The notes beneath the pieces were generated by a model. The model was not told where the DNA came from. It did not search any database and saw only the letters and a list, made by a program, of their open reading frames with translations. From the NCBI GenBank assembly GCA_963699925.1, contig CAVOVT010000007.1:368173-432172 (forward strand): a DNA stretch of 64,000 nucleotides, given 5' to 3'. Of this stretch, positions 1 through 64,000 are shown piece by piece. The stretch comes from an uncultured Gammaproteobacteria bacterium (lineage in GTDB: Bacteria > Pseudomonadota > Gammaproteobacteria > Steroidobacterales > Rariloculaceae). Each line of letters begins with the position of its first letter. Position 1 is the stretch's first letter. Made by a program: the position numbers and the translations under genes.

Positions 1-1132
1 CGCAGATGCGCTGGAAGCGCTCGATGTTCGGCGCTTGGCCCATCACGCCGGCGCTCAAAAAAGCGAACGTGATCTCGCGGACCGGATCCACCCAGAACAG
101 CACGCTGCCCGCGCCGTAGTTGCCGAAGGTCTCCGGCGAGCACAACGTGCCGTAGATCGCGTGGTGCATGCCCTGGCCGCGAATCGCGAAGCCGAGCCCC
201 ATGTAGGCCGGATACGGACGCCAGCCCGCGCGATTGGCCACGGCCTTGTACAGCTCGTTCGGCTTCTCGCCCGTCCAGTTGCGAGTCGCGACCTGCAAGA
301 TCGCGGGCGACAGGATCCGAGCGCCATCGAGCTCGCCGCCGCGGCGCAGCATCTCGGCGAAGCGAAAGAGATCGGGCACACTCGCGATGGCCCCGACCCA
401 CGGCATTTCCGCGTCGGGATCCTCGAACGCGCCGTTGACGCCCGGCACGCGCGAGCTCGGATGCTGCGTCGGCGCGTTGGCCCCGAAGACCGGCACGACG
501 TGACGCGACTTCAGGCGCTCGGGCCGGCCGATCGCCGAGGACGTCATCTGCAACGGGTCGAACAAGTCTTGCTGAGCGATGTCGCGATAGCGGCGACGCT
601 TCGCGTCGGTGCGTCGGATCATCTCGCCGAGCAGCGCGTGGTTGGCGAGTGGGGAGTAGTCCACGCGCTCCTGCGGCTCGGCGGTCGCATGCACGTTCTC
701 GCAAATCGCCTCGATGACGAGATGCAGCTGATCGATGTTCATGCCCGCCTTTGGCGTGAACACGGAAGGCAGCCCCGACGCGTGCGTGAGCAGATCGAAC
801 ACCGTGATGCGCTCGCGAATACCGCCCGAGAATTCCTCGATCACGTCCGAGACTCTCGTCGTGAGCATGAGCTCGCCGCGCTCGATGGCGCGAAACGCGA
901 GAACGTTCGTGATCGCCTTCGTCGCCGAGAAGATGCTGAACACCGAATCCATGCCGAGCGGCTTCGTTCCGTGCCCGCCCTCGTCGCCGATCGCGGCCTC
1001 GATCCCGACCTCGCCTCCGCGCGCGACCTTGAGCACCGCGCCGAAATACCGTCCGCGCGCGATGTCTTCGCGAATGACCGCCTGCACGTGCTCCGAAAGA
1101 TCCCGCCGCCACTTTCCCGTTAGTTGCGTCAT
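1..1132 (-). CDS. serine hydrolase, beta-lactamase/transpeptidase-like family (3' end runs off the window)
   Basis: I translated the reverse strand by hand from the ATG at complement 1130-1132. It reads MTQLTGKWRRDLSEHVQAV...DSVFSIFSATKAITNV (SxxK motif)...GNYGAGSVLFWVDPVREITFAFLSAG. It is open to the window edge, so it is absent from the ORF track. ORF 35..1123 + is its antisense shadow. Confidence 0.75.
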   Translation of the reverse strand, partial: MTQLTGKWRRDLSEHVQAVIREDIARGRYFGAVLKVARGGEVGIEAAIGDEGGHGTKPLGMDSVFSIFSATKAITNVLAFRAIERGELMLTTRVSDVIEEFSGGIRERITVFDLLTHASGLPSVFTPKAGMNIDQLHLVIEAICENVHATAEPQERVDYSPLANHALLGEMIRRTDAKRRRYRDIAQQDLFDPLQMTSSAIGRPERLKSRHVVPVFGANAPTQHPSSRVPGVNGAFEDPDAEMPWVGAIASVPDLFRFAEMLRRGGELDGARILSPAILQVATRNWTGEKPNELYKAVANRAGWRPYPAYMGLGFAIRGQGMHHAIYGTLCSPETFGNYGAGSVLFWVDPVREITFAFLSAGVMGQAPNIERFQRIC

Positions 1133-1149
1133 GTCTCGCCCTTCCACGC

Positions 1150-1968
1150 TCAAGCCGACGCGGCGATGCCGCCGTCGACCTGCAGAACCGCGCCGTTGAT
1201 GAACTCGGCGTCGCGGCTCAACAGGAACGCCACGGCCTTGTCGTTGTCGCTCTCGCGCCCGAGCCGCCGCAGCGGAATCGTTTTCGCGCGGCGCTCGTAC
1301 TCCTCTTTCGAATTCAGACCCATCGCGCCCGGCGTCGGCACGGAGCCCGGCGCGACGGCGTTGACGCGAATCTTGCGCGGGCCGAGCTCGGCGGCCAACG
1401 TTCGCGTGAGCGAAGTGACCGCGCTCTTGATGGCGCTATACACGAGCGTGGTCGGGTAGCCGCGCACGATCACGGGCGAGGACAGATTGACGATCGCGCC
1501 GCCGACATTGGGTCGCATGTGTCGGACGAGCGCCTGCGAGCCCCAGATCGCCGACTTGAAGCCCGCGCCGAGCATCCGATCGACGGTCTCCTCGCTGATC
1601 GATTCGAGCGGCTCGTACTTCAAGAGCGCGGCGTTGTTGATCACGGCGTCGATGCGTCCGCAGCGCCGCGCGAGCTCGGCGGCCATCGCCGCGAACGCCT
1701 CTTGCCGCGCAACGTCGCAAGTGAACGCGTGCGCTCGCCCGCCGGCGGCCGTAATCTTTGCAGTCGTGTCCTCAGCCGAGGCACCGTCGATGTCGGCAAC
1801 GCCGACGACCGCGCCGCAGCGCGCGAGATGCAGCGCAGCCGATCTGCCGAGGCCTCGCCCTGCCCCGGTTATCAGCACGACCTGCTCGGATAGATCGGGC
1901 AACACCTCGCGCACCATCGCCGTCCCCCTAGCTTCGCGATCGGTCGCGAAGGATTGGGACGCGAACAT
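1150..1968 (-). CDS. SDR family short-chain dehydrogenase/reductase
   Basis: The ORF-track protein has VLITGAGRGLG (TGxxxGxG), NNAA and YSAIK (YxxxK). The likely true start is the internal Met MVREV at 1917. Confidence 0.9.
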   Translation of the reverse strand: MFASQSFATDREARGTAMVREVLPDLSEQVVLITGAGRGLGRSAALHLARCGAVVGVADIDGASAEDTTAKITAAGGRAHAFTCDVARQEAFAAMAAELARRCGRIDAVINNAALLKYEPLESISEETVDRMLGAGFKSAIWGSQALVRHMRPNVGGAIVNLSSPVIVRGYPTTLVYSAIKSAVTSLTRTLAAELGPRKIRVNAVAPGSVPTPGAMGLNSKEEYERRAKTIPLRRLGRESDNDKAVAFLLSRDAEFINGAVLQVDGGIAASA

Positions 1969-2117
1969 ATCATGCGACGCATCTACGCGAACGCCGGTGT
2001 GCTCGGACGCCGGGGCCCTGCCGTATACTGGCCGCGCGGGCCGGGGGCGACGCGCGCGCGAGAAGGTCTCATCGCGCGCCCGATTGCCGCTCTCGCCGCG
2101 GACCTTGGGGGGGCCGG

Positions 2118-4500
2118 ATGCAGCGTCGCTGGTTGCTCGTCGCGACAGCGGTCGTCGCGGTCGCGATCGTCGGCGGCGTAGCGCTCCACGATCGCGGCCG
2201 GAACGACGCGGCCGCCGCGCCGTGGCCCGTGCTCGACCAGTACTGCACGGGTTGCCACAACGACGACGACCTCGCCGGCGGCGTGTCGTTCAAGAAGATC
2301 CGCGGCGCCGACGTCGGCAAGAACGCCAAGGTTTGGGAAGCCGCCGTGCGCAAGCTGCGCGCGGGCCTGATGCCCCCGAAGGACGAGCCCCGCCCCGACC
2401 GCGCCGTGCTCGACTCGACCGCGAGCTGGCTCGAGCACGAGCTCGACACCGCGTGGACGCGCAATCCGAACCCGGGCAATAGGCCTCTCGCTCGCCTGAA
2501 CCGAGCCGAGTACGCGAACGCGGTCCGCGATCTGCTCGACTACGACGCCGACGCGCTCGCGGCAACGCTCCCGGCCGACGTCTCGGTCGGTGGATTCGAC
2601 AACATCGCGGCGGCGCTCAGCGTGTCGCCTGCGCTGCTCGAAGGCTATGCGCTCGCGGCGATGCAGATCAGCCGGCGCGCAGTCGGCGATCTTGCGATGG
2701 GTCACAGCGAGACGCGCTACGCGGCCGCCGCGGGCAGCGCTCAGCAACGGCACGTCGAAGGCCTGCCGCTCGGCACCCGCGGCGGGCTGGCCGTCGAGCA
2801 CAACTTTCCGCTCGATGCCGACTACGAGATCTCGGTGCAGGCGTTTCTGCAAACCGCCGGCTGGGACAATCCGACCGGCGCGCTCGTCTGGTGCGACGGG
2901 CCGCGCGTCGAGCTTGCGTTCAACGGCGTGCCGCTCGCGCTCGACGAGCGTCGCCGTATTCGGCTCCGAGTGCCGGCGGGCACGCAGCGGATCACGGCCG
3001 CACTCGTCGACGTGCAACGCTGCGCGGGCGTGAACGAGCTCTACCTCGGCGAGGTCGCGCTCGGCGGCGCGATCGCGGGGCTCGTGATCGACGGGCCCTA
3101 CAACGCGACGGGCGCCGGGGACACGCCGAGCCGCCGCGCGATCTTCGTCTGCCGGCCGAGCTCGGACGCGGACGATGCGCCGTGCGCCGCGCGCATTCTC
3201 GCCCGTCTCGCGACGCGCGCCTTCCGGCACCCGGTTGCAGCGGGCAGTCCCGAGCTCGATCGCCTGCTCGAGTTCTACCGAAGCGGGCGCGGCGGGAGCG
3301 GCAGTTTCGAAGCCGGCATTCAATACGCGCTGTCGCGCCTGCTCGTCGACCCGAGATTTCTGTATCGATTCGAGCGCGAGCCGGCCGACGTCGCAACCGG
3401 CGCCGTCTATCGGATCTCCGACGTCGAGCTCGCGTCGCGCCTCTCCTTCTTTCTCTGGAGCAGCATTCCGGACGACGAGCTGCTCGAGACGGCCGCGGCC
3501 GATCGGCTGCACGATCCGAGCGTGCTCGCACAACAAGTCGAGCGGATGCTCGCCGCGCCGGAAGCGCAGCGCTTCGTCGTGAACTTCGTCGGCCAGTGGC
3601 TGCGACTCCGAGAGCTCGACGACTTTCCATCGCAAGACCCCGAGTGGGACGGGGATCTGCGCGCCGCGTTTCGGCGCGAGACCGAATTGTTGTTCGCGGA
3701 TGCGCTCCGCCAGAGGCGCGACGTCGTGTCGTCGTTGCTCGACGCCGACTATACGTACGTGAACGAGCGCCTAGCGGGACATTACGGGATCTCCGGCGTG
3801 CACGACAGCTACATGCGCCGCGTCGCGCTGCCGCCGGACAGCCCGCGGCGCGGGCTGCTCGGGCAAGGCAGCCTGCTCACGATCACGTCGGCGCCGAACC
3901 GCACGTCGCCCGTCGCGCGCGGCGCGTGGATCGTGCAGAACCTGCTCGGCGCAGCGGTGCCGAGCCCACCGCCCGGCGCCGCGGCCGATTTGGCCAGGGA
4001 AGCCGTCGCGAAGACGAAGCTCGTCGGCGACACGGTGCGCGAGCGTCTCGAGATGCACCGCGCGAATCCCACGTGCGCGGTGTGTCACGCCATCATGGAT
4101 CCGGTCGGGCTCGCGCTCGAGAACTTCGATCTCGTCGGCCGCTGGCGCGAGCAGGAGGACGGCCACGCGGTGAATGCTGCGACGCAGCTGACCGACGGCA
4201 CGCGAATCGCAGGCGCGACCGATTTGCGGCGCGCGCTGCTGTCGCGCTCCGATGCGTTCGTCGCGGCGCTGACCGAGCGGCTCATGACCTATGCGCTCGG
4301 CCGCGAGCTCGAGTACTACGATCGCCCCGTCGCGCGCCAGGTCGTCCGCGAGGCGACCGGCGCACGGCCGCTCGCTCGCCGCGCTCGTGCAAGCCATCGT
4401 CGCGAGCGATTCGTTCCAGAAGCGTGTGAAAACCGGCGTCGAAACGACGACGGCCGCCCGCAACGACGATCTCGTCGTCCGGCGGGCCGATGCGGAGTAA
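2118..4500 (+). CDS. DUF1592/DUF1588/DUF1587/DUF1585/DUF1595-type protein (planctomycete PSD/PSCyt domain family), copy 1
   Basis: It has an N-terminal anchor MQRRWLLVATAVV and CxxCH motifs CTGCH and CAVCH. It also carries RLSFFLWSSIPDDELL and NPTCAVCHAIMDPVGLALENFD. The C-terminus continues in ORF 4291..4500 (SLAALVQAIVASDSFQKRV), which implies one frame change near 4370. It is a paralogue of 42811..45337. Confidence 0.85.
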
Positions 4501-4518
4501 TCTTCCCGGAGCCGAACC

Positions 4519-5807
4519 ATGCGTTACTTGACCGGCAAGCACCTTTCGCGACGCACGCGTGCTGCGCGGCGCCGGCGTCGCGCTCGCACTTCCGCTGCTC
4601 GAGTCGATGATCCCGGCCGGGATGAGGCGCGCGGCGGCGGCCGGCGCGCCGCGTGCGCGGCTCGCCTGCATCTACATTCCGCACGGCTGCATCATGAATC
4701 GTTGGGTGCCCGCCGCGGCCGGACGCGGGTTCGAGTTCCAGCCGATCCTGAAGTCGCTCGAGCCCTATCGCGACCGGCTCAACATCGTGAGCGGCCTCAA
4801 GCTGCCGTCCGCCTACGTCGGCGAGTCGTCTGCGGCCGCGAATCACGGCCGCTCGTCGCAGTGCTGGCTCACCTGTACGCCGCAGGGCACCGGAGCGACG
4901 CCGAGCTCCGTGGACCAGGTCGCGGCGCGCCGGATCGGCCAGGACACGGCGCTGCCGTCGCTCGAGCTCGCGCTCGAGCCCGGCGCGTCGATCGCGTATC
5001 TGACGCCGCAGACGCCGCTGCCGATGGAGGTGAACCCGCGCGTCGTCTTCGAACGCCTGCTCGGCGACGGCAGCACCCCGGCCGAGCGCGCGGCACGTCA
5101 GCGGCAGCTCTCGAGCCTGCTCGACTCGGTCGCGGGCGACGTCGCGGCGTTGAAGCGCGACCTGCCCGGCGCGGACCGCGCGCGGCTCGACGACTACCTC
5201 GGCGACGTTCGCGAGATCGAGCGCCGGCTCGCGCTCGCCGCGGACTCGCCGCTCGCCTCGATCGACGTTCCCGACAAGCCGAACGGCATCCCGGCCGATT
5301 TCGAGGAGCACGCGATGCTGATGTTCGACCTGCTGGTGCTCGCGTGGCGCGCGGACATCACGCGCGATCGCGACGTTCATGGTCTCGCGCGAGCTCAGCA
5401 ATCGCGTCTATCCGAAGAGCGGCGTGACCGAGGGCTTCCACAACGCATCGCACCATTCCGAGATCCCGGCCAACATCGACCGTCTCGCGAAGCTCAACGA
5501 GTACCACACGCGCACGGCGCTCGCGTACTTCCTGCGCAAGCTCGCCGAGCACGCAGGACGGCGACGGCACGCTGCTCGACCATGCGATCGTCGTGTACGG
5601 CAGCGGCATGGCGCAACCCGAATCAGCACGACCACGACCCGCTGCCGATCCTGCTCGCCGGCGGCGGCGCGGGCCGGCTGCAAGGCGGTCGGCACGTGCG
5701 CGCGGCCGAGGGCACACCGTTCGCGAACCTCCTCGTGACGCGTGCTCGGCAAGCTCGACGTGCCGGTCGAATCGTTCGGCGACAGCACCGGCGCGCTCGA
5801 GATCTGA
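4519..5807 (+). CDS. DUF1552 (HxxSHH) family protein, copy 1, with Tat-like signal
   Basis: It reads MRYLTGKHLSRRT then LRGAGVALALPLLESM, then GFHNASHHSEIP (HxxSHH), then NPNQHDHDPLPILLAGGG, then LGKLDVPVESFGDSTGALEI and a stop. The pieces lie in the frames of ORFs 4519, 4559, 5379 and 5593. There are about 5 frame changes, near 4558, 5365, 5554, 5612 and 5741. Confidence 0.8.
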
Positions 5808-5814
5808 GGTACCG

Positions 5815-7542
5815 ATGCGCGCCGCCGCGGGCAACGCAATCCTCGACGGTCTGCTCGTCGCGACCACGCCCGCCGCAACGGCGCTCGTCGCGCTGGTAGT
5901 CGTCGCGCTCACGCCGGGGATCGCGAGCGGCCAAAGCGTTCCGGCGCCCCGACGCGCTGCCGACGCTGAACCGGTCGCGCTCGCACCCTCCGCCGCCGAC
6001 GTCGCAGCGTCGCCGCTCGCTGCCGCCGCTGCGCGCGGCGAACTGGGTACGGTGCGTGAGCTGCTCGACTCTGGAGCCGAGGACGTCGATGCGCCGGATC
6101 GCGACGGCACGCCCGGCGCTGCATTGGGTCGTGCGTCGTCGGCGACGCCGATCTCGTCGCGCGCCTGCTCGCGGCGGGCGCCGAAAGTCGACGGCGCCGA
6201 TCGTCACGGCGTGACGCCGTTGCAAGTCGCGATCGGCGAAGGGAATGCCGAAGATCGTGAGCCGCCTGCTCGACGCCGGCGCCGACGCGAGCAGGCCCGA
6301 CGCGGCCGGCGAGCCGCCGTTGATGCTCGCGGCGCGCGTCGGCGAGCCCGAGCGTCGCGCGCTTGGTGCTCGCGCACGGCGCGGACGTCGACGGCCGCGA
6401 GCAGAGCTTCGGCCAAACGCCGCTGATGATCGCGATGCGCGAAGGGCATTCGAGGCTCGCGAAGCTGCTGCTCGACGCCGGCGCCGATCGCGAACGCGCG
6501 GACGCGCGCCGAGCCGCCGCCGCGCTTCATTCCGCCGAGCGAGTCGCCGCCCGGGCCTGTCGAAAGGCATCGGCATCGTGCGCGCGGGCTGGCCCGAGGG
6601 CCGCGGCAAGCGCTTTCCGGCCGCCGGCTCGAAGACTCCGTTGCTGTACGCGGCGCGCGCCGGCGACCTCGCGGACGACGAAACTGCTCATCGAGCGCGG
6701 CGCGAAGCTCGAGCTCGCCGACGGCAACGGCGTGACGCCGCTGCTCGAGGCGATCCTGAACGCGAACGTCGTTCCGAGTGAAGCGCGAGGGCCGCACCGG
6801 TCACCTCGCCGTCGCGAACGCGCTGCTCGACGCGGGCGCGGACGTCGACGCGATGGACTGGTACGGCGAGACCCCGCTCTGGGCGGCCGTGGACCTGCGC
6901 AACCTCGAGCTCGGCCCCGGCGGACAAGAGCACGGCGTGCGCGACGAGGCACTCGCGCTGATCGACCGGCTGCTCGATGCGGGCGCGAATCCGAACGCGC
7001 GCACGAAGGAGTTTCCACCCGAGCGGCGCTACATCACGACCGTCGTCGGCTCGGTCGCGTGGGTGGACCTCACGGGGCAGACGCCGTTCTTGCGCGCGGC
7101 CGCGGCCGGCGATCTCGAGGCGATGCGCTTGCTGCTCGAGCACGGCGCGGACCCGAACATCGCGACCGCGGCCGGCACGACGCCGCTGATGGTCGCGGCC
7201 GGCGTCAACTGGGCCGTCGGCGAGACGTTCGACGAAGGGCCCGCCGCGTTGCTCGAAGCCGTGAAGCTCGCGCACGAGCTCGGCAACGACGTGAACGCCG
7301 TCAACTCGATGGGCATCGGCGCGATCCACGGAGCGGCGAATCGTGGCGCGAACGACGTGATCGAGTACCTCGCCGCGAACGGCGCGCGGCTCGACGTCGC
7401 CGACAAGCAAGGCCGCACGCCGCTCGACTGGGCAGCGGGCGTGTTCCTCGCGACACATCCGCCCGTCCGCAAGCCCGAGACGATCGCGCTGCTCGAACGC
7501 CTGCAAAAACAAACGGCCGCCGAAGCGACGGCCGCACGATGA
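5815..7542 (+). CDS. secreted ankyrin-repeat protein, copy 1
   Basis: The ATG lies 7 nt after the DUF1552 stop. A signal-like N-terminus (MRAAAGNAILDGLLVATTPAATALVALVVVALTPGIASG) is followed by repeated G.TPL..A......LL..GAD.N units. Fragments lie in ORFs 5593, 6245, 6363 and 6778. There are about 9 frame changes between 6110 and 6775, and the gene is clean from 6778 to the stop. Confidence 0.75.
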
Positions 7543-7567
7543 CTTGAGCGAAACTTAGGGAGTGCAC

Positions 7568-8630
7568 ATGACCGACGACCGACGTTCCGGCGATCGCCGC
7601 CTTGCCACCGATGACGCGAACCCCGGCGACGAGCGCGTCCTCTCACCCGATCGTCGCCGCGTTCTGCGCACGGCGTCGGCACTCGTCGCGGGCGCGACGC
7701 TCGCGCAATCGTTCGGCGGCGCGCGCTCGCGCGCAAGATGCGCGCGCCCGCTTCGGCCGGCCCGGCCGAACCGCTCGAGATCGCGGGCTTCGACGCGCGT
7801 GCGCGTGAAGACGAGCGACGGCACCACGATCCAGCGCCGTCAGCAAAGGCAGCGACAAGCGGCCCGGGTCTCTTGCTGCTGCACGGCGCGCCGCTCACGC
7901 ATTACACCTGGCGCGACGTCGCGCCCGAGCTCGCGAAGCGATTCACCGTCGTCGCGGCCGATCTGCGCGGCTACGGCGACAGCAGCAAGCCGCAAGGGCT
8001 GCCCGATCACGCGAACTACTCGAAGCGCGCGATGGCGCAAGACCAGGTCGACGTGATGAAGCACTTCGGCTTCGACAAGTTCGCGGTCGTCGGCCACGAC
8101 CGCGGCGGCCGCGTCGCGCATCGCATGGCGCTCGATCATCCCGACGCGGTCACGAAGCTCGTGCTGATCGACATCGTGCCGACTTATTACCTCTACACGC
8201 ACGTGACGATCGAGTTCGTGCAGGCGTACTTTCACTGGTTCAACTACCTGCGGCCGTCGCCGGTCCCGGAGAACCAGCTGCTCGCGCAGCGCGACGCGCA
8301 GGCGGCCGCGCGCTCGCCGCAGGTGCAGATCGAGTACCGGCGCAGGAACTCGACGCCCGCCGGCATGCACGCGATGTGCGAGGACTATCGCGCCGGCGCG
8401 TCGATCGATCTCGAGCACGACAAGGCCGACCTCGACAAGAAGATCGCGCTGCCCGCTGAACGTGCTCTGGGCCGACGGCGGCGCGATGGGCAAGCTCTAC
8501 GACGTGCTCGCGATCTGGCGCGAGCGCGCGCGGAACGTCGACCGGCAAGGGCATGCCGGGCGGCCACAACATGCAGGAAGGCGCGCCGGCCGAGGTGCTC
8601 GCCGAGCTGCAGCGATTCTTGAACGCGTGA
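7568..8630 (+). CDS. alpha/beta hydrolase (haloacetate dehalogenase / epoxide hydrolase-like) with Tat signal
   Basis: It has SPDRRRVLRTASALVAGATLA, then GPGLLLLHGAPLTHYTWRDVAPELAKRFTVVAADLRGYGDS, VVGHDRGGRVAHRMAL and MCEDYRAGASIDLEHD. The C-terminus, read by hand, is LNVLWADGGAMGKLYDVLAIWRERA...MPGGHNMQEGAPAEVLAELQRFLNA. There are about 5 frame changes. Confidence 0.75.
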
Positions 8631-8640
8631 GGTAACCGCC

Positions 8641-9106
8641 ATGCAACGCAGAGACTTGCTGACGATGGCCGGCGCTTCGCTCGTGTTGGGCGGCGTTACG
8701 CGCGACGCGCTCGCCCAGGCGGGCGCGCCGGCGGGCGCTCTCGACGCGAAGGTCGTGCGCGTTTACGCGACGCCCGACGGCGGCTCGCGCGTGGAGGAGC
8801 TCACGATCTCGCCCGACGCGAAGACCGATGACCATCACGCGCATGACCGCCGGCGCCTATCGCGGCTCCGGCGCGCGCGCGCCCGACTGGCACAACGCGC
8901 CGCGCAAGCAGTTCGCGATCAACATGACGGGCGAGCTCGAGGTCGAGCTCACGGACGGGACCCGGCGCAAGATCGGCAGCGATCTCGTGTTCCTCGAGGA
9001 CACGACGGGCAAAGGGCACATCACGCGCGCGCTCGGGCCGATCACGAACGTCTTCATCCACGTGCCGGACGACTTCGACGTCGTGGCTTGGGCAAGAGGC
9101 GCGTGA
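8641..9106 (+). CDS. small exported cupin-like protein (Tat-type signal)
   Basis: MQRRDLLTMAGASLVLGG from ORF 8641 joins ORF 8828 (MTITRMTAGAYRGSG...VFLEDTTGKGHITRALG...VFIHVPDDF). There is one frame change near 8825. Confidence 0.55.
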
Positions 9107-9129
9107 TCTCGAGAACTAGGGCCGACGGG

Positions 9130-10193
9130 CTATTTGCCTAAACCGGCCCACGGACCGACCTCGACCTTGCCGGTTGTGTTCCACAGGTCGCCGAGCTCGA
9201 CGCGCACGCCGGTCGCAATGGCGCCCGTCTGTTGCTGGGCCTGGAAGCACGTGAAGTCGGGCCGCTCGCGCCAAGCGAACGGCCCGCACAGACGCTTGCC
9301 GGCGTTGATCGCGGCGTCGTGGACGGCGTTGATCAGCCGCTCGTAGTCGGGCGAGCCCTGCGCGTAGCCCGAGAAGTTGCCGAGGTCGCCGGAGGCGGCG
9401 AAGATCGCGGTCACGCCGGGAATCTTCGCGATCGCCGCGGCGTTCTTCACGCCTTCCAGCGTCTCGATCATCAGGATCAGGACGAGGTTGTCGTTGATCG
9501 TCTGGCGGTAGCCGCCCGGCACGCGCGCCATACATGTCGGCGGCGAACGCGTAGCCGCCGCCGAGGCTGCGCCGGCCGAGCGGCGGGAAGAACGCCCAGT
9601 CGCGGGCCGCGGTGGCCTCTTCGACGGTATCGACGGTCGGCACGACGACGACCAGCGCGCCGCTGTCGAGCGCGTGCTGGATCTCCTTCTCGTTGGTGTA
9701 GGCGACGCGCACGCCCGGCACCGCCCGAGCGTAGGGGCACGCGCCCCACATCTTGGCCGACCTGATCCCAGGTGACCGACGAGTGCTGCATCTCGGTCCA
9801 GATGAAGTCATAGCCGGCGTTGGCCAGCGAGCAGTAGACGGTGGGATCGGTGACGTTGAAGAGCGTGCCGCCGGAGACCTTCTGGCCCGCCATCATCTTG
9901 GCTTTGACCGGATTCCAGATCTTGGCTCCGGCAGGCGCGTTGAAAGCCGGCCCGTATTTCCAGGTCGCGGGATCGAACGGCCCTTGATTGACGCCGTTCG
10001 GCAGCGCCGTCCGAATGGCGCCGCTGTCCTTGCCGGCCGGAGCCGAGAGCGGCGAAGTGACGGGAGGCGACGCGACCGCATACGCGGGCTGCTGACCCGC
10101 TCCCGGGGTCTGCGCCGGCGCCTGCGCGTCGGCCGATGCCGGCGCAGAGGAGATGACCGCGCCGACGACGCTCAAAAGACGGCTGCTTTTCAT
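9130..10193 (-). CDS. HpcH/HpaI aldolase / citrate-lyase-beta family protein with Sec-type signal peptide
   Basis: It starts MKSSRLLSVVGAVISSAPASADA, followed by a Pro/Ala-rich linker. It then reads NPVKAKMMAGQKVSGGTLFNVTDPTVYCSLANAGYDFIWTEMQHS...VVVVPTVDTVEEA...LILMIETLEGVKNAAAIAKIPGVTAIFAASGDLG. The pieces lie in ORFs 9477, 9116 and 9130, so there are at least 2 frame changes. Confidence 0.7.
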
Positions 10194-10347
10194 TCTTGTG
10201 CTCTCCCGGGCGGATGGACGAATACTACGCCTCGGCCCGCAAACCGACTCGCGCGGCGCGCCGGCGGAATCGCGTGACACGAGTTTCATGCGCGACTTTG
10301 CGGCACAATCGTGGACCGTAGTCCCGGCGACCGTCTCTGGGGGGAGC

Positions 10348-11376
10348 ATGCAAGCCAGGCAGTTTCTCGCGACGAGCGCGGCTCTAGTCTTCGCCGCCGC
10401 GCTCGGCGTCGCGCAAGCGCAGCAAGATAGCCGACCGAGGGATTCCACCGCGGACGAGCAGGCCAAGATGCCGACGCCCGGCGGTCGAGCCGCCGCCGAA
10501 GCCGTTCAAGACCGCCGAGGAGCACTACCAATATCTGCTCGACAAGGCGCACGGCGGCACGAAGCACACGATGAGCACGATCCCGGTATGGAGCGGGCTC
10601 TGGGCCGCCGGCAACAACACGATGCCGTCGCTCTTCCTCGTCAACGGCACACTGTCGAACGCGTGGAAGCCCGGGCGCGAAGGTCAAGGAAGGCGTGCTG
10701 ACGCCACCGTACGAGAAGCAATTCAAGGCAGCGGCGAGCCGAGGTCGAGAAATTCGGCGAGCAGCTCTACGACCGGCTCACGAACTGCGAATATCCGGGC
10801 GTGCCGCGGTGGCTCTGGGAGCCGTACGTCAAGGAGTTCGTCAACATGCCGGATCAGTCGTGGTTCATGAACGACATGATGAACGAGACGCGGCGCATCT
10901 ACATCGGCGCGGAGCACATCAACACGGAGGCCAAGCATTTTCCGCTCGGCGACAGCATCGGCTTCTGGGACGGCGACAAGCTCGTGGTCTGGACGAAGTG
11001 GGTCAACCCGGCGGACTACGTGCGCGGCATGCCGCTCACGAGCAACCAGTTCGAGATGGTCGAGACTTGGCAAGAACGGCACAACGCGTCCGGAGCGCGA
11101 ATGCTCGTCACGCAGGTCACGTTCTACGATCCGCTCGCGCTCGTGAAACCGCTGTCGGCCGTCTACACGCACGAGCCGCGGCCCGACCTGCAGAAGGACG
11201 GCGTGCGCATACGCTCGTGGGAATGCGATACGAGCAGCAATTCATACAAGGCGGCCGACGGCAGCACGCAGTTCTATCTGCCGGGCGACCCGCAATACAA
11301 GAATCCGCGCGGCTTCACCGACTTTCCCGATCTGCCGGGCCAGTCGTTGAATCCGATCTTCGATGCGGCGCAGTAG
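10348..11376 (+). CDS. uncharacterised secreted protein, paralogue P1 of a 4-member family in this window
   Basis: A GGGGAG Shine-Dalgarno sits before the ATG at 10348. The protein reads MQARQFLATSAALVFAAALGVAQA, then TNCEYPGVPRWLWEPY and GFWDGDKLVVWTKW. It shares the motifs C..PG.PR and G.W(E/D)G(D/N).LV(V/I) with 29737-30598, 62248-63114 and 63095-64000. There are about 3 frame changes (10465, 10685, 10745). Confidence 0.7.
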
Positions 11377-11400
11377 CTCCAGTTCCTTCAGGTGAGTGAT

Positions 11401-11875
11401 ATGAAGAACCCGATCGTCGTCTCCGCCGCCGCCGTCTCGATCGCGCTGGTCGGCGCACCGGCGCTGGCGCACCACTCGTTCGCGAGCTACGACGTCGTCT
11501 CAGCAGAAGCTCGTCGAAGGCACCGTCACGCAGTGGAATTACAACAATCCGCACAGCTGGCTCATGATCGACGCGCTCGACGCGAACGGCGAAATAAAGA
11601 CGTGGAGCTTCGAAGGCGCCGCGATCGTGCACGCCGCGCGGCAGGGCGTGAACGGCACCACCTACAAGAAAGGCGAGAAGATTCGCGTCGTGATGCACCC
11701 GATGCGCGACGGCCGCAACGCCGGCGCGCTGTGCTTCGTCATCAAGGAAGACGGCACGTTCACGCGGCCGAACGACGGCATCTGCGATTCCGAGGTAGTG
11801 CACGCGCGCTGGGAGCAGAAGGGCTGGCTAGCGAAGGACGCGACGAGCTTGAGCGTGCATCCCGCCAACGAGTGA
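11401..11875 (+). CDS. DUF6152-like small secreted protein, copy 1
   Basis: It reads MKNPIVVSAAAVSIALVGAPALA followed by HHSFA, then KLVEGTVTQWNYNNPHSWLMIDALDANGEIKTWSFEG. There is one frame change near 11498. It lies directly downstream of P1. Confidence 0.65.
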
Positions 11876-13032
11876 CGGCTGCCGTCGGATCATGGCCGCC
11901 TGTTGGTCGCTGACGGCCGGGACGATCCGCTCGAAGGCTGCTCGTAGGCAGTTCCTGACGAGTTGGTCCGGCCGTACATGGGCCGCGTAATAGGCTCGGT
12001 TTTCCTCGCGCATGGCGCGCGCGGTATCCGGCTCATCGAGCAAGCGCTGGCACGCGGCGACGCAGTCTTCGGGCGTCGAAAACGGGAGATAGTGCTGGCC
12101 CTCGACGAGCGGCGCCGCCGTGTCGTAGAACGGCCGTTCGCTCACGATGCACCGGGAGGCAGCCATGTATTCGGCCATCTTCCAACTGGTCGAGTCGTGC
12201 AGCCCGGCGGTATTCACCGCGACGAGGCAGTCCTTGGTGAGCGCTATGTGGCCGCGCAATCCGGGATCCCCCGGGTACAGGCAATCGGGTACATGCGCCG
12301 CGCGTGCTCGGAATGGCGCAACCCGCCAATGAAGCGCGCACCGAAGTGCCCCTTTAGCTCCCGGACGGTATTCGCGCGCAGGTCGTTGACCTCGTTCATG
12401 CGGCCGAGCCGAAAGTTGTCCGGAGCGTCGTCAGGTCCATAGACTCGCGTGCGGTAATAGATCTTGGGCTGAGCCGGGGCGTGCGGACTCGATTCGAACT
12501 CGTCGATGTACATCGGCGGATGCAGCCGAGGATAAGCGCCGATCGCCTTGAGCCTTCGCCTGACGGGCATTGCGACGATGTGTTTCAGCGCCGTCAGCGG
12601 CGTCCTGCGCAGACGACCCGTGGCGATCTGCATTGCGGCGACGTCGCGAATGCTCTGCGAGTAGGACTCCCTGCGACTCGAGCAGGCGTATTGGAGATCC
12701 ATCGGCGCGATCTTGCGCTGCAGGGCCGGAACGAGCTGCGCGATATAGGGGGCGTGGTAGCTGCGCTTGAAGTAGACGTCGGCGGTGTCGAGATCGTCCG
12801 GTGAAGCGATCGTGCGCCAATCCGTGCTGTCGAAACAGATCTCGATGCGGCGGTGTGCCGCTGCGACTGCAACGCGGAGCACCGTTGGAATCGCGTCGTA
12901 GGCGGGCGAAGGTTGTTGGCGCGAGAAATCGAGCTCGACTTCTCCCGCAGCATCGAGCTCGAAAAGACCCGCATAGAGGCCGGATAGATACTCGGTCCGT
13001 TTCGAGTGCACCGTGATCTCGAGAGGCGCCAT
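11828..13032 (-). CDS. orphan glycosyltransferase-like protein (C-terminal GT1 / CgeB-type domain), lower GC than surroundings
   Basis: AAGGAAG precedes the ATG at 13032. The protein starts MAPLEITVHSKRTEYLSGLYAG. The C-terminal piece in ORF 11828..12259 has KMAEYMAASRCIVSERPFYDTAAPLVEGQHYLPFSTPEDCVAACQRLLDEP. There is one frame change near 12250. The 3' end overlaps the convergent DUF6152 gene by 48 nt, so the end is uncertain. Confidence 0.55.
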
Positions 13033-13261
13033 TTCTTCTTCCTTGTCGGCCAGGCGTCGTTCGCGCAATCGCGAAAGGTGTGCTCGGCTCCTTCCCAGCA
13101 GCGTCGTTCGACCCGGAAAAGAAAACGGCCGGTTCCTCGGGTGCGTTGACTGCAAAGCGATGCCGAGCGCGCGCTCATCGAATCGGCCGAGTGGGCCGTC
13201 CGTCGTCCGTTCGTCTCGGACGCGCTCTACGATCCGAGTCGAAGCCATGAGCTTATCTTTT

Positions 13262-13287
13262 GAACATCCTATACTTACAGGATGTTC
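13262..13287. promoter_or_regulatory. perfect 9-bp inverted repeat GAACATCCT-N8-AGGATGTTC in a low-GC intergenic region
   Basis: I read it directly from the sequence. No U-tract follows on either strand, so an operator or other protein site is more likely than a terminator. Confidence 0.3.
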
Positions 13288-13784
13288 CTAATGTATAAAT
13301 TCGCATGCCGGCGCGTGCGACCGGATTCGATCCGCTTAAATTGGACCACGGCGACCGCTGTCTATGAGTGAAGATTCTCGACGTGTCGGTGTGACCATTC
13401 CGTTGCCGCGAACCTTCGTCCTAGTCCAAGCTTCCGTCTGGGACTCCGAGCCACAGGAGGGTCGCGCCATGGGAACACAGAGGGATGAAGGCGATCAGCA
13501 CCAAGAGCCCCGATGCCAATCTGTGTGATCGACTCCCTGCGTAACGTCGAGCAATCGCGGCACTATTCGACGCATGGCACGACGTCACTACACCGAACGG
13601 CGGCGCCCGCCACAGGGTGCCCGCCCACGACGCAGGACCGAGGACCTGAACACAACCGAGCCGTGATGGAGAGTCGCGAGCAAAGGAGTGATCCCAAGGA
13701 TCGGCTGACCTCAAGGGGCAAGCCGAGGGGCGCGCTCGCGCGCGGAATCGGCCAGAGCCCGGCGCGCAGCGCCAACCTCTGGTC

Positions 13785-15599
13785 ATGAGCGACGCCCCGG
13801 AAAAGAACGCACAGCCGGGGGTCGCCGAGACCGCGCGAGGCAGGGGCCTTCAGCCAGACCCGCATGATCTTCCGCGCGATCTTCGCGTCGCCGGTGGGCC
13901 GGCGACTCATCGTGCTGCTGACGGCGCTGGTGGTCGCGATTCTCGTGACGAGCTACGGGCAGATCATCCTGAACGGCTGGAACCAGCCGTTCTACGACGC
14001 GATCACGCGCCGCGACCTGAACGATTTCCTCTACCAGCTCGGCGTGTACTTCGTGATCGTCGGCGAGCCTCCTCGTTCTCGACGTCGCGCAGCGCTGGCT
14101 CAACGAGACCGTCAAGTTTCGACTTCGCGAGGGTCTGACGCGCGATCTGTTGAAGCTCTGGATGGCGCCGCGTCGCGCGTTCTGGCTCGCCACGAGCGGC
14201 GGTCCGATGGGCGTGAACCCCGACCAGCGCATGACCGAGGATGCGAGACAGGCTCTGCGACCTATCGACCGATCTGTCGATCGGGCTTTTCCGCTCGACG
14301 GTGCTGCTCGTGAGCTTCGCGGGCGTGCTCTGGAAGATCTCCGAAGACTTCACGTTCCGCGTCGGCGGCGTCGACTACGCGGTGCCGGGTTTCATGCTGT
14401 GGGCCGCCATGTCGTATGCGGTGGTCGGCTCGCTTCTGAGCTATTGGGTCGGCCGCAGCCTGGTCACGCGCAACGCCGACCGCTACGCGCGCGAGGCGGA
14501 TCTGCGCTTCGCGCTCGTCCGCATCAACGAGCACGTCGACGGCATCGCGCTCGCGGACAGGCGAAGCCGGACGAGCGCCGGCGCGTCGAAACGCATCTCG
14601 GCAACGTCATGCTCGCGATGCGCCGGCTCGTTCGCGGCCTCACCAATCTCACCTGGGTCACGGCCGGGTTCGGCTGGGTCACGGGCATCGCGCCGATCCT
14701 CGTGGCGGCGCCGCTGTACTTCACCGGCAAGACGTCGTTCGGCGGCATGATGATGGCGGCGGCCGCGTTCACGCAGGCGCAGGGCTCGCTGCGCTGGTTC
14801 GTCGACAACTTCAGCGCGATCGCGGACTGGCGCGCCACGCTGCTGCGCGTGGCGAACTTCCGGTCCGCGCTCGTCGCGACGGAGTCGCAGCCGGCTGTCG
14901 GCAGCCGTATCGACTATGCCGAGGGCCCTCCCGGCGCGATGGTCTTCGAAGAGCTGCAGGTCGAATCCCCGGTCGGCCGCGAGGGCTTCAAGGAGCGGCA
15001 CGTCGTGATTCGCGCCGGCGAGCACACACTGATCTGCGGCGCGCCGGGTGAAGGCAAGACGCCGCTATTCCGCGCGCTCTCGGGACTTTGGCCCTGGGGC
15101 AGCGGCCGGATCGTCCGGCCGCGGGGCGAATCCGTGATGTACGTGCCGCGCGGCACGCCATACCTGCCGCGCGGCACGCTACGCGAAGTGCTCGCCTACC
15201 CGCTCATGACCGACCGCTTCGCCGACCGCGATTACCTGGACGCGCTCGAACGCACCGGCCTCGGGCGATACGCAACGAGTCTCGACGCGCAGCAGCGCTG
15301 GGATCGCGAGCTCCGGGAAGACGAGCAGATGGCGCTCGCCCTCGCCCGAGTCGTCCTCCGGGCTCCGCCCTGGGTCGTGTTCGACGACACTTTCTCGGCG
15401 ATGGAGGACGAGACGCTCGAGCGAGTTGTCGAGATGTTCATGCACGAGCTCACGCGAGACCACGGTCATTTACGTTGGCCGCAGCACGCAGATGCACTTG
15501 CCATTGTTCGCTCGCGTGCTGCACCTGCGAAGAGTACCGAGCGGGCGCAGCATAGAAGAACAATGGGTAACCGAACGGATCCTGCGCAAAGCACGATGA
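13785..15599 (+). CDS. SbmA/BacA-type (ABC_membrane_2) TMD fused to an ABC NBD, YddA/Rv1819c-like, paralogue A; degenerate NBD motifs
   Basis: The main ORF starts at 13864 and reads MIFRAIFASPVGRRLIVLL...NGWNQPFYDAI...GVNPDQRMTED...GAPGEGKTPLFRALSGLWPWGSGRI...LREDEQMALALARVVL...WVVFDDTFSAMEDE...VIYVGRS. A conserved 26-codon ORF starts at 13785, in another frame. There are about 4 frame changes (14065, 14252, 14560, 15455). The stop TGA at 15597-15599 overlaps the next ATG. Confidence 0.8.
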
Positions 15600-17876
15600 G
15601 ACTTCTGCCGACGACGCTCCTTCTGCAGATCGTGCTCGCCATCGCCCTCGCCGGCCAGCCGACGGCCGCGGCCGCGCAGGAGTTCGGGTTCGAGCCGCCG
15701 CCGAGCGCCACGGATCCCGCGTTTCCGGCTGCGCTGCGCGACCTCGCCGAGCGCATCGTGCCGATCTACCAGGACGACGATTCCACTCGCTATCTGGCCA
15801 ATCTCGCGGCGCTGCAGATGACGGCCGGCGACCCGGCAGGCGGCGCACGAGACCCGCATCGCGTTGGACAAGCGGCTGCAGAGCAAGGAGGGGCGATCGC
15901 CGACCGGTCGCGCCGATCGTCTATGCCATCTACGTGCAGGCGCGGGCGACCGAGGCGGAAGAGCACGTGGCGTTCGCGAGCGCCTTCAAGCAGGCGTTCC
16001 GAGCGACGTTCGAACCCCTCGACGACCTTGCCGTCTACGACCTCGAGAGCTCGTTCCTCTCACCGATCGAGCCGCTGCGCGAAGCCGTCCAGCACGCGCT
16101 CGACCAGCAAGGCGACAAGAAGGAGATCGCGCTCGAGCCGGCGCTCGATCTCGTGCGGGCGTGGGCCGGATTCGAGGCGTACCGCAGCATCGAAGGCCTC
16201 GTTCGACCGCTGTTCGCTGCGGAGAACGACAAGCGCTACGTCGTCGAAGAGGTCGCGATCCCGGTTGCAGAAGGCGCGAGCGTCGCCGCCACGTTGGTGC
16301 GTCCGCGCGGCGCCACGGAGGCCGGCAAGGTCGCGACGCTGCTCGAGTTCACGCTCGATCGCTCGAGCCGGGACGCGCGAGAGTCCGCGGCGCACGGCTA
16401 TGCGAGCGTGCTCGCGCTGGCGCGCATTGCGGGCGATCCGCCCGCCCGTCCTCGGGCGCCGTTCGAGTCCGATGGCGACGACGCGCGCGCGGTCATCGAC
16501 TGGATTGCGAAGCAGCCGTGGAGCGACGGCCGCGTAGGCATGCAAGGCACGGGCTACGGCGGCTTCGTCGCCTGGTCGGCGGCGAAGCGGCTGCCGCCGG
16601 CGTTGAAAGCCATCGCGACGTCCGATCCGATGGCGCCCGGCATCGACGTGCCGATGCGAGGCCGGATCGTGCTGAGCTCGGCCTATCGCTGGGTCTACGA
16701 AATGCTGCCGCCGCCCGGGCAAGATCATGCCGTACGACGCGGCGCACTGGCGCAACTTCGACGACGACTGGTACCGGTCCGGCCGGTCGTACCGCGAATT
16801 CGCCGACGCTGCCGGGCCCGGGCAGCGCGGTTTTCCGCCGCTGGTTGAATCATCCGAGCTACGACCGGTTCTGGCAGAAGTGGCTGCCGTTCGGTGCGGA
16901 GTTCGCGAAGATCGACATACCGGTGCTCACGGTCACCGGCTATTACTCGGCCGGTCGAGACCGCCGCGCTCTACTACTTCACGGAGCACCATCAACACGA
17001 CTCCGAACGCCGATCACGCGTTGCTGATCGGCCCGTTCGACGAGCAGAGCGTCGAAAAGGGCGTCACCGAGCCCGCGGTTCGCGGCTCGACGCCGGACGC
17101 CGTGGCGCGCATCGACCCGAACGCCGCGCGCTACGAATGGTTCGCTCACGCGCTCGGCGGCGCGGAGCGGCCGGAGCTCTTCAGCGGCAACGTCAACTAC
17201 GAGCTCGCCGGCGCGAACGAATGGCGCCACGAGGCCTCGCTCGAGGCGCTCGAGCAGAAGCGCACGCGTTTCTATCTCGAGGCGTCGCCGGGCGGGACGG
17301 CCAACACGCTGGCCGCGAAGAAGCGCCGGTCCCCGACGTCTCTCACCGCGACCCTCGAGTCTTCGCGACCGCCGCGACGCCGAGTGGCGGCCCTCGCGCG
17401 AGCTCGTGCTCGACGTCTTGCCGGCGCGCGACGGCACGGCACTATTCATGACGGAGCCCTTCTCCACCCCGGTCGACATCGCAGGCCGGCTCAGCGGCGT
17501 TCTGGATTTCACGATCAACAAGCACGACGTGGACTTGGTGCTGATGCTCTACGAGCTGCGTTCGACCGGCGAATACGTGAAGCTCTTCGACCCCGCCTAC
17601 GCGTTTCGTGCGAGCTACGCCAAGGACCGCGTCCACCGTCATCTGCTGGTCGCGGGCGTGCGGCAGCAGCTGCCGTTTCAGAGCGAGAAGATGGTCGGGC
17701 GCCAGACTCGCAGGCCGGCAGCCGGTTGGTGCTCGCGCTCGGGATCAACAAGCGCGCGGACAGCAGTCAACTACGGCACCGGCAAAGATGTCAGCGAGGA
17801 ATCGGTCGGCGACGCGCGTGCCCCGGTGCGGATCCGCTGGCACGACGGCAGCTTCATCGAGATTCCGTCGCCCTAA
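15596..17876 (+). CDS. CocE/NonD (peptidase S15, X-Pro dipeptidyl-peptidase-like) family protein with signal peptide; nucleophile Ser position reads Gly
   Basis: It reads MRLLPTTLLLQIVLAIALAGQPTAAAAQ, then VATLLEFTLDRS, DWIAKQPWSDGRVGMQGTGYGGFVAWSAA and IPVLTVTGYYSAG. The C-terminus is NYGTGKDVSEESVGDARAPVRIRWHDGSFIEIPSP. About 9 frame changes are needed. Confidence 0.7.
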
Positions 17877-18106
17877 CCCCTGCGCACGTTTTTCACGATT
17901 TTGAGCTGCGATCTCAAGAGTGAGGCGCCGGCGTCGTAGCGCGTCTCGAGAGTGTCGTCGCGTTGTCGCCCCACGGGGCGCCGCGGTGCGTACGCGCCGA
18001 CCAAGAAGCACAACGCGGGCATCGCTTGGGCCGCGGTCACCGCCTGCAGATCTCGAAGCAGCTTCGCGGTCTCTCTGGCTGCCTCCGCCTGAAACTCGCC
18101 TTGCAT
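17873..18106 (-). CDS. possible small hypothetical protein (77 aa)
   Basis: This ORF-track entry lies in the convergent gap between two genes. Third-position GC looks high when read by hand. I recognise no family. Confidence 0.25.
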   Translation of the reverse strand: MQGEFQAEAARETAKLLRDLQAVTAAQAMPALCFLVGAYAPRRPVGRQRDDTLETRYDAGASLLRSQLKIVKNVRRG

Positions 18107-18215
18107 GTGCGCGCCCTCTCGTCGATCGGATTCCGCCTCCGCTGCAAAACCCGTGCCTCGAGGCCTCGTGCTTGTACGGCCGATGGATCCTTCCTAGACC
18201 CGAGCCGCCGCGCTT

Positions 18216-20629
18216 TTAGCCGGGGAATTCCGCCGCGTCGACGCGCCACTGCACGCGAGTTTCGTCTTCGAACCGCACGTGCACGCGCATGACGTTCGGG
18301 TCGACGAGCCTCAGGCTATAGCCCGCGTAATCGCGGACGAGGAACTGCCGCCCTCCCCACGTCCAGGGATGGTCGCCCGGGACGTAGACGAACACGTCGT
18401 GCTCGCTCGCTTGCGGACCGTCGAAATTCCGCTCAAGGCGCCCTCGCTCCATTCCAGCGCACGTCCTCGATCTCGATCGCGCCCTGCGTGACGTGCCGGC
18501 TCGTCGAGAGGAGCTGCGGCGCGCCCGTCGCCGCATGCAGCGCGAGCAGCGTGACGCTGCCGGGCTCGATCGTCACGGCGAGCTCGTTCGTGACCTCTCC
18601 GAAAAACCGCTGTCGCCAGAAATCGAAGCGAGATAGGTCTTGGCCGGATCCAGCCCGAGCCGGCTCAACGGGAAGCGGCGCTCGACCGCGGCACCGAGGT
18701 CGGGATTGAAGAGACGCGACGACCGACCACGAGGCGAACGGCCGTTCGACACGCATCACGAACGTCGTCGGGAATGTCGGCATCGAAGAGATCGACCGGA
18801 ATGGCGGCCTCGCCGTACGGACGGCGTGATCTTTTTCAGGATTTCGAGCTTGGCCGGGTCGAGGTCGACGAGCCGGTCGCCCGAGATCATGTTGCCGCCG
18901 GAGAGCGCGATGAGCGTCGCGGCCGCTTGCGCCTGCTGCGCGGTCAGCAAGTCGAGGCACACGTGGTCGACATCATTGACCCACGTGCGCCGATGAAAGT
19001 AGTAGCGCTTCGCGGCGGCCGCCGCGCTGCACGCGGGGTCCTCGAAGTACTGCTTCCACGCCGCCGCGGCGTAGCCGTAGTTGATGTCGGCCTCGACGCG
19101 CATGCTGTCGATGAGGCCCACCGTGGTGTTCGCCGGGGCCGCAATCGAGGATGTGGCAGTCGTCGCCGGCCGCGGCGCGCATGATCTCGAGGCCCCGCCG
19201 ATAGACCTCGGCGGACGACAGCGTCGGATCTCGGTAGCGCTCCGCCGCGAGGATCGACCACGCCATGAAGTCGATCTTGATCATCTCGTAGCCCCAGCGG
19301 CGCGCGATCGTCTCGAAGAGGTCGCGCAACCAATCCGCGGCCTCGGGATGCGTGATGTCGAGGCAGTAGCGCTTCACGACCTCGCGCGAGCGCCGCCGGC
19401 GAATTCTCGTTCTCCCAGTTGCCGATGCGTTGCAGCGAGCCGTCGCGGCGGCGCACGAGCCACTCGGGATGCCGCCGGAACACTTCGCTCTGCTCGGAGA
19501 TGACGTAGGGCGCGATCCAAAGTCCCGGTTTGAATCCGTGCGCCTTGATCCTCTCCGCGAGCCATTTCATCCCGTGAGGGAATCGCTCGTTGCCTTCCCA
19601 GTCGCCGAGCGAGCGTTGGTAGCCGTCGTCGATCTGCACGTACTCGAGCCCGAACGGCCGGAGGTGTCTGCGGCGAATGCGGTGTTCCGCAAGACCTCGT
19701 CCTCGGAGACTTCGGCGAGCGTGTAGAACCAGCTGCACCAACCGTTGACGATGGAGCGCGTGCGCGCGTTTTGCGCCGTTCCCACGGCGTCGGCATACTC
19801 CTCGAGCGCCGCGTAAGGAGTCGCGGCGACGTTCAGCATGAAGCGGTTAGAGCCGATCGATTGTCCCGGGGCGCAGCGTGATCGGCGGCGCATACACGGA
19901 TTCACCCAAGAACGAGATCTCGCCCTCGCCGGTGCTCGCGACGAGAACGAGACCGAGCGCGTGCGTGTTCTCGAGATACCCGAGAACCACGCCTTCGCGG
20001 TCGTAGCCGCTGAACAGGCCGACGTTCCACCAGCTCGCGACGGTCGGGGTGGCGCGGCGCGATCGATTCGTTCACGAGCCGCGCGCCCTTGATCGGGCGG
20101 ACGCAGGCTCGCGCGGCGGATCGGCCGCAAACGCGTGGACTCGGCCCGCGTCGTAGAACATCTCGCCGTTCGTGATGCACGCCGCGACGCCCGGGACGCG
20201 CAGCGTGCCGCCTTCGTTCGCGACGACGCGCAGCGGTTCGAGACTCGTCGACGACGATGTCGCGCGACGAGACGTTCGTGCAGTGCGGCTCGATCGTCAC
20301 CATCGGCCGACGGTCGTACACGACGACTTCGACGCCGAGGTCGAGAAGCTTGTCGGGGATCGCGGCAGACCACGCTCATGCGCTGCCCGGAGCCCAAGTC
20401 GGTCGCTGAACGTAGACGATGGCGACGGAGTGCTCGCGGCCGAGGCGACGCGGTGGACTGTTTGCCGACTTCGGTGTTCGCGCAAGCGACGCCGCCAGTG
20501 AGAAACGGCGTGCCGTCGCCGCGGAGGATCGAGAACGTTCCGGTCCGCGTATCGAACGAGACGGCGAAGTGATCGCTCGCGATCGTTCAACACCGCGCCC
20601 GGAGATTCGTCTCGAGCGGACGGCTTCAT
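18216..20629 (-). CDS. clan GH-D alpha-galactosidase-like glycoside hydrolase (GH36-like)
   Basis: Fragments lie across at least 7 frames. They include WCSWFYTLAEVSEDEVL, YVQIDDGYQRSLGDWEGNERFPHGMKWLAERIKAHGFKPGLWIAPY, WGYEMIKIDFMAWS and LSGGNMISGDRLVDLD. The C-terminus is FVYVPGDHPWTWGGRQFLVRDYAGYSLRLV. The start MKPSARDE at 20629 is inferred. Confidence 0.6.
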
Positions 20630-22450
20630 GGCCCGAACGCAGGCTCCGTTCGGTTGCGCGCGTCTCTCTTCTCGCGTCTCTCGCCCTTGGAGCCTCGTCA
20701 AATGCAGCACGCGCGTGAACAGCGGCATGTGCGCCTGCGTGCTGCGCCCGATGTGAATGATGGTCGTCCGCGTGAGCGTGCTTCGTGAACAGCGAACGAT
20801 CGACCCGCCTGAGCGTCTCGTCCTCCATCGAGGAGAACGTGTCGTCGAACACGACCCAGAGCGGAGCGTGCAACACCACACGCGCGAGCGCCAACGCCAT
20901 CTGCTCGTCCTCGCTGAGCTCGCGATCCCAGCGCTTGTCGGCGTCGAGGCTCTTCACGTACCGCCTGAGGCCCATGCGCTCGAGCGCCTGCGCGTAAGCC
21001 CGGTCTGCGAAGCGGTCGGTGAGCGACGGGTACGCGAGCGCTTCGCGCAGCGTGCCGCGCGGTAGGTACGGCGTGCCGCGCGGCACATACATCACCGATT
21101 CGCCGCGCGGCCGGACGATGCGGCCGCTGCCCCAGGGCCAGAGCCCCGACAGCGCGCGGAAGAGCGGCGTCTTCCCTCGACCGGCGCTCCGCAGATCAGC
21201 ACGTGCTGGCCGGCCCGGATCACGACGTGCCGCTCTTGCGAGCGCCACGCGCCCGACGGGCGAATCGACTTGGAGCTCTTCGAACACCATCTCGCCCGGC
21301 GCGCCTTCGGCGTACTCGATCTCGGCTCGCGCCGTTGTGCTGCGGTTCGCTGACGAGTCAGCGCCGCCCTGAAGTTCGCCACGCGCAGCAGCGTGGCGCG
21401 CCAATCCGCGATCGCACTGAAGTTGTCGACGAACCAGTGCAGCGAGCCCTGCGCCTGCGTGAACGCGGCCGCCGCCATCATCATGCCGCCGAAGCTGGTC
21501 TTGCTCGCTGAAATACAGCGGCGCGGCGATCAGGATCGGCGCGATGCCCGTGATCCAGCCGAATCCGGCCGTCACCCAAGTGAGATTGGTGAGCGCCGCG
21601 AACGAGCCGGCGCATCGCGATCATGACGTTGCCGAGATGCATTTCGGCGCGGCGGCGCTCGTCGGCCTCGCCCTGCCGCGAGCGCGATGCCGTCGACGTG
21701 CTCGTTGATGTCGACGAGCGCGAAGCGCAGGTCGGCCTCGCGCGCGTAGCGGTCGGCGTTGAGCCGGACAGGCTCCGGCCCACCACGTAGCTCAGCAGCG
21801 AGCCCACCACCGCATACGAGATCGCGGCCCACAGCATGAAGCCCGGCACGGCGTACTCGACTCCGCCGACGCTGGAACGTGAAGTCCTCGCGAAATCGTC
21901 CAGAGCACGCCCGCGAAGCTCACGAACAGCACGCGTCGAACGGAAGAGCCCGATCGAGAGATCGGTCGAGATGTCGCAGAGCTTGGTCGCGTCGTCGGTC
22001 ATGCGTTGATCGGGGTTCACGCCGATCGCGACCGCCGTTGGTCGCGAGCCAGAACGCGCGGCGCGGCAGCCATCCAGAGCGCGAGCAGATCGCGCGTCAG
22101 ACCCTCGCGCAGCCGATAACTGGATCGTCTCGTTGAGCCAGCGCTGCGCGACGTCGAGAACGAGCAGGCTGCCGACGATCGCGAAGTACACGCCGAGCTG
22201 GTAGAGGAACGCGTTCAGGTCGCGGCGCGTGATCGCGTCGTAGAACGGCTGGTTCCAGCGGTTCAGGATGATCTGCCCATACGTCGTGACGAGGATCGCG
22301 ACCGTCATCGCAGCGAGCAGCAGGATCAGCCGGCGCCCGACCGGCGACGCGAAGATCGCGCGGTAGATCATCGCGGGCTTGGTGGAGTGCGCCGGCTCGC
22401 GCCGCTTCGTTGACGCCGGCCGTGTTCCTTTGGGTAGCTGTCGCGTTCAT
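20626..22450 (-). CDS. SbmA/BacA-type TMD-NBD transporter, paralogue B; same degenerate NBD motifs
   Basis: The main ORF starts at 22371 and reads MIYRAIFASPVGRRLILLL...NRWNQPFYDAI...GVNPDQRMTDD...GKTPLFRALSGLWPWGSGRI...LSEDEQMALALARVVL...WVVFDDTFSSMEDE...IIHIGRS. The conserved upstream ATG at 22450 overlaps the GH15 stop. There are at least 7 frame changes. The 3' end is inferred as a TGA overlapping the GH36-like ATG, by analogy with paralogue A. Confidence 0.7.
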
Positions 22451-23805
22451 AGGAAGACCACCGCCCGTCGGGCCGTCACGCAAGAGATGAAGCTCGGCAT
22501 AGCTCCACGCGAGATGCTTCGCCGACGTCTGTTCGCCGGTGCGTTGATCGAATTGTTCCGACAGGTCGCCGCTCGAGGGCGTGAATGCGCGAACGGTCGC
22601 GAGGAATCCGTCGCCGCGCGCGATCCACGGTGCGCTTTCGTCGCTGCCGGCTTCCGGCGCGTCCGCCGCGAGGAAGCAGAACTCCGCGGCACCGAGCGTC
22701 GAGAAGTAGTACGCGCCGCCGGAATAGTAGACGTCGTCCGCGAAGCGGCCCATCGGCGGGCGCGCGCTCGGGCGGCCGGCCGTGATTGATCGGATAGAGC
22801 CGGTCGAACAGGTCCTCGAGCCGGTCGAGCGTCGCGTGCATCCGAGGATCGCGCGCGGAATGCACTTCGCTGCCGTCACGCGGAGTGGAGGACGCTCAGG
22901 ATCACCGAGATGTCGAGCATTTTCGTCGAAGACGCGCCGGGCGGCATGATGCGTGATCGGTAATAGCCTGCATCGTCGAGCCAGAACCGATCGAGCCAAT
23001 CGAGCAACGCGCTGCGCGTCGTCGCGCAACGCGGCTGCGCCGTCGACCTCGCCGCGAGCTCGGAGCCAGTCGGCGCCGAGGCGGAGCGCCGCGGCCGCGA
23101 CGCGCAGCGTGAAGTAGTGGTGGCCGAGCTCCTCCTCCCAGATGTCGAACGACGGCTCGCGCCAACGGGCCGCGATGAACGCGAGGTCGATGCGCAGCAG
23201 ACGCTCCGCGTCGGCCAGCGTCGCCGCACTGACGGCGCCGCGAGCTGCTCGGCGGCGAGCGTGCGCAACCAGCGCAGCACGGCGAGCGCGCGCAACGCGA
23301 ACCGTCGTGCTGCGGCCGGGTCCAGCGCAGCATGTCGAGCGTGCCGTCCGGGTTCACGCGCGTGTCGGCGAAGACCGCGTCTCCCGAAACGGCGGCGAGC
23401 TCTTCGCCGCGGAGGTATTGCACGAACTCCGGAGTGACATTCTCGCGCCACTGCGCCGACGCGGTCAGCGCGCGCCCGTCGAGCATCTCTGAGCGACAAG
23501 CTGAAGCGCACGAAATCGGCGAAGTGCGTGCAGCGCTTCCGCGCCGAGGTCTCCGGTCTCGTAGAGCAGACGCACGGCGTCGATGACGATCGCGGAATCG
23601 CGGAACCAGTGAAAGAAGTAGTCGGGGTCCGGGTCGTAGGACCGCGAGCACGGGCGACGCGACGACCGAGCCCGCGACCGGCCTCACGGTTTGCCCGAAG
23701 CCCGGCCGCTCCTTGACGATGTCGCACGCGGAGACGCTCTTCAGCATCGCGGCCACGGCGTGCCGGTACTCGCGGGCGAGCCACTGCTCGAGACGTCTCC
23801 GTCAC
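22447..23805 (-). CDS. glycoside hydrolase family 15 (glucoamylase-like)
   Basis: It has LEQWLAREYRHAVAAMLKSVS...PGFGQTVRPVAGSVVASP, DPDYFFHWFRDSAIVIDAV, RWTRPQHDG and SFDIWEEELGHHYFT. It also has GRFADDVYYSGGAYYFSTLGAAEF, and HLAWSYAE followed, after a 1-nt correction near 22493, by FISCVTARRAVVFL and a stop. The GTG start at 23805 is inferred from a GTGA overlap with the upstream gene. There are several frame changes. Confidence 0.65.
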
Positions 23806-25230
23806 TGTCGGTGCAGCTTCCAACGCGGGGCTCGAGAAACCGAGCCGGCGAAGCCCGGCTTGCACTTCCGGCACCGCCATGAAGAGCTTCCACAACAGTC
23901 CCGTCCGGTGGTTCTCGATCATGAGGATGATCGGGCCCTGATCGATGGCCAGAAAGGTGTCCGCGTACCAGCTTTGGCTCTCGCAGAAAGCGTCGACGAA
24001 GCCGAGCTCGCGCCAAAGACGCTTGCCGTGGCGCGTCGAGAAAATGCCGGAGCACGGCCGATCGACCTCGGCGCGCGCATACGGCAAGCTCGCGAGCGCA
24101 GCCGTCGGGCTGATCGTGCCGTTGTCGTTGTCGGGAGCGTGGGCGGAGTACCCGGACGGATCGTCGCTCGCGGTCAGCCCCCAGCACGATTCGCCGTAGC
24201 CTTCGAATCGGCCGGGATTCGCGACGCAATGGGCGCGGTTGATCCGCACGTGGCGCACGTTCTGCTCCCAGTAGTCCGCGTACCGGTCCACGAGCCCGCG
24301 CGGATCGAGGCCGCAAAACGAGTAGTGCGCGAAGAACAGCGGGCCGCCGTACGGCATGCCGAGCGGCAGCTCGATGCCATACCAGGATTTGCCGTTGCGA
24401 AATCCGGGGCCGCTCGCGAAACCGCGGTGGTAGACCACGGGCTCGATCGCGTGACGCGGCGAGCCGAGCCGCCAGCACGTATGTGATCAGGCACTCGTTC
24501 CAGCCGCGAATCGCATGATTCATGGCCCAGCCGTGCGTCGGGCTCCAATGCCAGTAGAGCACCTCTTGCCCGCCTCGCGTGAACCAGCTCCACTCCACCT
24601 CGTCCCATAGGCTCGAGATTCGCGATCGCGCGCCGACTTCTTCCGGTGTGTCTCGGTCGAAATACTCGCGCGCGCACAGCAGGCCCATCATCAGAAACGA
24701 CGTCTCGACGAGATCCGCCGCATCGTCCTTGCGCGAAGAACGGAATGGTTTCGCCCGTGCGGCCGTTCATGAAGTGCGGATAGGCGCCGTGATAGCGGCG
24801 CGCACGCACGAGCAGATCGAGCATGCGGCCGAGGCGCTCGAGCGCCGCGCCGCGAGTCACCCAGCCGCGCTCCACGGCGACGATCAGCGCCATGACCCCG
24901 AAGCCCGAGCCGCCGATCGTGATCCATCGCGTCGACCTGCGCACGCTTGCCGGACGTGCGCCGGTCGAACGCGAGACCGCTGTCGGGATGCGCGCCTTCC
25001 CAGAAATAGCGGAAGGTCTGCCGCTGCACGGCCTCGAGCAGCTCTTCGTCGGGTAACGACGCGAGCGCAACCGGATCTGCATCCGCGACTCGCGTGCTCG
25101 GCGACGCCGCGCGCGTTACGCGCGCCGTCGACGTGACCCGCGTCTTCGCCGCGCCCTTTCGCGTGTCCCTACGTTTCCCGCCCGACGCGGCCGGCCGGGA
25201 TCCTTTCGACTTCGGCAAGTGACGCCTCAC
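23802..25230 (-). CDS. GH144-like (DUF3131, 'glucoamylase family protein') endo-beta-1,2-glucanase candidate
   Basis: It has QRQTFRYFWEGAHPDSGLAFDR, ITIGGSGFGVMALIVAVERGWVTR and HGAYPHFMNGRTGE. It also has WSPTHGWAMNHAIRGWNECLITYVLAA, PLFFAHYSFCGLDPRGL, YGESCWGLTASDDPSGY and AIDQGPIILMIENHRTGLLW. No signal peptide is evident. There are several frame changes, and the 3' end is approximate. Confidence 0.7.
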
Positions 25231-25289
25231 TCCTGACGCGCGTGCCGCGCCCGCTGTAGGCGCCCTGCGAGTTTTGCTGCGGATGCGTC

Positions 25290-27464
25290 ATGATGGTCTC
25301 GGTGAGCAGGATCGACAAGCTGATCGGGCAAATGACGCTGGCGGAGAAGCTCGGTCAACTCACGATGACCGCCGCGGGCTACGCCGTGACGGGGCCCGTG
25401 ATCGCCGGCGATTCCACCGACTCGATCCGCAACGGGACGCATCGGCAACCTGCTCAACCTCGTCGGCGCGCAGTCACGTTCACGACATGCAGCGAATCGC
25501 CGTCGAGGAATCGCGGCTCGGCATTCCGCTCTTGATCGGCTTGGACGTGATCCACGGCCATCGCACGATCTTTCCGGTGCCGCTCGCCGAGGCCGCGACG
25601 TTCGATCCGCGGATCTGGGAGCGCACGGCACGCGAAGCCGCCCGAGAGACGGCGGCCGACGGCCTCGCGATGACGTTCGCGCCGATGCTGGACGTCTCGC
25701 GCGATCCGCGCTGGGGCCGAACCGTCGAAGGGCCGGGCGAGGATCCGTGGCTCGCCGCGCAGATCGCGCGCGCGAAAGTCCGCGGCTTTCAGGGCGCCGA
25801 CCTCGCCTCCGCCGAGTCGGTCGCCGCGACCGCCAAGCACTTCTGCGCGTACGGGCCCGTGACGGCCGGGCGCGACTACGCGTCCGGTCGACGTCTCCGA
25901 GCGACGCTGCGCGAGGTGCATCTGCCGGCCTTCGCGGCGGCAGTCGCCGCCGGCGTTGCCGCGATCATGCCGGCGTTCACCGATCTCGCCGGGCATCCCG
26001 ATGACGGCGCACAAGCGCGCTGCTGCGCGATTACCTGCGCGGCGGAGCTCGGCTTCGACGGCGTGATCGTCAGCGACTACAACGCGATCCGCGAGCTCAT
26101 CCATCACGGCGTGGCGGCGCGACATCGTCGACGCGGCCGTGCTGGCGCTCAAGGCCGGCGTGGACATCGACATGATGGCCGGAGGCGTATCGCAGAGGGC
26201 CTGCCCGTGGCGCTCGAGCGCGGCCTCGTCACGATCGACGAGATCGACGAGTGCGTGCGCCGGGTGCTGCGGCTCAAGGAGCGTCTCGGGCTGTTCGACG
26301 ACCCGTACCGGCGCGGAGCGAGCGCGGAGACGTCCGACGCCGATCGCCGCTCGCCGGCGCCTCGCGCGCGACGTCGGCGCGAAGTCGCTCGTGCTCGCTG
26401 AAGAACGCCGGCGACGCGCTGCCGATTGCGGCGCGCAGCGCGCGGGTCTGCGTGATCGGCCCGCTCGCCGACGCGTGGCGCGAGATGCGCGGTCCGTGGG
26501 CCGCCGCGGGCTACCACGAGCCGAGCGTGACCGTGCTCGCCGGCCTGCGCGAGGCGCTGCCGGATGCGGCGATCACGCACGCCGAAGGCGTGACGATCGA
26601 AGGCGACGACTCGTCGCAGCGTCGCGGCGGCCGTCGAGCTCGCGAGCGGCGCGGACGTCGTCGTGCTTTGCGTCGGCGAAGCGGCCGACATGAGCGGCGA
26701 GGCCGCGTCGCGCGCGTACCCCGAGCTGCCCGGCGAGCAACGCGCGCTCGCCGAGGCGGTGCTCGAGCGCGCGCGCGGCGCGGGAGCTCCGGTCGTCGTC
26801 GTGCTCTTCTGCGGCCGGCCGCTGATCGTTCCGTGGCTCGCGGAGCGAGCCGACGCGCTGCTCGTCGCGTGGTTCCCGGGGCGGGAAGCGGGCAACGCCA
26901 TCGCCGACGTGCTGACGGGCCGCGTGTCGCCGTCGCGGCCGAACGCCGATCACTTGGCCGCGCGCGCTCGGGCAGATTCCGCTGTTCTATGGCCAGCGAT
27001 CCGGCGGCCGGCCCGAAAACCCCGCCGGACCGGTTCACGAGCAAGTATCTCGACTCGCCGAGCTCGCCGCTGTTTCCGTTCGGCTTCGGCCTCACGTACG
27101 GCCGTTTTTCGTATGCCGAACCTGCGCGTCGAGCCCGGAGATCGTGACCGCGTCGGACGTGATCGAGGTCAGCGTCGACGTCACGAACGAGGGAGCGCGC
27201 GCCGCCGAGGAAACCGTATTCCTATTCGTCCGCGATCGCGTCGCGAGCGTCGCGCGGCCGCTGCTCGAGCTCAAAGACGTCGCGAAGATCGCTTTGGAGC
27301 CCGGCGCGACGGGCACCGCGCGACTGCAGGTGCAGGCGACGGATTTGCGTTTCTTGGGTCTCGACCTCACGCCCGTGCTCGAAGCGGGCGAGATCGAGAT
27401 TCTCGTCGGGCCCTGCGCGGACTCGTCGCAGCTCTTGGCGGCGCGGCTGATCGTCCGGGCGTAA
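25290..27464 (+). CDS. GH3 beta-glucosidase (BglX-like), no obvious signal peptide
   Basis: It has MMVSVSRIDKLIGQMTLAEKLGQL, RLGIPLLIGLDVIHGHRT, FAPMLDVSRDPRWGRTVEGPGEDP and AATAKHFCAYG. It also has GFDGVIVSDYNAI, and the C-terminus is EIEILVGPCADSSQLLAARLIVRA. It is divergent from the GH144 operon. There are many frame changes. Confidence 0.8.
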
Positions 27465-27528
27465 CGGTCGCTGGGCGGCGTCGGCACGGCGTGCGTCGCA
27501 CGCGATCGCGCGCAGCGCGCGCCGCGAG

Positions 27529-29142
27529 TCAGCGGCGCGCGATCGTGAGCGGCCGAGGGTTGTCGGTGCCGCCCGCGGGATCGGCCTTGTCGCGCTGTCG
27601 CCGGTCGGCCTCCAACGCAAACTCCGGCCGCCCGATCGATCCTCGATCGCGCCCTCGGCTCTTGGCGATGTACAGCGCCGAATCGGCGATACGCAGCAGC
27701 GACACGGAATCCGCGCCCATCGACGAGTCCGCGATGCCGAAGCTCGCGGTGAACGCCGGCTGGCCGTTCTGCGCGAGCTCTGCCGCGAGGCGCGCGCGCA
27801 CCCGGTCGACCCAGTCTGCGGCCTGCAGCGCCAACGTGCCCACGAGCAGCACGACGAACTCCTCTCCGCCCCAGCGTGCGGCCCGATCCTCGGCTCGAAG
27901 ACTCGCTTTCAACAGCTCCCCGAAACGGCGCAGAGCTTGATCTCCGCTTGGGTGGCCGAACGTGTCGTTCAAGCGCTTGAAGTGATCGAGATCCGCGACG
28001 ATCACCGCGAACTCGACTCCGCGACGAGCGACGTCGTGCATCTCGATCTCGAGCGCGCGGCGATTCAGCAGGCCCGTCAGACTGTCCGTCATGGCCTGCA
28101 GCTGGGTGCGCTGGAAGGCCCGAATCGTTCCGGTCCGAGTGGCCGCGGCGAACGCGAGCGTCTCGAGGTTCGCGACCACGACGTCGCGAAACGGCACGTC
28201 GCTCGGGCTCGTCGCGTGCAGCACGCCGAGGGACTTACCCATGAAGCTCAGCGGCACGCAGGTCGCGGCGAGCGGCACGCTCTGACGACCATGCAGATGC
28301 GGACAGACGTTCAACTGCTCGCTGTTCGAATAGGTAACCGTGCTGCCGCGGCGCACCGCGACGCAGCTCGACGGCGCGTGCACTCCGCAGCCCGGCGAGC
28401 CGGCCGTTGGGTGCAGCGCGACCCGGGTCAACTCCGCGGCGCCGGCGTCGGACAGCAGCAGCTCCATCGGCTGGTCCTGCGAAATCGCTTGCATTGCACG
28501 CGCGGCCACCGCGGCGACGGCCTTCTCCGATTCGGCAAGCTCGAATGCCTCGGCGACCTCTTTGCTGAAGCGCTCGCGCTCGGCGTCGGTGCGCATTCGC
28601 TCCAGCGTCTGCGTGAGACTCGCCGCAAGCGTGTTCAACGACGCGCCGATCATGCCGATGTCGTGGCCGGCCGGTTGGTCGTAGCGCACGTCGAGATCGC
28701 CCGCCGCGAGCGCACGCGCGACGGTCGAAACGTCGCCGACCGAACGGCGAATCGAGCGCGCGAGCGCCCAAGCCAGCAGCAGGCCGAAGGCGAAGATCAA
28801 GGCCCCGCCCCAAGCGATCAGCCCTTCGGCGCGCTCGCCGGCGGCATCCGCGGCGACTTTCGCCTTTGCGCCGCGCAGCTCGTCATCGGCGCGCTTCGGG
28901 TCCGGAGGGTACGGCCGGGCTTCGGCGGAACGAACCGGCGCATTCGTCGCGGCCCGCTGGACGTCGAGCGCCTCACGTGCGATCAGAAAGAACGCACCGA
29001 TGCCGGCGGCAAAAACGCCGTACATGAGCCCCACTCGGAGCAGCAACGACGTGCGATCGAGCAGGCGTGACCAGCGCTGCGGCTTCGGCGCGGTCGGGTC
29101 GGTAGGCTGCAGGTCCGCCGTCATCGGCCGGCGCAATCTCAA
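27529..29142 (-). CDS. membrane diguanylate cyclase (HAMP, GAF-like sensor, GGDEF with GGEEF active site and RxxD I-site)
   Basis: The 537-aa ORF is intact. It has two hydrophobic segments, a HAMP-like segment (ARSIRRSVGDVSTVARALAAGDLDV), LTGLLNRRAL, DLDHFKRLNDTFGH and RAEDRAARWGGEEF. Confidence 0.9.
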   Translation of the reverse strand: MRLRRPMTADLQPTDPTAPKPQRWSRLLDRTSLLLRVGLMYGVFAAGIGAFFLIAREALDVQRAATNAPVRSAEARPYPPDPKRADDELRGAKAKVAADAAGERAEGLIAWGGALIFAFGLLLAWALARSIRRSVGDVSTVARALAAGDLDVRYDQPAGHDIGMIGASLNTLAASLTQTLERMRTDAERERFSKEVAEAFELAESEKAVAAVAARAMQAISQDQPMELLLSDAGAAELTRVALHPTAGSPGCGVHAPSSCVAVRRGSTVTYSNSEQLNVCPHLHGRQSVPLAATCVPLSFMGKSLGVLHATSPSDVPFRDVVVANLETLAFAAATRTGTIRAFQRTQLQAMTDSLTGLLNRRALEIEMHDVARRGVEFAVIVADLDHFKRLNDTFGHPSGDQALRRFGELLKASLRAEDRAARWGGEEFVVLLVGTLALQAADWVDRVRARLAAELAQNGQPAFTASFGIADSSMGADSVSLLRIADSALYIAKSRGRDRGSIGRPEFALEADRRQRDKADPAGGTDNPRPLTIARR

Positions 29143-29260
29143 ATGGAGCGATGGCCGACAATGATGCTGATCGCCCGGCCGGGTCGGGTGTGACGCAGTT
29201 CACATTTGGCCGCGTCGGCCCGTTCGCCGCCGCTCGGTCCGCGCGGCGAAGGGCCGTGCC

Positions 29261-29689
29261 CTAGTCCGAGCCCTTCGGCTCCGCCTCGGGCTCGTAGATC
29301 TGGGTCGTGCCGGTGAACAAGGGCTTGCCGTCGGCGTCCTTGATCGAAGTGGCGATCGCGATGGTCGGGAAAATTGCGCGCGGGCGCGCCCGCCACCTTC
29401 ACGTGGTCGCCGCTTTTCAGCGAGTCGCGGGTCCAGCCTCGGCGCATCAACGTATTCGGGCTCGGCAGCTCGAAGTTCCAGTTCACCGTCTCGCCCTTCT
29501 CGTTCTTCACATCGACGTACAGCCGGCCGTGCGGGCTCTTCCACTCGAGCTTGGTCACCGTGCCCTCGACCTCGACCTTGGCGCGCAGATCGAATTCCGA
29601 TTGAGAGTGATGCGCCCACGCCGCCGGCAGCGAAGCGAGGCCGCGCCGGCGAGGATCAGCCATGGGAACGGAAACGGGCGGCTACTCAT
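29261..29689 (-). CDS. DUF6152-like small secreted protein, copy 2
   Basis: It starts MSSRPFPFPWLILAGAASLPAAWA followed by HHSQSEFDLRAKVEVEGTVTKLEWKSPHGRLYVDVKNEKGETVNWNFELPSPN. The C-terminus, read by hand, is IAIATSIKDADGKPLFTGTTQIYEPEAEPKGSD. There is one frame change near 29370. Confidence 0.7.
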
Positions 29690-29736
29690 GATGCACGGAC
29701 TCTTGCGGTTGTTCGGATGCGTGTGGGCGCTCGGGT

Positions 29737-30598
29737 CTATTTGTACAGCTTCACGTCCTGCTCGTTGTCGAGGCAAATCTCTTCGAGCATCTGGGTGTCC
29801 ACCTGCACGGCCATTTCGATCGTGACCGACCAGGGCTGCGTGTAGGCCTTCGGGATCGTTCACCGCGATCTCGACCTGCATGAGTCCGAAGTTGACGCGC
29901 TTCAGCCGCTCGGTGACGCGCGCCGATTCCGTCACCGGGCTGCCCTGGATGTCGAGCCACATGTCGTCGCGAATGCCGTTGGTCTCGATGACCAGCGTGT
30001 CGCCTTCCCAGTGCGCGGTCGAGTAGCCGTTCCAGGTCGGGTTCGGATTCTCGGGCAGCGGCCGTCCGTCGATGAAGATCTCGCGGTAGGCCGCGTTGAA
30101 TTCGTGCAGCACCACCATCTCGTCGGGCGTCTGCATGATCTTGATGTGCTGCGGCAGCGTCCAGGCGCGCGGGAAGTTCGGCGGCATGCAGTAGGTGTGC
30201 GGATCGTCGCGGCCGCCGTTGGCGCGCCGCTTCACCATCTGCTCCTTGGACCACTCGGTGTAGGGCAGGCCGCCCTGCAGCTTGATGCCGAGGTTGATCT
30301 GCTCGCGCGCCATGCGCTCTTCCTGGATGCAGTCCTTCTCCTTGCAGTAGTCCTTCGCGGGGACATTGGCGAACCACATGCCGGAGAAATCCGGCTTGCC
30401 GTCGCGGGTGCGCGGCGCCGGCGCTTTCAGATCCGGGGCGCCGCTGGCGGTGCGCGGAATTCCCGGCGTGGGATAGTCGAGCCACTGAGCGAACGCGACG
30501 GCGGGACTTGCACCGAGCACTGCCGCGAGCAGCGCAGCGCGAAGCACGCGCGATCGCGCGCCGATGACGGCGAGCGGGGTGCCGTGCCCGATGGGCAT
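29737..30598 (-). CDS. uncharacterised secreted protein, paralogue P2
   Basis: It reads MPIGHGTPLAVIGARSRVLRAALLAAVLGASPAVAFA, then HTYCMPPNFPRAWTLP and YSTAHWEGDTLVIETNG. The C-terminus, read by hand, is VNDPKAYTQPWSVTIEMAVQVDTQMLEEICLDNEQDVKLYK. There is one frame change near 29850. Confidence 0.7.
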
Positions 30599-30644
30599 CC
30601 CTTCTCGAGCGAGCGCGGTGATCTCAGTTGGCGGACGATCCGGG

Positions 30645-31127
30645 TTACTCCGCAACCTTGATGCTCGCGATGGTGTCGCCTTGCTCGACGGCGTCGACGA
30701 CGTCGTGCCCGGCGACCACCTTGCCGAACACCGTGTGTTTGCCGTTGAGATGCGGCGTCGCGACATGGGTAATGAAGAACTGGCTGCCGTTCGTGTTCGG
30801 GCCGGCATTCGCCATGGAGATGACGCAGCGCTCATGCTGCAGCGGGTTGCCTTTGCATTCGTCCGCGAACCGATATCCCGGCCCACCGCGACCGGTGCCG
30901 GTCGGGTCGCCGCTCTGAATCATGAAATCCGCAATGACGCGGTGGAACGTGACGCCGTCGTAGAACCCCTGCCCCGCGAGGAACACGAAGTTGTTCACGG
31001 TTTGCGGCGCGTGCTGTGGGTACAGCTCGATCTCTATCGTGCCGCGATTAGTGACGATCGATGCCGAGTAGGTCTTCGTCACGTCGATTTGCATCTGCGG
31101 CGGCGTGTCCCATTGCTTCTTGGCCAA
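30645..31127 (-). CDS. peptidyl-prolyl cis-trans isomerase, cyclophilin type
   Basis: The ORF is intact. It has [46 protein letters not shown] and HTVFGKVV. Confidence 0.95.
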
Positions 31128-31296
31128 TTCGTATCTCCTCGGTCGCGTGAAGGTCGTTAGCGCCAGCGGCCCTGATACGCACTCGCTCGTGCGCTACCAT
31201 CGACGCGGTCGGCCGGGCTAGCGGGCGGCCAACGATAGCGAAAGTCCGCGCCCGGCACTACCTGATCCGCCTCCGGGAATAGCAGCGAGAGACAAG

Positions 31297-31515
31297 ATGG
31301 AGCCATCCGGCACGCGATCGGAACAACGTATCGACGAGCTCGAGGCTCGGCTCGCCGAGCAAGACCGCTCGATTCTCGAGCTCAGCGACGAGGTCTACCG
31401 CCAACAGAGACAGATCGCAAAGCTCGAGACCGAGGTGCAACGCCTAGCGGAGCGTCTAAAAATCGAACCTCAGGGCGCGGCCAGCAACACGACCGAGATT
31501 CCGCCGCACTACTGA
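31297..31515 (+). CDS. slyX: SlyX family protein
   Basis: The 72-aa coiled-coil protein has IDELEARLAEQDRSILELSDEV and ends in EIPPHY, like E. coli SlyX. Confidence 0.8.
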   Translation: MEPSGTRSEQRIDELEARLAEQDRSILELSDEVYRQQRQIAKLETEVQRLAERLKIEPQGAASNTTEIPPHY

Positions 31516-31569
31516 GAACGCCCGTTCGGCGCCTTTCGGCAGCACTACTCGACGATGGGTCATGCCCCG

Positions 31570-32153
31570 CTACCGCGGCGCGGCGGGCGCGCTCGACGCG
31601 GCCGGCGCGGGTGGCTTGTCTTTCGCTGCCGGCGTGACACGACGTCCGCCGTCGAGCACAGCGTGATGCGTGCGCTGCTTGAAGCGCCAGCCCTGCGCGG
31701 TCTTCACGTAGATGTCCTCGTAGTAGCCGTCGCTCTCGATTTTGTTCGGGTCGCCGCCGAGGCCGATCATCATCATGTCACGGTGCCGGTCGCGCCCTCG
31801 GGCGTCGGCGTGATGATGTGGTTCACGTAGATGTGGTGCACGCCCTGCTCGATCCAGCCGACGTTCTTACAGCCCTTCGAGCCGCCGCCGGAGACCTCGG
31901 CGAGCTTCTCGCGGCCTTGAATCCCGGTCACCGACTTGCCGTTCACCATCGGCAGGAACACGCCGTCCGGCGTGTAGAGGTCCGCGTAGTCGTAGCCGTT
32001 GTTCGAGCACGTGTCGATCGCGCGCGCGTATTTCGCTACGAGCTGCTGGATCTGAATGTAGTCGAGCGCGGTGAGCTCCATTGGCTTCTGCGCAAGCGCT
32101 GGCGCCGTGAAGATCGCGGCGAACGCGAAGGCGGTGAAGAGTCGTTTGGTCAT
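31570..32153 (-). CDS. NTF2/SnoaL-like fold protein with signal peptide
   Basis: It reads MTKRLFTAFAFAAIFTAPALA, then LDYIQIQQLVAKYARAIDT. The C-terminal piece in ORF 31570..31776 has YYEDIYVKTAQGWRFKQRT. There is one frame change near 31775. Confidence 0.6.
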
Positions 32154-32349
32154 GGACGTGTCTCCTTTGTTGGCTGTCGGCCGGACTCGTGTCCGGCGTC
32201 GCGGTGAGAATCTACACGCAGATTCCATCCTCGAGCGATACCGTCTCGCGAGCGATGGAGAACGCGCTATCCTTCGGCGCGCACGGACGGGTTCTCGAGC
32301 GGTTGTGCCGCGAGCCGCGTCCGCGCCGAGGATAGCCACGCACGCCCAC

Positions 32350-33549
32350 ATGCGGACGCAGGTCGCCATCGTCGGCGCCGGCCCGTCGGGCCTGCTGCTC
32401 GGCGCAGCTGCTGCACAAGGCCGGCATCGACGCCGTCGTGCTCGAGCGGCACAGCCGCGCGACTACGTGCTCGGCCGCATCCGCGCCGGCGTGCTCGAGC
32501 AGGTGACGCGTCGATCTGCTCGACGAGGCCGGCGTCGGCGCGCGCATGCACCGCGAAGGCCTGGTGCACGACGGCTTCGAGATCCTCGTCGGCGGCGAGC
32601 GCCACCGCATCGACTCGCGCGGCCTGACCGGCGGCAAGCAGCGTGATGGTCTACGGCCAGACCGAGCTCACGCGCGACCTGATGGAGGCGCGCGCGGCCG
32701 CCGGCTGCCCACGGTCTACGAGGCCGCGGACGTCGCCGTGCACGGCTTCGACGGCGCGAAGCCGCACGTGACCTACCGCCAGGACGGACGCGAGCAGCGC
32801 CTCGACTGCGACTTCATCGCCGGCTGCGACGGCTTCCACGGCGTCTGCCGCGCGAGCGTGCCGCAGAGCGCGATCGCGGAATACGAGAAGGTCTATCCGT
32901 TCGGCTGGCTCGGCGTGCTGTCCGAGACGCCGCCGGTCAGCGACGAGCTGATCTACGTCAACAGCCCGCGCGGCTTCGCGCTCTGCTCGATGCGCAGCCG
33001 CACGCGCAGCCGCTACTACCTGCAGGTGCCGCTGACCGAGCAGGCGGAGGACTGGACGCGACGAGGCGTTCTGGGACGAGCTGCGCTGCGGCTCGACGAC
33101 GCAGGGCCGCGACGCGCTCGTCACCGGGCCCGTCGATCGAGAAGAGCATCGCGCCGCTGCGCAGCTTCGTCGCCGAGCCGCTGCGCTTCGGCCGGCTGTT
33201 CCTCGCCGGCGACGCCGGGCCACATCGTGCCGCCGACCGGCGCCAAGGGCCTGAACCTCGCGGCCACCGACGTGAACTTGCTCGCGGGCGCGCTGATCGA
33301 GCACTACCAGCGAGCGCAGCGACGCCGGGCTCGAGCACTACTCGGAGCGCTGCCTGCGCCGCGATCTGGCGGGCCGAGCGCTTCTCGTGGTGGTTCACCT
33401 CGCTGACGCACCGCTTCGACGACGAGGGCACGATCGGGGCGAAGCTCCAGCGCGCGGAGCTCGACTACCTGCTGCACTCGGACGCGGGCCGCGACACGCT
33501 CGCCGAGAACTACGTCGGGCTGCCGCTCGACTTCGGCTCCAATTTTTGA
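32350..33549 (+). CDS. pobA: 4-hydroxybenzoate 3-monooxygenase
   Basis: It has MRTQVAIVGAGPSGLLLG, RIRAGVLEQ, DFIAGCDGFHGVCR and YPFGWLGVLSETPPVSDELIY. It also has [30 protein letters not shown] and LAENYVGLPL. About 6 frame changes are needed. Confidence 0.85.
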
Positions 33550-33570
33550 AATTGGCTCCAAAGTTTGAAA
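33535..33570. repeat. AT-rich 17-nt direct repeat GGCTCCAAnnTTTGAAA x2 (19-nt period) containing hairpin CCAATTT-TTG-AAATTGG
   Basis: I read it directly from the sequence. Unit 1 overlaps the pobA stop codon. It lies between pobA and a truncated hemerythrin-like ORF. Confidence 0.4.
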
Positions 33571-33618
33571 CGAGCCTCGCCGCCCGCGTCGAACGGTCGA
33601 ATGGCCGCCGGGCGCCGG

Positions 33619-33842
33619 TCAGCGAAGGCCGGATAGCGCGGCTTCGATGCGCGTATGGACTTTCAGCGCCCGACAGATCTCGCCCGCAAGCGTCCTCCTC
33701 GCGGCCGCGCCGGATCGCTTGAAGGCATCGAAAAGCGCTTCGACTTCGCGGCTTTCGGCTCGGTACGGATCTTTCACGAGCCTCTGATACGCCGCCGCTT
33801 GCTCGTCGCCGCTCTTTTCGTCGCTGACCGCCTTCTCGCCAT
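33619..33842 (-). pseudogene. hemerythrin-domain protein fragment (N-terminal part only)
   Basis: AGGAGG sits 5 nt before the ATG at 33842. After a frame change right at the start it reads GEKAVSDEKSGDEQAAAYQRLVKD...SREVEALFDAFKRS...LAGEICRALKVHTRIE. This resembles the first two helices of hemerythrin-like proteins. A YPAF follows only in another frame, and then the pobA 3' end is reached. Confidence 0.4.
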
Positions 33843-33955
33843 GACGTCCTCCTGCGTTGAGCGTGCCGAATATGCAGCATGCATGCCACGGCACTGCGGA
33901 GGACGATCGCGATGTCGTGCGGCGTCTCGCTCGACGCGCCGAGCCGGGCGCCGGT

Positions 33956-35561
33956 TCAGTCGTTCCGCGACCGTGGAGCCGCGCTCGGCGAGGGCCTTCG
34001 TGAGGATCTTCTCGGCGGCCGGGAACTCGCGCCCCGTGTTCGCGAGGAACACTCCGCGCGACATCATGAGCGGCGTCCAGCCGAGGTCGGTCTTCGCATC
34101 GAGCTTCGCGCCGTGGTCGACGAGGTACTGCACGATCGACGGCTGGTTCGCGAGGATCGCGCCGTGCAGCGCCGTGCTGCCGCTCCAGCGCGGATCGCCG
34201 GTGCCGAGGTCGAGCAGGTCCGCGATGTTGTGCGGGTAGTAGAGCAGCGTGTACTCGGCGTCGCCGACCATCTTGTAGTTGCCGAAGTGCGCGACCGCGT
34301 TGATGTCGTTGCCCAAGCTCGAGCGCCGCCTTCACGGCCTCGAGCCGCTCGGCCTCGGACACGCCCGTGAACGGCCCCGGCGTCTCGCCCTCCCACGTGT
34401 CGAGGCCGGCCGCGACCATCAGCGGCGTGACGCCGAAGCGGTTCGTGATGTTCGGGTCCGCGCCGCCGGCCGCGAGCACGCGCATGAGCTCCGCGTCGCC
34501 GTTCTTCGCCGCGACGTAGAACGCGGTCGCGCCGTTGTAGGTGAGCAGATGCCGGCCGAGCACGATGCCCGGCGGATTGCGCGTCGTGCCGCCGACCGTG
34601 TCGAAGCGGATCTCGGGCCAGTCGACGCGCACGTTCGGGTTCGCGCCGTGCGCGAGCAGCTTCTTCGACGAGCTCGAGGCTCGTGACGTTGCCGGTCGGC
34701 CGCGGCGCGGCCGGCGGCAGATCGCCGACGCCCGCGTCGCCGGTCGAGCCCGGCTTGCGCAGCCACGCGATCGTGTGCAGCGGCGACGCGCGCGCGTCGG
34801 GCAGGTTCGGATCGGCGCCGTAGTCGAGCAGCACGGACGCGGTCTCGTAGAACGCGTTCACGACCGCGACGTTGAGCGCGCTCGTGCCGTCGGGCGCGAG
34901 GTCGTTCGCGTGCGCGCCGTGGTCGAGCAGATAGCGCAGCGTGTCGATCTGCGCGTCGCGCACCGCGAACAGGAGCGGCGTGGAGCCCGCCTTCGACTTC
35001 GCGTTGACGTTCGCGCCGGCCTCGATCAGCGCCGCCACGACGTCGACGTGGCCCTCGCCCGCGGCCCACATGAGCGCGGTCTGGCCGCGCCAGCCTTCGG
35101 CCGCGTCGACCGTGGCGCCGTGCGCGAGCAGCGCCTCGACCGCGTCGAGCTTGCCGGTGCGCGCCGCGGTCATCAGCGGCGTCTGCCCTCGCGCGACGTC
35201 GCGTTCACGCTCGCGCCGGCCGCGAGCAGGCGCTCGATCGCGGCGCGATCGCCGTTGCCGGCCGCGAGATCGAGCGGCGTCGACGTTGAAACGGTTCGCG
35301 GCGTTCGCGGACGCGCCCGCGTCGAGCAGCGCGTCGATCAGCGCGAGGTCGTCGACCTCGGCCGCGAAGTGCAGCGCGGTCGCGCCGTCGCCCTCGGCCG
35401 CCGTTCACGTCGGCGCCGCTGTCGAGCAATGCGTTGACGGCCGCCCGATCGTGGCGCTTGACCGCGTCGATCAACGGCGTGGAGTCGGCCGCGCGCGCCG
35501 CTCCGGCGGCGCCGAGTGCGAGCGCGAGCACGAGCGTCGAGCCGATCTGTGCGCGTTGCAT
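33956..35561 (-). CDS. secreted ankyrin-repeat protein, copy 2
   Basis: It starts MQRAQIGSTLVLALALGAAGAARA and then has ankyrin units, for example GQTPLMTAARTGKLDAVEALLAHGATVDA and GSTPLLFAVRDAQIDTLRYLLDHGAHAN. The C-terminal region is homologous to copy 1 (TGDPRWSGSTALHGAILANQPSIVQYLVDHGAKLDAKTDLGWTPL). There are several frame changes, and the 3' end is uncertain. Confidence 0.7.
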
Positions 35562-35659
35562 GGGCGATCTCTCCGTTGCGCGTAGCGGAAATATACAACG
35601 GCGGCGCGGCGGGTCAGCGACGTCTCGCGCACGACTTGCGCGTTCTTACTCGTAGACGT

Positions 35660-35677
35660 ATATTCGTGTACGAATAT
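35660..35677. promoter_or_regulatory. perfect palindrome ATATTCG-TGTA-CGAATAT 18 nt upstream of the padR-family start; candidate autoregulatory operator
   Basis: I read it directly from the sequence. It lies in an AT-rich patch within the divergent ankyrin/padR intergenic region. Confidence 0.4.
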
Positions 35678-35694
35678 TTGTAGCCGAGGCAACG

Positions 35695-36342
35695 ATGGCG
35701 ACGAAACGCAAGGTCGACAACCTCATGGCGCTCGCGGTGCTCGCGACGGCCATCGAGCGACCGATGCATCGCTACGAGATGGCTTCGCTGATGCGCGCCC
35801 GCGGCAAGGATCAGGACATGGACATCAAGTGGGGCTCGCTCTACACGGTTGTCCAGAATCTCGAGAAGCATGGCCTGCTCGAGACCATCGGCAGCACCCG
35901 CCAGGGCGCCCGGCCCGAGCGGACGATCTACCGGATCACCGCGAGCGGTCGTCAGGAGCTGCTGGATTGGACGCGCGAGCTGATCGGCTCGCCCGCAGCC
36001 GAGAATCCGCGGTTCGCGGCGGGTCTCTCGGTCTGGATGCTGCTCTCCCCTGACGAGGTCATCGCGCTGCTGCGCGCCCGACTCGAGAAGCTCGAAGCCT
36101 CCCTCAAGAGCCGGCGCGCCGCGCTCGCGCAGGCCGGCGCCGAAATTCCGCGGTTGTTTCTCGTAGAGGCCGAGTACGCGCTTGCGATGACCAAAGCGGA
36201 AAGCGCGTGGATCCGCGGGCTGCTCGACGAGCTGAGCTCCGGGGAATACCCGGATCTCGCCTCTTGGCGAACCTGGCATGCGACCGGCGAAGTCCCGGCA
36301 CGTTTCGCTGAGCTCGCGAAACGCGGCGGCACGTCGGACTAA
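35695..36342 (+). CDS. PadR family transcriptional regulator
   Basis: The ORF is intact. It has LAVLATAIERPMHRYEMASLMRARGKDQDMDIKWGSLYTVVQNLEKHGLLE...RTIYRITASGRQEL. Confidence 0.9.
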   Translation: MATKRKVDNLMALAVLATAIERPMHRYEMASLMRARGKDQDMDIKWGSLYTVVQNLEKHGLLETIGSTRQGARPERTIYRITASGRQELLDWTRELIGSPAAENPRFAAGLSVWMLLSPDEVIALLRARLEKLEASLKSRRAALAQAGAEIPRLFLVEAEYALAMTKAESAWIRGLLDELSSGEYPDLASWRTWHATGEVPARFAELAKRGGTSD

Positions 36343-36395
36343 TTCGCCGCGCGCTGCGCGGCGCCGTACCAAAGTGTTGATAAGGAGATCGCACC

Positions 36396-37607
36396 ATGTC
36401 GAACGTAAACACAGCACTCGTGATCGGCGGCGGCATCGCGGGCCCCGTGGCGGCGATAGCGCTGCGCAAAGCGGGCATCGAAGCGAGCATCTACGAGGCG
36501 TATCCGCGTCCGAGCGAAGGCATCGGCGGGTCGCTCGCGCTCGAGCCAAACGGCCTAGCGGCGCTCGACGTGATCGGTGCAGCCGACGCCGTACGCGCCG
36601 TCGCGACGCCGATCACGCGCTCGGTGCTCGCGCTTGGCGGCAGAGAGCTGGGCAAGATTCCGGGGCTGCCCGGCCTGCCGCCGCGTCACGTGATCGAACG
36701 CGGTGAGCTGCACAAGATCCTAAACGAGCGCGCACGCATCGCGGGCGTGCGCATCGAGCACGGGAAGCGCTTGATCGGCGCGGACGAGTCGCGCGCCGGC
36801 ATCACGGCGCGCTTCGAAGACGGGACCACGGCAACAGCGGATATTCTTATCGGCGCCGATGGCGTGCGCTCGACGGTGCGCACGTTGATCGACCCCGCGG
36901 CGCCGAGCGCGTCGTTCACGGGCTTGCTCGGCTTCGGCGCAACCGTCGACGCGGGTCTCGATCTCGAGCCCGGCACGATGACGTTCGCGTTCGGCCGCCG
37001 CGCGTATTACCTCTACTGGCCGACTCGTGACGGCCGCACCGCTTGGGGCGCGAACTTGCCCGCGGCGACGCCGCTCACGCTGCGCGAGGCGCGCACGCTG
37101 CCGGCCGAGCGCTGGCTCGACACGCTGCGCGCCGCGTATGCCGACGACGATCCGGGCGCGCGGCTCGCGCACCGCACGACGGCCGGCGACCTCCAGGTCG
37201 TCGGCGCGCTGCACATCATGCCGTCCGTGCAGCGCTGGCATCGCGGCCGAAGGGTGCTGGTCGGGGATGCCGTGCACGCGCCATCGAACAGCACGGGCCA
37301 AGGCGCCTCGCTCGCGATCGAGAGCGCGGTGGAGCTCGCGCGTTGCGTGCGCGACCTGCCCAACGCCGAGCTCGCGTTCGCGGCTTACGAGGCGCTGCGG
37401 CGCGCACGCGTCGAGGCCATCGCGAAGCGTGGCGCCAGGATCAATCACTCGAAAGCGCCCGGCCGCGTGGCGCGCATGTTCATGCCCCTCGCGTTGCCGC
37501 TGATGTTCAAGCTCATGGACCTCGAGAAGACGATGGGCGCGGAGCAACGCTACATGATCGACTGGGACGCGCGTGTGAGCGCGGCCGTCCGAGCGTCCGC
37601 CGCCTGA
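36396..37607 (+). CDS. FAD-dependent (class A flavoprotein) monooxygenase
   Basis: The ORF is intact. It has ALVIGGGIAGPVAAIAL, LIGADGVRSTVR and VLVGDAVHAPSNSTGQGASLAIESA. Confidence 0.9.
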   Translation: MSNVNTALVIGGGIAGPVAAIALRKAGIEASIYEAYPRPSEGIGGSLALEPNGLAALDVIGAADAVRAVATPITRSVLALGGRELGKIPGLPGLPPRHVIERGELHKILNERARIAGVRIEHGKRLIGADESRAGITARFEDGTTATADILIGADGVRSTVRTLIDPAAPSASFTGLLGFGATVDAGLDLEPGTMTFAFGRRAYYLYWPTRDGRTAWGANLPAATPLTLREARTLPAERWLDTLRAAYADDDPGARLAHRTTAGDLQVVGALHIMPSVQRWHRGRRVLVGDAVHAPSNSTGQGASLAIESAVELARCVRDLPNAELAFAAYEALRRARVEAIAKRGARINHSKAPGRVARMFMPLALPLMFKLMDLEKTMGAEQRYMIDWDARVSAAVRASAA

Positions 37608-37686
37608 TGTCGAGGGCTGGCGATCGGAGGCGCGCCGTTGCGCTCGGCCGGCTTGCGCTCGCGCATCCAACCTAGACAATCGCGTC

Positions 37687-39482
37687 ATGGCACTCGTCAC
37701 TCTGCTCGACGCCCACCTCGCATTCGGTGATAGACCGCTGCTCGACGGGGCGGCATTCGCCGTGCAAGCGAATGAGCGCATCGGCTTGATCGGCCGTAAC
37801 GGGAGCGGCAAATCGACCCTGCTCCGAATCATCGCGGGCCGTGTACAGCCCGACGACGGCGGGCTCCAGGTTCGCGACGGCCTACGGATCGGCTTCGTCG
37901 AGCAGGAGCCCGAGCTCGAGCCCGCGTCGACCATCGGCGAGAGCCTGGCCGCCAGTATCCCGGGTGAGCGTTGGACGTTCCAGGCGCGGCTCAACGAATA
38001 CCTGGATCGCTTGGGTCTAGCGCCTGGCCGCGCGCTCGACACCGCGTCGGGCGGCGAGCGGAAGCGCGCCGCATTGGCGCGGGCCCTCGCGCTCGATCCG
38101 GAGTTGCTATTGCTCGACGAGCCGACCAACCATCTCGACATCGCAGGCATCGAGCGGCTCGAAGGGCTGCTGACGAAGGTGCCCGCGTGCATCGTGGTGA
38201 CCCACGATCGCGCGTTTCTCGATCGGGTCGCCACGCGCATCGTCGAGCTGGATCGCGGCGTGCTGCGCTCTTACCCCGGCAACTTCGGCGCCTACGAAGC
38301 GCGCAAGAACGACGAGCTTGCTGCGGAGGAAGTCGCAAACCGACGGTTCGATAAGTTCTGGGCGCAAGAGGAGGTCTGGATCCGCAAAGGCGTGGAAGCA
38401 CGCCGCACGCGCAACGAAGGCCGCGTTAAGCGGCTCGAGCGACTCCGCCTCGAGCGCGCGGAGCGACGCGATCGGCTCGGCAACATCAACCTCACGATGG
38501 ACGCCGGCCAAAACTCCGGTCGGCTGGTGGCCGAGTTGATCGACGTCACCAAACGCTTCGGGGACCGCCCGATCGTCGACCAGCTGTCGCTGCGCATCAT
38601 GCGCGGCGATCGCATCGGGCTCATCGGCCCGAACGGCGCCGGCAAGTCGACGCTCATCCGTATCATTCTCGGCGCGCTCGCCGCCGGATTCCGGCAGCGT
38701 GCGGCTCGGCTCGAACGTGCACGTCGCGTACTTCGACCAGCTCCGCGAGCAGCTCGATCCGGAGCTCACGGTGGCCGAAACCATCAGCCCGGGATCCGAC
38801 TGGGTCGAGCTCGGCACGCAGCGCAAGCACGTGATGAGCTATCTAGCTGACTTTCTGTTTTCAGCGCAGCGCGCGAAAGCGCCGATCAAGATGCTCTCGG
38901 GCGGCGAGCGCAACCGCCTCTTGCTCGCGCGCCTGTTCGCGCGCCCCGCTAATCTGATCGTGCTCGACGAGCCGACGAACGACCTCGACATCGAATCGCT
39001 CGAGCTGCTCGAGGAGAAGCTGCAGGGCTACGGCGGCACGCTGCTGCTCGTCAGCCACGATCGGCGCTTTCTCGACAATGTCGTCACCCAAACGCTGGTG
39101 CCCGAGGGCAACGGCGTGTGGCGCCAGTACGTCGGCGGCTACGCCGATTGGCTGCGCCAGCGGCCGGCGCCCGCCTCCACTTCGAACGAACGCCCGCGAG
39201 CACAGGCGCCCGCCTCCCGCACGAGGCCGCGGACGAAGCTGAGCTACAAGGAAGAGCGCGAGCTCGGCTGCACTTCCCCAAGAGATCCAGGCGCTCGAGC
39301 AAGAGCAACTGGATCTCACGGCCCGATTGAGCAGCGCGGAGCATCATCGCAAAGGCGCGGAAGGGGTCCGTCTGGACATCCAGCGCGCGCTCGACATCGA
39401 GCAGCTGCTCGAGGCCAAGTTCGCGCGCTGGGAGGAGCTCGAGCAGCTCCTCGCCGCTACCAACGCCGCTCCTCGATCCTAG
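37687..39482 (+). CDS. uup: ABC-F ATPase Uup
   Basis: It has two NBDs (GRNGSGKSTLL and GPNGAGKSTL). It has the Uup-like linker FDKFWAQEEVWIRKGVEARRTRNEGRVKRLERLR and a C-terminal coiled coil (KLSYKEERELAALPQEIQALEQEQ). There are two frame changes, near 38690 and 39265. Confidence 0.85.
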
Positions 39483-39545
39483 GAGTCGACCGCGCCCGCG
39501 GGGCGCGAGCGCGGCGCCGCGCCTCGCGCGCGACCGCCAATGGCG

Positions 39546-40907
39546 CTAATCGCGTCGCCCCGAGGCACCGGGCCTGTTCCGGAACACGCTCGGTATCTCC
39601 TTCGACTTCAGCGGCGCGAAGTCCGCGCGACCGACCTCCAGGCGCCGCTGCATGTCCGCGAGCACGTCCGGGAAGCGCGCGGCCACGCTGTAGCTCTCCG
39701 GCTCGGGAGCCTGCATGTCGTACAGCTGCGGATAACCGCGCTCCGCGAGAGCGACGTAGCCCGACCTGTAGTAGTCGGCCGAAACGTATTTCCAGCGCTG
39801 CGTGCGAATGGCGGCGACGTCTTCGTTGTTGAACAGCACGAGCTCGTCGTGAGGCGACGGCGCGCCGCGCAGCAACACGTCGGTGATGTCGAGGCCGTCC
39901 AGAGTGACGCCCGCGGGCAGCGGCTTGTGAGCCATGCTGCAGAAAGTCGGCAGGAGGTCGATCGCCATCGCGATCGAATGCACCGTGCGGCCGCGCGGAA
40001 CCACGCCTGGACGATGAGCGATGAACGGCACGCGATACCCGCCGTCGTAGCCACCGCCGCCCTTGCGCTGGCGCAGAGCCCCCGCCGAGCCTTCGAACCA
40101 CGGTCCGTTGTCCGAGGTGAGGATGACGAGCGTGTCGCGTTCGATACCGAGCGACTTGAGCTTTGCGAGCACCCTGCCGACGATCGCGTCGATTTCCTCG
40201 ACGACGTCGCCGTACGCACCGGCGTCGGAGTGCCCCGCATAAGGCGCGTGCGGATAGCTCGGCAGGTGCGGCGCGCTCAGCGCGAGCTCGAGGAAAAACG
40301 GCCGGGCTCGATGCTCTTCGATGAACCGCTCGGCGCGCTCGCAGAAGCGCTGTTGGAGCTGCGGATAGTCGACCTCGTATTGCTTCACCTGCGCTCCGGG
40401 GCCTTCGGCTTCATAGAGCGCCAGTGGCTGGATGTCGTGGCTGTACGGCAAGCCGAAGAAGAGATCGAAACCCTGCACCGTCGGCGGCCAGAACGGCGCG
40501 ATGTGGCCCAGGTGCCACTTGCCGATCAGCGCGGTCGCATACTTCGGTTTCAGCGCCTCCGCGATCGTGATTTCAGCGGGATCGAGGCCGCGCGTGTCGT
40601 TCGCGAAGATCACCTCGTAGGCGAGGCCGGTGCGAATCGGATAACGTCCGGTCAGGAAGCCAGCGCGCGACGGCGTGCACAAGTTGGCCGCCGCGTAGTA
40701 GTCCGCGAGCACCGTACCTTCCCGCGCGATCCGGTCGTGCACTCGCTTTGCGCCGAACGCGCCGACATCGCCGTAACCGAGTTCGTCGCAGAGCACGACG
40801 ACGAAATTCGGCGGGCGTTCGGCGCCGCTCGCCGCGGCTCCCAGCGTAGCGGCACCCAGCGCCGCCGCGCAGCGTCGCAGAAAATCCCGTCGGTCCAACC
40901 GCGTCAC
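39546..40907 (-). CDS. arylsulfatase-family sulfatase with Tat signal
   Basis: The ORF is intact. The GTG start at 40907 overlaps the upstream stop (GTGA). It has LDRRDFLRRCAAALGAATLGAAA, CTPSRAGFLTGRYP (the formylglycine motif) and GKWHLG. Confidence 0.85.
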   Translation of the reverse strand: MTRLDRRDFLRRCAAALGAATLGAAASGAERPPNFVVVLCDELGYGDVGAFGAKRVHDRIAREGTVLADYYAAANLCTPSRAGFLTGRYPIRTGLAYEVIFANDTRGLDPAEITIAEALKPKYATALIGKWHLGHIAPFWPPTVQGFDLFFGLPYSHDIQPLALYEAEGPGAQVKQYEVDYPQLQQRFCERAERFIEEHRARPFFLELALSAPHLPSYPHAPYAGHSDAGAYGDVVEEIDAIVGRVLAKLKSLGIERDTLVILTSDNGPWFEGSAGALRQRKGGGGYDGGYRVPFIAHRPGVVPRGRTVHSIAMAIDLLPTFCSMAHKPLPAGVTLDGLDITDVLLRGAPSPHDELVLFNNEDVAAIRTQRWKYVSADYYRSGYVALAERGYPQLYDMQAPEPESYSVAARFPDVLADMQRRLEVGRADFAPLKSKEIPSVFRNRPGASGRRD

Positions 40908-42742
40908 TCCTTCGGGACGAGCCCACGCTTCGCCGCTTCTTGCGCAACTCGCGGATCCACCGACTTCGACATTGCGATGTCGGCCTGGCCCTGCGCGGTC
41001 TTGCCATCGTGCAGCTCGACGAGTCCGCGCCCGTAAAGAGCCCACGGATTACGCGGCAGCGATGCGAGCACCGTGTCGTAGTCCTTGAGCGCCCTGTCGT
41101 ATTCGCCCCTGCGCAGATACGTGAGTCCGCGGCTATCGAGGTAGACCACGGCCTCCGGCCGCTCCTTGATCGCTCGATTGCAGTCGGCGAGCGCCTTGTC
41201 GAGGTCCTCGCCGAGCATCGCCCGCACCCGGCAGCGCGAGGCGAGCGCTTCCGGAGTCCGGATCTCCTGCAAATGCGCGTCGAGCCACTGGTCGTACTGC
41301 TCGATCGCTTGCCGGAACGAGCCCGCGCGCGCATACAGGTTGCCGAGCGCGAGCCGTACGTCGGCTTCCTTCGCAACGGTCAAGTTCACCTTGTCGAGAT
41401 CGGCGAGCACGTCGCCCCCCGAGTCACCGGTCGCATCGCGCCGACTGAGGCGCAGCCCCGCTCGCGCGACAAGCGCCGGCACGTAGTCCGGCTTCAAAGC
41501 GAGCGCCTGATCGAGGTCCGCGGACGCGAGCGCGGGTTGGCGGTTGCCGAGCCGCGCCTCCGCGCGCTGATAGAAATATTCGGCCTCGCTCGGCGCGAGC
41601 TCGCACGCGCGCGTGAGGTCTTCGATCGCGTGCGCGAAGTCGCGGCGCGCGGCATACGCGACGCCGCGACGGCTGTAGCCGGCGGCGTCGGTTGGCTCAT
41701 CGCTCGGTAGCCCGGGCGGCGCGGTGTTCGCGGCCGCCGGTTCAGCCGCCGTCTCGCGCGTCGCGGAGCCGGCTGCGGCCAATGGACGTGCTTGCGCGCT
41801 GCCGGGGCCCGAGCTCAGGTCGAACACCGGTCCGCCGTTGTACGTGAAGTAGAGCTTGCGTTGGCTGCTGGCGACGTAGATCCGGTGCGAGAGGAAAAAG
41901 TCGGTGCCGATCATCATGTCGGCCTCGGGCAGGCTGACGTCGCCGAAGCGCAGCTTCGTCTGCTTCACCTCCTCGTCGCCGATCTTGAAGCTTGCGACCG
42001 GCGCGATCCAAGTCTGTTCCGTCTTCGCGCCGAGGCCGCCGATGAGCCCGGCCTTCACGGCACCGGCGCTGTCCGGAGTCATGCCGGCGCGCTCGGCGGC
42101 GCGCAGGGTCAACAGTGAATAGGCCGCGCCTGTGTCGAACACGACGTGGATCCGCGTCCCGTTGACGAGCGCCGTACCGGTCGTATGCGGCTGCGCCTGC
42201 GTCGCCCACGCGATCTCCATCACCGAGTATGGCTCGCCGTTCTGCGCCCAGTACGCGAGCATGCGCTTGTCGCACCCTATCGGCTGCAGCAACCGGATCG
42301 CGCCGTGCGCGAGGTCGTACTCGACGTCCGCCAGCCGGAATACGTTCTGGCCCAGCAGCCCGGCCGCGCGTGCCAGCTGTGCGCCGCCGACGATGAACTG
42401 AACGTCGCGTATGGGCACGCCCGCGAGCGTGAACTGCTTGACCGTAGTTACGCCGGCCCCGGTCGAGCCCGTGATGCCGTGGACGCGAATGTTCGACGGC
42501 ATGACGCGGAGCTTGAGCTCCGCGGCGCTTGCGGGAGAAAGCGTGCTGTAGAACGCGCCGCTGTCCGCGATGAACTGAACGTCGGCGCCGTTGATCTGCG
42601 CGGTAATCATCGGCCGCAAGCCATTCATCGTGACCGGCAGCTCCGCGATCTTGCCGATCTTGCACTCGGCCGCGAATCCGCTCCCCGGCGATCCCGCAAG
42701 AGCCAGGAGCGAGGCCAACACCCCTACGATGCGAGCTGACAT
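40904..42742 (-). CDS. secreted protein with two retropepsin-like aspartic protease domains plus C-terminal TPR repeats
   Basis: The ORF is intact. It starts MSARIVGVLASLLALAG. It has two catalytic-type motifs, FIADSGAFYS and VVFDTGAAYS. A Pro/Ala linker and TPR-like repeats follow (YFYQRAEARL, GNLYARAGSFRQAIEQYD, RGLTYLRRGEYDRALKDYD). Confidence 0.8.
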   Translation of the reverse strand: MSARIVGVLASLLALAGSPGSGFAAECKIGKIAELPVTMNGLRPMITAQINGADVQFIADSGAFYSTLSPASAAELKLRVMPSNIRVHGITGSTGAGVTTVKQFTLAGVPIRDVQFIVGGAQLARAAGLLGQNVFRLADVEYDLAHGAIRLLQPIGCDKRMLAYWAQNGEPYSVMEIAWATQAQPHTTGTALVNGTRIHVVFDTGAAYSLLTLRAAERAGMTPDSAGAVKAGLIGGLGAKTEQTWIAPVASFKIGDEEVKQTKLRFGDVSLPEADMMIGTDFFLSHRIYVASSQRKLYFTYNGGPVFDLSSGPGSAQARPLAAAGSATRETAAEPAAANTAPPGLPSDEPTDAAGYSRRGVAYAARRDFAHAIEDLTRACELAPSEAEYFYQRAEARLGNRQPALASADLDQALALKPDYVPALVARAGLRLSRRDATGDSGGDVLADLDKVNLTVAKEADVRLALGNLYARAGSFRQAIEQYDQWLDAHLQEIRTPEALASRCRVRAMLGEDLDKALADCNRAIKERPEAVVYLDSRGLTYLRRGEYDRALKDYDTVLASLPRNPWALYGRGLVELHDGKTAQGQADIAMSKSVDPRVAQEAAKRGLVPKE

Positions 42743-42810
42743 GGTTCCCCTTTCGGCGACCGGACGCCGGGCCGCAAGTAGTGTCTTCTCGCGGCGGTCG
42801 ACACGATAGA

Positions 42811-45337
42811 ATGCCGCATACACTGCCGCCAATACCCTTGAGCTCGCGACCCGCCAAGCTGCTTACGCTCGCCGTCCCGGTGCTGGCCCTTGCGGCCGGC
42901 GCTTGGTGGACGCTCGGCCCCCATCGCGACCGCATGGCCGTGCAGGATCTGCTCTCCCACTACTGCGTCGATTGTCATAATCCGGTCGACCTCACGGCCA
43001 ACCTCGTGATCGACCCCGCGAGCCTCGATCGCGTCGGCGCGCAGCCCGAGCATTGGGAGAAGGTCGTCCGCAAGCTGCGCGCGGAGTCGATGCCGCCCGA
43101 CGATCCGCGCCCGCCGCACGAGGCGTACACGACGGCCGCCGCATTCCTCGAGCGCGAGCTCGATGCAGCCGCAAGCGAGCGGCCGAACGCGGGCGACGTG
43201 CCGCTGTTCCGTCGCCTCACGCGCACGGAGTACGAGAACGCGATCCGCGATCTCCTCGCGCTCGAGCACCTGCCGGCCGAGCTCGACTTCGAGCTGCTGC
43301 TGCCGGCCGACAACGCGAGCAGCGGCTTCGACAACATCGCGGACCTCCTCTTCGTCTCGCCCGTCGTGATGGAGCGTTACATCGGCGCGGCCCAGAAGCT
43401 CGCGCGGCTCGCGGTGGGCGACATGCGAACGCCGGTGCTCGTGAACATCTACAAGCTCTCCGAGCAGTTGCCGCAGGACGAGCGCGTCGACGAGCTGTCG
43501 TTCGGCACGCGCGGCGGGCTCGCGGTCGAGAGCTACTTTCCGCTGGACGCGACTTACACGTTCGAAATCGAGACCGCGGCTGCGGCGCGCGACGAGTACA
43601 AGATCGAGGTCAGCGTCGACGGCGCGCGCGCCGCGGCGAAGTCGATCGGCGCGGCGGTGATCGTTCCGCGGCGCGGCAACGACCACGTTTTGCTCGAAGT
43701 GCCGATCGCGGCCGGACCGCACCTCGTCGGCATCACGTTCGTCGAGCGCTCGCAGGCACTCGACGAGGGCCTCGTGCGCTCGCGAATGCGCAGCCGCGGG
43801 ACGATGCCCTCGATCGCGATCGCGACGATCCGCGGGCCCTATTCGCCGACCGGCCCCGGCGACACACCGAGCCGCAAGCGAATCTTCGTCTGCCGACCCA
43901 CGAGCGAAGCCGAAGAGACGCCTTGCGCCCGCGAGATACTCGGCACGCTCGCGCGGCGCGCGTACCGCCGCGCGACCAGCGACGCCGATCTCGAGGACCT
44001 GATGCCGTTCTACGAGCAAGGGCGCGCGGACGGCGGTTTCGACGCGGGCATCCAGCTCGCGCTCGAGCGCCTGCTCGTGAGCCCGCAATTCTTGTACCGG
44101 ATCGAGCGCGAGCCCGTGCCGCACGCTGGCATGACCGCGAGCGCGGCGGACGCGCGGCCGCTGCGCGCGGCGCGCGATTCTTCCGCCGGACGCTCCGACG
44201 GCCCTTCGGCCACGACGAGCGCCGCGCGGCACGAAGCGCCGATCGGCGTCGCACCGATCAACGACGTCGAGCTCGCGTCGCGGCTGTCGTTCTTCCTCTG
44301 GAGCAGCATCCCGGACGACGAGCTGCTCGAAACCGCGCTCGACGGCCGGCTGCACGAGACCGGCGTGCTACGTGCGCAAGCGCAGCGGATGCTCGCCGAC
44401 CCGCGCGCCGAGTCGATGGTTACGAACTTCGCGGCGCAATGGCTCTTCCTGCGGGACGTCGAGGCGAAGGATCCCGACATCTTCCTGTTCCCCGACCACG
44501 ACGTCTCGCTGCGCCGCGCCCTCGAGCATGAGACCGAGCTCTTCGTCGGCGACGTACTGCGAAGGCGGCGGCAGCGTGACGGATCTACTGACCGCGCGTT
44601 ACACGTTCCTGAACGAGCGGCTGGCCCGGCACTACGGCATGCCGAACGTCTACGGCAGCTACTTCCGCCGCGTCGACCTTGGCGCGGACAGCCCGCGCGC
44701 AGGGCTGCTCGGCCAGGGAAGCATCCTGACGGTGACCTCGTACTCGACGCGCACGTCGCCGGTGCTGCGCGGCAAGTACGTTCTCGACAACCTGCTCGCC
44801 TCGCCGCCTCCGCCTCCGCCGGCCGACGTGCCGGCTCTGAAGACCGAGGACGACGCGGCGGGCGGCCGGCCACTCACGATGCGCGAGGCGATGGTGAAAC
44901 ACCGCGCGAACCCGGTCTGTGCGAGCTGCCACGCGAAGATGGACCCGATCGGCTTCGCGCTCGAGCATTTCGATGCCGTGGGGCGCTGGCGCGATGCCGA
45001 CGCGGGCCAGCCGATCGATACTGCGAGCAAGCTGCTCGACGGCTCGACGATCGATGGTCTCGCGGGCGTGCAGTCGATGCTGCTGCGCGATCCTTCGCTC
45101 TTCGTGCACGCGTTCACGGAGAAGCTCATGATGTACGCACTCGGACGCAACGTGCAGTACTACGACGCGCCCGCGATTCGGTCGATCATGCGAGCCGCGG
45201 CCGAGAAAAATTACGCGTTTTCGACTATCGTCGAAGGCATCGTGGAAAGCGTTCCGTTCAGGATGCGAAACGTGCATGCGTCGGCCGAGGGACAGACGGT
45301 CGCCGCTGCGCGTGACAGCGAGGGGGTCGGTCCATGA
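42811..45337 (+). CDS. DUF1592/DUF1588/DUF1587/DUF1585/DUF1595-type protein, copy 2
   Basis: It starts MPHTLPPIPLSSRPAKLLTLAVPVLALAAGAWW. It has CxxCH motifs CVDCH and CASCH, and RLSFFLWSSIPDDELL. The C-terminal third lies in ORF 44372..45337. There is one frame change near 44565. Confidence 0.85.
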
Positions 45338-46679
45338 CGTTCATCACGAAGCGAACGCTGCCGCGGCGCACGTTCTTGCGCGCGGCCGGCGCGACCATCG
45401 CGCTGCCGATGCTCGATGCGATGCTGCCGGCCTTCGGCGCGGACTCGTCGCCATGGACGCCGCGGCTCGGCTTCATGTACGTCGGCAACGGCATCGTGCA
45501 CAAGACCTTCAAGCCCGTCGGCGAAGGCTCGAGCTTCGAGCTCTCACCCGTGCTCGCACCACTCGCGCCGCTGCGCAAGCAGCTCACGGTCGTGAGCGGC
45601 CTCGATCACAAGCAGGCCGAGAACTTCGGCGACGGGACCGGCGACCATCCGCGCTCCTCGGCCGCGTGGCTCACGGGCGTGCACGCGTGGGACCGCACGC
45701 GGCCGGGCGTCGAGGTGAAGCTCGCGACGAGCGCCGATCAGCTCGCGGCCGACGTGCTCGGCCGGACGACGCCGGTGCGCTCGCTCGAGCTCTCGGTCGA
45801 CACCGCGACGCAGAGCGCGTGCGACGCGGGCGACTGCTTCTACGTGAACACCGTATCGTGGCGCAACGCGACCACGCCGAACTTGACCGAGAACCATCCG
45901 CGGCTCGTCTTCGAGCGGCTGTTCGGCGACGGCGGCAGCAACGCCGAGCGGCTCGCGCGGATCAAGAAAACGAGCAGCATCCTCGACTCGGTGCGCGAAG
46001 AAGCGCTCCGGCTAGCCTCGAGCGTCGGCGCGGGCGACAAGGCGAAGCTCGACGAATACTTGGACTCGGTGCGCGAGATCGAGCAGCGCATCCAGGGCGC
46101 CGAGGCGCGCGAGCACGATGACGTCGCGCTGCCGGAGCGGCCGACCGGGATCCCGGCGTCGTTCGAAGAGCACACGAAGCTGATGCTCGACCTCGCCGCT
46201 GCTCGGCGTTCCAGACCGACACGACGCGGATCTTCTCGATGATCCTCGCGCGCGAGGTCAGCAATCGCTCGTACCCGCAGATCGGCGTGCCGGAGCAGCA
46301 TCATCCGGTTTCGCATCATCGGAACGACCCGGTGCTGATCGAGAAGAAGACGAAGATCGACGCGTACCACGTGTCGTTCCTCGGCTATCTCGCGGCGAAG
46401 ATGCAGGCCACGCCCGACGGCGACGGCACGCTGCTCGATCACAGCCTCTTGATGTACGGCGGCGGCATGGGCGACGGCAATCTGCACCGCCACAACGACC
46501 TGCCCTGCGTGCTGCTCGGCAGCCTCGGCGGCCGGCTCAAAGTCGGCCAGCACGTCGCGTACCCGAGCGGCACGCCGATGACGAACCTGCTCGTCTCGCT
46601 GCTCGACAAGATCGGCGTGCCGGTCGACGCGCTCGGCGACAGCACGGGCCACCTCTCGCCCGACCGCTTGTCCGCCTGA
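45334..46679 (+). CDS. DUF1552 (HxxSHH) family protein, copy 2, Tat-like signal
   Basis: The ATGA overlap with the upstream stop is at 45334-45337. It has MTFITKRTLPRRTFLRAAGATIALPMLDAM and QHHPVSHHRND. There is one frame change near 46195, where the protein continues in ORF 46239. Confidence 0.85.
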
Positions 46680-46717
46680 CGCTCCCGCATTCGGTTCGAC
46701 GCGTCTTCGTGGGAGAG

Positions 46718-47686
46718 CTACCGCATGGCGACCTCATGCGAGCGCCTGCCGCCGAGCTCCCGCAGCCTGTCGTTCATGCGTTCGACCTCTGTCTTATCGA
46801 GCAGCGGCCCCACGCGTACACGATGCAACGTTCGGCGCCGGCCGTCTTCGGACACCACGAACGCGTTCACGAGGCCCTGAAATTTCAGCTCGTTGACGAG
46901 CTGGACCGCGTCGTCGCGGTTCGTGAACCTACCGGCCTCCGCGAATAGCCTTTCCGGTTTTTCGCGCGACGGCTGGGCTGCCGGCGGCGGGGAAGCCGGT
47001 CGAGACTTCGTCGGCGCGGCCGGAGGACTAACCGGAGCGGCGTTCTTGCCCCCGTCATGCGTCGTAGTCGGATCTCGATTGTCGCGGTGCCCCGCAGTCG
47101 CGGCGTGCGACGGTGGCGGCCCCCGGAGCGCTCGCACTTCGACCTTCGTCGTTCCCTTCCGGACCATATCGAGCTCTGTCGCTGCGGCATAGGAGAGGTC
47201 GATCAACCGCTTCCCGACGAACGGCCCGCGATCGTTGACTTTGACGGTCACGTGCCTGCCGTTCGTCAAGTTCGTGACCTCGACCCAGGTCGGAATCGGC
47301 AGCGTCGGATGGGCCGCAGTCATCTCGTACATGTCGTACATTTCGCCGCTCGAGGTCGGATGGCCATCGAACGGACGCCCGTACCAAGAGGCGACGCCGC
47401 GTTCCCGATAACCCTCGCTCGATGCCCGCACGAAGTATCGCTTGCCGAGTACCTCGTAGTACGGCGGATCGCCGCTCACGGCATCCGGTCTTGGCGGCCC
47501 ATTCGTCGTCGGCGCGCGTGTCTGCCCCGCCCGCGCGTCGCATACCAGCCCTGCGACCAGAATGACGGACCACATCGCCACCCAACAGCGGTACGCCCGG
47601 CCGAAATCGGTGCCGCCGCGGGCGAGAGATACAGCGATGGCGCGTGGCTTCCGTGTCACGACGGCGACCCTCATCCATGTCGACAA
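46718..47686 (-). CDS. rlpA: septal-ring lytic transglycosylase RlpA family protein with C-terminal SPOR domain
   Basis: The ORF is intact. It has GVASWYGRPFDGHPTSSGEMYDMYEMTAAHPTLPIPTWVEVTNLTNGRHVTVKVNDRGPF. The SPOR-like end has FAEAGRFTNRDDAVQLVNELK. An alternative start is the Met at 47575. Confidence 0.9.
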   Translation of the reverse strand: MSTWMRVAVVTRKPRAIAVSLARGGTDFGRAYRCWVAMWSVILVAGLVCDARAGQTRAPTTNGPPRPDAVSGDPPYYEVLGKRYFVRASSEGYRERGVASWYGRPFDGHPTSSGEMYDMYEMTAAHPTLPIPTWVEVTNLTNGRHVTVKVNDRGPFVGKRLIDLSYAAATELDMVRKGTTKVEVRALRGPPPSHAATAGHRDNRDPTTTHDGGKNAAPVSPPAAPTKSRPASPPPAAQPSREKPERLFAEAGRFTNRDDAVQLVNELKFQGLVNAFVVSEDGRRRTLHRVRVGPLLDKTEVERMNDRLRELGGRRSHEVAMR

Positions 47687-47884
47687 CGGGGTGCTGCATC
47701 AACCGTGCCGGGATGTCGTCCAGGCGATTGGCGGCGTATGGCCTCAGCACCTAGGAGCGCGCGCGAAATTGAACGGTGCGTGGAGATTTGAGAATCTGAG
47801 ACGAGACTCTGCGGGCTCGCGATGCCCACCGAGCGCAATGGCCAGCACTGGACGGTCATAGGGCCGCCGGGCTATACCGGCGGC

Positions 47885-48583
47885 ATGACACTCGCAGGCA
47901 AAGTCGTCGCCGTCACCGGCGGCTCGGGGCAGCTCGGCAGCGCTGTCGTTCGCGCAGCGCTCTCGGCCGGCGCGTTGGTTGCATCGCTCGACCACGCGGC
48001 GTCGCCGAGCGGTCCGACCGCCCCTAAAGGCGCGCTCGCGCTCGGCGGTTTCGATCTCGCCGAGCCCGACGCGGCAACGCTCGCGCTCGAGCAGGTCGTC
48101 AAGCAGCTCGGCGGGCTCGACGCGCTCGTGAACGTCGCCGGCACGTTCCGCTTCGAGAAGCTTGCGGACGGAGGCCTCGAGACCTGGGACCTGCTCTACC
48201 GAGTCAACCTCCGCACGGCGGTCAGCGCTTCGCGCGCTGCGCTTCCGCACCTGCTACGGCGCGGCGGTGGCCGCATCGTGAACGTCGGTGCTTTAGCGGC
48301 CGCGAATCGAGCCGCGAGTGGGATGGGCGCGTACACCGCGTCGAAGGCCGGCGTGCTGAAGCTCACCGAGGCGCTCGCAGCGGAGCTGAAAGATCACGGA
48401 ATCACGGTCAATGCGGTCCTGCCGAGCACGATCGACACGCGGACCAATCGGGCCGATATGCCGAAGGCGGACTTTAGCCGCTGGGTCGCGCCGCAAGACC
48501 TCGCGAGCGTGATCGTCTTCCTGCTCTCGGACGAGGCGCGCGCGGTGACCGGCGCACTGATCCCGGTGGCCGGGCGGGTCTGA
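47885..48583 (+). CDS. SDR family oxidoreductase
   Basis: It has MTLAGKVVAVTGGSGQLG, YTASKAG and a LPSTIDT tail. The ORF is intact. Confidence 0.85.
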   Translation: MTLAGKVVAVTGGSGQLGSAVVRAALSAGALVASLDHAASPSGPTAPKGALALGGFDLAEPDAATLALEQVVKQLGGLDALVNVAGTFRFEKLADGGLETWDLLYRVNLRTAVSASRAALPHLLRRGGGRIVNVGALAAANRAASGMGAYTASKAGVLKLTEALAAELKDHGITVNAVLPSTIDTRTNRADMPKADFSRWVAPQDLASVIVFLLSDEARAVTGALIPVAGRV

Positions 48584-48586
48584 CCG

Positions 48587-49162
48587 CTAGCGCCAGCGGT
48601 TGCCGAGGATCCAGGCGACGAGGCTCCAGCGAGTCCCGCGCGTGACCGGCGTGACGCGGTGCAGAACGAAGCTCGGGAACGCGATGAACGCGCCTCTCGT
48701 CCGGTCCATCGGCTCCGGCTGATTCGCGAACAGCAGCTCCAAGTCGCCGCCTTCGTAATCCCCCGGGCTCGACAGCTGAACCGACACCGAGATTTTGCGC
48801 AGCGGCCGGAAGCCCGCGAAATCGGTGTGCCAGTCGTAGAACCCTTGGTCCGCGCCGTCGTAGCGCGCGAGCTGGATGTTGTCTTCCACTGCCGCGATGT
48901 CGACATTGAAGAACAGGCGGTTGCATTCCTGCCCCGCAGCCCAGACCCGGTCGTAGAGCCACCGGTATTTCGGCTCCATGCGGAGGAACGCGACACGAGA
49001 CCGGCGCACGCGCTGATCCGCGCCGCCGCCGCCCAGCTCCCCTTCTGTCACGAGCGCCGCGTGCTCCGCGAGCAGCCGGTCCATCTCGGCGTCGGTCAGG
49101 AAGCCCGAGGCCGTGGCGCGAGTCTCGAACGGCGGAAGGGTCTGTTCTTGTTGGGCAGGCAT
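48587..49162 (-). CDS. 2OG-Fe(II) oxygenase superfamily protein
   Basis: It has FYDWHTDFAG (HxD) and FVLHRVTPVTRGTRWSLVAW. The start is taken at MPAQQEQ. Confidence 0.7.
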   Translation of the reverse strand: MPAQQEQTLPPFETRATASGFLTDAEMDRLLAEHAALVTEGELGGGGADQRVRRSRVAFLRMEPKYRWLYDRVWAAGQECNRLFFNVDIAAVEDNIQLARYDGADQGFYDWHTDFAGFRPLRKISVSVQLSSPGDYEGGDLELLFANQPEPMDRTRGAFIAFPSFVLHRVTPVTRGTRWSLVAWILGNRWR

Positions 49163-49461
49163 CGATTCCGGGTGGTCCGCGTTGGCCCGAGCACGGACGG
49201 CGGCCTCGATGCACCGCCCCCGTACGCCCGTCCTGGTCAACGCAAGCGAGTATCCGCTGCGCTACCCGTGTTCCGCAATCGGCGCTCGCGCCGCCGGGGC
49301 GGGCGCTCGGAGCCGCAACATAACCCGGTCTCGCTGCGAGCGCGAAAGCGTGACGGAGGTCTTCGCCGCCGCGCGCGCCCTCCGAGATCATGCTTGGCAC
49401 GTCCCACCCACAAGCCGGCGATGCCGACGCACGAAGCAAAGGGACGTCTCACGATGCCGCC

Positions 49462-49638
49462 ATGGAGGCTGCGATGAGAAAGGCCGAGCCCGTCGACGAG
49501 TTTGCCGAGACCGAGGTGTTGATCCACGCGGAAGATCTGACGAACCGCGACGCCGACGCGTTGTCGCTCTACGCGGAGTACGCGACCGAGCTCGCGCATG
49601 AGGCGAGCCCGCGCTTCGATTCACGCCTGCGACGCTGA
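49462..49638 (+). CDS. possible small acidic hypothetical protein (58 aa)
   Basis: Third-position GC is high when read by hand (MEAAMRKAEPVDEFAETEVLIHAEDL...). I recognise no family and see no clear Shine-Dalgarno. Confidence 0.3.
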   Translation: MEAAMRKAEPVDEFAETEVLIHAEDLTNRDADALSLYAEYATELAHEASPRFDSRLRR

Positions 49639-49689
49639 ACGCGCCCTAGATCACGCCGTCGAGCGGCCGCGCGGCCGAGAGCCTCGGCT

Positions 49690-50313
49690 CTAGAGGCGGA
49701 ACAAAAACTCCTGCATGCCGTTGCGCAGCAGCCGCGCGCGATCGACGGCATAGCGCGGCATGCAGGTCGCGAGATCCTCGGGAGAATAACGCGGTGCCGC
49801 GCGCACCGGCGCGGTCTGCGGCACGATCTCGAGCCGTTGCTCGTCGAGCGGCACGAAAGAGCTCGGGCGCTCGGGCATCTGGCGGGCGGCATAGTAGACG
49901 AGCGCGTGCACGAGCGTGCCCGGCCGGCCGCGCGCCGCGATGCATTCCATCACCGCCGTGAGCGCGGGGCGATTCAGGTAGTTCAGCAGGTCCCAGCAGA
50001 GCACGATGTCGGTGGGCTCCTGACGGCGCGCGGGCAGGGCCGCCTCCGCGAGGCTGCGAAGGCGGCGGGGATCTTGCTCCGCGTTCAGGGAGTCGATCGC
50101 GTCGGCGAGCTCGGCGACCTCGTAGCGGCAGCGGAATTGACTCAGCAGCCGCACGGTCGCGGGGCGCGCCGAAGCGAGGTCGAGCAACACGAAGCGGCCG
50201 CCGTCGCCGAGACGATCGACGAGCGAGTGAAAGAGCGGCGCGCTGAGGCTGTCGTCCGGCTGCGCTCCGCCGGAGTTCGATGCGCGCGTCGCGCCGTGGG
50301 GCTCAGCCGCCAA
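49690..50313 (-). CDS. hypothetical protein, loosely methyltransferase-fold-like, co-oriented 12 nt downstream of bactofilin
   Basis: The 207-aa ORF is intact. It has GGRFVLLDLASA and TDIVLCWDLLNYLNRPAL, which resemble class I MTase motifs I and post-II. The function is not established. Confidence 0.6.
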   Translation of the reverse strand: MAAEPHGATRASNSGGAQPDDSLSAPLFHSLVDRLGDGGRFVLLDLASARPATVRLLSQFRCRYEVAELADAIDSLNAEQDPRRLRSLAEAALPARRQEPTDIVLCWDLLNYLNRPALTAVMECIAARGRPGTLVHALVYYAARQMPERPSSFVPLDEQRLEIVPQTAPVRAAPRYSPEDLATCMPRYAVDRARLLRNGMQEFLFRL

Positions 50314-50325
50314 GGTCGTCGCTTG

Positions 50326-50886
50326 CTAGCTCGCGCTCTTGACCGCCGAGGATGCCCCCGGGCTCGGAGCCATTTGCGGCGCCTGCGCCGGCCGCGGAGC
50401 CTGAGCCCCTGCCGTCGCGGGCTTGGGCGCATTGCGCGCGGTCGCGCTCTGAACCGCCTGCGGGTCCATCTCGATCGCGCCCTTGAACTTGGCTCCTTCC
50501 TCGAGGCTGACGCGCGGCGAGGTCACGTTGCCGCGAACCTGCGCGTTCTTGCGGATCGCGACCCGCTCCGAGCCGTACAGGTCGCCTTCCATGAAGCCGT
50601 CCACGATGATCGACTGGGCGTACACGTCGGCCCGGACCTTGCCCTGGGGCCCGATCGTGAGGCTGTTGTTCTTGAGCTGAACGGTGCCGTTCACCTCGCC
50701 TTCGATCAGGAGGTCCTCTTCGCCGCGCAGATCGCCGTCGATGTGGATCGACGCCCCGATCATCGCGTGCTCGCGCCCGGCCGATGATGGCCGCGCCGCT
50801 GTGCTTTCCGATCGCGGCGCCGGATCCGACCGCAGCCCCGAATCGGCCGGCTTATCCGTGCCGCCTTTCTTGCTCATCTCGAACAT
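50326..50886 (-). CDS. bactofilin (DUF583) cytoskeletal protein
   Basis: The ORF is intact. The repetitive beta-helix core reads IHIDGDLRGEEDLLIEGEVNGTVQLKNNSLTIGPQGKVRADVYAQSIIVDGFMEGDLYGSERVAIRKNAQVRGNV. The tails are Pro/Ala-rich. Confidence 0.85.
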   Translation of the reverse strand: MFEMSKKGGTDKPADSGLRSDPAPRSESTAARPSSAGREHAMIGASIHIDGDLRGEEDLLIEGEVNGTVQLKNNSLTIGPQGKVRADVYAQSIIVDGFMEGDLYGSERVAIRKNAQVRGNVTSPRVSLEEGAKFKGAIEMDPQAVQSATARNAPKPATAGAQAPRPAQAPQMAPSPGASSAVKSAS

Positions 50887-50916
50887 AGTGACCCCCAGGT
50901 CAGGTGAGGTGATTTG

Positions 50917-50932
50917 AACTGTCCCAACAGTT
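50917..50932. promoter_or_regulatory. palindrome AACTGT-CCCA-ACAGTT about 30 nt upstream of the bactofilin start
   Basis: I read it directly from the sequence, in a low-GC divergent intergenic region. Confidence 0.25.
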
Positions 50933-50947
50933 AGCGCGCATTACTTG

Positions 50948-50981
50948 ACGAGGCGTCTATCTCCCAACGAGACGTCTATCT
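50948..50981. promoter_or_regulatory. 15-nt direct repeat ACGAG(G/A)CGTCTATCT x2, 19-nt period, adjacent to a TTGACG -35-like hexamer
   Basis: I read it directly from the sequence; 14 of 15 positions are identical. It lies between the divergent bactofilin and DUF2934 genes. Confidence 0.3.
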
Positions 50982-51132
50982 AGCACAGCGGCGCACCGAA
51001 CTCCATCCTGTCGTTCACAGCCGACACGTTTTCGCGCGAATAAACTATGATGATCGTGACGGCGTGCGTGGATGAAAAACCATCACACTGTCGTCATCCT
51101 GTTCCGGTAATCTCGAGAAGCGTCTGAATTTA

Positions 51133-51414
51133 ATGGAAAGCCAACCGCAGGGAGATTCGATGAGCATGACGCCCTCCTCCGCCCGGAAGCGATCGCGCAG
51201 CAGCGCGGCCTCGGCCGGAGACACCAAGCGCCCCACCCCAAAGTCCTCCGCAGCCGTGACCCGGAGCGTGTCGGCCGATCAGCGCCACGCAATGATCTCC
51301 GAGTCCGCCTATCGGCGCGCCGAGGCGCGCGGGTTCGAGGGCGGCGACCCGGTACGAGACTGGCTCGACGGCGAAAAAGAGGTCGACGCGCTGCTGTCGC
51401 GGGCTGCCGACTAG
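51133..51414 (+). CDS. DUF2934 domain protein
   Basis: It has ISESAYRRAEARGFEGGDPVRDWLDGEKEV after a basic, Ser-rich N-terminus. Confidence 0.75.
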   Translation: MESQPQGDSMSMTPSSARKRSRSSAASAGDTKRPTPKSSAAVTRSVSADQRHAMISESAYRRAEARGFEGGDPVRDWLDGEKEVDALLSRAAD

Positions 51415-51449
51415 GGGCATCGTCGAGCGGCGCGGCCGTAGCGCACCGC

Positions 51450-52088
51450 TCAGTGCTTCATGAAATAGTGGACGATCGCTAGCAGGATCGCCCACGTGGC
51501 CGCCGACGCGATCACGATCGCGGCGGTGGCGCCTACGAGTCCCACGAGCACGACGACACCGTCGCGCTCCGTGATGCCTACTGCGATCACGGCTGCGGCC
51601 GCCCCGGGCGGCATGTTGCCGATCAGCGGTATGGGCAGGACCATGATCACGCCGAGCACGAGCACGACCACGCCGACGAGCACCCTCGCGAGCGGCGCGG
51701 CGAAGATCTGAAACCTCGGGCGGCAGATCCGCTCGAGACGCTCGAGCAGCGGCAGCATTCGATCGACCACGCGGCGCAGGTCCGACCGCGCGATGCTCTT
51801 CTGCGTGATCGCGCGCGGCAGCCATAGCTTGCGGCGCAGCACGATCAGGTTCAGCGCGATGATCGCGAGCGCGGCGCCGCAGACCGTCGGAATCCCGGGC
51901 GGCATCGGCAGCGCACACGGCAGCGAAAAGATCAGCATCGCGAAGCCGAATGCGCGCTGCCGGAGGTTGGCGAGGATCTCTCCGAAGGTGATGCGCTCGC
52001 CGCCGGAGTAAGCGAGATCGCGCAGCACTTCCGAGGTGCGCGCCGGCGAATCGACGGCGTGCGCGGCTCCGTGGTCGTCACTGTGCAT
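51450..52088 (-). CDS. exopolysaccharide biosynthesis protein ExoD family (membrane)
   Basis: It has ERITFGEILANLRQRAFGFAMLIFSLPCALPMPPGIPTVCG...WLPRAITQKSIARSDL. The start is at MHSDDHG (52088), inside the longer shadow ORF 51450..52892. Confidence 0.8.
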   Translation of the reverse strand: MHSDDHGAAHAVDSPARTSEVLRDLAYSGGERITFGEILANLRQRAFGFAMLIFSLPCALPMPPGIPTVCGAALAIIALNLIVLRRKLWLPRAITQKSIARSDLRRVVDRMLPLLERLERICRPRFQIFAAPLARVLVGVVVLVLGVIMVLPIPLIGNMPPGAAAAVIAVGITERDGVVVLVGLVGATAAIVIASAATWAILLAIVHYFMKH

Positions 52089-52118
52089 TCGGATGCTTGC
52101 TGTCCCAAGCGCCGCGCG

Positions 52119-52748
52119 ATGGCCTATTCTAGTCGTACGCCGCGCAACCCGAGTAACGACGTGATCTCCAGCGCCGTTTTGCTGTTCTTCGTGATCGACC
52201 CGTTCGGACTGATTCCGGTCTACGTCGCGTTGCTCGGCCGGGTGCCGCCGGAGCGGCGGTTGCCGATTCTCGTGCGCGAGCTCCTGATCGCGCTGCTCGC
52301 GCTGGTGCTGTTCTTGTTCGCCGGGCGCTATGTGCTCGCGGCGCTGCATATCTCGGAGCCCGCGCTGCTGATCTCGGGTGCCTTGATCCTTTTCCTCGTC
52401 GCGCTGCCGATGATCTTTCCGTCCGTGAAGCTGCGCCTCGAATCGGAGGATCAGGCCGAGCCGCTGATCGTTCCGCTCGCGACGCCCCTGTTCGCGGGCC
52501 CGTCCGCGCTCACGCTCGTGATGCTGATCGGCAGCGGCACGAGCGAGTGGCCGGAACGCCTCGGCACGGTGCTGATCGCGTGGGCTTGTGCCGCGGTGAT
52601 ACTGCTGCTCGGCAGCACGATCGCCGCGCGGATCGGCGCGCGCGGGTTGATCGCCGTCGAGCGCCTCATGGGCCTGTTCCTCGTCGCGATGTCGGTCGAG
52701 ATGCTGCTCGACGGCATCACGCGCTATTCCGCGACGCTGGCCCGCTAG
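52119..52748 (+). CDS. MarC family (UPF0056) membrane protein
   Basis: It has AVLLFFVIDPFGLIPVYVALL, PLATPLFAGPSALT and further hydrophobic helices. The ORF is intact. Confidence 0.8.
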   Translation: MAYSSRTPRNPSNDVISSAVLLFFVIDPFGLIPVYVALLGRVPPERRLPILVRELLIALLALVLFLFAGRYVLAALHISEPALLISGALILFLVALPMIFPSVKLRLESEDQAEPLIVPLATPLFAGPSALTLVMLIGSGTSEWPERLGTVLIAWACAAVILLLGSTIAARIGARGLIAVERLMGLFLVAMSVEMLLDGITRYSATLAR

Positions 52749-52798
52749 ACCGATCGGCCACGTTGGGCGGCCGATACGGGCCCGCCGCGGCGGCGCGC

Positions 52799-53122
52799 TC
52801 AACGCTGCGTGAGCAGCTCGATCGACTTCAGCTTGCTGTGCTCGAACGTGAGCAGGGCCGGGAGTTGGCCGTAACCGCGATCGTACGTCCACCGCTCGAT
52901 GCGCGTCGTGCCGACGGTATTTACGGCACCGGTGCGCGCGCGCGCGCGCACGGGCACATCCTCAGTGGCTCTGCTCTGCGGCTCGCCGCACTTCGCGCGC
53001 ACCTGGTCGATGACCATGCCGATCGTCACGAGCGTAGTGCCGCAGCGCAGCGAGTCGTCTGCCGTGGCCGGCGAAGCCATTGCGAACGCTACCGAGAACA
53101 AGATGCCGATTCGTCGCTGCAT
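52799..53122 (-). CDS. DUF2845-like small secreted protein
   Basis: It has MQRRIGILFSVAFAMASPATA, CGTTLVTIGMVIDQVRAKCGEP and ERWTYDRGYGQLPALLTFEHSKLKSIE. Confidence 0.7.
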   Translation of the reverse strand: MQRRIGILFSVAFAMASPATADDSLRCGTTLVTIGMVIDQVRAKCGEPQSRATEDVPVRARARTGAVNTVGTTRIERWTYDRGYGQLPALLTFEHSKLKSIELLTQR

Positions 53123-53247
53123 GCCTTGCTCCGCCCATCGCGGCACGGCCCGCGACGAAGTTGAGGCCGGAGTATGGGGCGCCGGCGTTCGCCGGCCGAG
53201 ATCGCGAATCGCGACATCGCGCGCAGAAATGCGGCAGCGCGGCGCGC

Positions 53248-55384
53248 TCAGGCCGAGCGCAACGCAGGCACCGGACGATCGGGCGTGTGCTCGCCGCTTG
53301 CCGCGAGACGCACGAGCACGTGGAAGAGATCGTGGTCCGACAGAACCGCGAGCCGCTCGGGCGCCGAGAGCCAGCCCAGTGCTTCGTGGACGTTGCGCGC
53401 GTCGGCGAGCTTCGCGCGCGCCGTGAGATACGCGACGTCGGGCTTGCCACGCTGCGCGGGCGGGCGCGGAAGCACCGCCCCGAAATGCCGTTGGCGCGCG
53501 ACCTCGTCGCCGAGCAGCTGCTCGATCGTTACCGCATGCAACGCGGGCGCGATCTCGTCCGCGATCTCGTCGCGTCTGCGCACGACGGCCGGGATCTCGA
53601 CTTCTTCCGGAATCGTGAAGAAGCCGAAGAACCGCGCCACCTTCGCGAGAATGACGCTGCCGCTCGCGGCCGACAGCGGCAATGCGAGCACGAGGCCGAG
53701 CAGCGCGGGCGCCATCCAGGCGAGCAGCGGCAGCGACAAGAACAGCAGGCCGGCGCCCGTCGCGAGTCCCGCGACCATGTGCAGCCAATGGCGGCGCAGC
53801 AGCACGTGCCAGCGCGCGACGGCGGCACGCTGCCGGCTCTGCGGGCTCCAGCCGGAGTCCTGGCCGCGCAGGATCTCCACGATCTGGCGCGTCTGCAGCA
53901 GCATCATGATCGGCGCGTACAGCGCCGACAGCACGGTCTCCCCGATCACGCCGAGCACGAGCCTGATCGGATTGACCTTGACGACGAAGCTCGCGCGTGA
54001 AGAATCCGCGCGCAAGGCCGAGAATCTTCGGCAGCATCAGCGTCGCCATCGCGACGATGAACAGCGCGATCATCCTCTCGCTGTCGAACCGCGGCCAGCG
54101 CGGGAACAGCGACTGGTGGTCGGTGAAGTATTCGAACTGCACGGTCGCGATGTGCGCCGTCACGCCCAAGCCGACGCAGATCAGCGCGAGCCACAACGGC
54201 GAGGCGAGATAGCTCATCACGCCGATCCACATGTGGGCGCGGCTCGGCCACGTGAAGCCCGCGCTGCCGACGACCGCGAGATGCTGGATGTTGCCCTGCG
54301 CCCAACGCCGGTCGCGAGCCGCCACGTCGAGCAGCGACGGCGGGCCCTCTTCCCACGAGCCGCCGAGCGTCGGCAGCATCCGCACCGACCAGCCTGCGCG
54401 GCGCAGCAGCGCGGCCTCGACGAAGTCGTGCGACATGATCATTCCGCCGAACGGCTTGCGCCCGGGCAGCATCGGCAGGCCGGCGGCGGATGCGAACGCG
54501 CGCATGCGGATGATCGCGTTGTGTCCCCAGTAGTTGCCATCGTCTCCCGACCACGCCGCGATACCGCGCGCAACGATGGGCCCGTAGACCGACCCCGCGA
54601 ATTGCTGGAGTCGCGCGAACAGCGTGTGCCCGCCGCACAGCCGCGGCACGGTCTGCAACAGCCCGAGCTTCGGATCCGCCGCCATCTCGCGCACGAGCGT
54701 CAGAGCGTTTCCGCCGACAAGACGCTATCGGCGTCGAGCACGATCATGTAGTCGTAGCGGCCGCCCCAGCGCGTGACGAAGTCGCGCACGTTGCCGGCCT
54801 TCTTCGCGACGTTCTCGTGTCGATGCCGGTACCAGACGCGAAATTCGCCGAGCGCGTCGCGCAAGCGACTGCACTGCGGCGGTCTCCTGCACGTAGACGT
54901 CCGGATTTTGGGTGTCGGACAGCACGAAGATCTCGAAATCGGCGGCCTGCCCCGAGGCGATGAGCCCCTCGGCCATTGCGCGTAGCGAAGCGAAGGTGCG
55001 CGCAGGATCCTCGTTGTAGACCGGCATCACGAGCGCGGTACGTTGCTCGGGGAGCACGTCGCCGCTCGCGCGCCGGCCCGAACCGCCGAACAGCACGCCG
55101 GCGACGGCCGACGACGCCGCGAACGCGATCCAGCCGAACGTGATCGCGAACAGCACGACCATCACGCCCTGGAGCATCGTGACGCCGCCGACGGACACGA
55201 CCTCGATCATCTCGTGCGTCGCGTAACCCGTGAGCCCGAGCGCGCCGCCGAACGTCACGAGCCGCGCGAGCCACGTCTTCACCCTCGGCCGCGATGGCCT
55301 CTCGCGGCGCGTGTAGCGCTCGAAGCTCTGATCCGCCATCTCGAGGAGCGAGAATGGCGGGACTGCGGCCGGTCGGACCGTCAT
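53248..55384 (-). CDS. opgH: glucans biosynthesis glucosyltransferase OpgH (MdoH)
   Basis: It has [38 protein letters not shown] (read by hand) and [23 protein letters not shown]. It also has [29 protein letters not shown] and [12 protein letters not shown]. The start overlaps the opgG stop (ATGA at 55381-55384). There are about 3 frame changes. Confidence 0.85.
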
Positions 55385-56899
55385 CGGCTCCAGCGATACA
55401 GCCACGTCTCACTCCAAGGCTGATTCTTCGACATGAGCTGGAGCCGCAGCTCCACGATGTCGTTGCGCTCGGGCGCGAGCTCGAACGTCACGCGATAGGC
55501 GCCCGTATCGGTCACGACGGAGCCCCGCGGGCGACATGACCTTGCCCCGATCGCTCGACAAGTTGACCTCGATGTCGCTCGGCGGCGCGAGCGCGCCGAG
55601 AAAGTCGACGACGAACTCGCGCTGATCTCCGCTCGTCGTCGCAGCGCCGGAGCGGGTCGAGACGACCCGCGCGAGCGACGCGTCGAGCGGCTCGGCGAGC
55701 CAGCGCAACCGATAGGAGAATTCGCGTCGCCTTGCCCGCGGGCAGCGGCGTCGCCGATTGCCAATAACGCGACGATGTTGTCGTTGATCTCTTTGCCGGA
55801 CGGGATCTCGACGAGCTCGACGTGGCCCTCGCCCCAATCTCCGTGCGGCTCGACCCAAAGCGACGGACGCCGCTCGAAGTGCGCGTCGGAATCCTGATAG
55901 TCCTCGAAACGCCGCTTGCGCTGGATCAAGCCGAAGCCCTTCGGGTCGTGATCGATGAAATGCGGACACCTGTGCAATCGTGCGCGGATTCGCGAGCGGC
56001 CGCCAGACGCGCTCGCCATGGCCGGTCAGGATCTCGAGGCCGTCGGAGTCGTGCACGGCGCTGCGGAAGTCGTCGAAGCGGCCGCGCCCGGAAGACGCGT
56101 CGAAGAGGAACATCGACGTCAGCGGCGCGATGCCGAAGTTCGTGATCTGCCGGCGTGGGAACAGCGTCGCGACGACGTCGATGTCGGTTTCCGCACCGGG
56201 CGTCGCGGTGAACGTGTACGCGCCGACGACCGAGCGGCTCTGCAGCAACGCGTGGATCACGATCGCGGTCGCATGCTCGGCCGGCCGCTCGATCCAGAAG
56301 TCCGTGAATACCGGGTACTCTTCGCCCTCGGGCCGCGCGGTCCTGATCGCGAGCCCGCGGGCCGACAAGCCGTAGTTCTGGTCGCGCGCGACGGCGCGGA
56401 AATAGCTCGCGCCTTGGTACACGAGGAACTCGTCGAGCACGTCGGGCCGATTGATCGGGGCGCGGACTCGAAAGCCCGAGTAGCCGCCCTCGTCTTCGTC
56501 GCCCTGTGGCGCAGAGCCGATCTCGGGGCCGTAGTCGAAGAGATCGCTCTTGAACAGCACGCGCCGTCCCATGCCGCCGATGACGAGGTTGATGTTCACT
56601 GGCGTGTCGAAAATGTAACCGGGATGGAACAAGTCGAGGGTGAACGTGCGGTTCTGGTGCGCCCATATCGACGCACCTTTCTGAAAATGAATCGCCCGAT
56701 ACTGGTCATAGCTTAGCTTGCTGCTTGCATCCTGGGCCGTCGGCGGCTCGACATATTCTTGCTTCGCGAGCTCCTCCGCACGAGCGACCAAAATCGCGCG
56801 GCTAAAAGGCGACGCGGGCCGTTCTTGTGCATTGGCGCCGCCGGCCGCCGCAATGATCGCGACCGCGACGCCGAGCGCATTCCATTTGCGCGTCGCCAT
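55381..56899 (-). CDS. opgG: glucans biosynthesis protein OpgG (MdoG), periplasmic
   Basis: It starts [24 protein letters not shown]. It has [63 protein letters not shown] and DFWIERP. The C-terminus is [15 protein letters not shown]. There are about 3-4 frame changes. Confidence 0.85.
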
Positions 56900-57269
56900 C
56901 GAGCTCACACGTGAAAATCGCGGAGAAGACAAGCACGATCCGTACCAACGCCGGCGCGACCGGTGGGCGGACAGCGCAATCGCGGCCGCTCTCGAGCCTC
57001 GCTCACATGCGCGCGACGGAATTCGCAGGGAACCAGTCACAATCTCGGCACCGTTTCTTCGACGAGCTCGGAGGGCGGGATTGGCGATCACCCGACGGGT
57101 AATCGGGAAGGAAATTCTAGCAAACATTGCGCATCTCTTATGAGAGAGCGTGCCTGCGACTCTAGTTTGACGAGACCACGTCTTGGCCTTGCGGTCCAAG
57201 TGACGCCAATTGGCGACAGCCGGGGTAACCCGCACGCAGCCGGCGGGGCGTCCCCGATTCGGGACGGAG

Positions 57270-58455
57270 TCAGCGCGGCGCGGCGGGGGCGGCGGCGGCG
57301 AGATAGTCGAGCGCTGCCTGCAGGCCGCCTGGCTTATGGGGCACCTTGGCGAGCGAGAGTCCCATCTCGACGCCCGCGAGGGTGCCGGCGAGCATGAGAT
57401 CGTTGAAATGGCCGAGATGGCCGATCCGAAACACCTTGCCGGCGAGCCGGCCGAGCCCCGTGCCGAGCGACATGTCGAATGCGTCGAGGATCTTCGCGCG
57501 CAGCGCGTCGGCGTCGTGCCCCGGCGGCATCAGCACGGCCGTCAGCGAGCCGCTGTACTCGGCCGGCTCGAGACAGAGCACCTCGAGGCCCCAGGCGCGG
57601 ACAGCGCGCCGCGTGGCTTCGCCATGCCGCGTCGTGGCGCGCGAATACGTTCTCGAGCCCCTCTTCCGCGAGCATCGCGAGCGCCTCGCGCAGGCCGTAG
57701 AGCAGATTCGTCGCCGGCGTGTACGGGAAATAGCCCGTCTTGTTCGCCTTGAGCATGTCGTCCCAGCCCCAGAAGCTCCTCGGCAGCTTCGCCGTCTTGC
57801 TCGCGGCGAGCGCCTTCTCGGAGATCGCGTTGAAGCTCAAGCCCGGCGGCAGCATGAGCCCCTTCTGCGAGCCGCCGACGGTCACGTCGACGCCCCACGC
57901 GTCCATCCGGTAGTCGATCGAGGCGAGCGAGGAGATCGTGTCGACCAGCAGCAGCGCCGGGTGCCCCGCCGAGTCGATCGCCTTGCGCACGGCCGCGATC
58001 CGGCTCACGACGCCGGTCGAGGTCTCGTTGTGCACCACGCAGACGGCCTTGATCGTCGTCAGCGCGTGTCCTCGCGCAAGCGGTCCTCGATCGCGTTCGG
58101 GTCCGCGCCGTGCCGCCAGTCGGTCGGCAGCAGCTCGACGTCGAGCCCCAGCCGCTTCGCCATCTGCTCCCAAAGCGACGCGAATTGGCCGGTCTCGACC
58201 ATGAGCACGCGTGTCGCCCGGCGACAGCGTGTTCACGAGCGCGGCTTCCCACGCGCCCGTGCCCGACGCGGGATAGATCACGACGGGCTGCTTCGTCTTG
58301 AATACGGCCCGCACGTTTGCGAGCAGCTCGAGACCGAGCTCGCCGAACTCGGGGCCGCGGTGGTCGATCGTCGGCTGCGCCATCGCACGCAGCACACGGT
58401 CCGGGACGTTGGTCGGACCCGGGATCTGCAAAAAATGGCGACCGCTGTGAATCAT
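57270..58455 (-). CDS. class V aminotransferase (serine/alanine-glyoxylate aminotransferase family)
   Basis: It has GRHFLQIPGPTNVPDRVLRAMAQPTIDHRGPEF, IKAVCVVHNETSTGV, VDVTVGGSQKGLMLPPGLSF and GKVFRIGHLGHFNDLML. There are about 3 frame changes. Confidence 0.8.
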
Positions 58456-58535
58456 GCCTACGTCTGCTCGTTGGTTTCCGCGGCGCATACAATACAACGC
58501 CCGCCGACTCCCCCCACAACGAGCTAGCCCAAGAA

Positions 58536-61478
58536 ATGCCAGCCACTGACCTCGCGTCCTTGCAGGCGCGGCTCCGCCGCGAGATCGAAGGCGACGTGCT
58601 GTTCGGCGCCTACGACCGCGGCCGCTACTCGACCGACGCGTCGATCTACCAGATCGAGCCGCTCGGCGTCGTCGTGCCGCGCGTCCGCCGACGCGGCTGC
58701 CGCGCGCTGCAGATCGCGGCCGAGGCCGGCGTACCGCTCTTGCCGCGCGGCGCGGGCACGTCGCAATGCGGCCAGACCGTCGGCGCCGCGCTCGTGCTCG
58801 ACACGAGCAAGCACTTGCGCAATCTGCTCGAGCTCGACGTCGACGCGCGCACGGCCTGGGTCGAGCCCGGCATCGTGCTCGACGAGCTCAATGCGCGCCT
58901 CAAGCCGCACGGGCTCTGGTATCCGGTCGACGTATCGACGTCCGCGCAGGCGACGCTCGGCGGCATGACCGCGAACAACAGCTGCGGCGCGCGCTCGCTG
59001 CGCTACGGCAACATGGTGCACAACGTGCTCGCGGCCGAGACCTGGCTCACGAGCGGCGAAACGGTGACGTTCGGCGCGGTCGATCGCGACGGCGCCGCGG
59101 CGCACGCGCAGAGCTCCGCGGCCGCGACCGCGCGCCACGCCGAGCTCGTCGCGCTCGTGCGCGCGCTGCACGAGCGCGAGCGCGACGAGCTCGCGGCGCG
59201 CGTGCCGCACGTCCAGCGGCGCGTCGCGGGTTACAACCTCGACATGGCCTCGAGCGGCCGCGTTCAACATGGCGCACCTGCTCGTCGGCTCGGAGGGCAC
59301 GCTCGGCTACTTCCGCAAGCTCAAGCTGAAGCTCGCGCCGCTGCCGCGTCACAAGGCGCTCGGCATCGTGCACTTCCCGACGTTCTATCGCGCGATGGAC
59401 CTCACGCGCGAGATCGTGAAGCTCGAGCCGACGGCCGTCGAGCTCGTCGACCGCACGATGATCGGCCTGTCGCGCGAGATCGCGTCGTTCCGCGCGACGG
59501 TCGACAAGACGCATTCGCGGCGAGCCCGACGCGATCCTGCTCGTCGAGTTCGCGGGCGACGAGCTCGCGCCGCAGCTCGCGAAGCTCGAACAGCTCGCGG
59601 AGCTCATGGGCGACCTCGGCCTGCCCGGCAGCGTCGTCGAGATCGAGGATCCCGCGCTGCAGCGCGACGTCTGGGAGGTCCGCAAGGCCGGCCTCAACAT
59701 CATGATGTCGATGAAGGGCGACGGTAAGCCCGTATCGTTCATCGAGGACTGCGCCGTGCCGCTCGAGCACCTCGCGGAATACACCGACCGGCTCACGCGC
59801 GTGTTCGAGAAGCACGGCACGCGCGGCACCTGGTACGCGCACGCGTCGGTCGGCTGCCTGCACGTGCGGCCCGTGCTCGACATGCGCTCCGCGGACGGCG
59901 CGCCACCGATGCGCGCGATCGCGGAGGAAGCCTGCGCGCTCGTGAAGGAATACAAGGGCTCGTACTCGGGCGAGCACGGCGACGGGCTCGTGCGCTCGGA
60001 GTGGATCGAGCCGATGCTTGGGAGCCGGCTCGTGCGCGCGTTCGGCGAGATCAAACGCGCCTTCGACCCGAAGGGCTTGATGAATCCCGGCAAGATCGTC
60101 GCGCCGCCGAAGATGGACGACCGCGCGCTGTTCCGCTTCAAGCCCGACTACCGCACCGCGCCGCTCGCGACGGCGCTCGACTGGTCGGAGCACGAGGTCG
60201 GCGAGGCGAACCGCGGCCGAGGCTTCGCGGCCGCCGTCGAGATGTGCAACAACAACGGCCACTGCCGCAAGTTCGATGCAGGCACCATGTGCCCGTCGTA
60301 CCGCGTGACGCGCGACGAGCGGCACGTCACGCGCGGCCGCGCGAACTCGCTGCGTCTCGCGCTCTCGGGCCAGCTCGACGAGGACGGTCTCGCGTCGCGC
60401 GAGCTGTACGACACGCTCGATCTCTGCGTCTCGTGCAAGGGCTGCAAACGCGAATGCCCCACCGGCGTCGACATGGCGGGCATGAAGATCGAGTTCCTTC
60501 ACCACTATCACCGGCGTCGGCCGCGGACGCTGCACGACAAGCTCGTCGCGCACTTGCCGCGCTACGCACGCCGCGCGGCCGCGCTCGCGCCGCTGATGAA
60601 CCTGCGCGACCGCGTGCCGGGGCTCGCGGCGCTCTCGGAACGGCTCGACCGGCTTCGCCGCTCGCCGCTCGCTGCCGCGCTGGCGGCGCGACTGGTTTCG
60701 TGGGCAGCCGGAGGTGCCGGCAGCGGCGGTCGCCGCGCGCGAGGTCGTGCTGCTCGCGGACACGTTCAACACGTATTTCGAGCCCGAAAACCTGCGCGCG
60801 GCCGTGCGCGTGCTCGTGGCGGCCGGCTATCGGCCCACGGTCGCGAGCGCGGGCGGGCAGCCGCTCTGCTGCGGCCGCACGTATCTCGCGACGGGAATGG
60901 TCGACGAGGCGCGCGCCGAGGCCGCGCGCACGCTTGCCGCGCTCGCGCCGCACGTCGCGCGCGGAACCGCGGTCGTCGGGCTCGAGCCGTCGTGCGTGCT
61001 CGGTTTGCGGGACGAGTTCCGGACGCTGTTGCCGGGCGCCGCGAGCGCCGCGCTCGCCGCCGCAGCCCTCACGTTCGAGGAGTTCGTCGTGCGCGAGCGC
61101 GCGGCTGGGCGGTTCAAGCTCGAGCTGAAGCCCGCTCGCTACGTGCGCGCGCTCGTGCACGGGCACTGTCACCAGAAGGCGTTCGGCGTGATGCCGAGCG
61201 TGATCGCCGCACTCGAGCTCGTCCCGGGGCTCGCCGTCGAAACGATCGCGTCGAGCTGCTGCGGAATGGCCGGCGCCTTCGGCTACCAGCCGAGGCATGT
61301 CGACGTCTCGCTCAGGATGGCCGAGCTCTCGCTGCTGCCCGCCGTACGCGCGGCCGGCGCCGACACGATCGTCGTCGCGGACGGCACGAGCTGCCGCCAC
61401 CAGATCCACGACGGCGCCGCGCGCGAGGCGGTGCACGTCGCGCGCGTGCTCGAGGAGTGCCTACCGGCGTCGGGCTGA
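58536..61478 (+). CDS. fused FAD-binding (GlcD/DLD-like) and CCG-type Fe-S oxidoreductase, YdiJ-like (about 980 aa)
   Basis: It has PRGAGTSQCGQ, GGMTANNSCGARSLRYG, SGEHGDGLVRSE and NPGKIV. The Fe-S part has CNNNGHCRKFDAGTMCPSY and CVSCKGCKRECPTGVD. The C-terminal CCG domain has LLADTFN, GQPLCCGR, HGHCHQKA and SSCCGMAG. There are about 4 frame changes. Confidence 0.8.
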
Positions 61479-61489
61479 CGTCGGCTCGG

Positions 61490-62140
61490 TCAAGGGTTGA
61501 GGCCGAGGTCGAGCGACCAGGGCTCGGCAGCCGCCTCGGCTGCGATCGCGACGAGCGCGGGCCACTTCCAGACCGCGTCGGCGTACTGCTGGGCGCCGCG
61601 CGACAACGCAACGCCGTAAGTTCGAAAGCGGCTTACCACCGGAGCGAACATCGCATCGGCAGCGCACCACGCACCGAACAGGAAATCGCCGCCGCGCGCG
61701 TTGCGCGCGCGGCACTCGCGCCAGATCTGCTCGATGCGATCGATGTCGCGGCGCAACTCCGGCGTCTCGGGCACGGTGTGGCGCCCACGCACGTCGAGCG
61801 GCATCTGCGCGCGCAGCGCGCCGAACCCCGCATGCATCTCGGCGCTCACGCAGCGGGCGAGCGCGCGAGCTCTCGGCTCGTCGGGCCAGATGCCCGCGTC
61901 CGGCGCACGCTCGTGCAAGAACTCGGCGATCGCGATCGATTCCCAGATCACGAGGCCGTCGATGTGCAGCACGGGCACACGTCGAGTCGGGCTCAGCGCA
62001 GCGATCTTCGCCATCCCCTCCTCGGTATCGAGTGGCATCACCACCTCCGTGCACGGGATGCCGCTCTGGCGAACGAGCAGCGCGCCGCGTATCGACCACG
62101 ACGAATAGTTGCGGTTGCCGACGTACAGAATGGCGGACAT
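61490..62140 (-). CDS. glutathione S-transferase family protein
   Basis: The ORF is intact. It has NRNYSSWSIRGALLVRQSGIP, RRVPVLHIDGLVIWESIAIAEFLHE and a C-terminal helical domain. Confidence 0.85.
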   Translation of the reverse strand: MSAILYVGNRNYSSWSIRGALLVRQSGIPCTEVVMPLDTEEGMAKIAALSPTRRVPVLHIDGLVIWESIAIAEFLHERAPDAGIWPDEPRARALARCVSAEMHAGFGALRAQMPLDVRGRHTVPETPELRRDIDRIEQIWRECRARNARGGDFLFGAWCAADAMFAPVVSRFRTYGVALSRGAQQYADAVWKWPALVAIAAEAAAEPWSLDLGLNP

Positions 62141-62247
62141 GCGCGTAAGCGTACGCGACCCGCCTCGCGGCCGCGAGGCGCGGCGTTGTGTTGCCGCGGT
62201 CGGTTCGGCATATTGGCTCGAGTCACGGACCCGATCGGAGGACGCTC

Positions 62248-63114
62248 TTGGCGCATAGCGCTGGCTCGACTCGCGCGCCGTTGCGCATCATCCGGCAGCT
62301 CGCCGCGCTGCTCGCCGCGTTCTGCGCCCTCGCGATCGGCACCACGGCGCACGCGCAGTCGAGGCCGAAACCCATCGTCGCGAAGCGCACCGCCGCGGGT
62401 AAGCCCGACATCAGTGGCGTCTGGGAAGCGATGAGCGCGGCGTCCTTCAACGTCGAGGACCACGCCGCGGCTTTCGGGCCGGTGGCCGCGCTCGGCGCGC
62501 AGGGCGCCGTGCCGCCGGGCTTCGGCGTCGTCAAGGGCGAGATACCTTATCTACCGGCCGCGCTCGCGCAGCGCGACGAGAACTACAAGAACCGTCTCAC
62601 CGCCGATCCGGAGGTGAAGTGCTACCGAGCCGGAGTGCCGCGAGCGACGTACATGCCCCAGCCTTTCCAAATTTTGCAAACCGACGGCGACATTTTGATC
62701 GCGTACCAATACGCGAGCGCCGTGCGCACCATCTTCATGAAGGACCGCGGCGAAGCGCCGATCGACAGCTGGATGGGATGGTCGAACGGCCATTGGGAAG
62801 GCGACGTGCTCGTCGTGGACGTGACGGGCCAGATCGGCCAGAGCTGGCTCGACCGCGCGGGCAACTTCGCCACCGCGTCGCTGCACGTCGTCGAACGGTA
62901 CATCCCGCAGGGTCCCGACCACCTCTGGTACGAAGCGACGCTCGAGGACCCCGCGGTGTACTCGCGACCGTGGACGATCAGCCTGCCGCTCTACCGTCAC
63001 GTCGAGCCGAACGCGCAGCTGCTCGAGTTCAAGTGCGAGGAGTTCGCCGAGGAGTTGCTGTACGGCCACTTGGCCAAGAAGCCGGAGACCGCGAATGCGC
63101 CGCCGGCTCGCTGA
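62248..63114 (+). CDS. uncharacterised secreted protein, paralogue P3
   Basis: The ORF-track entry opens at 62188, but GGAGGA-N5-TTG at 62248 is the better start. It has LAALLAAFCALAIGTTAHA, VKCYRAGVPRATYMPQPF, SNGHWEGDVLVVDVTG and EFKCEEF. The ORF is intact. Confidence 0.7.
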   Translation: MAHSAGSTRAPLRIIRQLAALLAAFCALAIGTTAHAQSRPKPIVAKRTAAGKPDISGVWEAMSAASFNVEDHAAAFGPVAALGAQGAVPPGFGVVKGEIPYLPAALAQRDENYKNRLTADPEVKCYRAGVPRATYMPQPFQILQTDGDILIAYQYASAVRTIFMKDRGEAPIDSWMGWSNGHWEGDVLVVDVTGQIGQSWLDRAGNFATASLHVVERYIPQGPDHLWYEATLEDPAVYSRPWTISLPLYRHVEPNAQLLEFKCEEFAEELLYGHLAKKPETANAPPAR

Positions 63115-64000
63115 CCGCAGTCCGCCCGCATCTTGCTCACCGGGACCGAACGCGAGCCAGAGGTACGCCCCGATCGCGCGCGCGTGCGTCGCGGTGCTGG
63201 CCGCACTCGCGCTCGGCGGAGCAGCCGCGGCCGAGCGACCGTTCAAGGTGCCACGCACGTCCGACAGGCAGCCCGACCTGCAGGGCTATTGGACGAACAA
63301 CACGGTCGTGCCGTTGCAGCGGCCCGCCGCCTACGCAGATCGCGCCGAGCTCACCGAGGATGAGGCGCGCGCGCGCCTCGACAAGGCGCTCGCGCCGGCC
63401 GAAGTCGAGGCCGGCACCGATCAGGACGTGCACTACGACCTCAGCGACTATGGCCTCGACATCACGCAGCGCAAGATGAACGTCGATACGCGGACCGCGC
63501 TGATCGTCGATCCGCCCGATGGCAAGCTGCCGCCGCCGAAGCCCGAGGCGGCCGCGCGCGCGAAGGAGCGCGCGGACTACACGCGCGCGCACGCGTACGA
63601 CAGCGCGCAGATGCTGGGGCTCTCGGTGCGCTGCATCGTCTGGCCTCACGAGGGCCCGCCGATCATGCCGACCGGCTACAACAGCAACCTCGAGATCTAT
63701 CAGTCGCGGGGCTACGTGACCATCATCACCGAGATGATGCCCGACCCGCGGATCGTGCCGCTCGACGGCCGCCCTCACCTGTCGAGCGGCGTGAAGCAAT
63801 GGCTCGGCGATTCGCGCGGCCATTGGGATGGCAACGCGCTCGTGATCGAGACCACGAACTACTCGGGCCGCACTCAAGTGCCCGGCACGCCGGCGGGGCT
63901 GCTGCTCACTCCCGACGCGCGCGTCACGGAGCGCATCGAGCGCACGGGCGCCGACACGCTGCGCTATCGCTTCACGGTCGAGGACAAGAACCTCTGGGAC
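63095..64000 (+). CDS. uncharacterised secreted protein, paralogue P4 (3' end off window)
   Basis: I translated it by hand. It starts MRRRLADRS...ARACVAVLAALALGGAAAA. It has PDLQGYWTNN, SVRCIVWPHEGPPIMPTGY and SRGHWDGNALVIETTN. It is open through position 64000, so it is absent from the ORF track. It overlaps the P3 end by 20 nt. Confidence 0.7.
   Translation, partial: MRRRLADRSPPASCSPGPNASQRYAPIARACVAVLAALALGGAAAAERPFKVPRTSDRQPDLQGYWTNNTVVPLQRPAAYADRAELTEDEARARLDKALAPAEVEAGTDQDVHYDLSDYGLDITQRKMNVDTRTALIVDPPDGKLPPPKPEAAARAKERADYTRAHAYDSAQMLGLSVRCIVWPHEGPPIMPTGYNSNLEIYQSRGYVTIITEMMPDPRIVPLDGRPHLSSGVKQWLGDSRGHWDGNALVIETTNYSGRTQVPGTPAGLLLTPDARVTERIERTGADTLRYRFTVEDKNLWD

Follow-up and report, generated by a model that had tools for sequence, protein, structure and literature searches.

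The window analysed here, a stretch of 64,000 nucleotides, carries two facing genes, A and B, for ABC-family transporters whose nucleotide-binding domain (NBD) retains Walker A alone among its catalytic motifs, in a locus that also encodes a set of predicted cytoplasmic glycosidases. The best reading of these data, to which we assign a probability of roughly 45%, is that A and B import β-1,2-glucan fragments across the inner membrane together with a periplasmic pseudo-hydrolase partner, and that this transport is not driven by ATP hydrolysis. We infer the substrate, the direction, the role of the partner and the energy source, the substrate solely from the neighbouring genes. The genes concerned are the following:

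13785–15599, + strand: paralogue A, a fused transmembrane domain (TMD)-NBD transporter of about 602 aa, of YddA/Rv1819c/ABCD type (frameshift-aware alignment, Pfam)
15596–17876, + strand: CocE/NonD ("S15")-fold gene, its ATG overlapping the TGA of A; about 10 frame breaks
18216–20629, − strand: GH36-like (α-galactosidase-type) gene, no signal peptide, its ATG overlapping the corrected stop of B; about 18 frame breaks
20626–22450, − strand: paralogue B, architecture as in A; 17 indels (frameshift-aware alignment, motif positions)
22446–23826, − strand: GH15 (glucoamylase-like) gene, no signal peptide, in one operon with B and directly upstream of it
23806–25095, − strand: GH144 (PF10091) endo-β-1,2-glucanase homologue, no signal peptide, first gene of the B operon
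25290–27461, + strand: GH3 β-glucosidase-family gene, no signal peptide, divergent from the GH144 operon

A and B are convergent and 80% identical, and a run of 45 residues, GKTPLFRALSGLWPWGSGRIVRPRGESVMYVPRGTPYLPRGTLRE, is the same in both (15053–15187, + strand, in A; 21042–21176, − strand, in B), which confirms the facing paralogues with long identical runs that the earlier note had described at 13785–15599 (+) and 22450–20626 (−). The longer starts (13785 for A, 22450 for B) are backed by homologues of about 602 aa; to one of these, P0004, A is 86% identical over 602 aa in a frameshift-aware protein-to-DNA alignment. The facing arrangement is real in the window, but it is a recent lineage-specific duplication and not a general feature, most genomes having one transporter copy in the locus; the two-copy loci among those compared include L025, L034 and L039. 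Both ATGA overlaps proposed earlier are present in the DNA, one where A ends and the S15-like gene begins (15596–15599, + strand) and the other between B and the GH36-like gene (20629–20626, − strand), for which the tail of B needs one further frame correction.

By sequence, A and B are type IV ABC-family transporters of the YddA/BclA/Rv1819c/ABCD lineage and not SbmA-type in the strict sense. The HMM searches suggested beforehand returned all three expected domains in A: ABC_membrane_2 (PF06472) at 2.7e-32 over residues 4–285, SbmA_BacA at 1.1e-17, and ABC_tran (PF00005) as a weak match of 33.4 bits (cut-off 25). The best solved-structure matches were Rv1819c (5e-45, residues 72–547) and ABCD1/3/4, to all of which the NBD aligns, and a poor AF2 monomer model (pLDDT 58) places an α/β domain after about residue 373. 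The previous assignment to the SbmA/BacA type needs correction: ABC_membrane_2 is the best match, Rv1819c and the ABCD proteins are the nearest structures, and the proteins, at about 602 aa, carry a fused NBD and no TM0 region, rather than having the TMD-only form of about 400 aa of the SLiPTs. The SbmA equivalog model was covered at positions 91–401 of 413, from protein residue 16, with 41 bits against a cut-off of 492. The motifs of the two domains are located as follows:

14216–14242, + strand: TMD motif NPDQRMTED of A, EAA-like
14216–14276, + strand: TMD motifs NPDQRMTED and LSTDL of A (alignment with SbmA)
21991–22017, − strand: TMD motif NPDQRMTDD of B
15038–15061, + strand: Walker A of A, GAPGEGKT, intact
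21168–21179, − strand: RGKT of the Walker A of B, which reads GAP?RGKT with one indel inside
15143–15163, + strand, and 21066–21086, − strand: Q-loop position of A and B, VPRGTPY, Gln replaced by Arg (alignment to ABCD1/ABCD3 and Rv1819c)
15311–15328, + strand: signature position of A, LREDEQ, the fourth residue Asp for Gly
20901–20918, − strand: signature position of B, LSEDEQ
15371–15391, + strand, and 20838–20858, − strand: Walker B of A and B, WVVFDDT, catalytic Glu replaced by Asp
15465–15488, + strand: H-loop region of A, VIYVGRST
20738–20761, − strand: H-loop region of B, IIHIGRST

The proteins Rv1819c (M. tuberculosis BacA; PDB 6TQE/6TQF), E. coli YddA, Pectobacterium FusD and Bradyrhizobium BclA share with A and B a six-helix TMD of ABC_membrane_2 type, the NPDQR..ED motif and a C-terminal NBD. 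The motifs of this group, however, are canonical (GYSGAGKT, SQTP, LSSGEKQ, LDETTS and VTHQ in YddA), and BclA transport requires ATP hydrolysis (PMC12003926), whereas A and B have the Q-loop, signature, catalytic base and H-loop replaced. The ABCD counterpart of VPRGTPY is VPQ-RPY, the LREDEQ site of A aligns with LSPGEQ in Rv1819c and LSxGEQ in the ABCD proteins, and at the H-loop A has Arg where the canonical relatives read G-HR. The motif set of a competent NBD is absent (Q to R, LSxGEQ to L[RS]EDEQ, DE to DD, G-HR to G-R), four of the five catalytic motifs having changed at the same time and Walker A alone being kept. That Walker A is retained and other NBD motifs are degenerate in both copies had been seen correctly, and every one of these motifs was found in the DNA; the previous list named the signature, Walker B and H-loop but overlooked the Gln-to-Arg change in the Q-loop.

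The same deviations recur in the 120 closest homologues with clean reading frames (78–88% identity), which read G[AT]PGEGKT at Walker A, L[RS]E[DE]EQ at the signature, WVVFDDT and IIHIGRS. In a set of 83 orthologous transporters from 80 species (Steroidobacteraceae, Nevskiales and uncultured Gammaproteobacteria) the signature reads LS.DEQ, no H-loop His is present and the Q-loop most often reads PRGTPY. Close orthologues, the place where canonical motifs were to be looked for, keep the degenerate signature, Walker B and H-loop, and the alignments bear out the earlier view that these deviations are a conserved feature of the clade and not indel noise. The Walker B Asp is followed by G, D, E or N among the 83 transporters, and such a drifting catalytic-base residue beside an invariant signature Asp is what a loss of catalysis with retention of the fold predicts. 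The mean pairwise identity of the orthologues is 63% in the NBD and 73% in the TMD; judged from this conservation, the NBD is still constrained and kept under selection.

The degenerate signature, Walker B and H-loop occur in A, in B and in both copies of L025, L034 and L039, so that both composite sites are degenerate in a homodimer as well as in an A/B heterodimer, and heterodimer formation cannot rescue a site. The exporters TM287/288, BmrCD, PatAB, Rv1273c/72c and TAP, and CFTR, resemble A and B in the non-Glu residue after the Walker B Asp, the altered signature and the lost H-loop His, but in the heterodimeric exporters one consensus site stays and drives the cycle, while A and B are without a consensus site. 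Fully canonical relatives are found only at 43% identity or less and predominate from about 36% downward; closer relatives form a graded spectrum of NBD decay, and in a tree built from the TMD only, the decayed NBDs (33 of 107 representatives) group around the A/B clade. In sister lineages Walker A is lost too, which implies that the TMD works without a P-loop.

It would still be conceivable that A and B are ordinary ATP-hydrolysing ABC transporters, working in either direction, in which the unusual motifs form an active non-canonical site. Most of the 83 orthologues still have the Walker A consensus G.PG.GKT, the NBD identity quoted above is considerable and ABC_tran scores over the Pfam threshold; furthermore, Asp at the catalytic-base position can serve as a weak general base, and residual hydrolysis is possible with it in other ABC proteins. 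We nevertheless consider this reading unlikely, as it has to accommodate the simultaneous alteration of the Q-loop, signature, catalytic base and H-loop, the drift of the catalytic-base position (Gly in 18 of the 83 orthologues) and the loss of Walker A in sister lineages. The Gly-to-Asp change in the signature, moreover, is what we take to be the positional equivalent of CFTR G551D, a known loss-of-function substitution that abolishes ATP-dependent gating. From its motifs the NBD is probably nucleotide-binding but hydrolysis-poor, and the conserved Walker A may leave room for some ATP-dependent step.

SbmA has neither an NBD nor coupling helices, and its N-terminus is extended by a TM0 region (PMC13316013). 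A and B, with a full NBD and no TM0, are far nearer to YddA and Rv1819c; the TMD, however, is homologous to that of SbmA/BacA (SLiPT; PDB 7P34), and both may plausibly transport without hydrolysing ATP. The glutamate ladder of SbmA consists of E193, E203, E269, E276, E287 and E378 (PMC13316013). In a MAFFT alignment the Glu of NPDQRMTED falls on E193 and the Asp of LSTDL on E203, and all six ladder positions are occupied by Glu or Asp, at 20–30% identity and with the E269 and E287 columns ambiguous. The E203 position is Asp in the A/B clade and Ser in YddA, and it is acidic in 19 of 30 decayed against 20 of 74 canonical representatives, a statistic that ignores phylogeny. The placement of A and B between the ATP-driven YddA and Rv1819c and the NBD-less SbmA, as advanced in the earlier note, fits the graded NBD decay and these acidic positions, with the ambiguity of the low-identity alignment.

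The genomic context of A and B differs from that of YddA, Rv1819c, FusD and BclA, which is peptide or iron uptake, in consisting of glycoside hydrolases. The coupling to S15-like and GH36-like genes had been recognised before, but the operon with GH144, GH15 and GH3, which suggests β-1,2-glucan as the substrate, had been missed. The GH144 protein of the window is 83% identical to its orthologue at locus L002, which matches the characterised endo-β-1,2-glucanase CpSGL (5GZH) at 2e-142; an orthologue also matches 4GL3 at 2.8e-165 over residues 11–421 and PF10091 at 2.5e-77. This full-length homology to characterised enzymes suggests that GH144 is an endo-β-1,2-glucanase. The order GH144, GH15, transporter, S15-like gene, with GH3 divergent from GH144, is present in about 50 of 80 genomes, and the transporter is followed by the S15-like gene in about 72 of 83 transporter copies; GH36 is often near the locus in other genomes. 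L002 and L004 have an MdoG/OpgG-like gene close to the locus, and the window contains one at 55768–56716. A hydrophobic N-terminal stretch was found in 0 of 38 GH144, 3 of 45 GH3, 1 of 14 GH15 and 0 of 9 GH36 proteins, against 56 of 58 S15-like proteins, and with their signal peptides absent the four glycosidases are predicted to be cytoplasmic. The locus has no conserved component for uptake across the outer membrane.

As in the known β-1,2-glucan loci (GH144 SGL clusters, the Listeria SOGP cluster), GH144, GH3 and a transporter occur together here. The transporter of the Listeria cluster is a classical SBP-dependent ABC importer specific for sophoro-oligosaccharides (PMC11842490), and our GH144 is predicted to be cytoplasmic, unlike the endo-glucanase of the known utilisation loci. 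In the literature on β-1,2-glucan clusters we found no report of a YddA-type transporter, of GH15 or of a CocE-fold pseudo-hydrolase.

Type IV ABC folds are mostly exporters. A and B could accordingly be thought to export a β-1,2-glucan-type product, such as a trimmed periplasmic glucan, synthesised or modified in the cytoplasm by GH144 and GH15, with the S15-like protein acting outside. There is precedent in the export of cyclic β-1,2-glucan by the ABC transporter NdvA/Cgt of other bacteria (PMC11842490), PDB 7znu being a weak NBD match, and the MdoG/OpgG-like genes would suit such a pathway. Yet the operon has no conserved gene for a glucan synthase or glycosyltransferase, the conserved set of cytoplasmic endo-glucanase and GH3 β-glucosidase is degradative, the characterised members of the YddA/BclA/Rv1819c lineage import, and export that does not use ATP hydrolysis would have to be powered in some other way, all of which renders export rather improbable.

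The S15-like protein has a Sec-type signal peptide, MRLLPTTLLLQIVLAIALAG, and an α/β-hydrolase plus β-sandwich fold in a low-confidence model, of which cocaine esterase CocE is the top Foldseek match (1.5e-13); it also has an additional N-terminal helical domain of about 180 aa. By sequence it matches Peptidase_S15 (PF02129) at 3.5e-35, with CocE best at 3.6e-21. With S117, D259 and H287 of CocE as the reference, the three triad positions are these:

16543–16563, + strand: QGTGYGG, Ser replaced
16935–16952, + strand: TGYYSA, Asp replaced
17030–17050, + strand: GPFDEQS, His replaced

The close homologues read G-x-G-Y-G-G, TGYYSAG and GPFDE, the Panacagrimonas perspica orthologue has G, Q and E in place of S, D and H, and among 47 orthologues the His287 position is D or E in 43 and Ser117 is kept in just 8. 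The protein shares its fold with the CocE/NonD enzymes (peptidase S15) but differs from them in the triad, the signal peptide and the N-terminal domain. The hydrolase-like character ascribed to it earlier holds for the fold and not for the whole Ser-Asp-His triad, which is missing, and the predicted product is a secreted pseudo-hydrolase rather than a peptidase; the conserved acidic pair of GPFDE could instead mean a new catalytic activity in place of a binding role. Its coupling to the transporter, which was to be looked for in related genomes, is seen as an NTGA overlap in 65 of about 70 junctions.

Family precedent would make A and B peptide importers like BclA, SbmA and FusD, with the S15-like protein processing periplasmic peptides and the glycosidases as unrelated neighbours: FusD/YddA is encoded alongside a periplasmic protein that does the processing, and the two work together (PMC13316013, PMC12003926, PMC5095587). 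The neighbour is likewise annotated as a CocE/NonD or S15 hydrolase, and in about one third of the loci the transporter and S15-like gene have neither GH144 nor GH15 directly upstream. This is a distinctly doubtful explanation in view of the missing triad and of the tight packing of GH144, GH15, transporter and S15-like gene, with overlapping stops and starts in clean loci, in an order shared by about 50 genomes over a range of 58–88% identity. GH144 also adjoins the relatives at 53% and 48% identity, one of which has GH15 and GH3 as neighbours too, and the linkage to GH144 persists at 48%, where the S15-like gene was not seen.

The reading frames of A and B are broken 6 and 17 times, nearly always by single-base insertions outside homopolymers (in A near 13836, 14062, 14246, 14556, 14563 and 15452; frameshift-aware alignment). 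The density is 3–9 breaks per kb in every gene and 3.9–8.0 per kb in the neighbouring ones, and the genes checked contain no in-frame stops except the terminal stop of the S15-like gene itself. The density in B is therefore unexceptional, and with the indel noise extending window-wide neither A nor B is a pseudogene. The notion that the motifs and broken frames are sequencing noise or gene decay is refuted by these neighbouring densities and by the same motifs in hundreds of homologues with unbroken frames, drawn from independent assemblies of which one is an isolate genome.

Under the preferred reading, import without ATP hydrolysis, A and B would be dimeric inner-membrane transporters whose fused NBD lacks the residues for closing around ATP and hydrolysing it. 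The ancestral operon would have comprised GH144, GH15, the transporter and the secreted triad-less CocE-fold protein, with GH3 divergent. The substrate, β-1,2-glucan or large β-1,2-gluco-oligosaccharides that may be linear or cyclic and may carry decorations, would reach the periplasm, where the secreted pseudo-hydrolase, held by translational coupling at a fixed ratio to the transporter, may capture or present them. Rv1819c, BclA, SbmA and FusD/YddA import bulky hydrophilic cargo (PMC13316013, PMC12003926, PMC5095587), and by analogy with Rv1819c and SbmA the glucan may pass inward through a large hydrophilic cavity, to be degraded to monosaccharides in the cytoplasm by GH144, GH3, GH15 and GH36. 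With its P-loop intact, the NBD has most likely kept the ability to bind nucleotide and would serve as a regulatory or structural module. The energy might come from the proton gradient via a putative SbmA-like acidic ladder of the TMD, or the uptake might be pulled by cytoplasmic hydrolysis. The combination of a conserved glucan operon with a disabled ATPase points to an importer of sugar polymers that has ceased to depend on hydrolysing ATP.

Paralogues A and B appear to represent a YddA/Rv1819c-type lineage with naturally disabled ATP sites, encoded within a conserved β-1,2-glucan operon. The region has a G+C content of about 68% and each gene in it is split across reading frames. Plain tblastn ran straight through the frameshifted stretches and was discarded for gene definition; A and B were rebuilt instead by a custom frameshift-aware protein-to-DNA alignment against clean homologues.

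Genes of the locus (A and B as rebuilt by frameshift-aware alignment)
13785–15599, + strand: paralogue A, full-length, about 602 aa, 6 frame breaks
15596–17876, + strand: S15-like gene, directly after A
20629–18216, − strand: GH36 gene, B operon, after B
22450–20626, − strand: paralogue B, full-length, about 602 aa, 17 frame breaks
23826–22446, − strand: GH15 gene, B operon, before B
25095–23806, − strand: GH144 gene, B operon, before GH15
25290–27461, + strand: GH3 gene, divergent from the B operon

The breaks in A and B are nearly all single-base insertions outside homopolymers, and in the same alignment the five neighbouring genes show 3.9–8.0 breaks per kb and no premature in-frame stops. 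The frame breaks reflect assembly noise rather than decaying genes, and B does not stand out; pseudogene status of B was rejected because its indel density equals that of its neighbours. Positions 11000–28000 as a whole contain 3–9 breaks per kb, overwhelmingly single-base insertions and none in homopolymers, and gene calls there require frameshift-tolerant methods; locus L001 of a related organism is comparably noisy. The identical 45-residue run and all the NBD and TMD motifs listed in the earlier note are present in both copies, and both ATGA stop/start overlaps (15596–15599, + strand; 20629–20626, − strand) are real, with the one further frame correction in the tail of B that the note had foreseen. 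The longer start codons of A and B are the correct ones, since the N-terminal extension is common to their homologues. A and B are 80% identical to each other and each is 81–83% identical to the single copy of a related genome, and are therefore a recent duplication. Together they make up an inverted repeat (about 1.8 kb, roughly 80% DNA identity) around about 5 kb that hold the S15-like and GH36 genes; this layout is also found in L001, and the repeat could drive inversion of the segment between its arms. An Rfam scan of the 11–28 kb part of the window gave no matches, and a promoter and terminator scan gave nothing above chance.

The pair, initially labelled SbmA/BacA-type, does not belong to that type. 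Pfam returned ABC_membrane_2 (2.7e-32), SbmA_BacA (1.1e-17) and a weak ABC_tran match (33 bits; threshold 25); the nearest solved structures were Rv1819c (5e-45), followed by ABCD1/3/4. No NCBIfam model scored above its threshold for the window transporter, and the match to the SbmA model of that collection begins no earlier than profile position 91; the N-terminal TM0 region of SbmA is thus absent here. A and B are therefore fused TMD–NBD proteins of the YddA/BclA/Rv1819c/ABCD lineage, sharing ancestry with SbmA in the membrane domain but differing from it in the fused NBD and the lack of the TM0 region. An AF2 model of a clean homologue (P0011, pLDDT 58) served for secondary-structure topology only.

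The motif equivalences of the NBD were set by residue-level alignment to Rv1819c and ABCD.

NBD motifs in canonical relatives and in the A/B clade
Walker A: GxxGxGK[ST] in canonical relatives; intact in the A/B clade
Q-loop: VPQ-RPY in canonical relatives; VPRGTPY in the A/B clade
Signature: LSxGEQ in canonical relatives; L[R/S]EDEQ in the A/B clade, with Gly changed to Asp at the fourth residue
Walker B: LDE in canonical relatives; FDD in the A/B clade
H-loop: G-HR in canonical relatives; G-R in the A/B clade

The Gln-to-Arg change in the Q-loop (15143–15163, + strand; 21066–21086, − strand) is a fourth degenerate motif overlooked in the earlier note. Together with the three that were recognised there, namely the signature, Walker B and H-loop, it recurs beyond the window: these motif states are kept in the 120 closest database homologues (78–88% identity, many independent assemblies) and in 83 orthologous transporters from 80 species-level genomes (58–88% identity). 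Among these 83 the residue following the Walker B Asp varies (G in 18 cases, otherwise D, E or N) and the signature Asp and Q-loop Arg are almost fixed, a combination of a drifting catalytic-base position with near-fixed substitutions that fits a domain retained after loss of catalysis. The NBD is maintained, as judged from its mean pairwise identity of 63%, although conservation is higher in the TMD (73%). The signature substitution is positionally equivalent to G551D in CFTR, which abolishes ATP-dependent gating. Rescue of one ATP site by a heterodimer was considered and rejected: in two-copy loci both copies carry the degenerate signature, so a consensus site cannot be restored in either a homodimer or a heterodimer. 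Speculatively, the Q-loop Arg and the signature Asp might touch directly where the two NBDs of the dimer meet.

When 1.8 billion cluster representatives were searched exhaustively with HMMER, 107 of the top 150 matches were full-length relatives. Like E. coli YddA, those of 36% identity or less are almost all canonical (GxSGxGKS, PQ-RPY, LSxGEQQ, LDEATS, G-HR), and the nearest fully canonical representatives, P0133 and P0145, stand at 43% and 38% identity. In nearly all relatives closer than these the NBD is decayed and in many Walker A is also gone; altogether 33 of the 107 score three or fewer of the five motifs. In a rough neighbour-joining tree of the TMD sequences only, without support values, the 17-leaf clade around the window proteins has no fully canonical member, and a few independent NBD-decay events are seen elsewhere. 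One Walker-A-dead form, P0137 (CPQDVDKT; locus L091), sits among FTR1, cupredoxin and FecCD/Peripla_BP_2 ABC iron-uptake genes; it seems that superfamily members with a decayed NBD have come to serve other substrates.

Proton-driven SbmA-type transporters have been proposed to derive from a YddA-like ABC ancestor via NBD loss, in a 2026 paper that also defined a ladder of six glutamates in SbmA (PMC13316013). In our MAFFT alignment, where TMD similarity is low and the E269 and E287 columns are ambiguous, each of the six ladder positions is occupied by Glu or Asp in the window clade, and at that of E203 the clade has Asp (LSTDL) where YddA has Ser. An acidic residue at the E203 position is found in 19 of 30 decayed and 20 of 74 canonical relatives (Fisher p 8e-4, uncorrected for phylogeny), a suggestive association with NBD decay. 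The graded series, from Walker A kept through Walker A lost to no NBD, supplies candidate intermediates for the proposed origin of SbmA which can be expressed and assayed. We found no account of retained but dead NBD forms in PMC13316013, in the 2025 SbmA/BacA/BclA survey or by text searches, and no doubly degenerate YddA-type protein was found in the literature, whose coverage was incomplete.

The coupling of the transporter to a hydrolase-like gene proved real, in a context far richer than first described, with GH144, GH15, GH3, S15-like and GH36 genes. The ancestral arrangement, in which GH3 diverges from a GH144–GH15–transporter–S15-like series often followed by GH36, occurs in about 50 of the 80 genomes, and about 72 of the 83 transporter copies are followed by the S15-like gene, with an NTGA stop/start overlap at 65 of some 70 junctions. 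In the clean loci inspected, GH144 and GH15, like GH15 and the transporter gene, are also contiguous or overlapping. In the window the unit is duplicated and split between A and B, and the facing-pair layout is identical in L001. The GH144 protein matches a characterised endo-β-1,2-glucanase (2e-142), that of GH15 glucoamylases (1e-37) and the GH36-like one a Thermotoga-type α-galactosidase (2e-43). More distant relatives with a decayed NBD (53% and 48% identity) adjoin GH144 too, the former together with GH15 and GH3. Such linkage is not a trait of all decayed-NBD relatives: two Walker-A-dead forms (P0130, P0137), like the canonical P0133 and P0145, lie in other contexts. We found no report of a YddA-type transporter in GH144 clusters in a literature of incomplete coverage. 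Some 30 kb away from the locus, the window has an MdoG/OpgG-like gene of a periplasmic glucan family (55768–56716, − strand) that shares 43–51% identity with the copy in L002, and its homologue adjoins the transporter operon in L002 and L004, which strengthens the β-1,2-glucan connection.

Several further features were observed. In L085 (6012–9824) a tandem transporter pair (632 aa and 607 aa), the 53%-identity relative, lies between GH3 and GH144–GH15; its upstream copy has no ABC_tran Pfam match, and the two genes may encode a heterodimeric form of the system. Upstream of A, a gene at 11897–13032 (− strand) encodes about 390 aa, 73–76% identical to its L001 homologue and lacking a Pfam match. 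Segments at 29735–30253 (− strand) and 62605–63072 (+ strand) weakly match (30–32% identity) a secreted 578-aa protein of L002 that has no Pfam match and is encoded just 3′ of the S15-like gene. Three tandem small ankyrin-repeat genes (6426–7539, + strand) are conserved in L001, the second and third at 92–97% protein identity and the first less well; such repeats are uncommon in free-living bacteria.

A hydrophobic N-terminal segment was found in 56 of 58 S15-like proteins and in 0/38 GH144, 3/45 GH3, 1/14 GH15 and 0/9 GH36 proteins, because of which the glycosidases are predicted to be cytoplasmic and the S15-like protein exported. The latter has the CocE/NonD fold by sequence match, Pfam and Foldseek, the last of which re-confirmed CocE from an AF2 model of pLDDT 61 with a poor hydrolase core; an additional helical domain (about 180 aa) at the N-terminus is confidently predicted. 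All three catalytic residues are replaced in the window copy (QGTGYGG, TGYYSA, GPFDEQS), GxGYGG, TGYYSAG and GPFDE stand at these positions in the 120 closest homologues, and the isolate orthologue carries Ser117→Gly, Asp259→Gln and His287→Glu. Of 47 orthologues, 43 have Asp or Glu in place of the His and 8 retain the Ser. The protein, called S15-like in the earlier note, is not a peptidase; it is an exported pseudo-hydrolase, or may be an enzyme that works by a new mechanism. The conserved GPFDE acidic pair occupies the triad His position, and it possibly provides a new catalytic activity.

We infer the substrate, the direction of transport, the role of the partner and the energy source. The most economical reading is that A and B import fragments of β-1,2-glucan through the inner membrane: a cytoplasmic endo-β-1,2-glucanase would need long chains inside the cell, the operon has no synthase, characterised members of the YddA/BclA/Rv1819c lineage import bulky hydrophilic molecules, and the YddA/FusD transporter is likewise paired with a periplasmic processing protein (PMC5095587). 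The periplasmic partner would feed the fragments to the transporter, which would carry them across the inner membrane to be broken down in the cytoplasm. Residual ATP-driven transport could draw on the intact Walker A, but both ATP sites lack the four catalytic motifs, and for this reason the cycle is probably not powered by ATP hydrolysis; proton coupling by an SbmA-like mechanism is the leading candidate, in which the NBD would persist as a module that binds nucleotide and has a regulatory or structural role. Glucan export is a rival reading, against which stand the lack of a synthase in the operon and the import of cargo by characterised members of the lineage. Peptide import, for which the family offers precedents, is a further rival; against it, the S15-like protein lacks the catalytic triad.

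On the boldest reading, the clade may be a living intermediate on the route, recently proposed for the origin of SbmA/SLiPTs, from an ATP-driven ABC protein to a proton-driven secondary transporter: a homodimer with both ATP sites naturally dead, in which the NBD survives for nucleotide sensing or as a structural module and the TMD has gained a complete acidic ladder. It would also be the first inner-membrane importer of large β-1,2-glucans, with a periplasmic receptor recruited from a dead esterase. We consider this combination unlikely as a whole, with a probability of roughly one in four. The earlier observation stands and is extended, and its interpretation is supported in part.

To our knowledge, degenerate ATP sites are known only alongside a working consensus site. 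A conserved lineage with loss-of-function substitutions at both sites and the NBD kept would test the roles of this domain beyond hydrolysis. The lineage occurs in Steroidobacteraceae, Nevskiales and related uncultured soil Gammaproteobacteria (80 species-level genomes), and one cultured representative, Panacagrimonas perspica DSM 26377, whose orthologue lies at L072 10001–11800, makes the system testable. Symbiosis, virulence and osmoadaptation all involve β-1,2-glucans. The gene content of the operon suggests a route, so far overlooked, of β-1,2-glucan uptake and catabolism in soil Gammaproteobacteria, in which the cytoplasmic endo-glucanase implies import of long chains, and which would add two accessory enzymes of uncharacterised kind (GH15 and GH36) and a pseudo-hydrolase partner.

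Follow-up and report, generated by a model that had tools for sequence, protein, structure and literature searches.

A conserved proteobacterial gene cluster predicted to break down beta-1,2-glucan in the cytoplasm and associated with a BacA/Rv1819c-type ABC transporter

The gene cluster described here lies in a 64,000-nt stretch of DNA from an uncultured Gammaproteobacteria bacterium (GCA_963699925.1 CAVOVT010000007.1:368173-432172), called the window below; the range first reported is 18216-27464. On the plus strand lies a gene for a cytoplasmic GH3 beta-glucosidase of the BglX-like type (25290..27464; located by tblastn of an orthologue and by Pfam domains). Divergent from it, across a 59-bp intergenic region that was read from the sequence and reaches from the GH3 start to the GH144 start (25231..25289), are four minus-strand genes: a cytoplasmic homologue of GH144 endo-beta-1,2-glucanases (23802..25230; PF10091); a cytoplasmic GH15 alpha-glucoside hydrolase consisting of the catalytic domain only (22447..23805; PF00723); ABC-B, an Rv1819c/BacA-type ABC half-transporter with TMD and NBD (20626..22450; Pfam domains and 6TQE); and a cytoplasmic GH36-like glycosidase of clan GH-D, a lineage-specific accessory (18216..20629; PF02065 and 1ZY9). 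An earlier note, made from the sequence alone, had proposed this order and these coordinates, and both hold, as do the GTGA overlap of GH144 with GH15 and the ATGA overlap of GH15 with ABC-B, which can be read directly in the sequence. A 1-bp correction is needed before the stop of GH144 and the ATG of GH36 (20629) come into frame. A Pfam search of stop-masked frame translations on the minus strand from 18100 to 25300 recovered the GH144, GH15, ABC and Melibiase families, and a consensus scan of the 59-bp GH3/GH144 intergenic region gave no match to a sigma-70-like promoter. The note spoke of a single BacA-type transporter; a transporter of that type is present, but outside the range it considered there adjoin a second copy, ABC-A (13785..15599, plus strand; recognized by its identity to ABC-B), and a gene for a secreted CocE/NonD (S15)-fold protein without catalytic triad (15596..17876, plus strand; S15 and PepX_C domains in the orthologue), and these two genes share a 4-bp ATGA overlap.

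The interrupted frames implied by the earlier note are real features of the assembly: every reading frame of the cluster is broken. Seven genes (13.4 kb) contain 83 non-3n indels unique to the window, nearly all of single bases (17 in GH3, 5 in GH144, 10 in GH15, 17 in ABC-B and 6 in ABC-A), and five Illumina-assembled relatives contain at most one unique non-3n indel in total. When the indels are removed, all seven genes are free of internal stops and show 67-83% identity to their orthologues in L003, an Illumina MAG from which intact orthologues of the window genes were taken. The indel-rich stretch begins at 4.3 kb and spans about 4 to 36 kb; at 29.3-30.5 kb, there are 30 gap positions in 1.2 kb compared with an Illumina relative. 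Because the same damage reaches across about 4 to 36 kb, unrelated genes included, the frameshifts stem from faulty sequencing or assembly and not from gene decay. It is very improbable that the cluster consists of decaying pseudogenes with frameshifts present in the organism, even though all genes in 13.8-27.5 kb are frameshifted while 36-64 kb is largely intact: inserted bases found only in the window far outnumber unique deletion events (80 vs. 12), and 61 of the 80 lie outside homopolymers, a pattern that technical error fits better; natural gene decay leans towards deletions; nonsense codons are absent once the indels are removed; unique substitutions show no excess (169 in the window vs. 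98-386 in seven relatives); and long-read MAG relatives (e.g. L001) have similar errors at lower density.

The family calls for the enzymes of beta-1,2-glucan breakdown are borne out by profile searches. GH144 matches PF10091 at 6.5e-62 in the raw window frame and at 2.5e-77 in L003, and the corrected window protein matches the Chitinophaga enzyme CpSGL (5GZH) at 4.9e-143. The residues reported as key for activity of GH144 and the SGL clan, D135, D139, E142, E211, F268 and Y330 in CpSGL numbering (PMC12102758), are kept at all six positions of the corrected protein. The L003 GH3 protein maps by tblastn to 25290-27461 in several frames; it has the three-domain architecture Glyco_hydro_3, Glyco_hydro_3_C and Fn3-like, and scores 651.4 bits on NCBIfam BglX NF011678, just under the cutoff of 666; since its alignment to the profile begins at position 38, the signal peptide of periplasmic BglX is missing. 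The corrected window GH3 is 81% identical to it, has zero stops, and begins MMVSVSRIDK. The corrected proteins also uphold the claimed lack of signal peptides on GH144 and GH3, and none was found on GH15 or GH36. The N-terminus of GH144 is basic, without a hydrophobic stretch; such a stretch is present in 13/13 Bacteroidota GH144 proteins vs. 3/96 of those in the cluster, these three being doubtful, and in 0/18 GH15 proteins. As judged from residues and N-termini, GH144 should hydrolyse beta-1,2-glucan in the cytoplasm.

GH15 was likewise assigned correctly (PF00723, 2.7e-27 in the window and 2.5e-46 in L003). The protein has 450 aa, with homology beginning about 10 residues from the N-terminus, and keeps the motifs WFRDSA, RPQHDG, DIWEEE, GRY and LSEQFD, which include the acid E179 and the base E400 (A. 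awamori numbering); comparison with 1AGM shows that the equivalents of E179/E180, E400, R54/D55, W120 and R305 are all kept. The N-terminal beta-sandwich typical of bacterial GH15 is missing from the cluster protein, which is an architectural variant whose family membership stands. Its best solved relatives are fungal glucoamylases (~5e-36); these relatives prefer alpha-1,4 linkages, which counts against an alpha-1,6 role. GH3 BtBGL and GH144 CpSGL together leave a non-degradable glucopentaose from alpha-1,6-cyclised glucan (10.1101/2023.11.26.568766), and GH15 enzymes hydrolyse alpha-glucosidic bonds at non-reducing ends, alpha-1,6 bonds among them (PMC12446779). GH15, a core member of the cluster, probably removes alpha-linked glucose beyond the reach of GH144 and GH3, and we deduce from the two reports that alpha-1,6 linkages may be among its targets. 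The GH36-like call is also sustained, by PF02065 (Melibiase) at 3.9e-12 on the window frame; the L003 orthologue scores 51.8 bits on this profile (cutoff 27), contains a GH31 TIM barrel, and matches the Thermotoga GH36 alpha-galactosidase 1ZY9 at 8e-45. Its motifs KIDF and MRIEAD fit what we take to be the nucleophile and acid/base motifs of clan GH-D. The stop is TAA at 18216; the start is uncertain, as ATG 20629 needs frame correction and homology runs from near 20586. GH36 is found in 7/80 genome loci, only the seven closest, and is an accessory of this lineage only.

The transporter frames of ABC-B contain PF06472 and PF00005, and the L003 protein contains ABC_membrane_2 (PF06472), SbmA_BacA (PF05992, 68.6 bits) and ABC_tran. 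Corrected ABC-B is 80% identical to L003; ABC-A, with its start ATG at 13785, forms an inverted repeat with ABC-B of 84.7% nucleotide identity (80.7% protein identity). The nearest solved relative is 6TQE (Rv1819c; 1e-47), aligned over residues 78-560, TMD and NBD included. The designation BacA-type is thus right as to the TMD family, but the protein is a complete ABC half-transporter nearest to Rv1819c; orthology to SbmA/BacA was rejected, since NCBIfam SbmA gives 48.5 bits against a cutoff of 492 and an ATPase domain is present. Walker A reads GxPGEGKT; Walker B reads LDD, with Asp replacing the catalytic Glu, in 117/120 close homologues, and could reflect slow or unusual ATPase chemistry. 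According to PMC8442886, Rv1819c transports cobalamin and is the homologue nearest to SbmA and BacA, both peptide importers. By analogy with Rv1819c, SbmA and BacA, we infer that this exporter-fold ABC transports inward, with glucan as its putative cargo.

The orthologue of the S15-fold protein contains Peptidase_S15 and PepX_C (TIGR00976, 128 bits vs. a cutoff of 66); the S15-fold protein carries the signal peptide MRLLPTTLLLQIVLAIALAGQPTAAAAQE. Foldseek places cocaine esterase and alpha-amino-acid ester hydrolase as its top matches, and an extra N-terminal helical domain of ~200 aa is predicted with pLDDT 80-96. Where CocE/NonD (S15) hydrolases have a GxSxG motif and a catalytic triad (PMC6113382), in true hydrolases as GxSWG, WAD and GPWxH, the window protein has GTGYGG, GYYSAG and GPFDE: the nucleophile Ser is Gly in 56/90 loci and is retained in 5/90 (and in 1/93 database homologues), Asp is replaced by Ala or Gln, and His by Glu or Asp in alignment with two annotated hydrolases. 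The protein has the family fold without the enzymes' catalytic residues. It is presumed to be a periplasmic partner of the ABC transporter; because the Ser-Asp-His triad is lost, we infer that its role would more likely be the capture or hand-over of cargo than hydrolysis.

The gene linkage is conserved well beyond the window. Among loci chosen by GH144, 67 were from non-Bacteroidota species (Alpha- and Gammaproteobacteria) and 13 from Bacteroidota. GH15 accompanies GH144 in 62 of the 67 and the ABC transporter in 63; 61 have all three together, a conserved gene order, and 53 have GH3 as well. Neither GH15 nor a BacA-type ABC lies beside GH144 in any of the 13 Bacteroidota loci. When metagenome loci were instead picked by their transporter gene, the S15-fold gene was present in 55 of 80, GH15 in 40 and GH144 in 35; in others the transporter stands with GH3 alone, or a 1000-aa uncharacterised CBM32-containing protein that adjoins zwf replaces GH144-GH15. 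Given that the ABC-chosen loci show GH3 or the CBM32 protein otherwise, the transporter is always beside carbohydrate enzymes; in 26 of the 80, the ABC and S15-fold genes are paired but neither GH144 nor GH15 lies within 8 kb. The S15-fold gene is missing from alphaproteobacterial versions of the cluster, and the full cluster is also found in the betaproteobacterium Variovorax paradoxus, on a plasmid. No conserved outer-membrane transporter or regulator was found in the cluster loci. Genes opgG and opgH lie in the same window, as the earlier note stated; their link to the cluster is circumstantial, as they are ~28 kb away and not syntenic in relatives. Across the relatives' loci, opg and cgs genes are not consistently linked to the cluster, and two of these loci (L002 and L161) contain an extra opgG-like (GH186) gene inside the cluster.

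The earlier note had hypothesized a cytoplasmic salvage pathway fed by an atypical importer, and had named other families, signal peptides and unconserved gene order as findings that would speak against it. The families, the N-termini and the order all agree with the hypothesis, which is thereby partly supported; because none of the three contrary findings was made, cytoplasmic digestion fed by the BacA-type transporter is the best reading of the cluster. According to this proposal, periplasmic gluco-oligosaccharides or small cyclic glucans, whether of OPG type and made by the cell itself or entered from outside, would be taken across the inner membrane by the Rv1819c/BacA-type exporter-fold ABC, which would need no classical solute-binding protein; in most Gammaproteobacteria, the transporter is translationally coupled to the triad-less secreted CocE/NonD-fold protein, which would capture or hand over the cargo. 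In the cytoplasm, GH144 would endo-cut the beta-1,2 chain and GH3 would take beta-linked glucose from the non-reducing ends; GH15, as an inverting exo-alpha-glucosidase, would free alpha-linked glucose that blocks GH3, for example where an alpha-1,6 linkage closes the ring in cyclic glucans of the Xanthomonas/Rhodobacter type. We hold with moderate confidence that this mechanism is correct, together with the view that the cluster, although poorly sequenced, is intact and represents a beta-1,2-glucan breakdown locus conserved among Proteobacteria.

Other readings differ in the substrate or in the direction of transport. The substrate could be another mixed alpha/beta glucoside or a glycoconjugate from the environment, with GH144 shifted in specificity: GH144 includes an exo-acting, sophorose-releasing enzyme (PMC11842490), GH15, the GH36-like enzyme and the CBM32-containing protein hint at more linkages, and a conserved link to opg or cgs genes is missing. 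This is unlikely, as the window GH144 matches the founding endo-beta-1,2-glucanase so closely and keeps all known key residues, beta-1,2-glucan is the sole substrate reported for the family in PMC7922503 and PMC12102758, and opgG-like genes occur within the cluster in the two relatives mentioned above. We consider it clearly improbable that the locus is biosynthetic or remodelling, with GH144 and GH15 trimming nascent glucan or transglycosylating and the ABC exporting it, as do cyclic glucan synthase and NdvA/Cgt: none of the loci examined has a glycosyltransferase gene within the cluster or next to it, one of the conserved genes encodes a BglX-like exo-beta-glucosidase, GH15 retains both inverting-hydrolase glutamates, and NdvA-type exporters are distant (7ZNU, 7.5e-8 over the NBD region). 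What speaks for synthesis is the exporter fold, together with the ABCD relatives of the transporter, the transglycosylase nature of the GH144-related domain of cyclic glucan synthase (PMC11842490), and the transglucosylase activity of the GH15-like dextran dextrinase (PMC12446779).

The transporter and its S15-fold partner might instead be a peptide or antimicrobial uptake module, similar to SbmA/BacA or to protease-associated import systems, that merely adjoins glycosidases fed otherwise. SbmA, BacA and Rv1819c import peptides, bleomycin and cobalamin (PMC8442886), databases name such proteins vitamin B12/bleomycin/antimicrobial peptide transport system, the family of the partner is one of peptidases and esterases, and in the 26 ABC-chosen loci noted above the pair is accompanied by neither GH144 nor GH15. 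Against this, all three triad residues (Ser, Asp, His) are missing from the partner, which is therefore not a peptidase; the transporter gene overlaps GH15 (ATGA), sits between glycosidase genes, and is linked to GH144 and GH15 in 61/67 species loci; elsewhere it stands beside GH3 alone or the CBM32-containing protein next to zwf; and no other sugar transporter was found in any of these clusters. We regard such a module as quite unlikely and retain the reading of cytoplasmic glucan breakdown. The cluster is conserved in many soil Proteobacteria, we found no published description of the combination of GH144, GH15 and a BacA-type ABC, and the unusual BacA/Rv1819c-type ABC with a dead periplasmic partner suggests an undescribed route by which periplasmic or cyclic glucans are imported and recycled.

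The cluster has parts in common with several known systems. Known beta-1,2-glucan utilisation loci combine a specific endo-enzyme or phosphorylase with a beta-glucosidase and a dedicated uptake system; the cluster has the endo-enzyme and the beta-glucosidase, but SusCD and a binding-protein-dependent ABC are both absent, and a different transporter type stands in that place. Chitinophaga and other Bacteroidota have the same GH144 family (CpSGL) with a GH3 neighbour as here, but their GH144 has a signal sequence in 13/13 cases and a GH15 or BacA-type ABC neighbour in 0/13, whereas the GH144 described here is cytoplasmic and linked to both. Reviews by the Nakajima group cover systems for sophoro-oligosaccharides whose classical ABC importer depends on a dedicated solute-binding protein, with the Listeria innocua beta-glucosidase and the beta-1,2-gluco-oligosaccharide-specific binding subunits of sgl clusters as examples. 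The Listeria system also employs a phosphorylase. The logic of such sophoro-oligosaccharide systems is the same, i.e. beta-1,2-gluco-oligosaccharides are imported and then finished by GH3 in the cytoplasm (PMC11842490); the present cluster differs in its exporter-fold ABC without a classical binding protein, its cytoplasmic hydrolytic endo-enzyme, and GH15. The S15-fold protein shares fold and domain order with CocE/NonD hydrolases and differs from them in its replaced triad, its extra N-terminal domain, its coupling to an ABC and its secretion. Rv1819c, SbmA and BacA have the same TMD family as the cluster transporter (PF06472, PF05992), and binding-protein-free uptake of large hydrophilic cargo is known behaviour of this group (PMC8442886); the cluster transporter has an NBD, unlike SbmA and BacA, a Walker B of LDD, and a pseudo-hydrolase partner and glycosidase neighbours of a kind not known for characterised members. 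Cycloisomaltooligosaccharide utilisation (PMC13084667) relies on an alpha-1,6 linkage, a solute-binding-protein-dependent importer and other enzymes, and is alike in that a cyclic glucan is imported whole by an ABC transporter and degraded in the cytoplasm.

The conserved unit in this region is a GH3 gene divergent from GH144-GH15-ABC genes, with or without a secreted S15-fold pseudo-hydrolase, and the GH36-like gene is a local add-on. The earlier note had described a minus-strand operon of GH144 (23802-25230), GH15 (22447-23805), BacA-type transporter (ABC-B, the copy inside the glycosidase operon) and GH36-like (18216-20629) genes, divergent from a plus-strand GH3 gene (25290-27464); mapping onto the window the proteins of L003, an Illumina-assembled relative, reproduced these coordinates and placed ABC-B at 20626-22450, with every gene spread over several frames. 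The L003 genes are all uninterrupted and encode GH3 (720 aa, divergent), GH144 (428 aa), GH15 (~450 aa), ABC (608 aa), CocE/NonD-family (753 aa) and GH36-like (~785 aa) proteins. The gene overlaps (GTGA at GH144/GH15; ATGA at GH15/ABC and ABC/GH36) can be read in the sequence, and a Pfam search of the three minus-strand frame translations of 18100-25300, with stops masked, found all four families in the expected order: PF10091 (GH144 domain, 6.5e-62), GH15 (2.7e-27), ABC_membrane_2 with ABC_tran, and Melibiase (3.9e-12). A second transporter copy on the plus strand (ABC-A, 13785-15599) has an ATGA overlap with the S15-fold (CocE/NonD-family) gene (15596-17876, plus strand), which is convergent with the GH36-like gene. 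In relatives, the layout is GH144-GH15-ABC-S15fold-GH36 (L001, L003, L004 and L011) or GH144-GH15-ABC-GH36 (L005 and L008).

Examination of stop-to-stop segments found no long ORFs for the five claimed genes in the window (G+C 68%); these segments and third-position GC place a change of reading frame every 100-500 bp across the genes, a pattern that could be read as pseudogene decay of the cluster or as technical error. We aligned each of seven genes (13.4 kb) with six to eight relatives and found 83 lineage-unique indels in the window that are not multiples of three, compared with at most one in total in five Illumina-assembled relatives and 16 in the long-read MAG L001. Single-base changes make up nearly all window indels; set against 12 unique deletion events are 80 window-only inserted bases, of which 61 extend no homopolymer. 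Projection of the window onto the L003 frame yields seven full-length proteins with no internal stops and 67-83% identity to L003. The window has 169 unique substitutions, within the range of seven relatives (98-386), and these fall on the three codon positions at 0.31/0.32/0.37 vs. 0.28-0.38/0.21-0.30/0.39-0.46 in relatives, by itself a weak test. A three-phase hidden Markov model of codon-position GC finds frame switching to be dense at ~4.3-36 kb (5-11 per 2 kb) and normal in the rest of the window, including 36-64 kb; an unrelated stretch at 29.3-30.5 kb shows 30 gap positions against one Illumina relative, and the damage thus affects a region and not just the cluster. The predominance of insertions, the lack of stops after correction, the lack of a substitution excess and the regional extent led us to reject decay; as far as sequence can tell, the frameshifts do not look like decay and are probably technical.

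Positions 4300-36000, where the frame changes come mostly from single-base insertions outside homopolymers, resemble part of a long-read assembly with poor polishing or low coverage, and gene calls there require frame correction. A scan of 13.4-27.8 kb for promoters and terminators gave nothing over shuffled expectation. Elsewhere, several pieces of 2312-5792 and 43032-46649, together ~3 kb, share 65-70% nucleotide identity and point to a paralogous gene block.

The glycosidases appear to be intact and cytoplasmic. The frame-corrected GH144 protein matches CpSGL, the founding GH144 endo-β-1,2-glucanase (4.9e-143), and retains D135, D139, E142, E211, F268 and Y330, whose roles have been described in CpSGL (PMC12102758). 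The GH15 protein (450 aa) consists of the catalytic domain alone, with fungal glucoamylases as its nearest solved relatives, and its acid motif (DIWEEE), base motif (LSEQFD) and −1 subsite residues are all intact. The GH3 protein, of three domains, reaches 651 bits where the BglX equivalog cutoff is 666; the GH36-like protein matches a Thermotoga GH36 α-galactosidase (8e-45). The absence of signal peptides previously claimed for GH144 and GH3 was borne out: the GH144 N-terminus is long and basic and has no hydrophobic core, and the GH3 alignment begins at position 38 of the BglX profile, so that the BglX signal peptide is absent. In L003 and Solimonas terrae, the homologous catalytic domain starts only a few residues into each glycosidase. 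When a hydrophobic 11-mer was sought upstream of the homology start across loci, it was present in all 13 Bacteroidota GH144 proteins but in only 3 of 96 cluster GH144 proteins, where it looks like read-through of non-coding DNA; none preceded the homology start in 18 GH15 or 3 GH36 proteins.

Scanning genomes with the longest GH144 fragment yielded 80 species-representative loci, the closest from uncultured Gammaproteobacteria (82-88% identity over the query fragment), followed by Solimonas, Nevskia, Hydrocarboniphaga and Steroidobacteraceae, and then by Alphaproteobacteria and Bacteroidota. The co-occurrence of GH144, GH15 and the transporter held widely: among 67 non-Bacteroidota species loci, GH144 neighbours GH15 in 62 and ABC in 63, all three occur together in 61, and GH3 joins them in 53; the S15-fold gene lies near GH144 in 38 and GH36 in 7. 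Neither GH15 nor ABC adjoins GH144 in any of the 13 Bacteroidota loci. The gene order is GH3|GH144-GH15-ABC-S15fold in Nevskiales-like loci and GH3|ABC-GH144-GH15-S15fold in Steroidobacteraceae; alphaproteobacterial loci carry a tandem ABC pair and no S15-fold gene. The complete cluster is also found on a Variovorax paradoxus megaplasmid and in two long contigs (L161 and L162). The plasmid locus belongs to V. paradoxus SPNA7, a cultured legume-root betaproteobacterium (L164; NZ_CP138514, 590.8-599.8 kb; GH3|GH144-GH15-ABC-S15fold), and the PLSDB record carries no annotation for this stretch.

Selecting loci by the transporter gave a wider range of partners. Among 80 metagenome loci chosen in this way, the S15-fold gene is present in 55, GH15 in 40 and GH144 in 35; 26 have the ABC and S15-fold pair only, and GH3|ABC occurs alone in L152, L153 and L157. 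In 14 loci (L095 4915-7884; L104 497-3475; L141 4772-7900; L102 4337-7267; and 10 others) the transporter gene adjoins one for a ~1000-aa cytoplasmic protein, here called BIG, which lies directly upstream of ABC-S15fold wherever the contig shows the junction, follows zwf in several loci, and occupies the GH144-GH15 place in L102. BIG combines an F5/8-type-C (CBM32-like) domain with an RSWIRDGAMM motif and weakly matches a GH15-type model (TIGR01577, 1e-8 to 3e-7); hhalign detected no relationship to the cluster GH15, and no sequence match to solved structures was found. BIG may represent a new glycosidase family. The varied enzyme sets beside the transporter thus indicate that its constant companions are carbohydrate enzymes.

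No conserved outer-membrane receptor or regulator was found across the loci examined; a conserved receptor was rejected because a TonB-dependent receptor adjoins GH3 in L003 and L005 only. Genes for c-di-GMP proteins (GGDEF, or GGDEF-EAL response regulators) repeatedly flank the cluster (window 27532-29142, minus strand; L150 12463-14472). Two GH3|ABC-only loci (L152 9899-16635; L157 9774-16504) carry c-di-GMP genes together with one for a hybrid sensor kinase that contains Reg_prop/Y_Y_Y domains, a type used for glycan sensing in Bacteroides.

The designation of the transporter as BacA-type fits its membrane domain, but the protein is a complete ABC half-transporter, with ABC_membrane_2, SbmA_BacA and ABC_tran domains. 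Among solved structures, Rv1819c (6TQE, 1e-47) comes closest, matching over both the transmembrane and the nucleotide-binding domain, and the transporter scores well under the SbmA equivalog cutoff; public sources label these transporters [quoted passage not shown]. The inverted copies ABC-A and ABC-B are 84.7% identical in nucleotide and 80.7% in protein sequence; ABC-B is nearest to a copy preceding GH36 (L084), and ABC-A to copies preceding the S15-fold gene. Two ABC copies also flank GH144-GH15 in L015, L044, L053, L102 and L160. In 117 of 120 close homologues, Walker B reads LDD or FDD, with Asp at the usual position of the catalytic Glu; in Alphaproteobacteria, one of the two tandem ABC genes has the canonical IDE, and in the other both Walker A and Walker B are degenerate (L055).

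The S15-fold protein starts with a classical signal peptide (AxA-Q cleavage site). It could be taken for a periplasmic esterase removing succinyl or acetyl groups from the periplasmic β-1,2-linked glucans (OPGs), or for a peptidase. The CocE/NonD family motif is GxSYxG (PMC6113382). Of 90 loci, 56 encode a cluster protein with Gly as the residue at the nucleophile position and just 5 one with Ser; among 93 database homologues with a locatable motif, Gly occurs in 69, Arg in 22 and Ser in 1. Two annotated CocE/NonD hydrolases read GxSWG, WAD and GPWxH where the aligned cluster proteins read GxGYGG, YSAG and GPFDE; Ser, Asp and His are therefore all replaced, on which ground we reject both catalytic roles. 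Judged by these motifs, the protein cannot be a serine hydrolase. It carries an extra N-terminal helical domain (~200 aa), the only confident part of an AlphaFold2 model with a mean pLDDT of 57 (shallow alignment). Foldseek places the model among CocE/ester-hydrolase folds at low TM-scores (0.19-0.37; 29 matches at E ≤ 0.001) and gave no information on the N-terminal domain. As the S15-fold protein is secreted, lacks the triad and shows translational coupling to the transporter, it is best explained as a putative cargo-binding or docking partner. The cluster thus flags widespread proteins annotated as “CocE/NonD hydrolase” as non-serine-hydrolases.

The presence of opgGH in the same window, noted earlier, stands insofar as opgG (MdoG domain, 1.4e-118) and an opgH-like GT2 gene lie at 52.8-57.2 kb, ~28 kb from the cluster, but close relatives share no synteny beyond the cluster. 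The window OpgG could be of either the OpgG-like (1e-62) or the XccOpgD-like (8e-58) type, the distinction that would indicate the kind of OPG made; a frameshift falls near its residue 436. One minus-strand ORF (52802-54694) combines GT2 (OpgH-like) and C-terminal DUF2845 matches, and is probably two genes or a frame or start-choice artefact. Within the cluster itself, an extra opgG-like GH186 gene occurs in L002 (16251-17785), whose copy carries a signal peptide, and in L161 (16160-17512), where 7 bp separate it from the GH36-like gene downstream and it matches E. coli OpgG (1e-128).

The GH144-GH15 pairing may have an enzymatic explanation. A methods passage in the XccOpgD preprint reports that α-1,6-cyclised glucohexadecaose treated with GH3 BtBGL and GH144 CpSGL gives 11 glucose and a non-degradable glucopentaose (10.1101/2023.11.26.568766). 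GH15 enzymes release α-linked glucose from non-reducing ends, and the family includes an α-1,6-specific glucodextranase and isomaltose glucohydrolase (PMC12446779). GH15 exo-α-glucosidase action would let GH3 proceed past the α-linked glucose, and we propose this need as the reason for the near-obligatory pairing. GH15 is thus a candidate enzyme for the limit glucopentaose of the Xanthomonas virulence glucan, which GH144 and GH3 cannot degrade.

Osmoadaptation, virulence and symbiosis all depend on β-1,2-glucans (OPGs and cyclic glucans), and the enzymology of the synthesis of these glucans is currently being worked out. Full-text literature searches found neither a catabolic or recycling route for them in Proteobacteria nor a description of an OPG turnover pathway, and no paper that connects GH144 to GH15 or to a transporter of the BacA type. 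We consider the likeliest function, with moderate confidence, to be the import of periplasmic β-1,2-gluco-oligosaccharides or small cyclic glucans and their complete hydrolysis in the cytoplasm. The cytoplasmic salvage pathway suggested in the earlier note was largely right in this respect; it was incomplete in missing the S15-fold protein and in counting the GH36 gene, a local add-on, within the unit.

The natural role of SbmA has been stated as not established (PMC8442886), and the transporter-hydrolase linkage provides a concrete cargo hypothesis for SbmA-like transporters, testable in the culturable V. paradoxus, Hydrocarboniphaga effusa, S. terrae and Inquilinus. We put forward only tentatively the idea that a clade of Rv1819c/BacA-type ABC transporters is dedicated to importing periplasmic (cyclic) β-1,2-glucans, with the dead secreted CocE/NonD-fold protein as its cargo-capture partner. 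If this were true, the cluster would define a cytoplasmic recycling pathway for OPGs or cyclic glucans in Proteobacteria, and the missing hydrolase of the α-1,6 ring-closure linkage would be GH15. Two components are unusual: an ABC protein of the exporter fold that seems to serve in glycan import, and its dead-enzyme partner. On the same condition, this superfamily of transporters would gain its first natural glycan cargo, and exporter-fold importers their first accessory binding protein.
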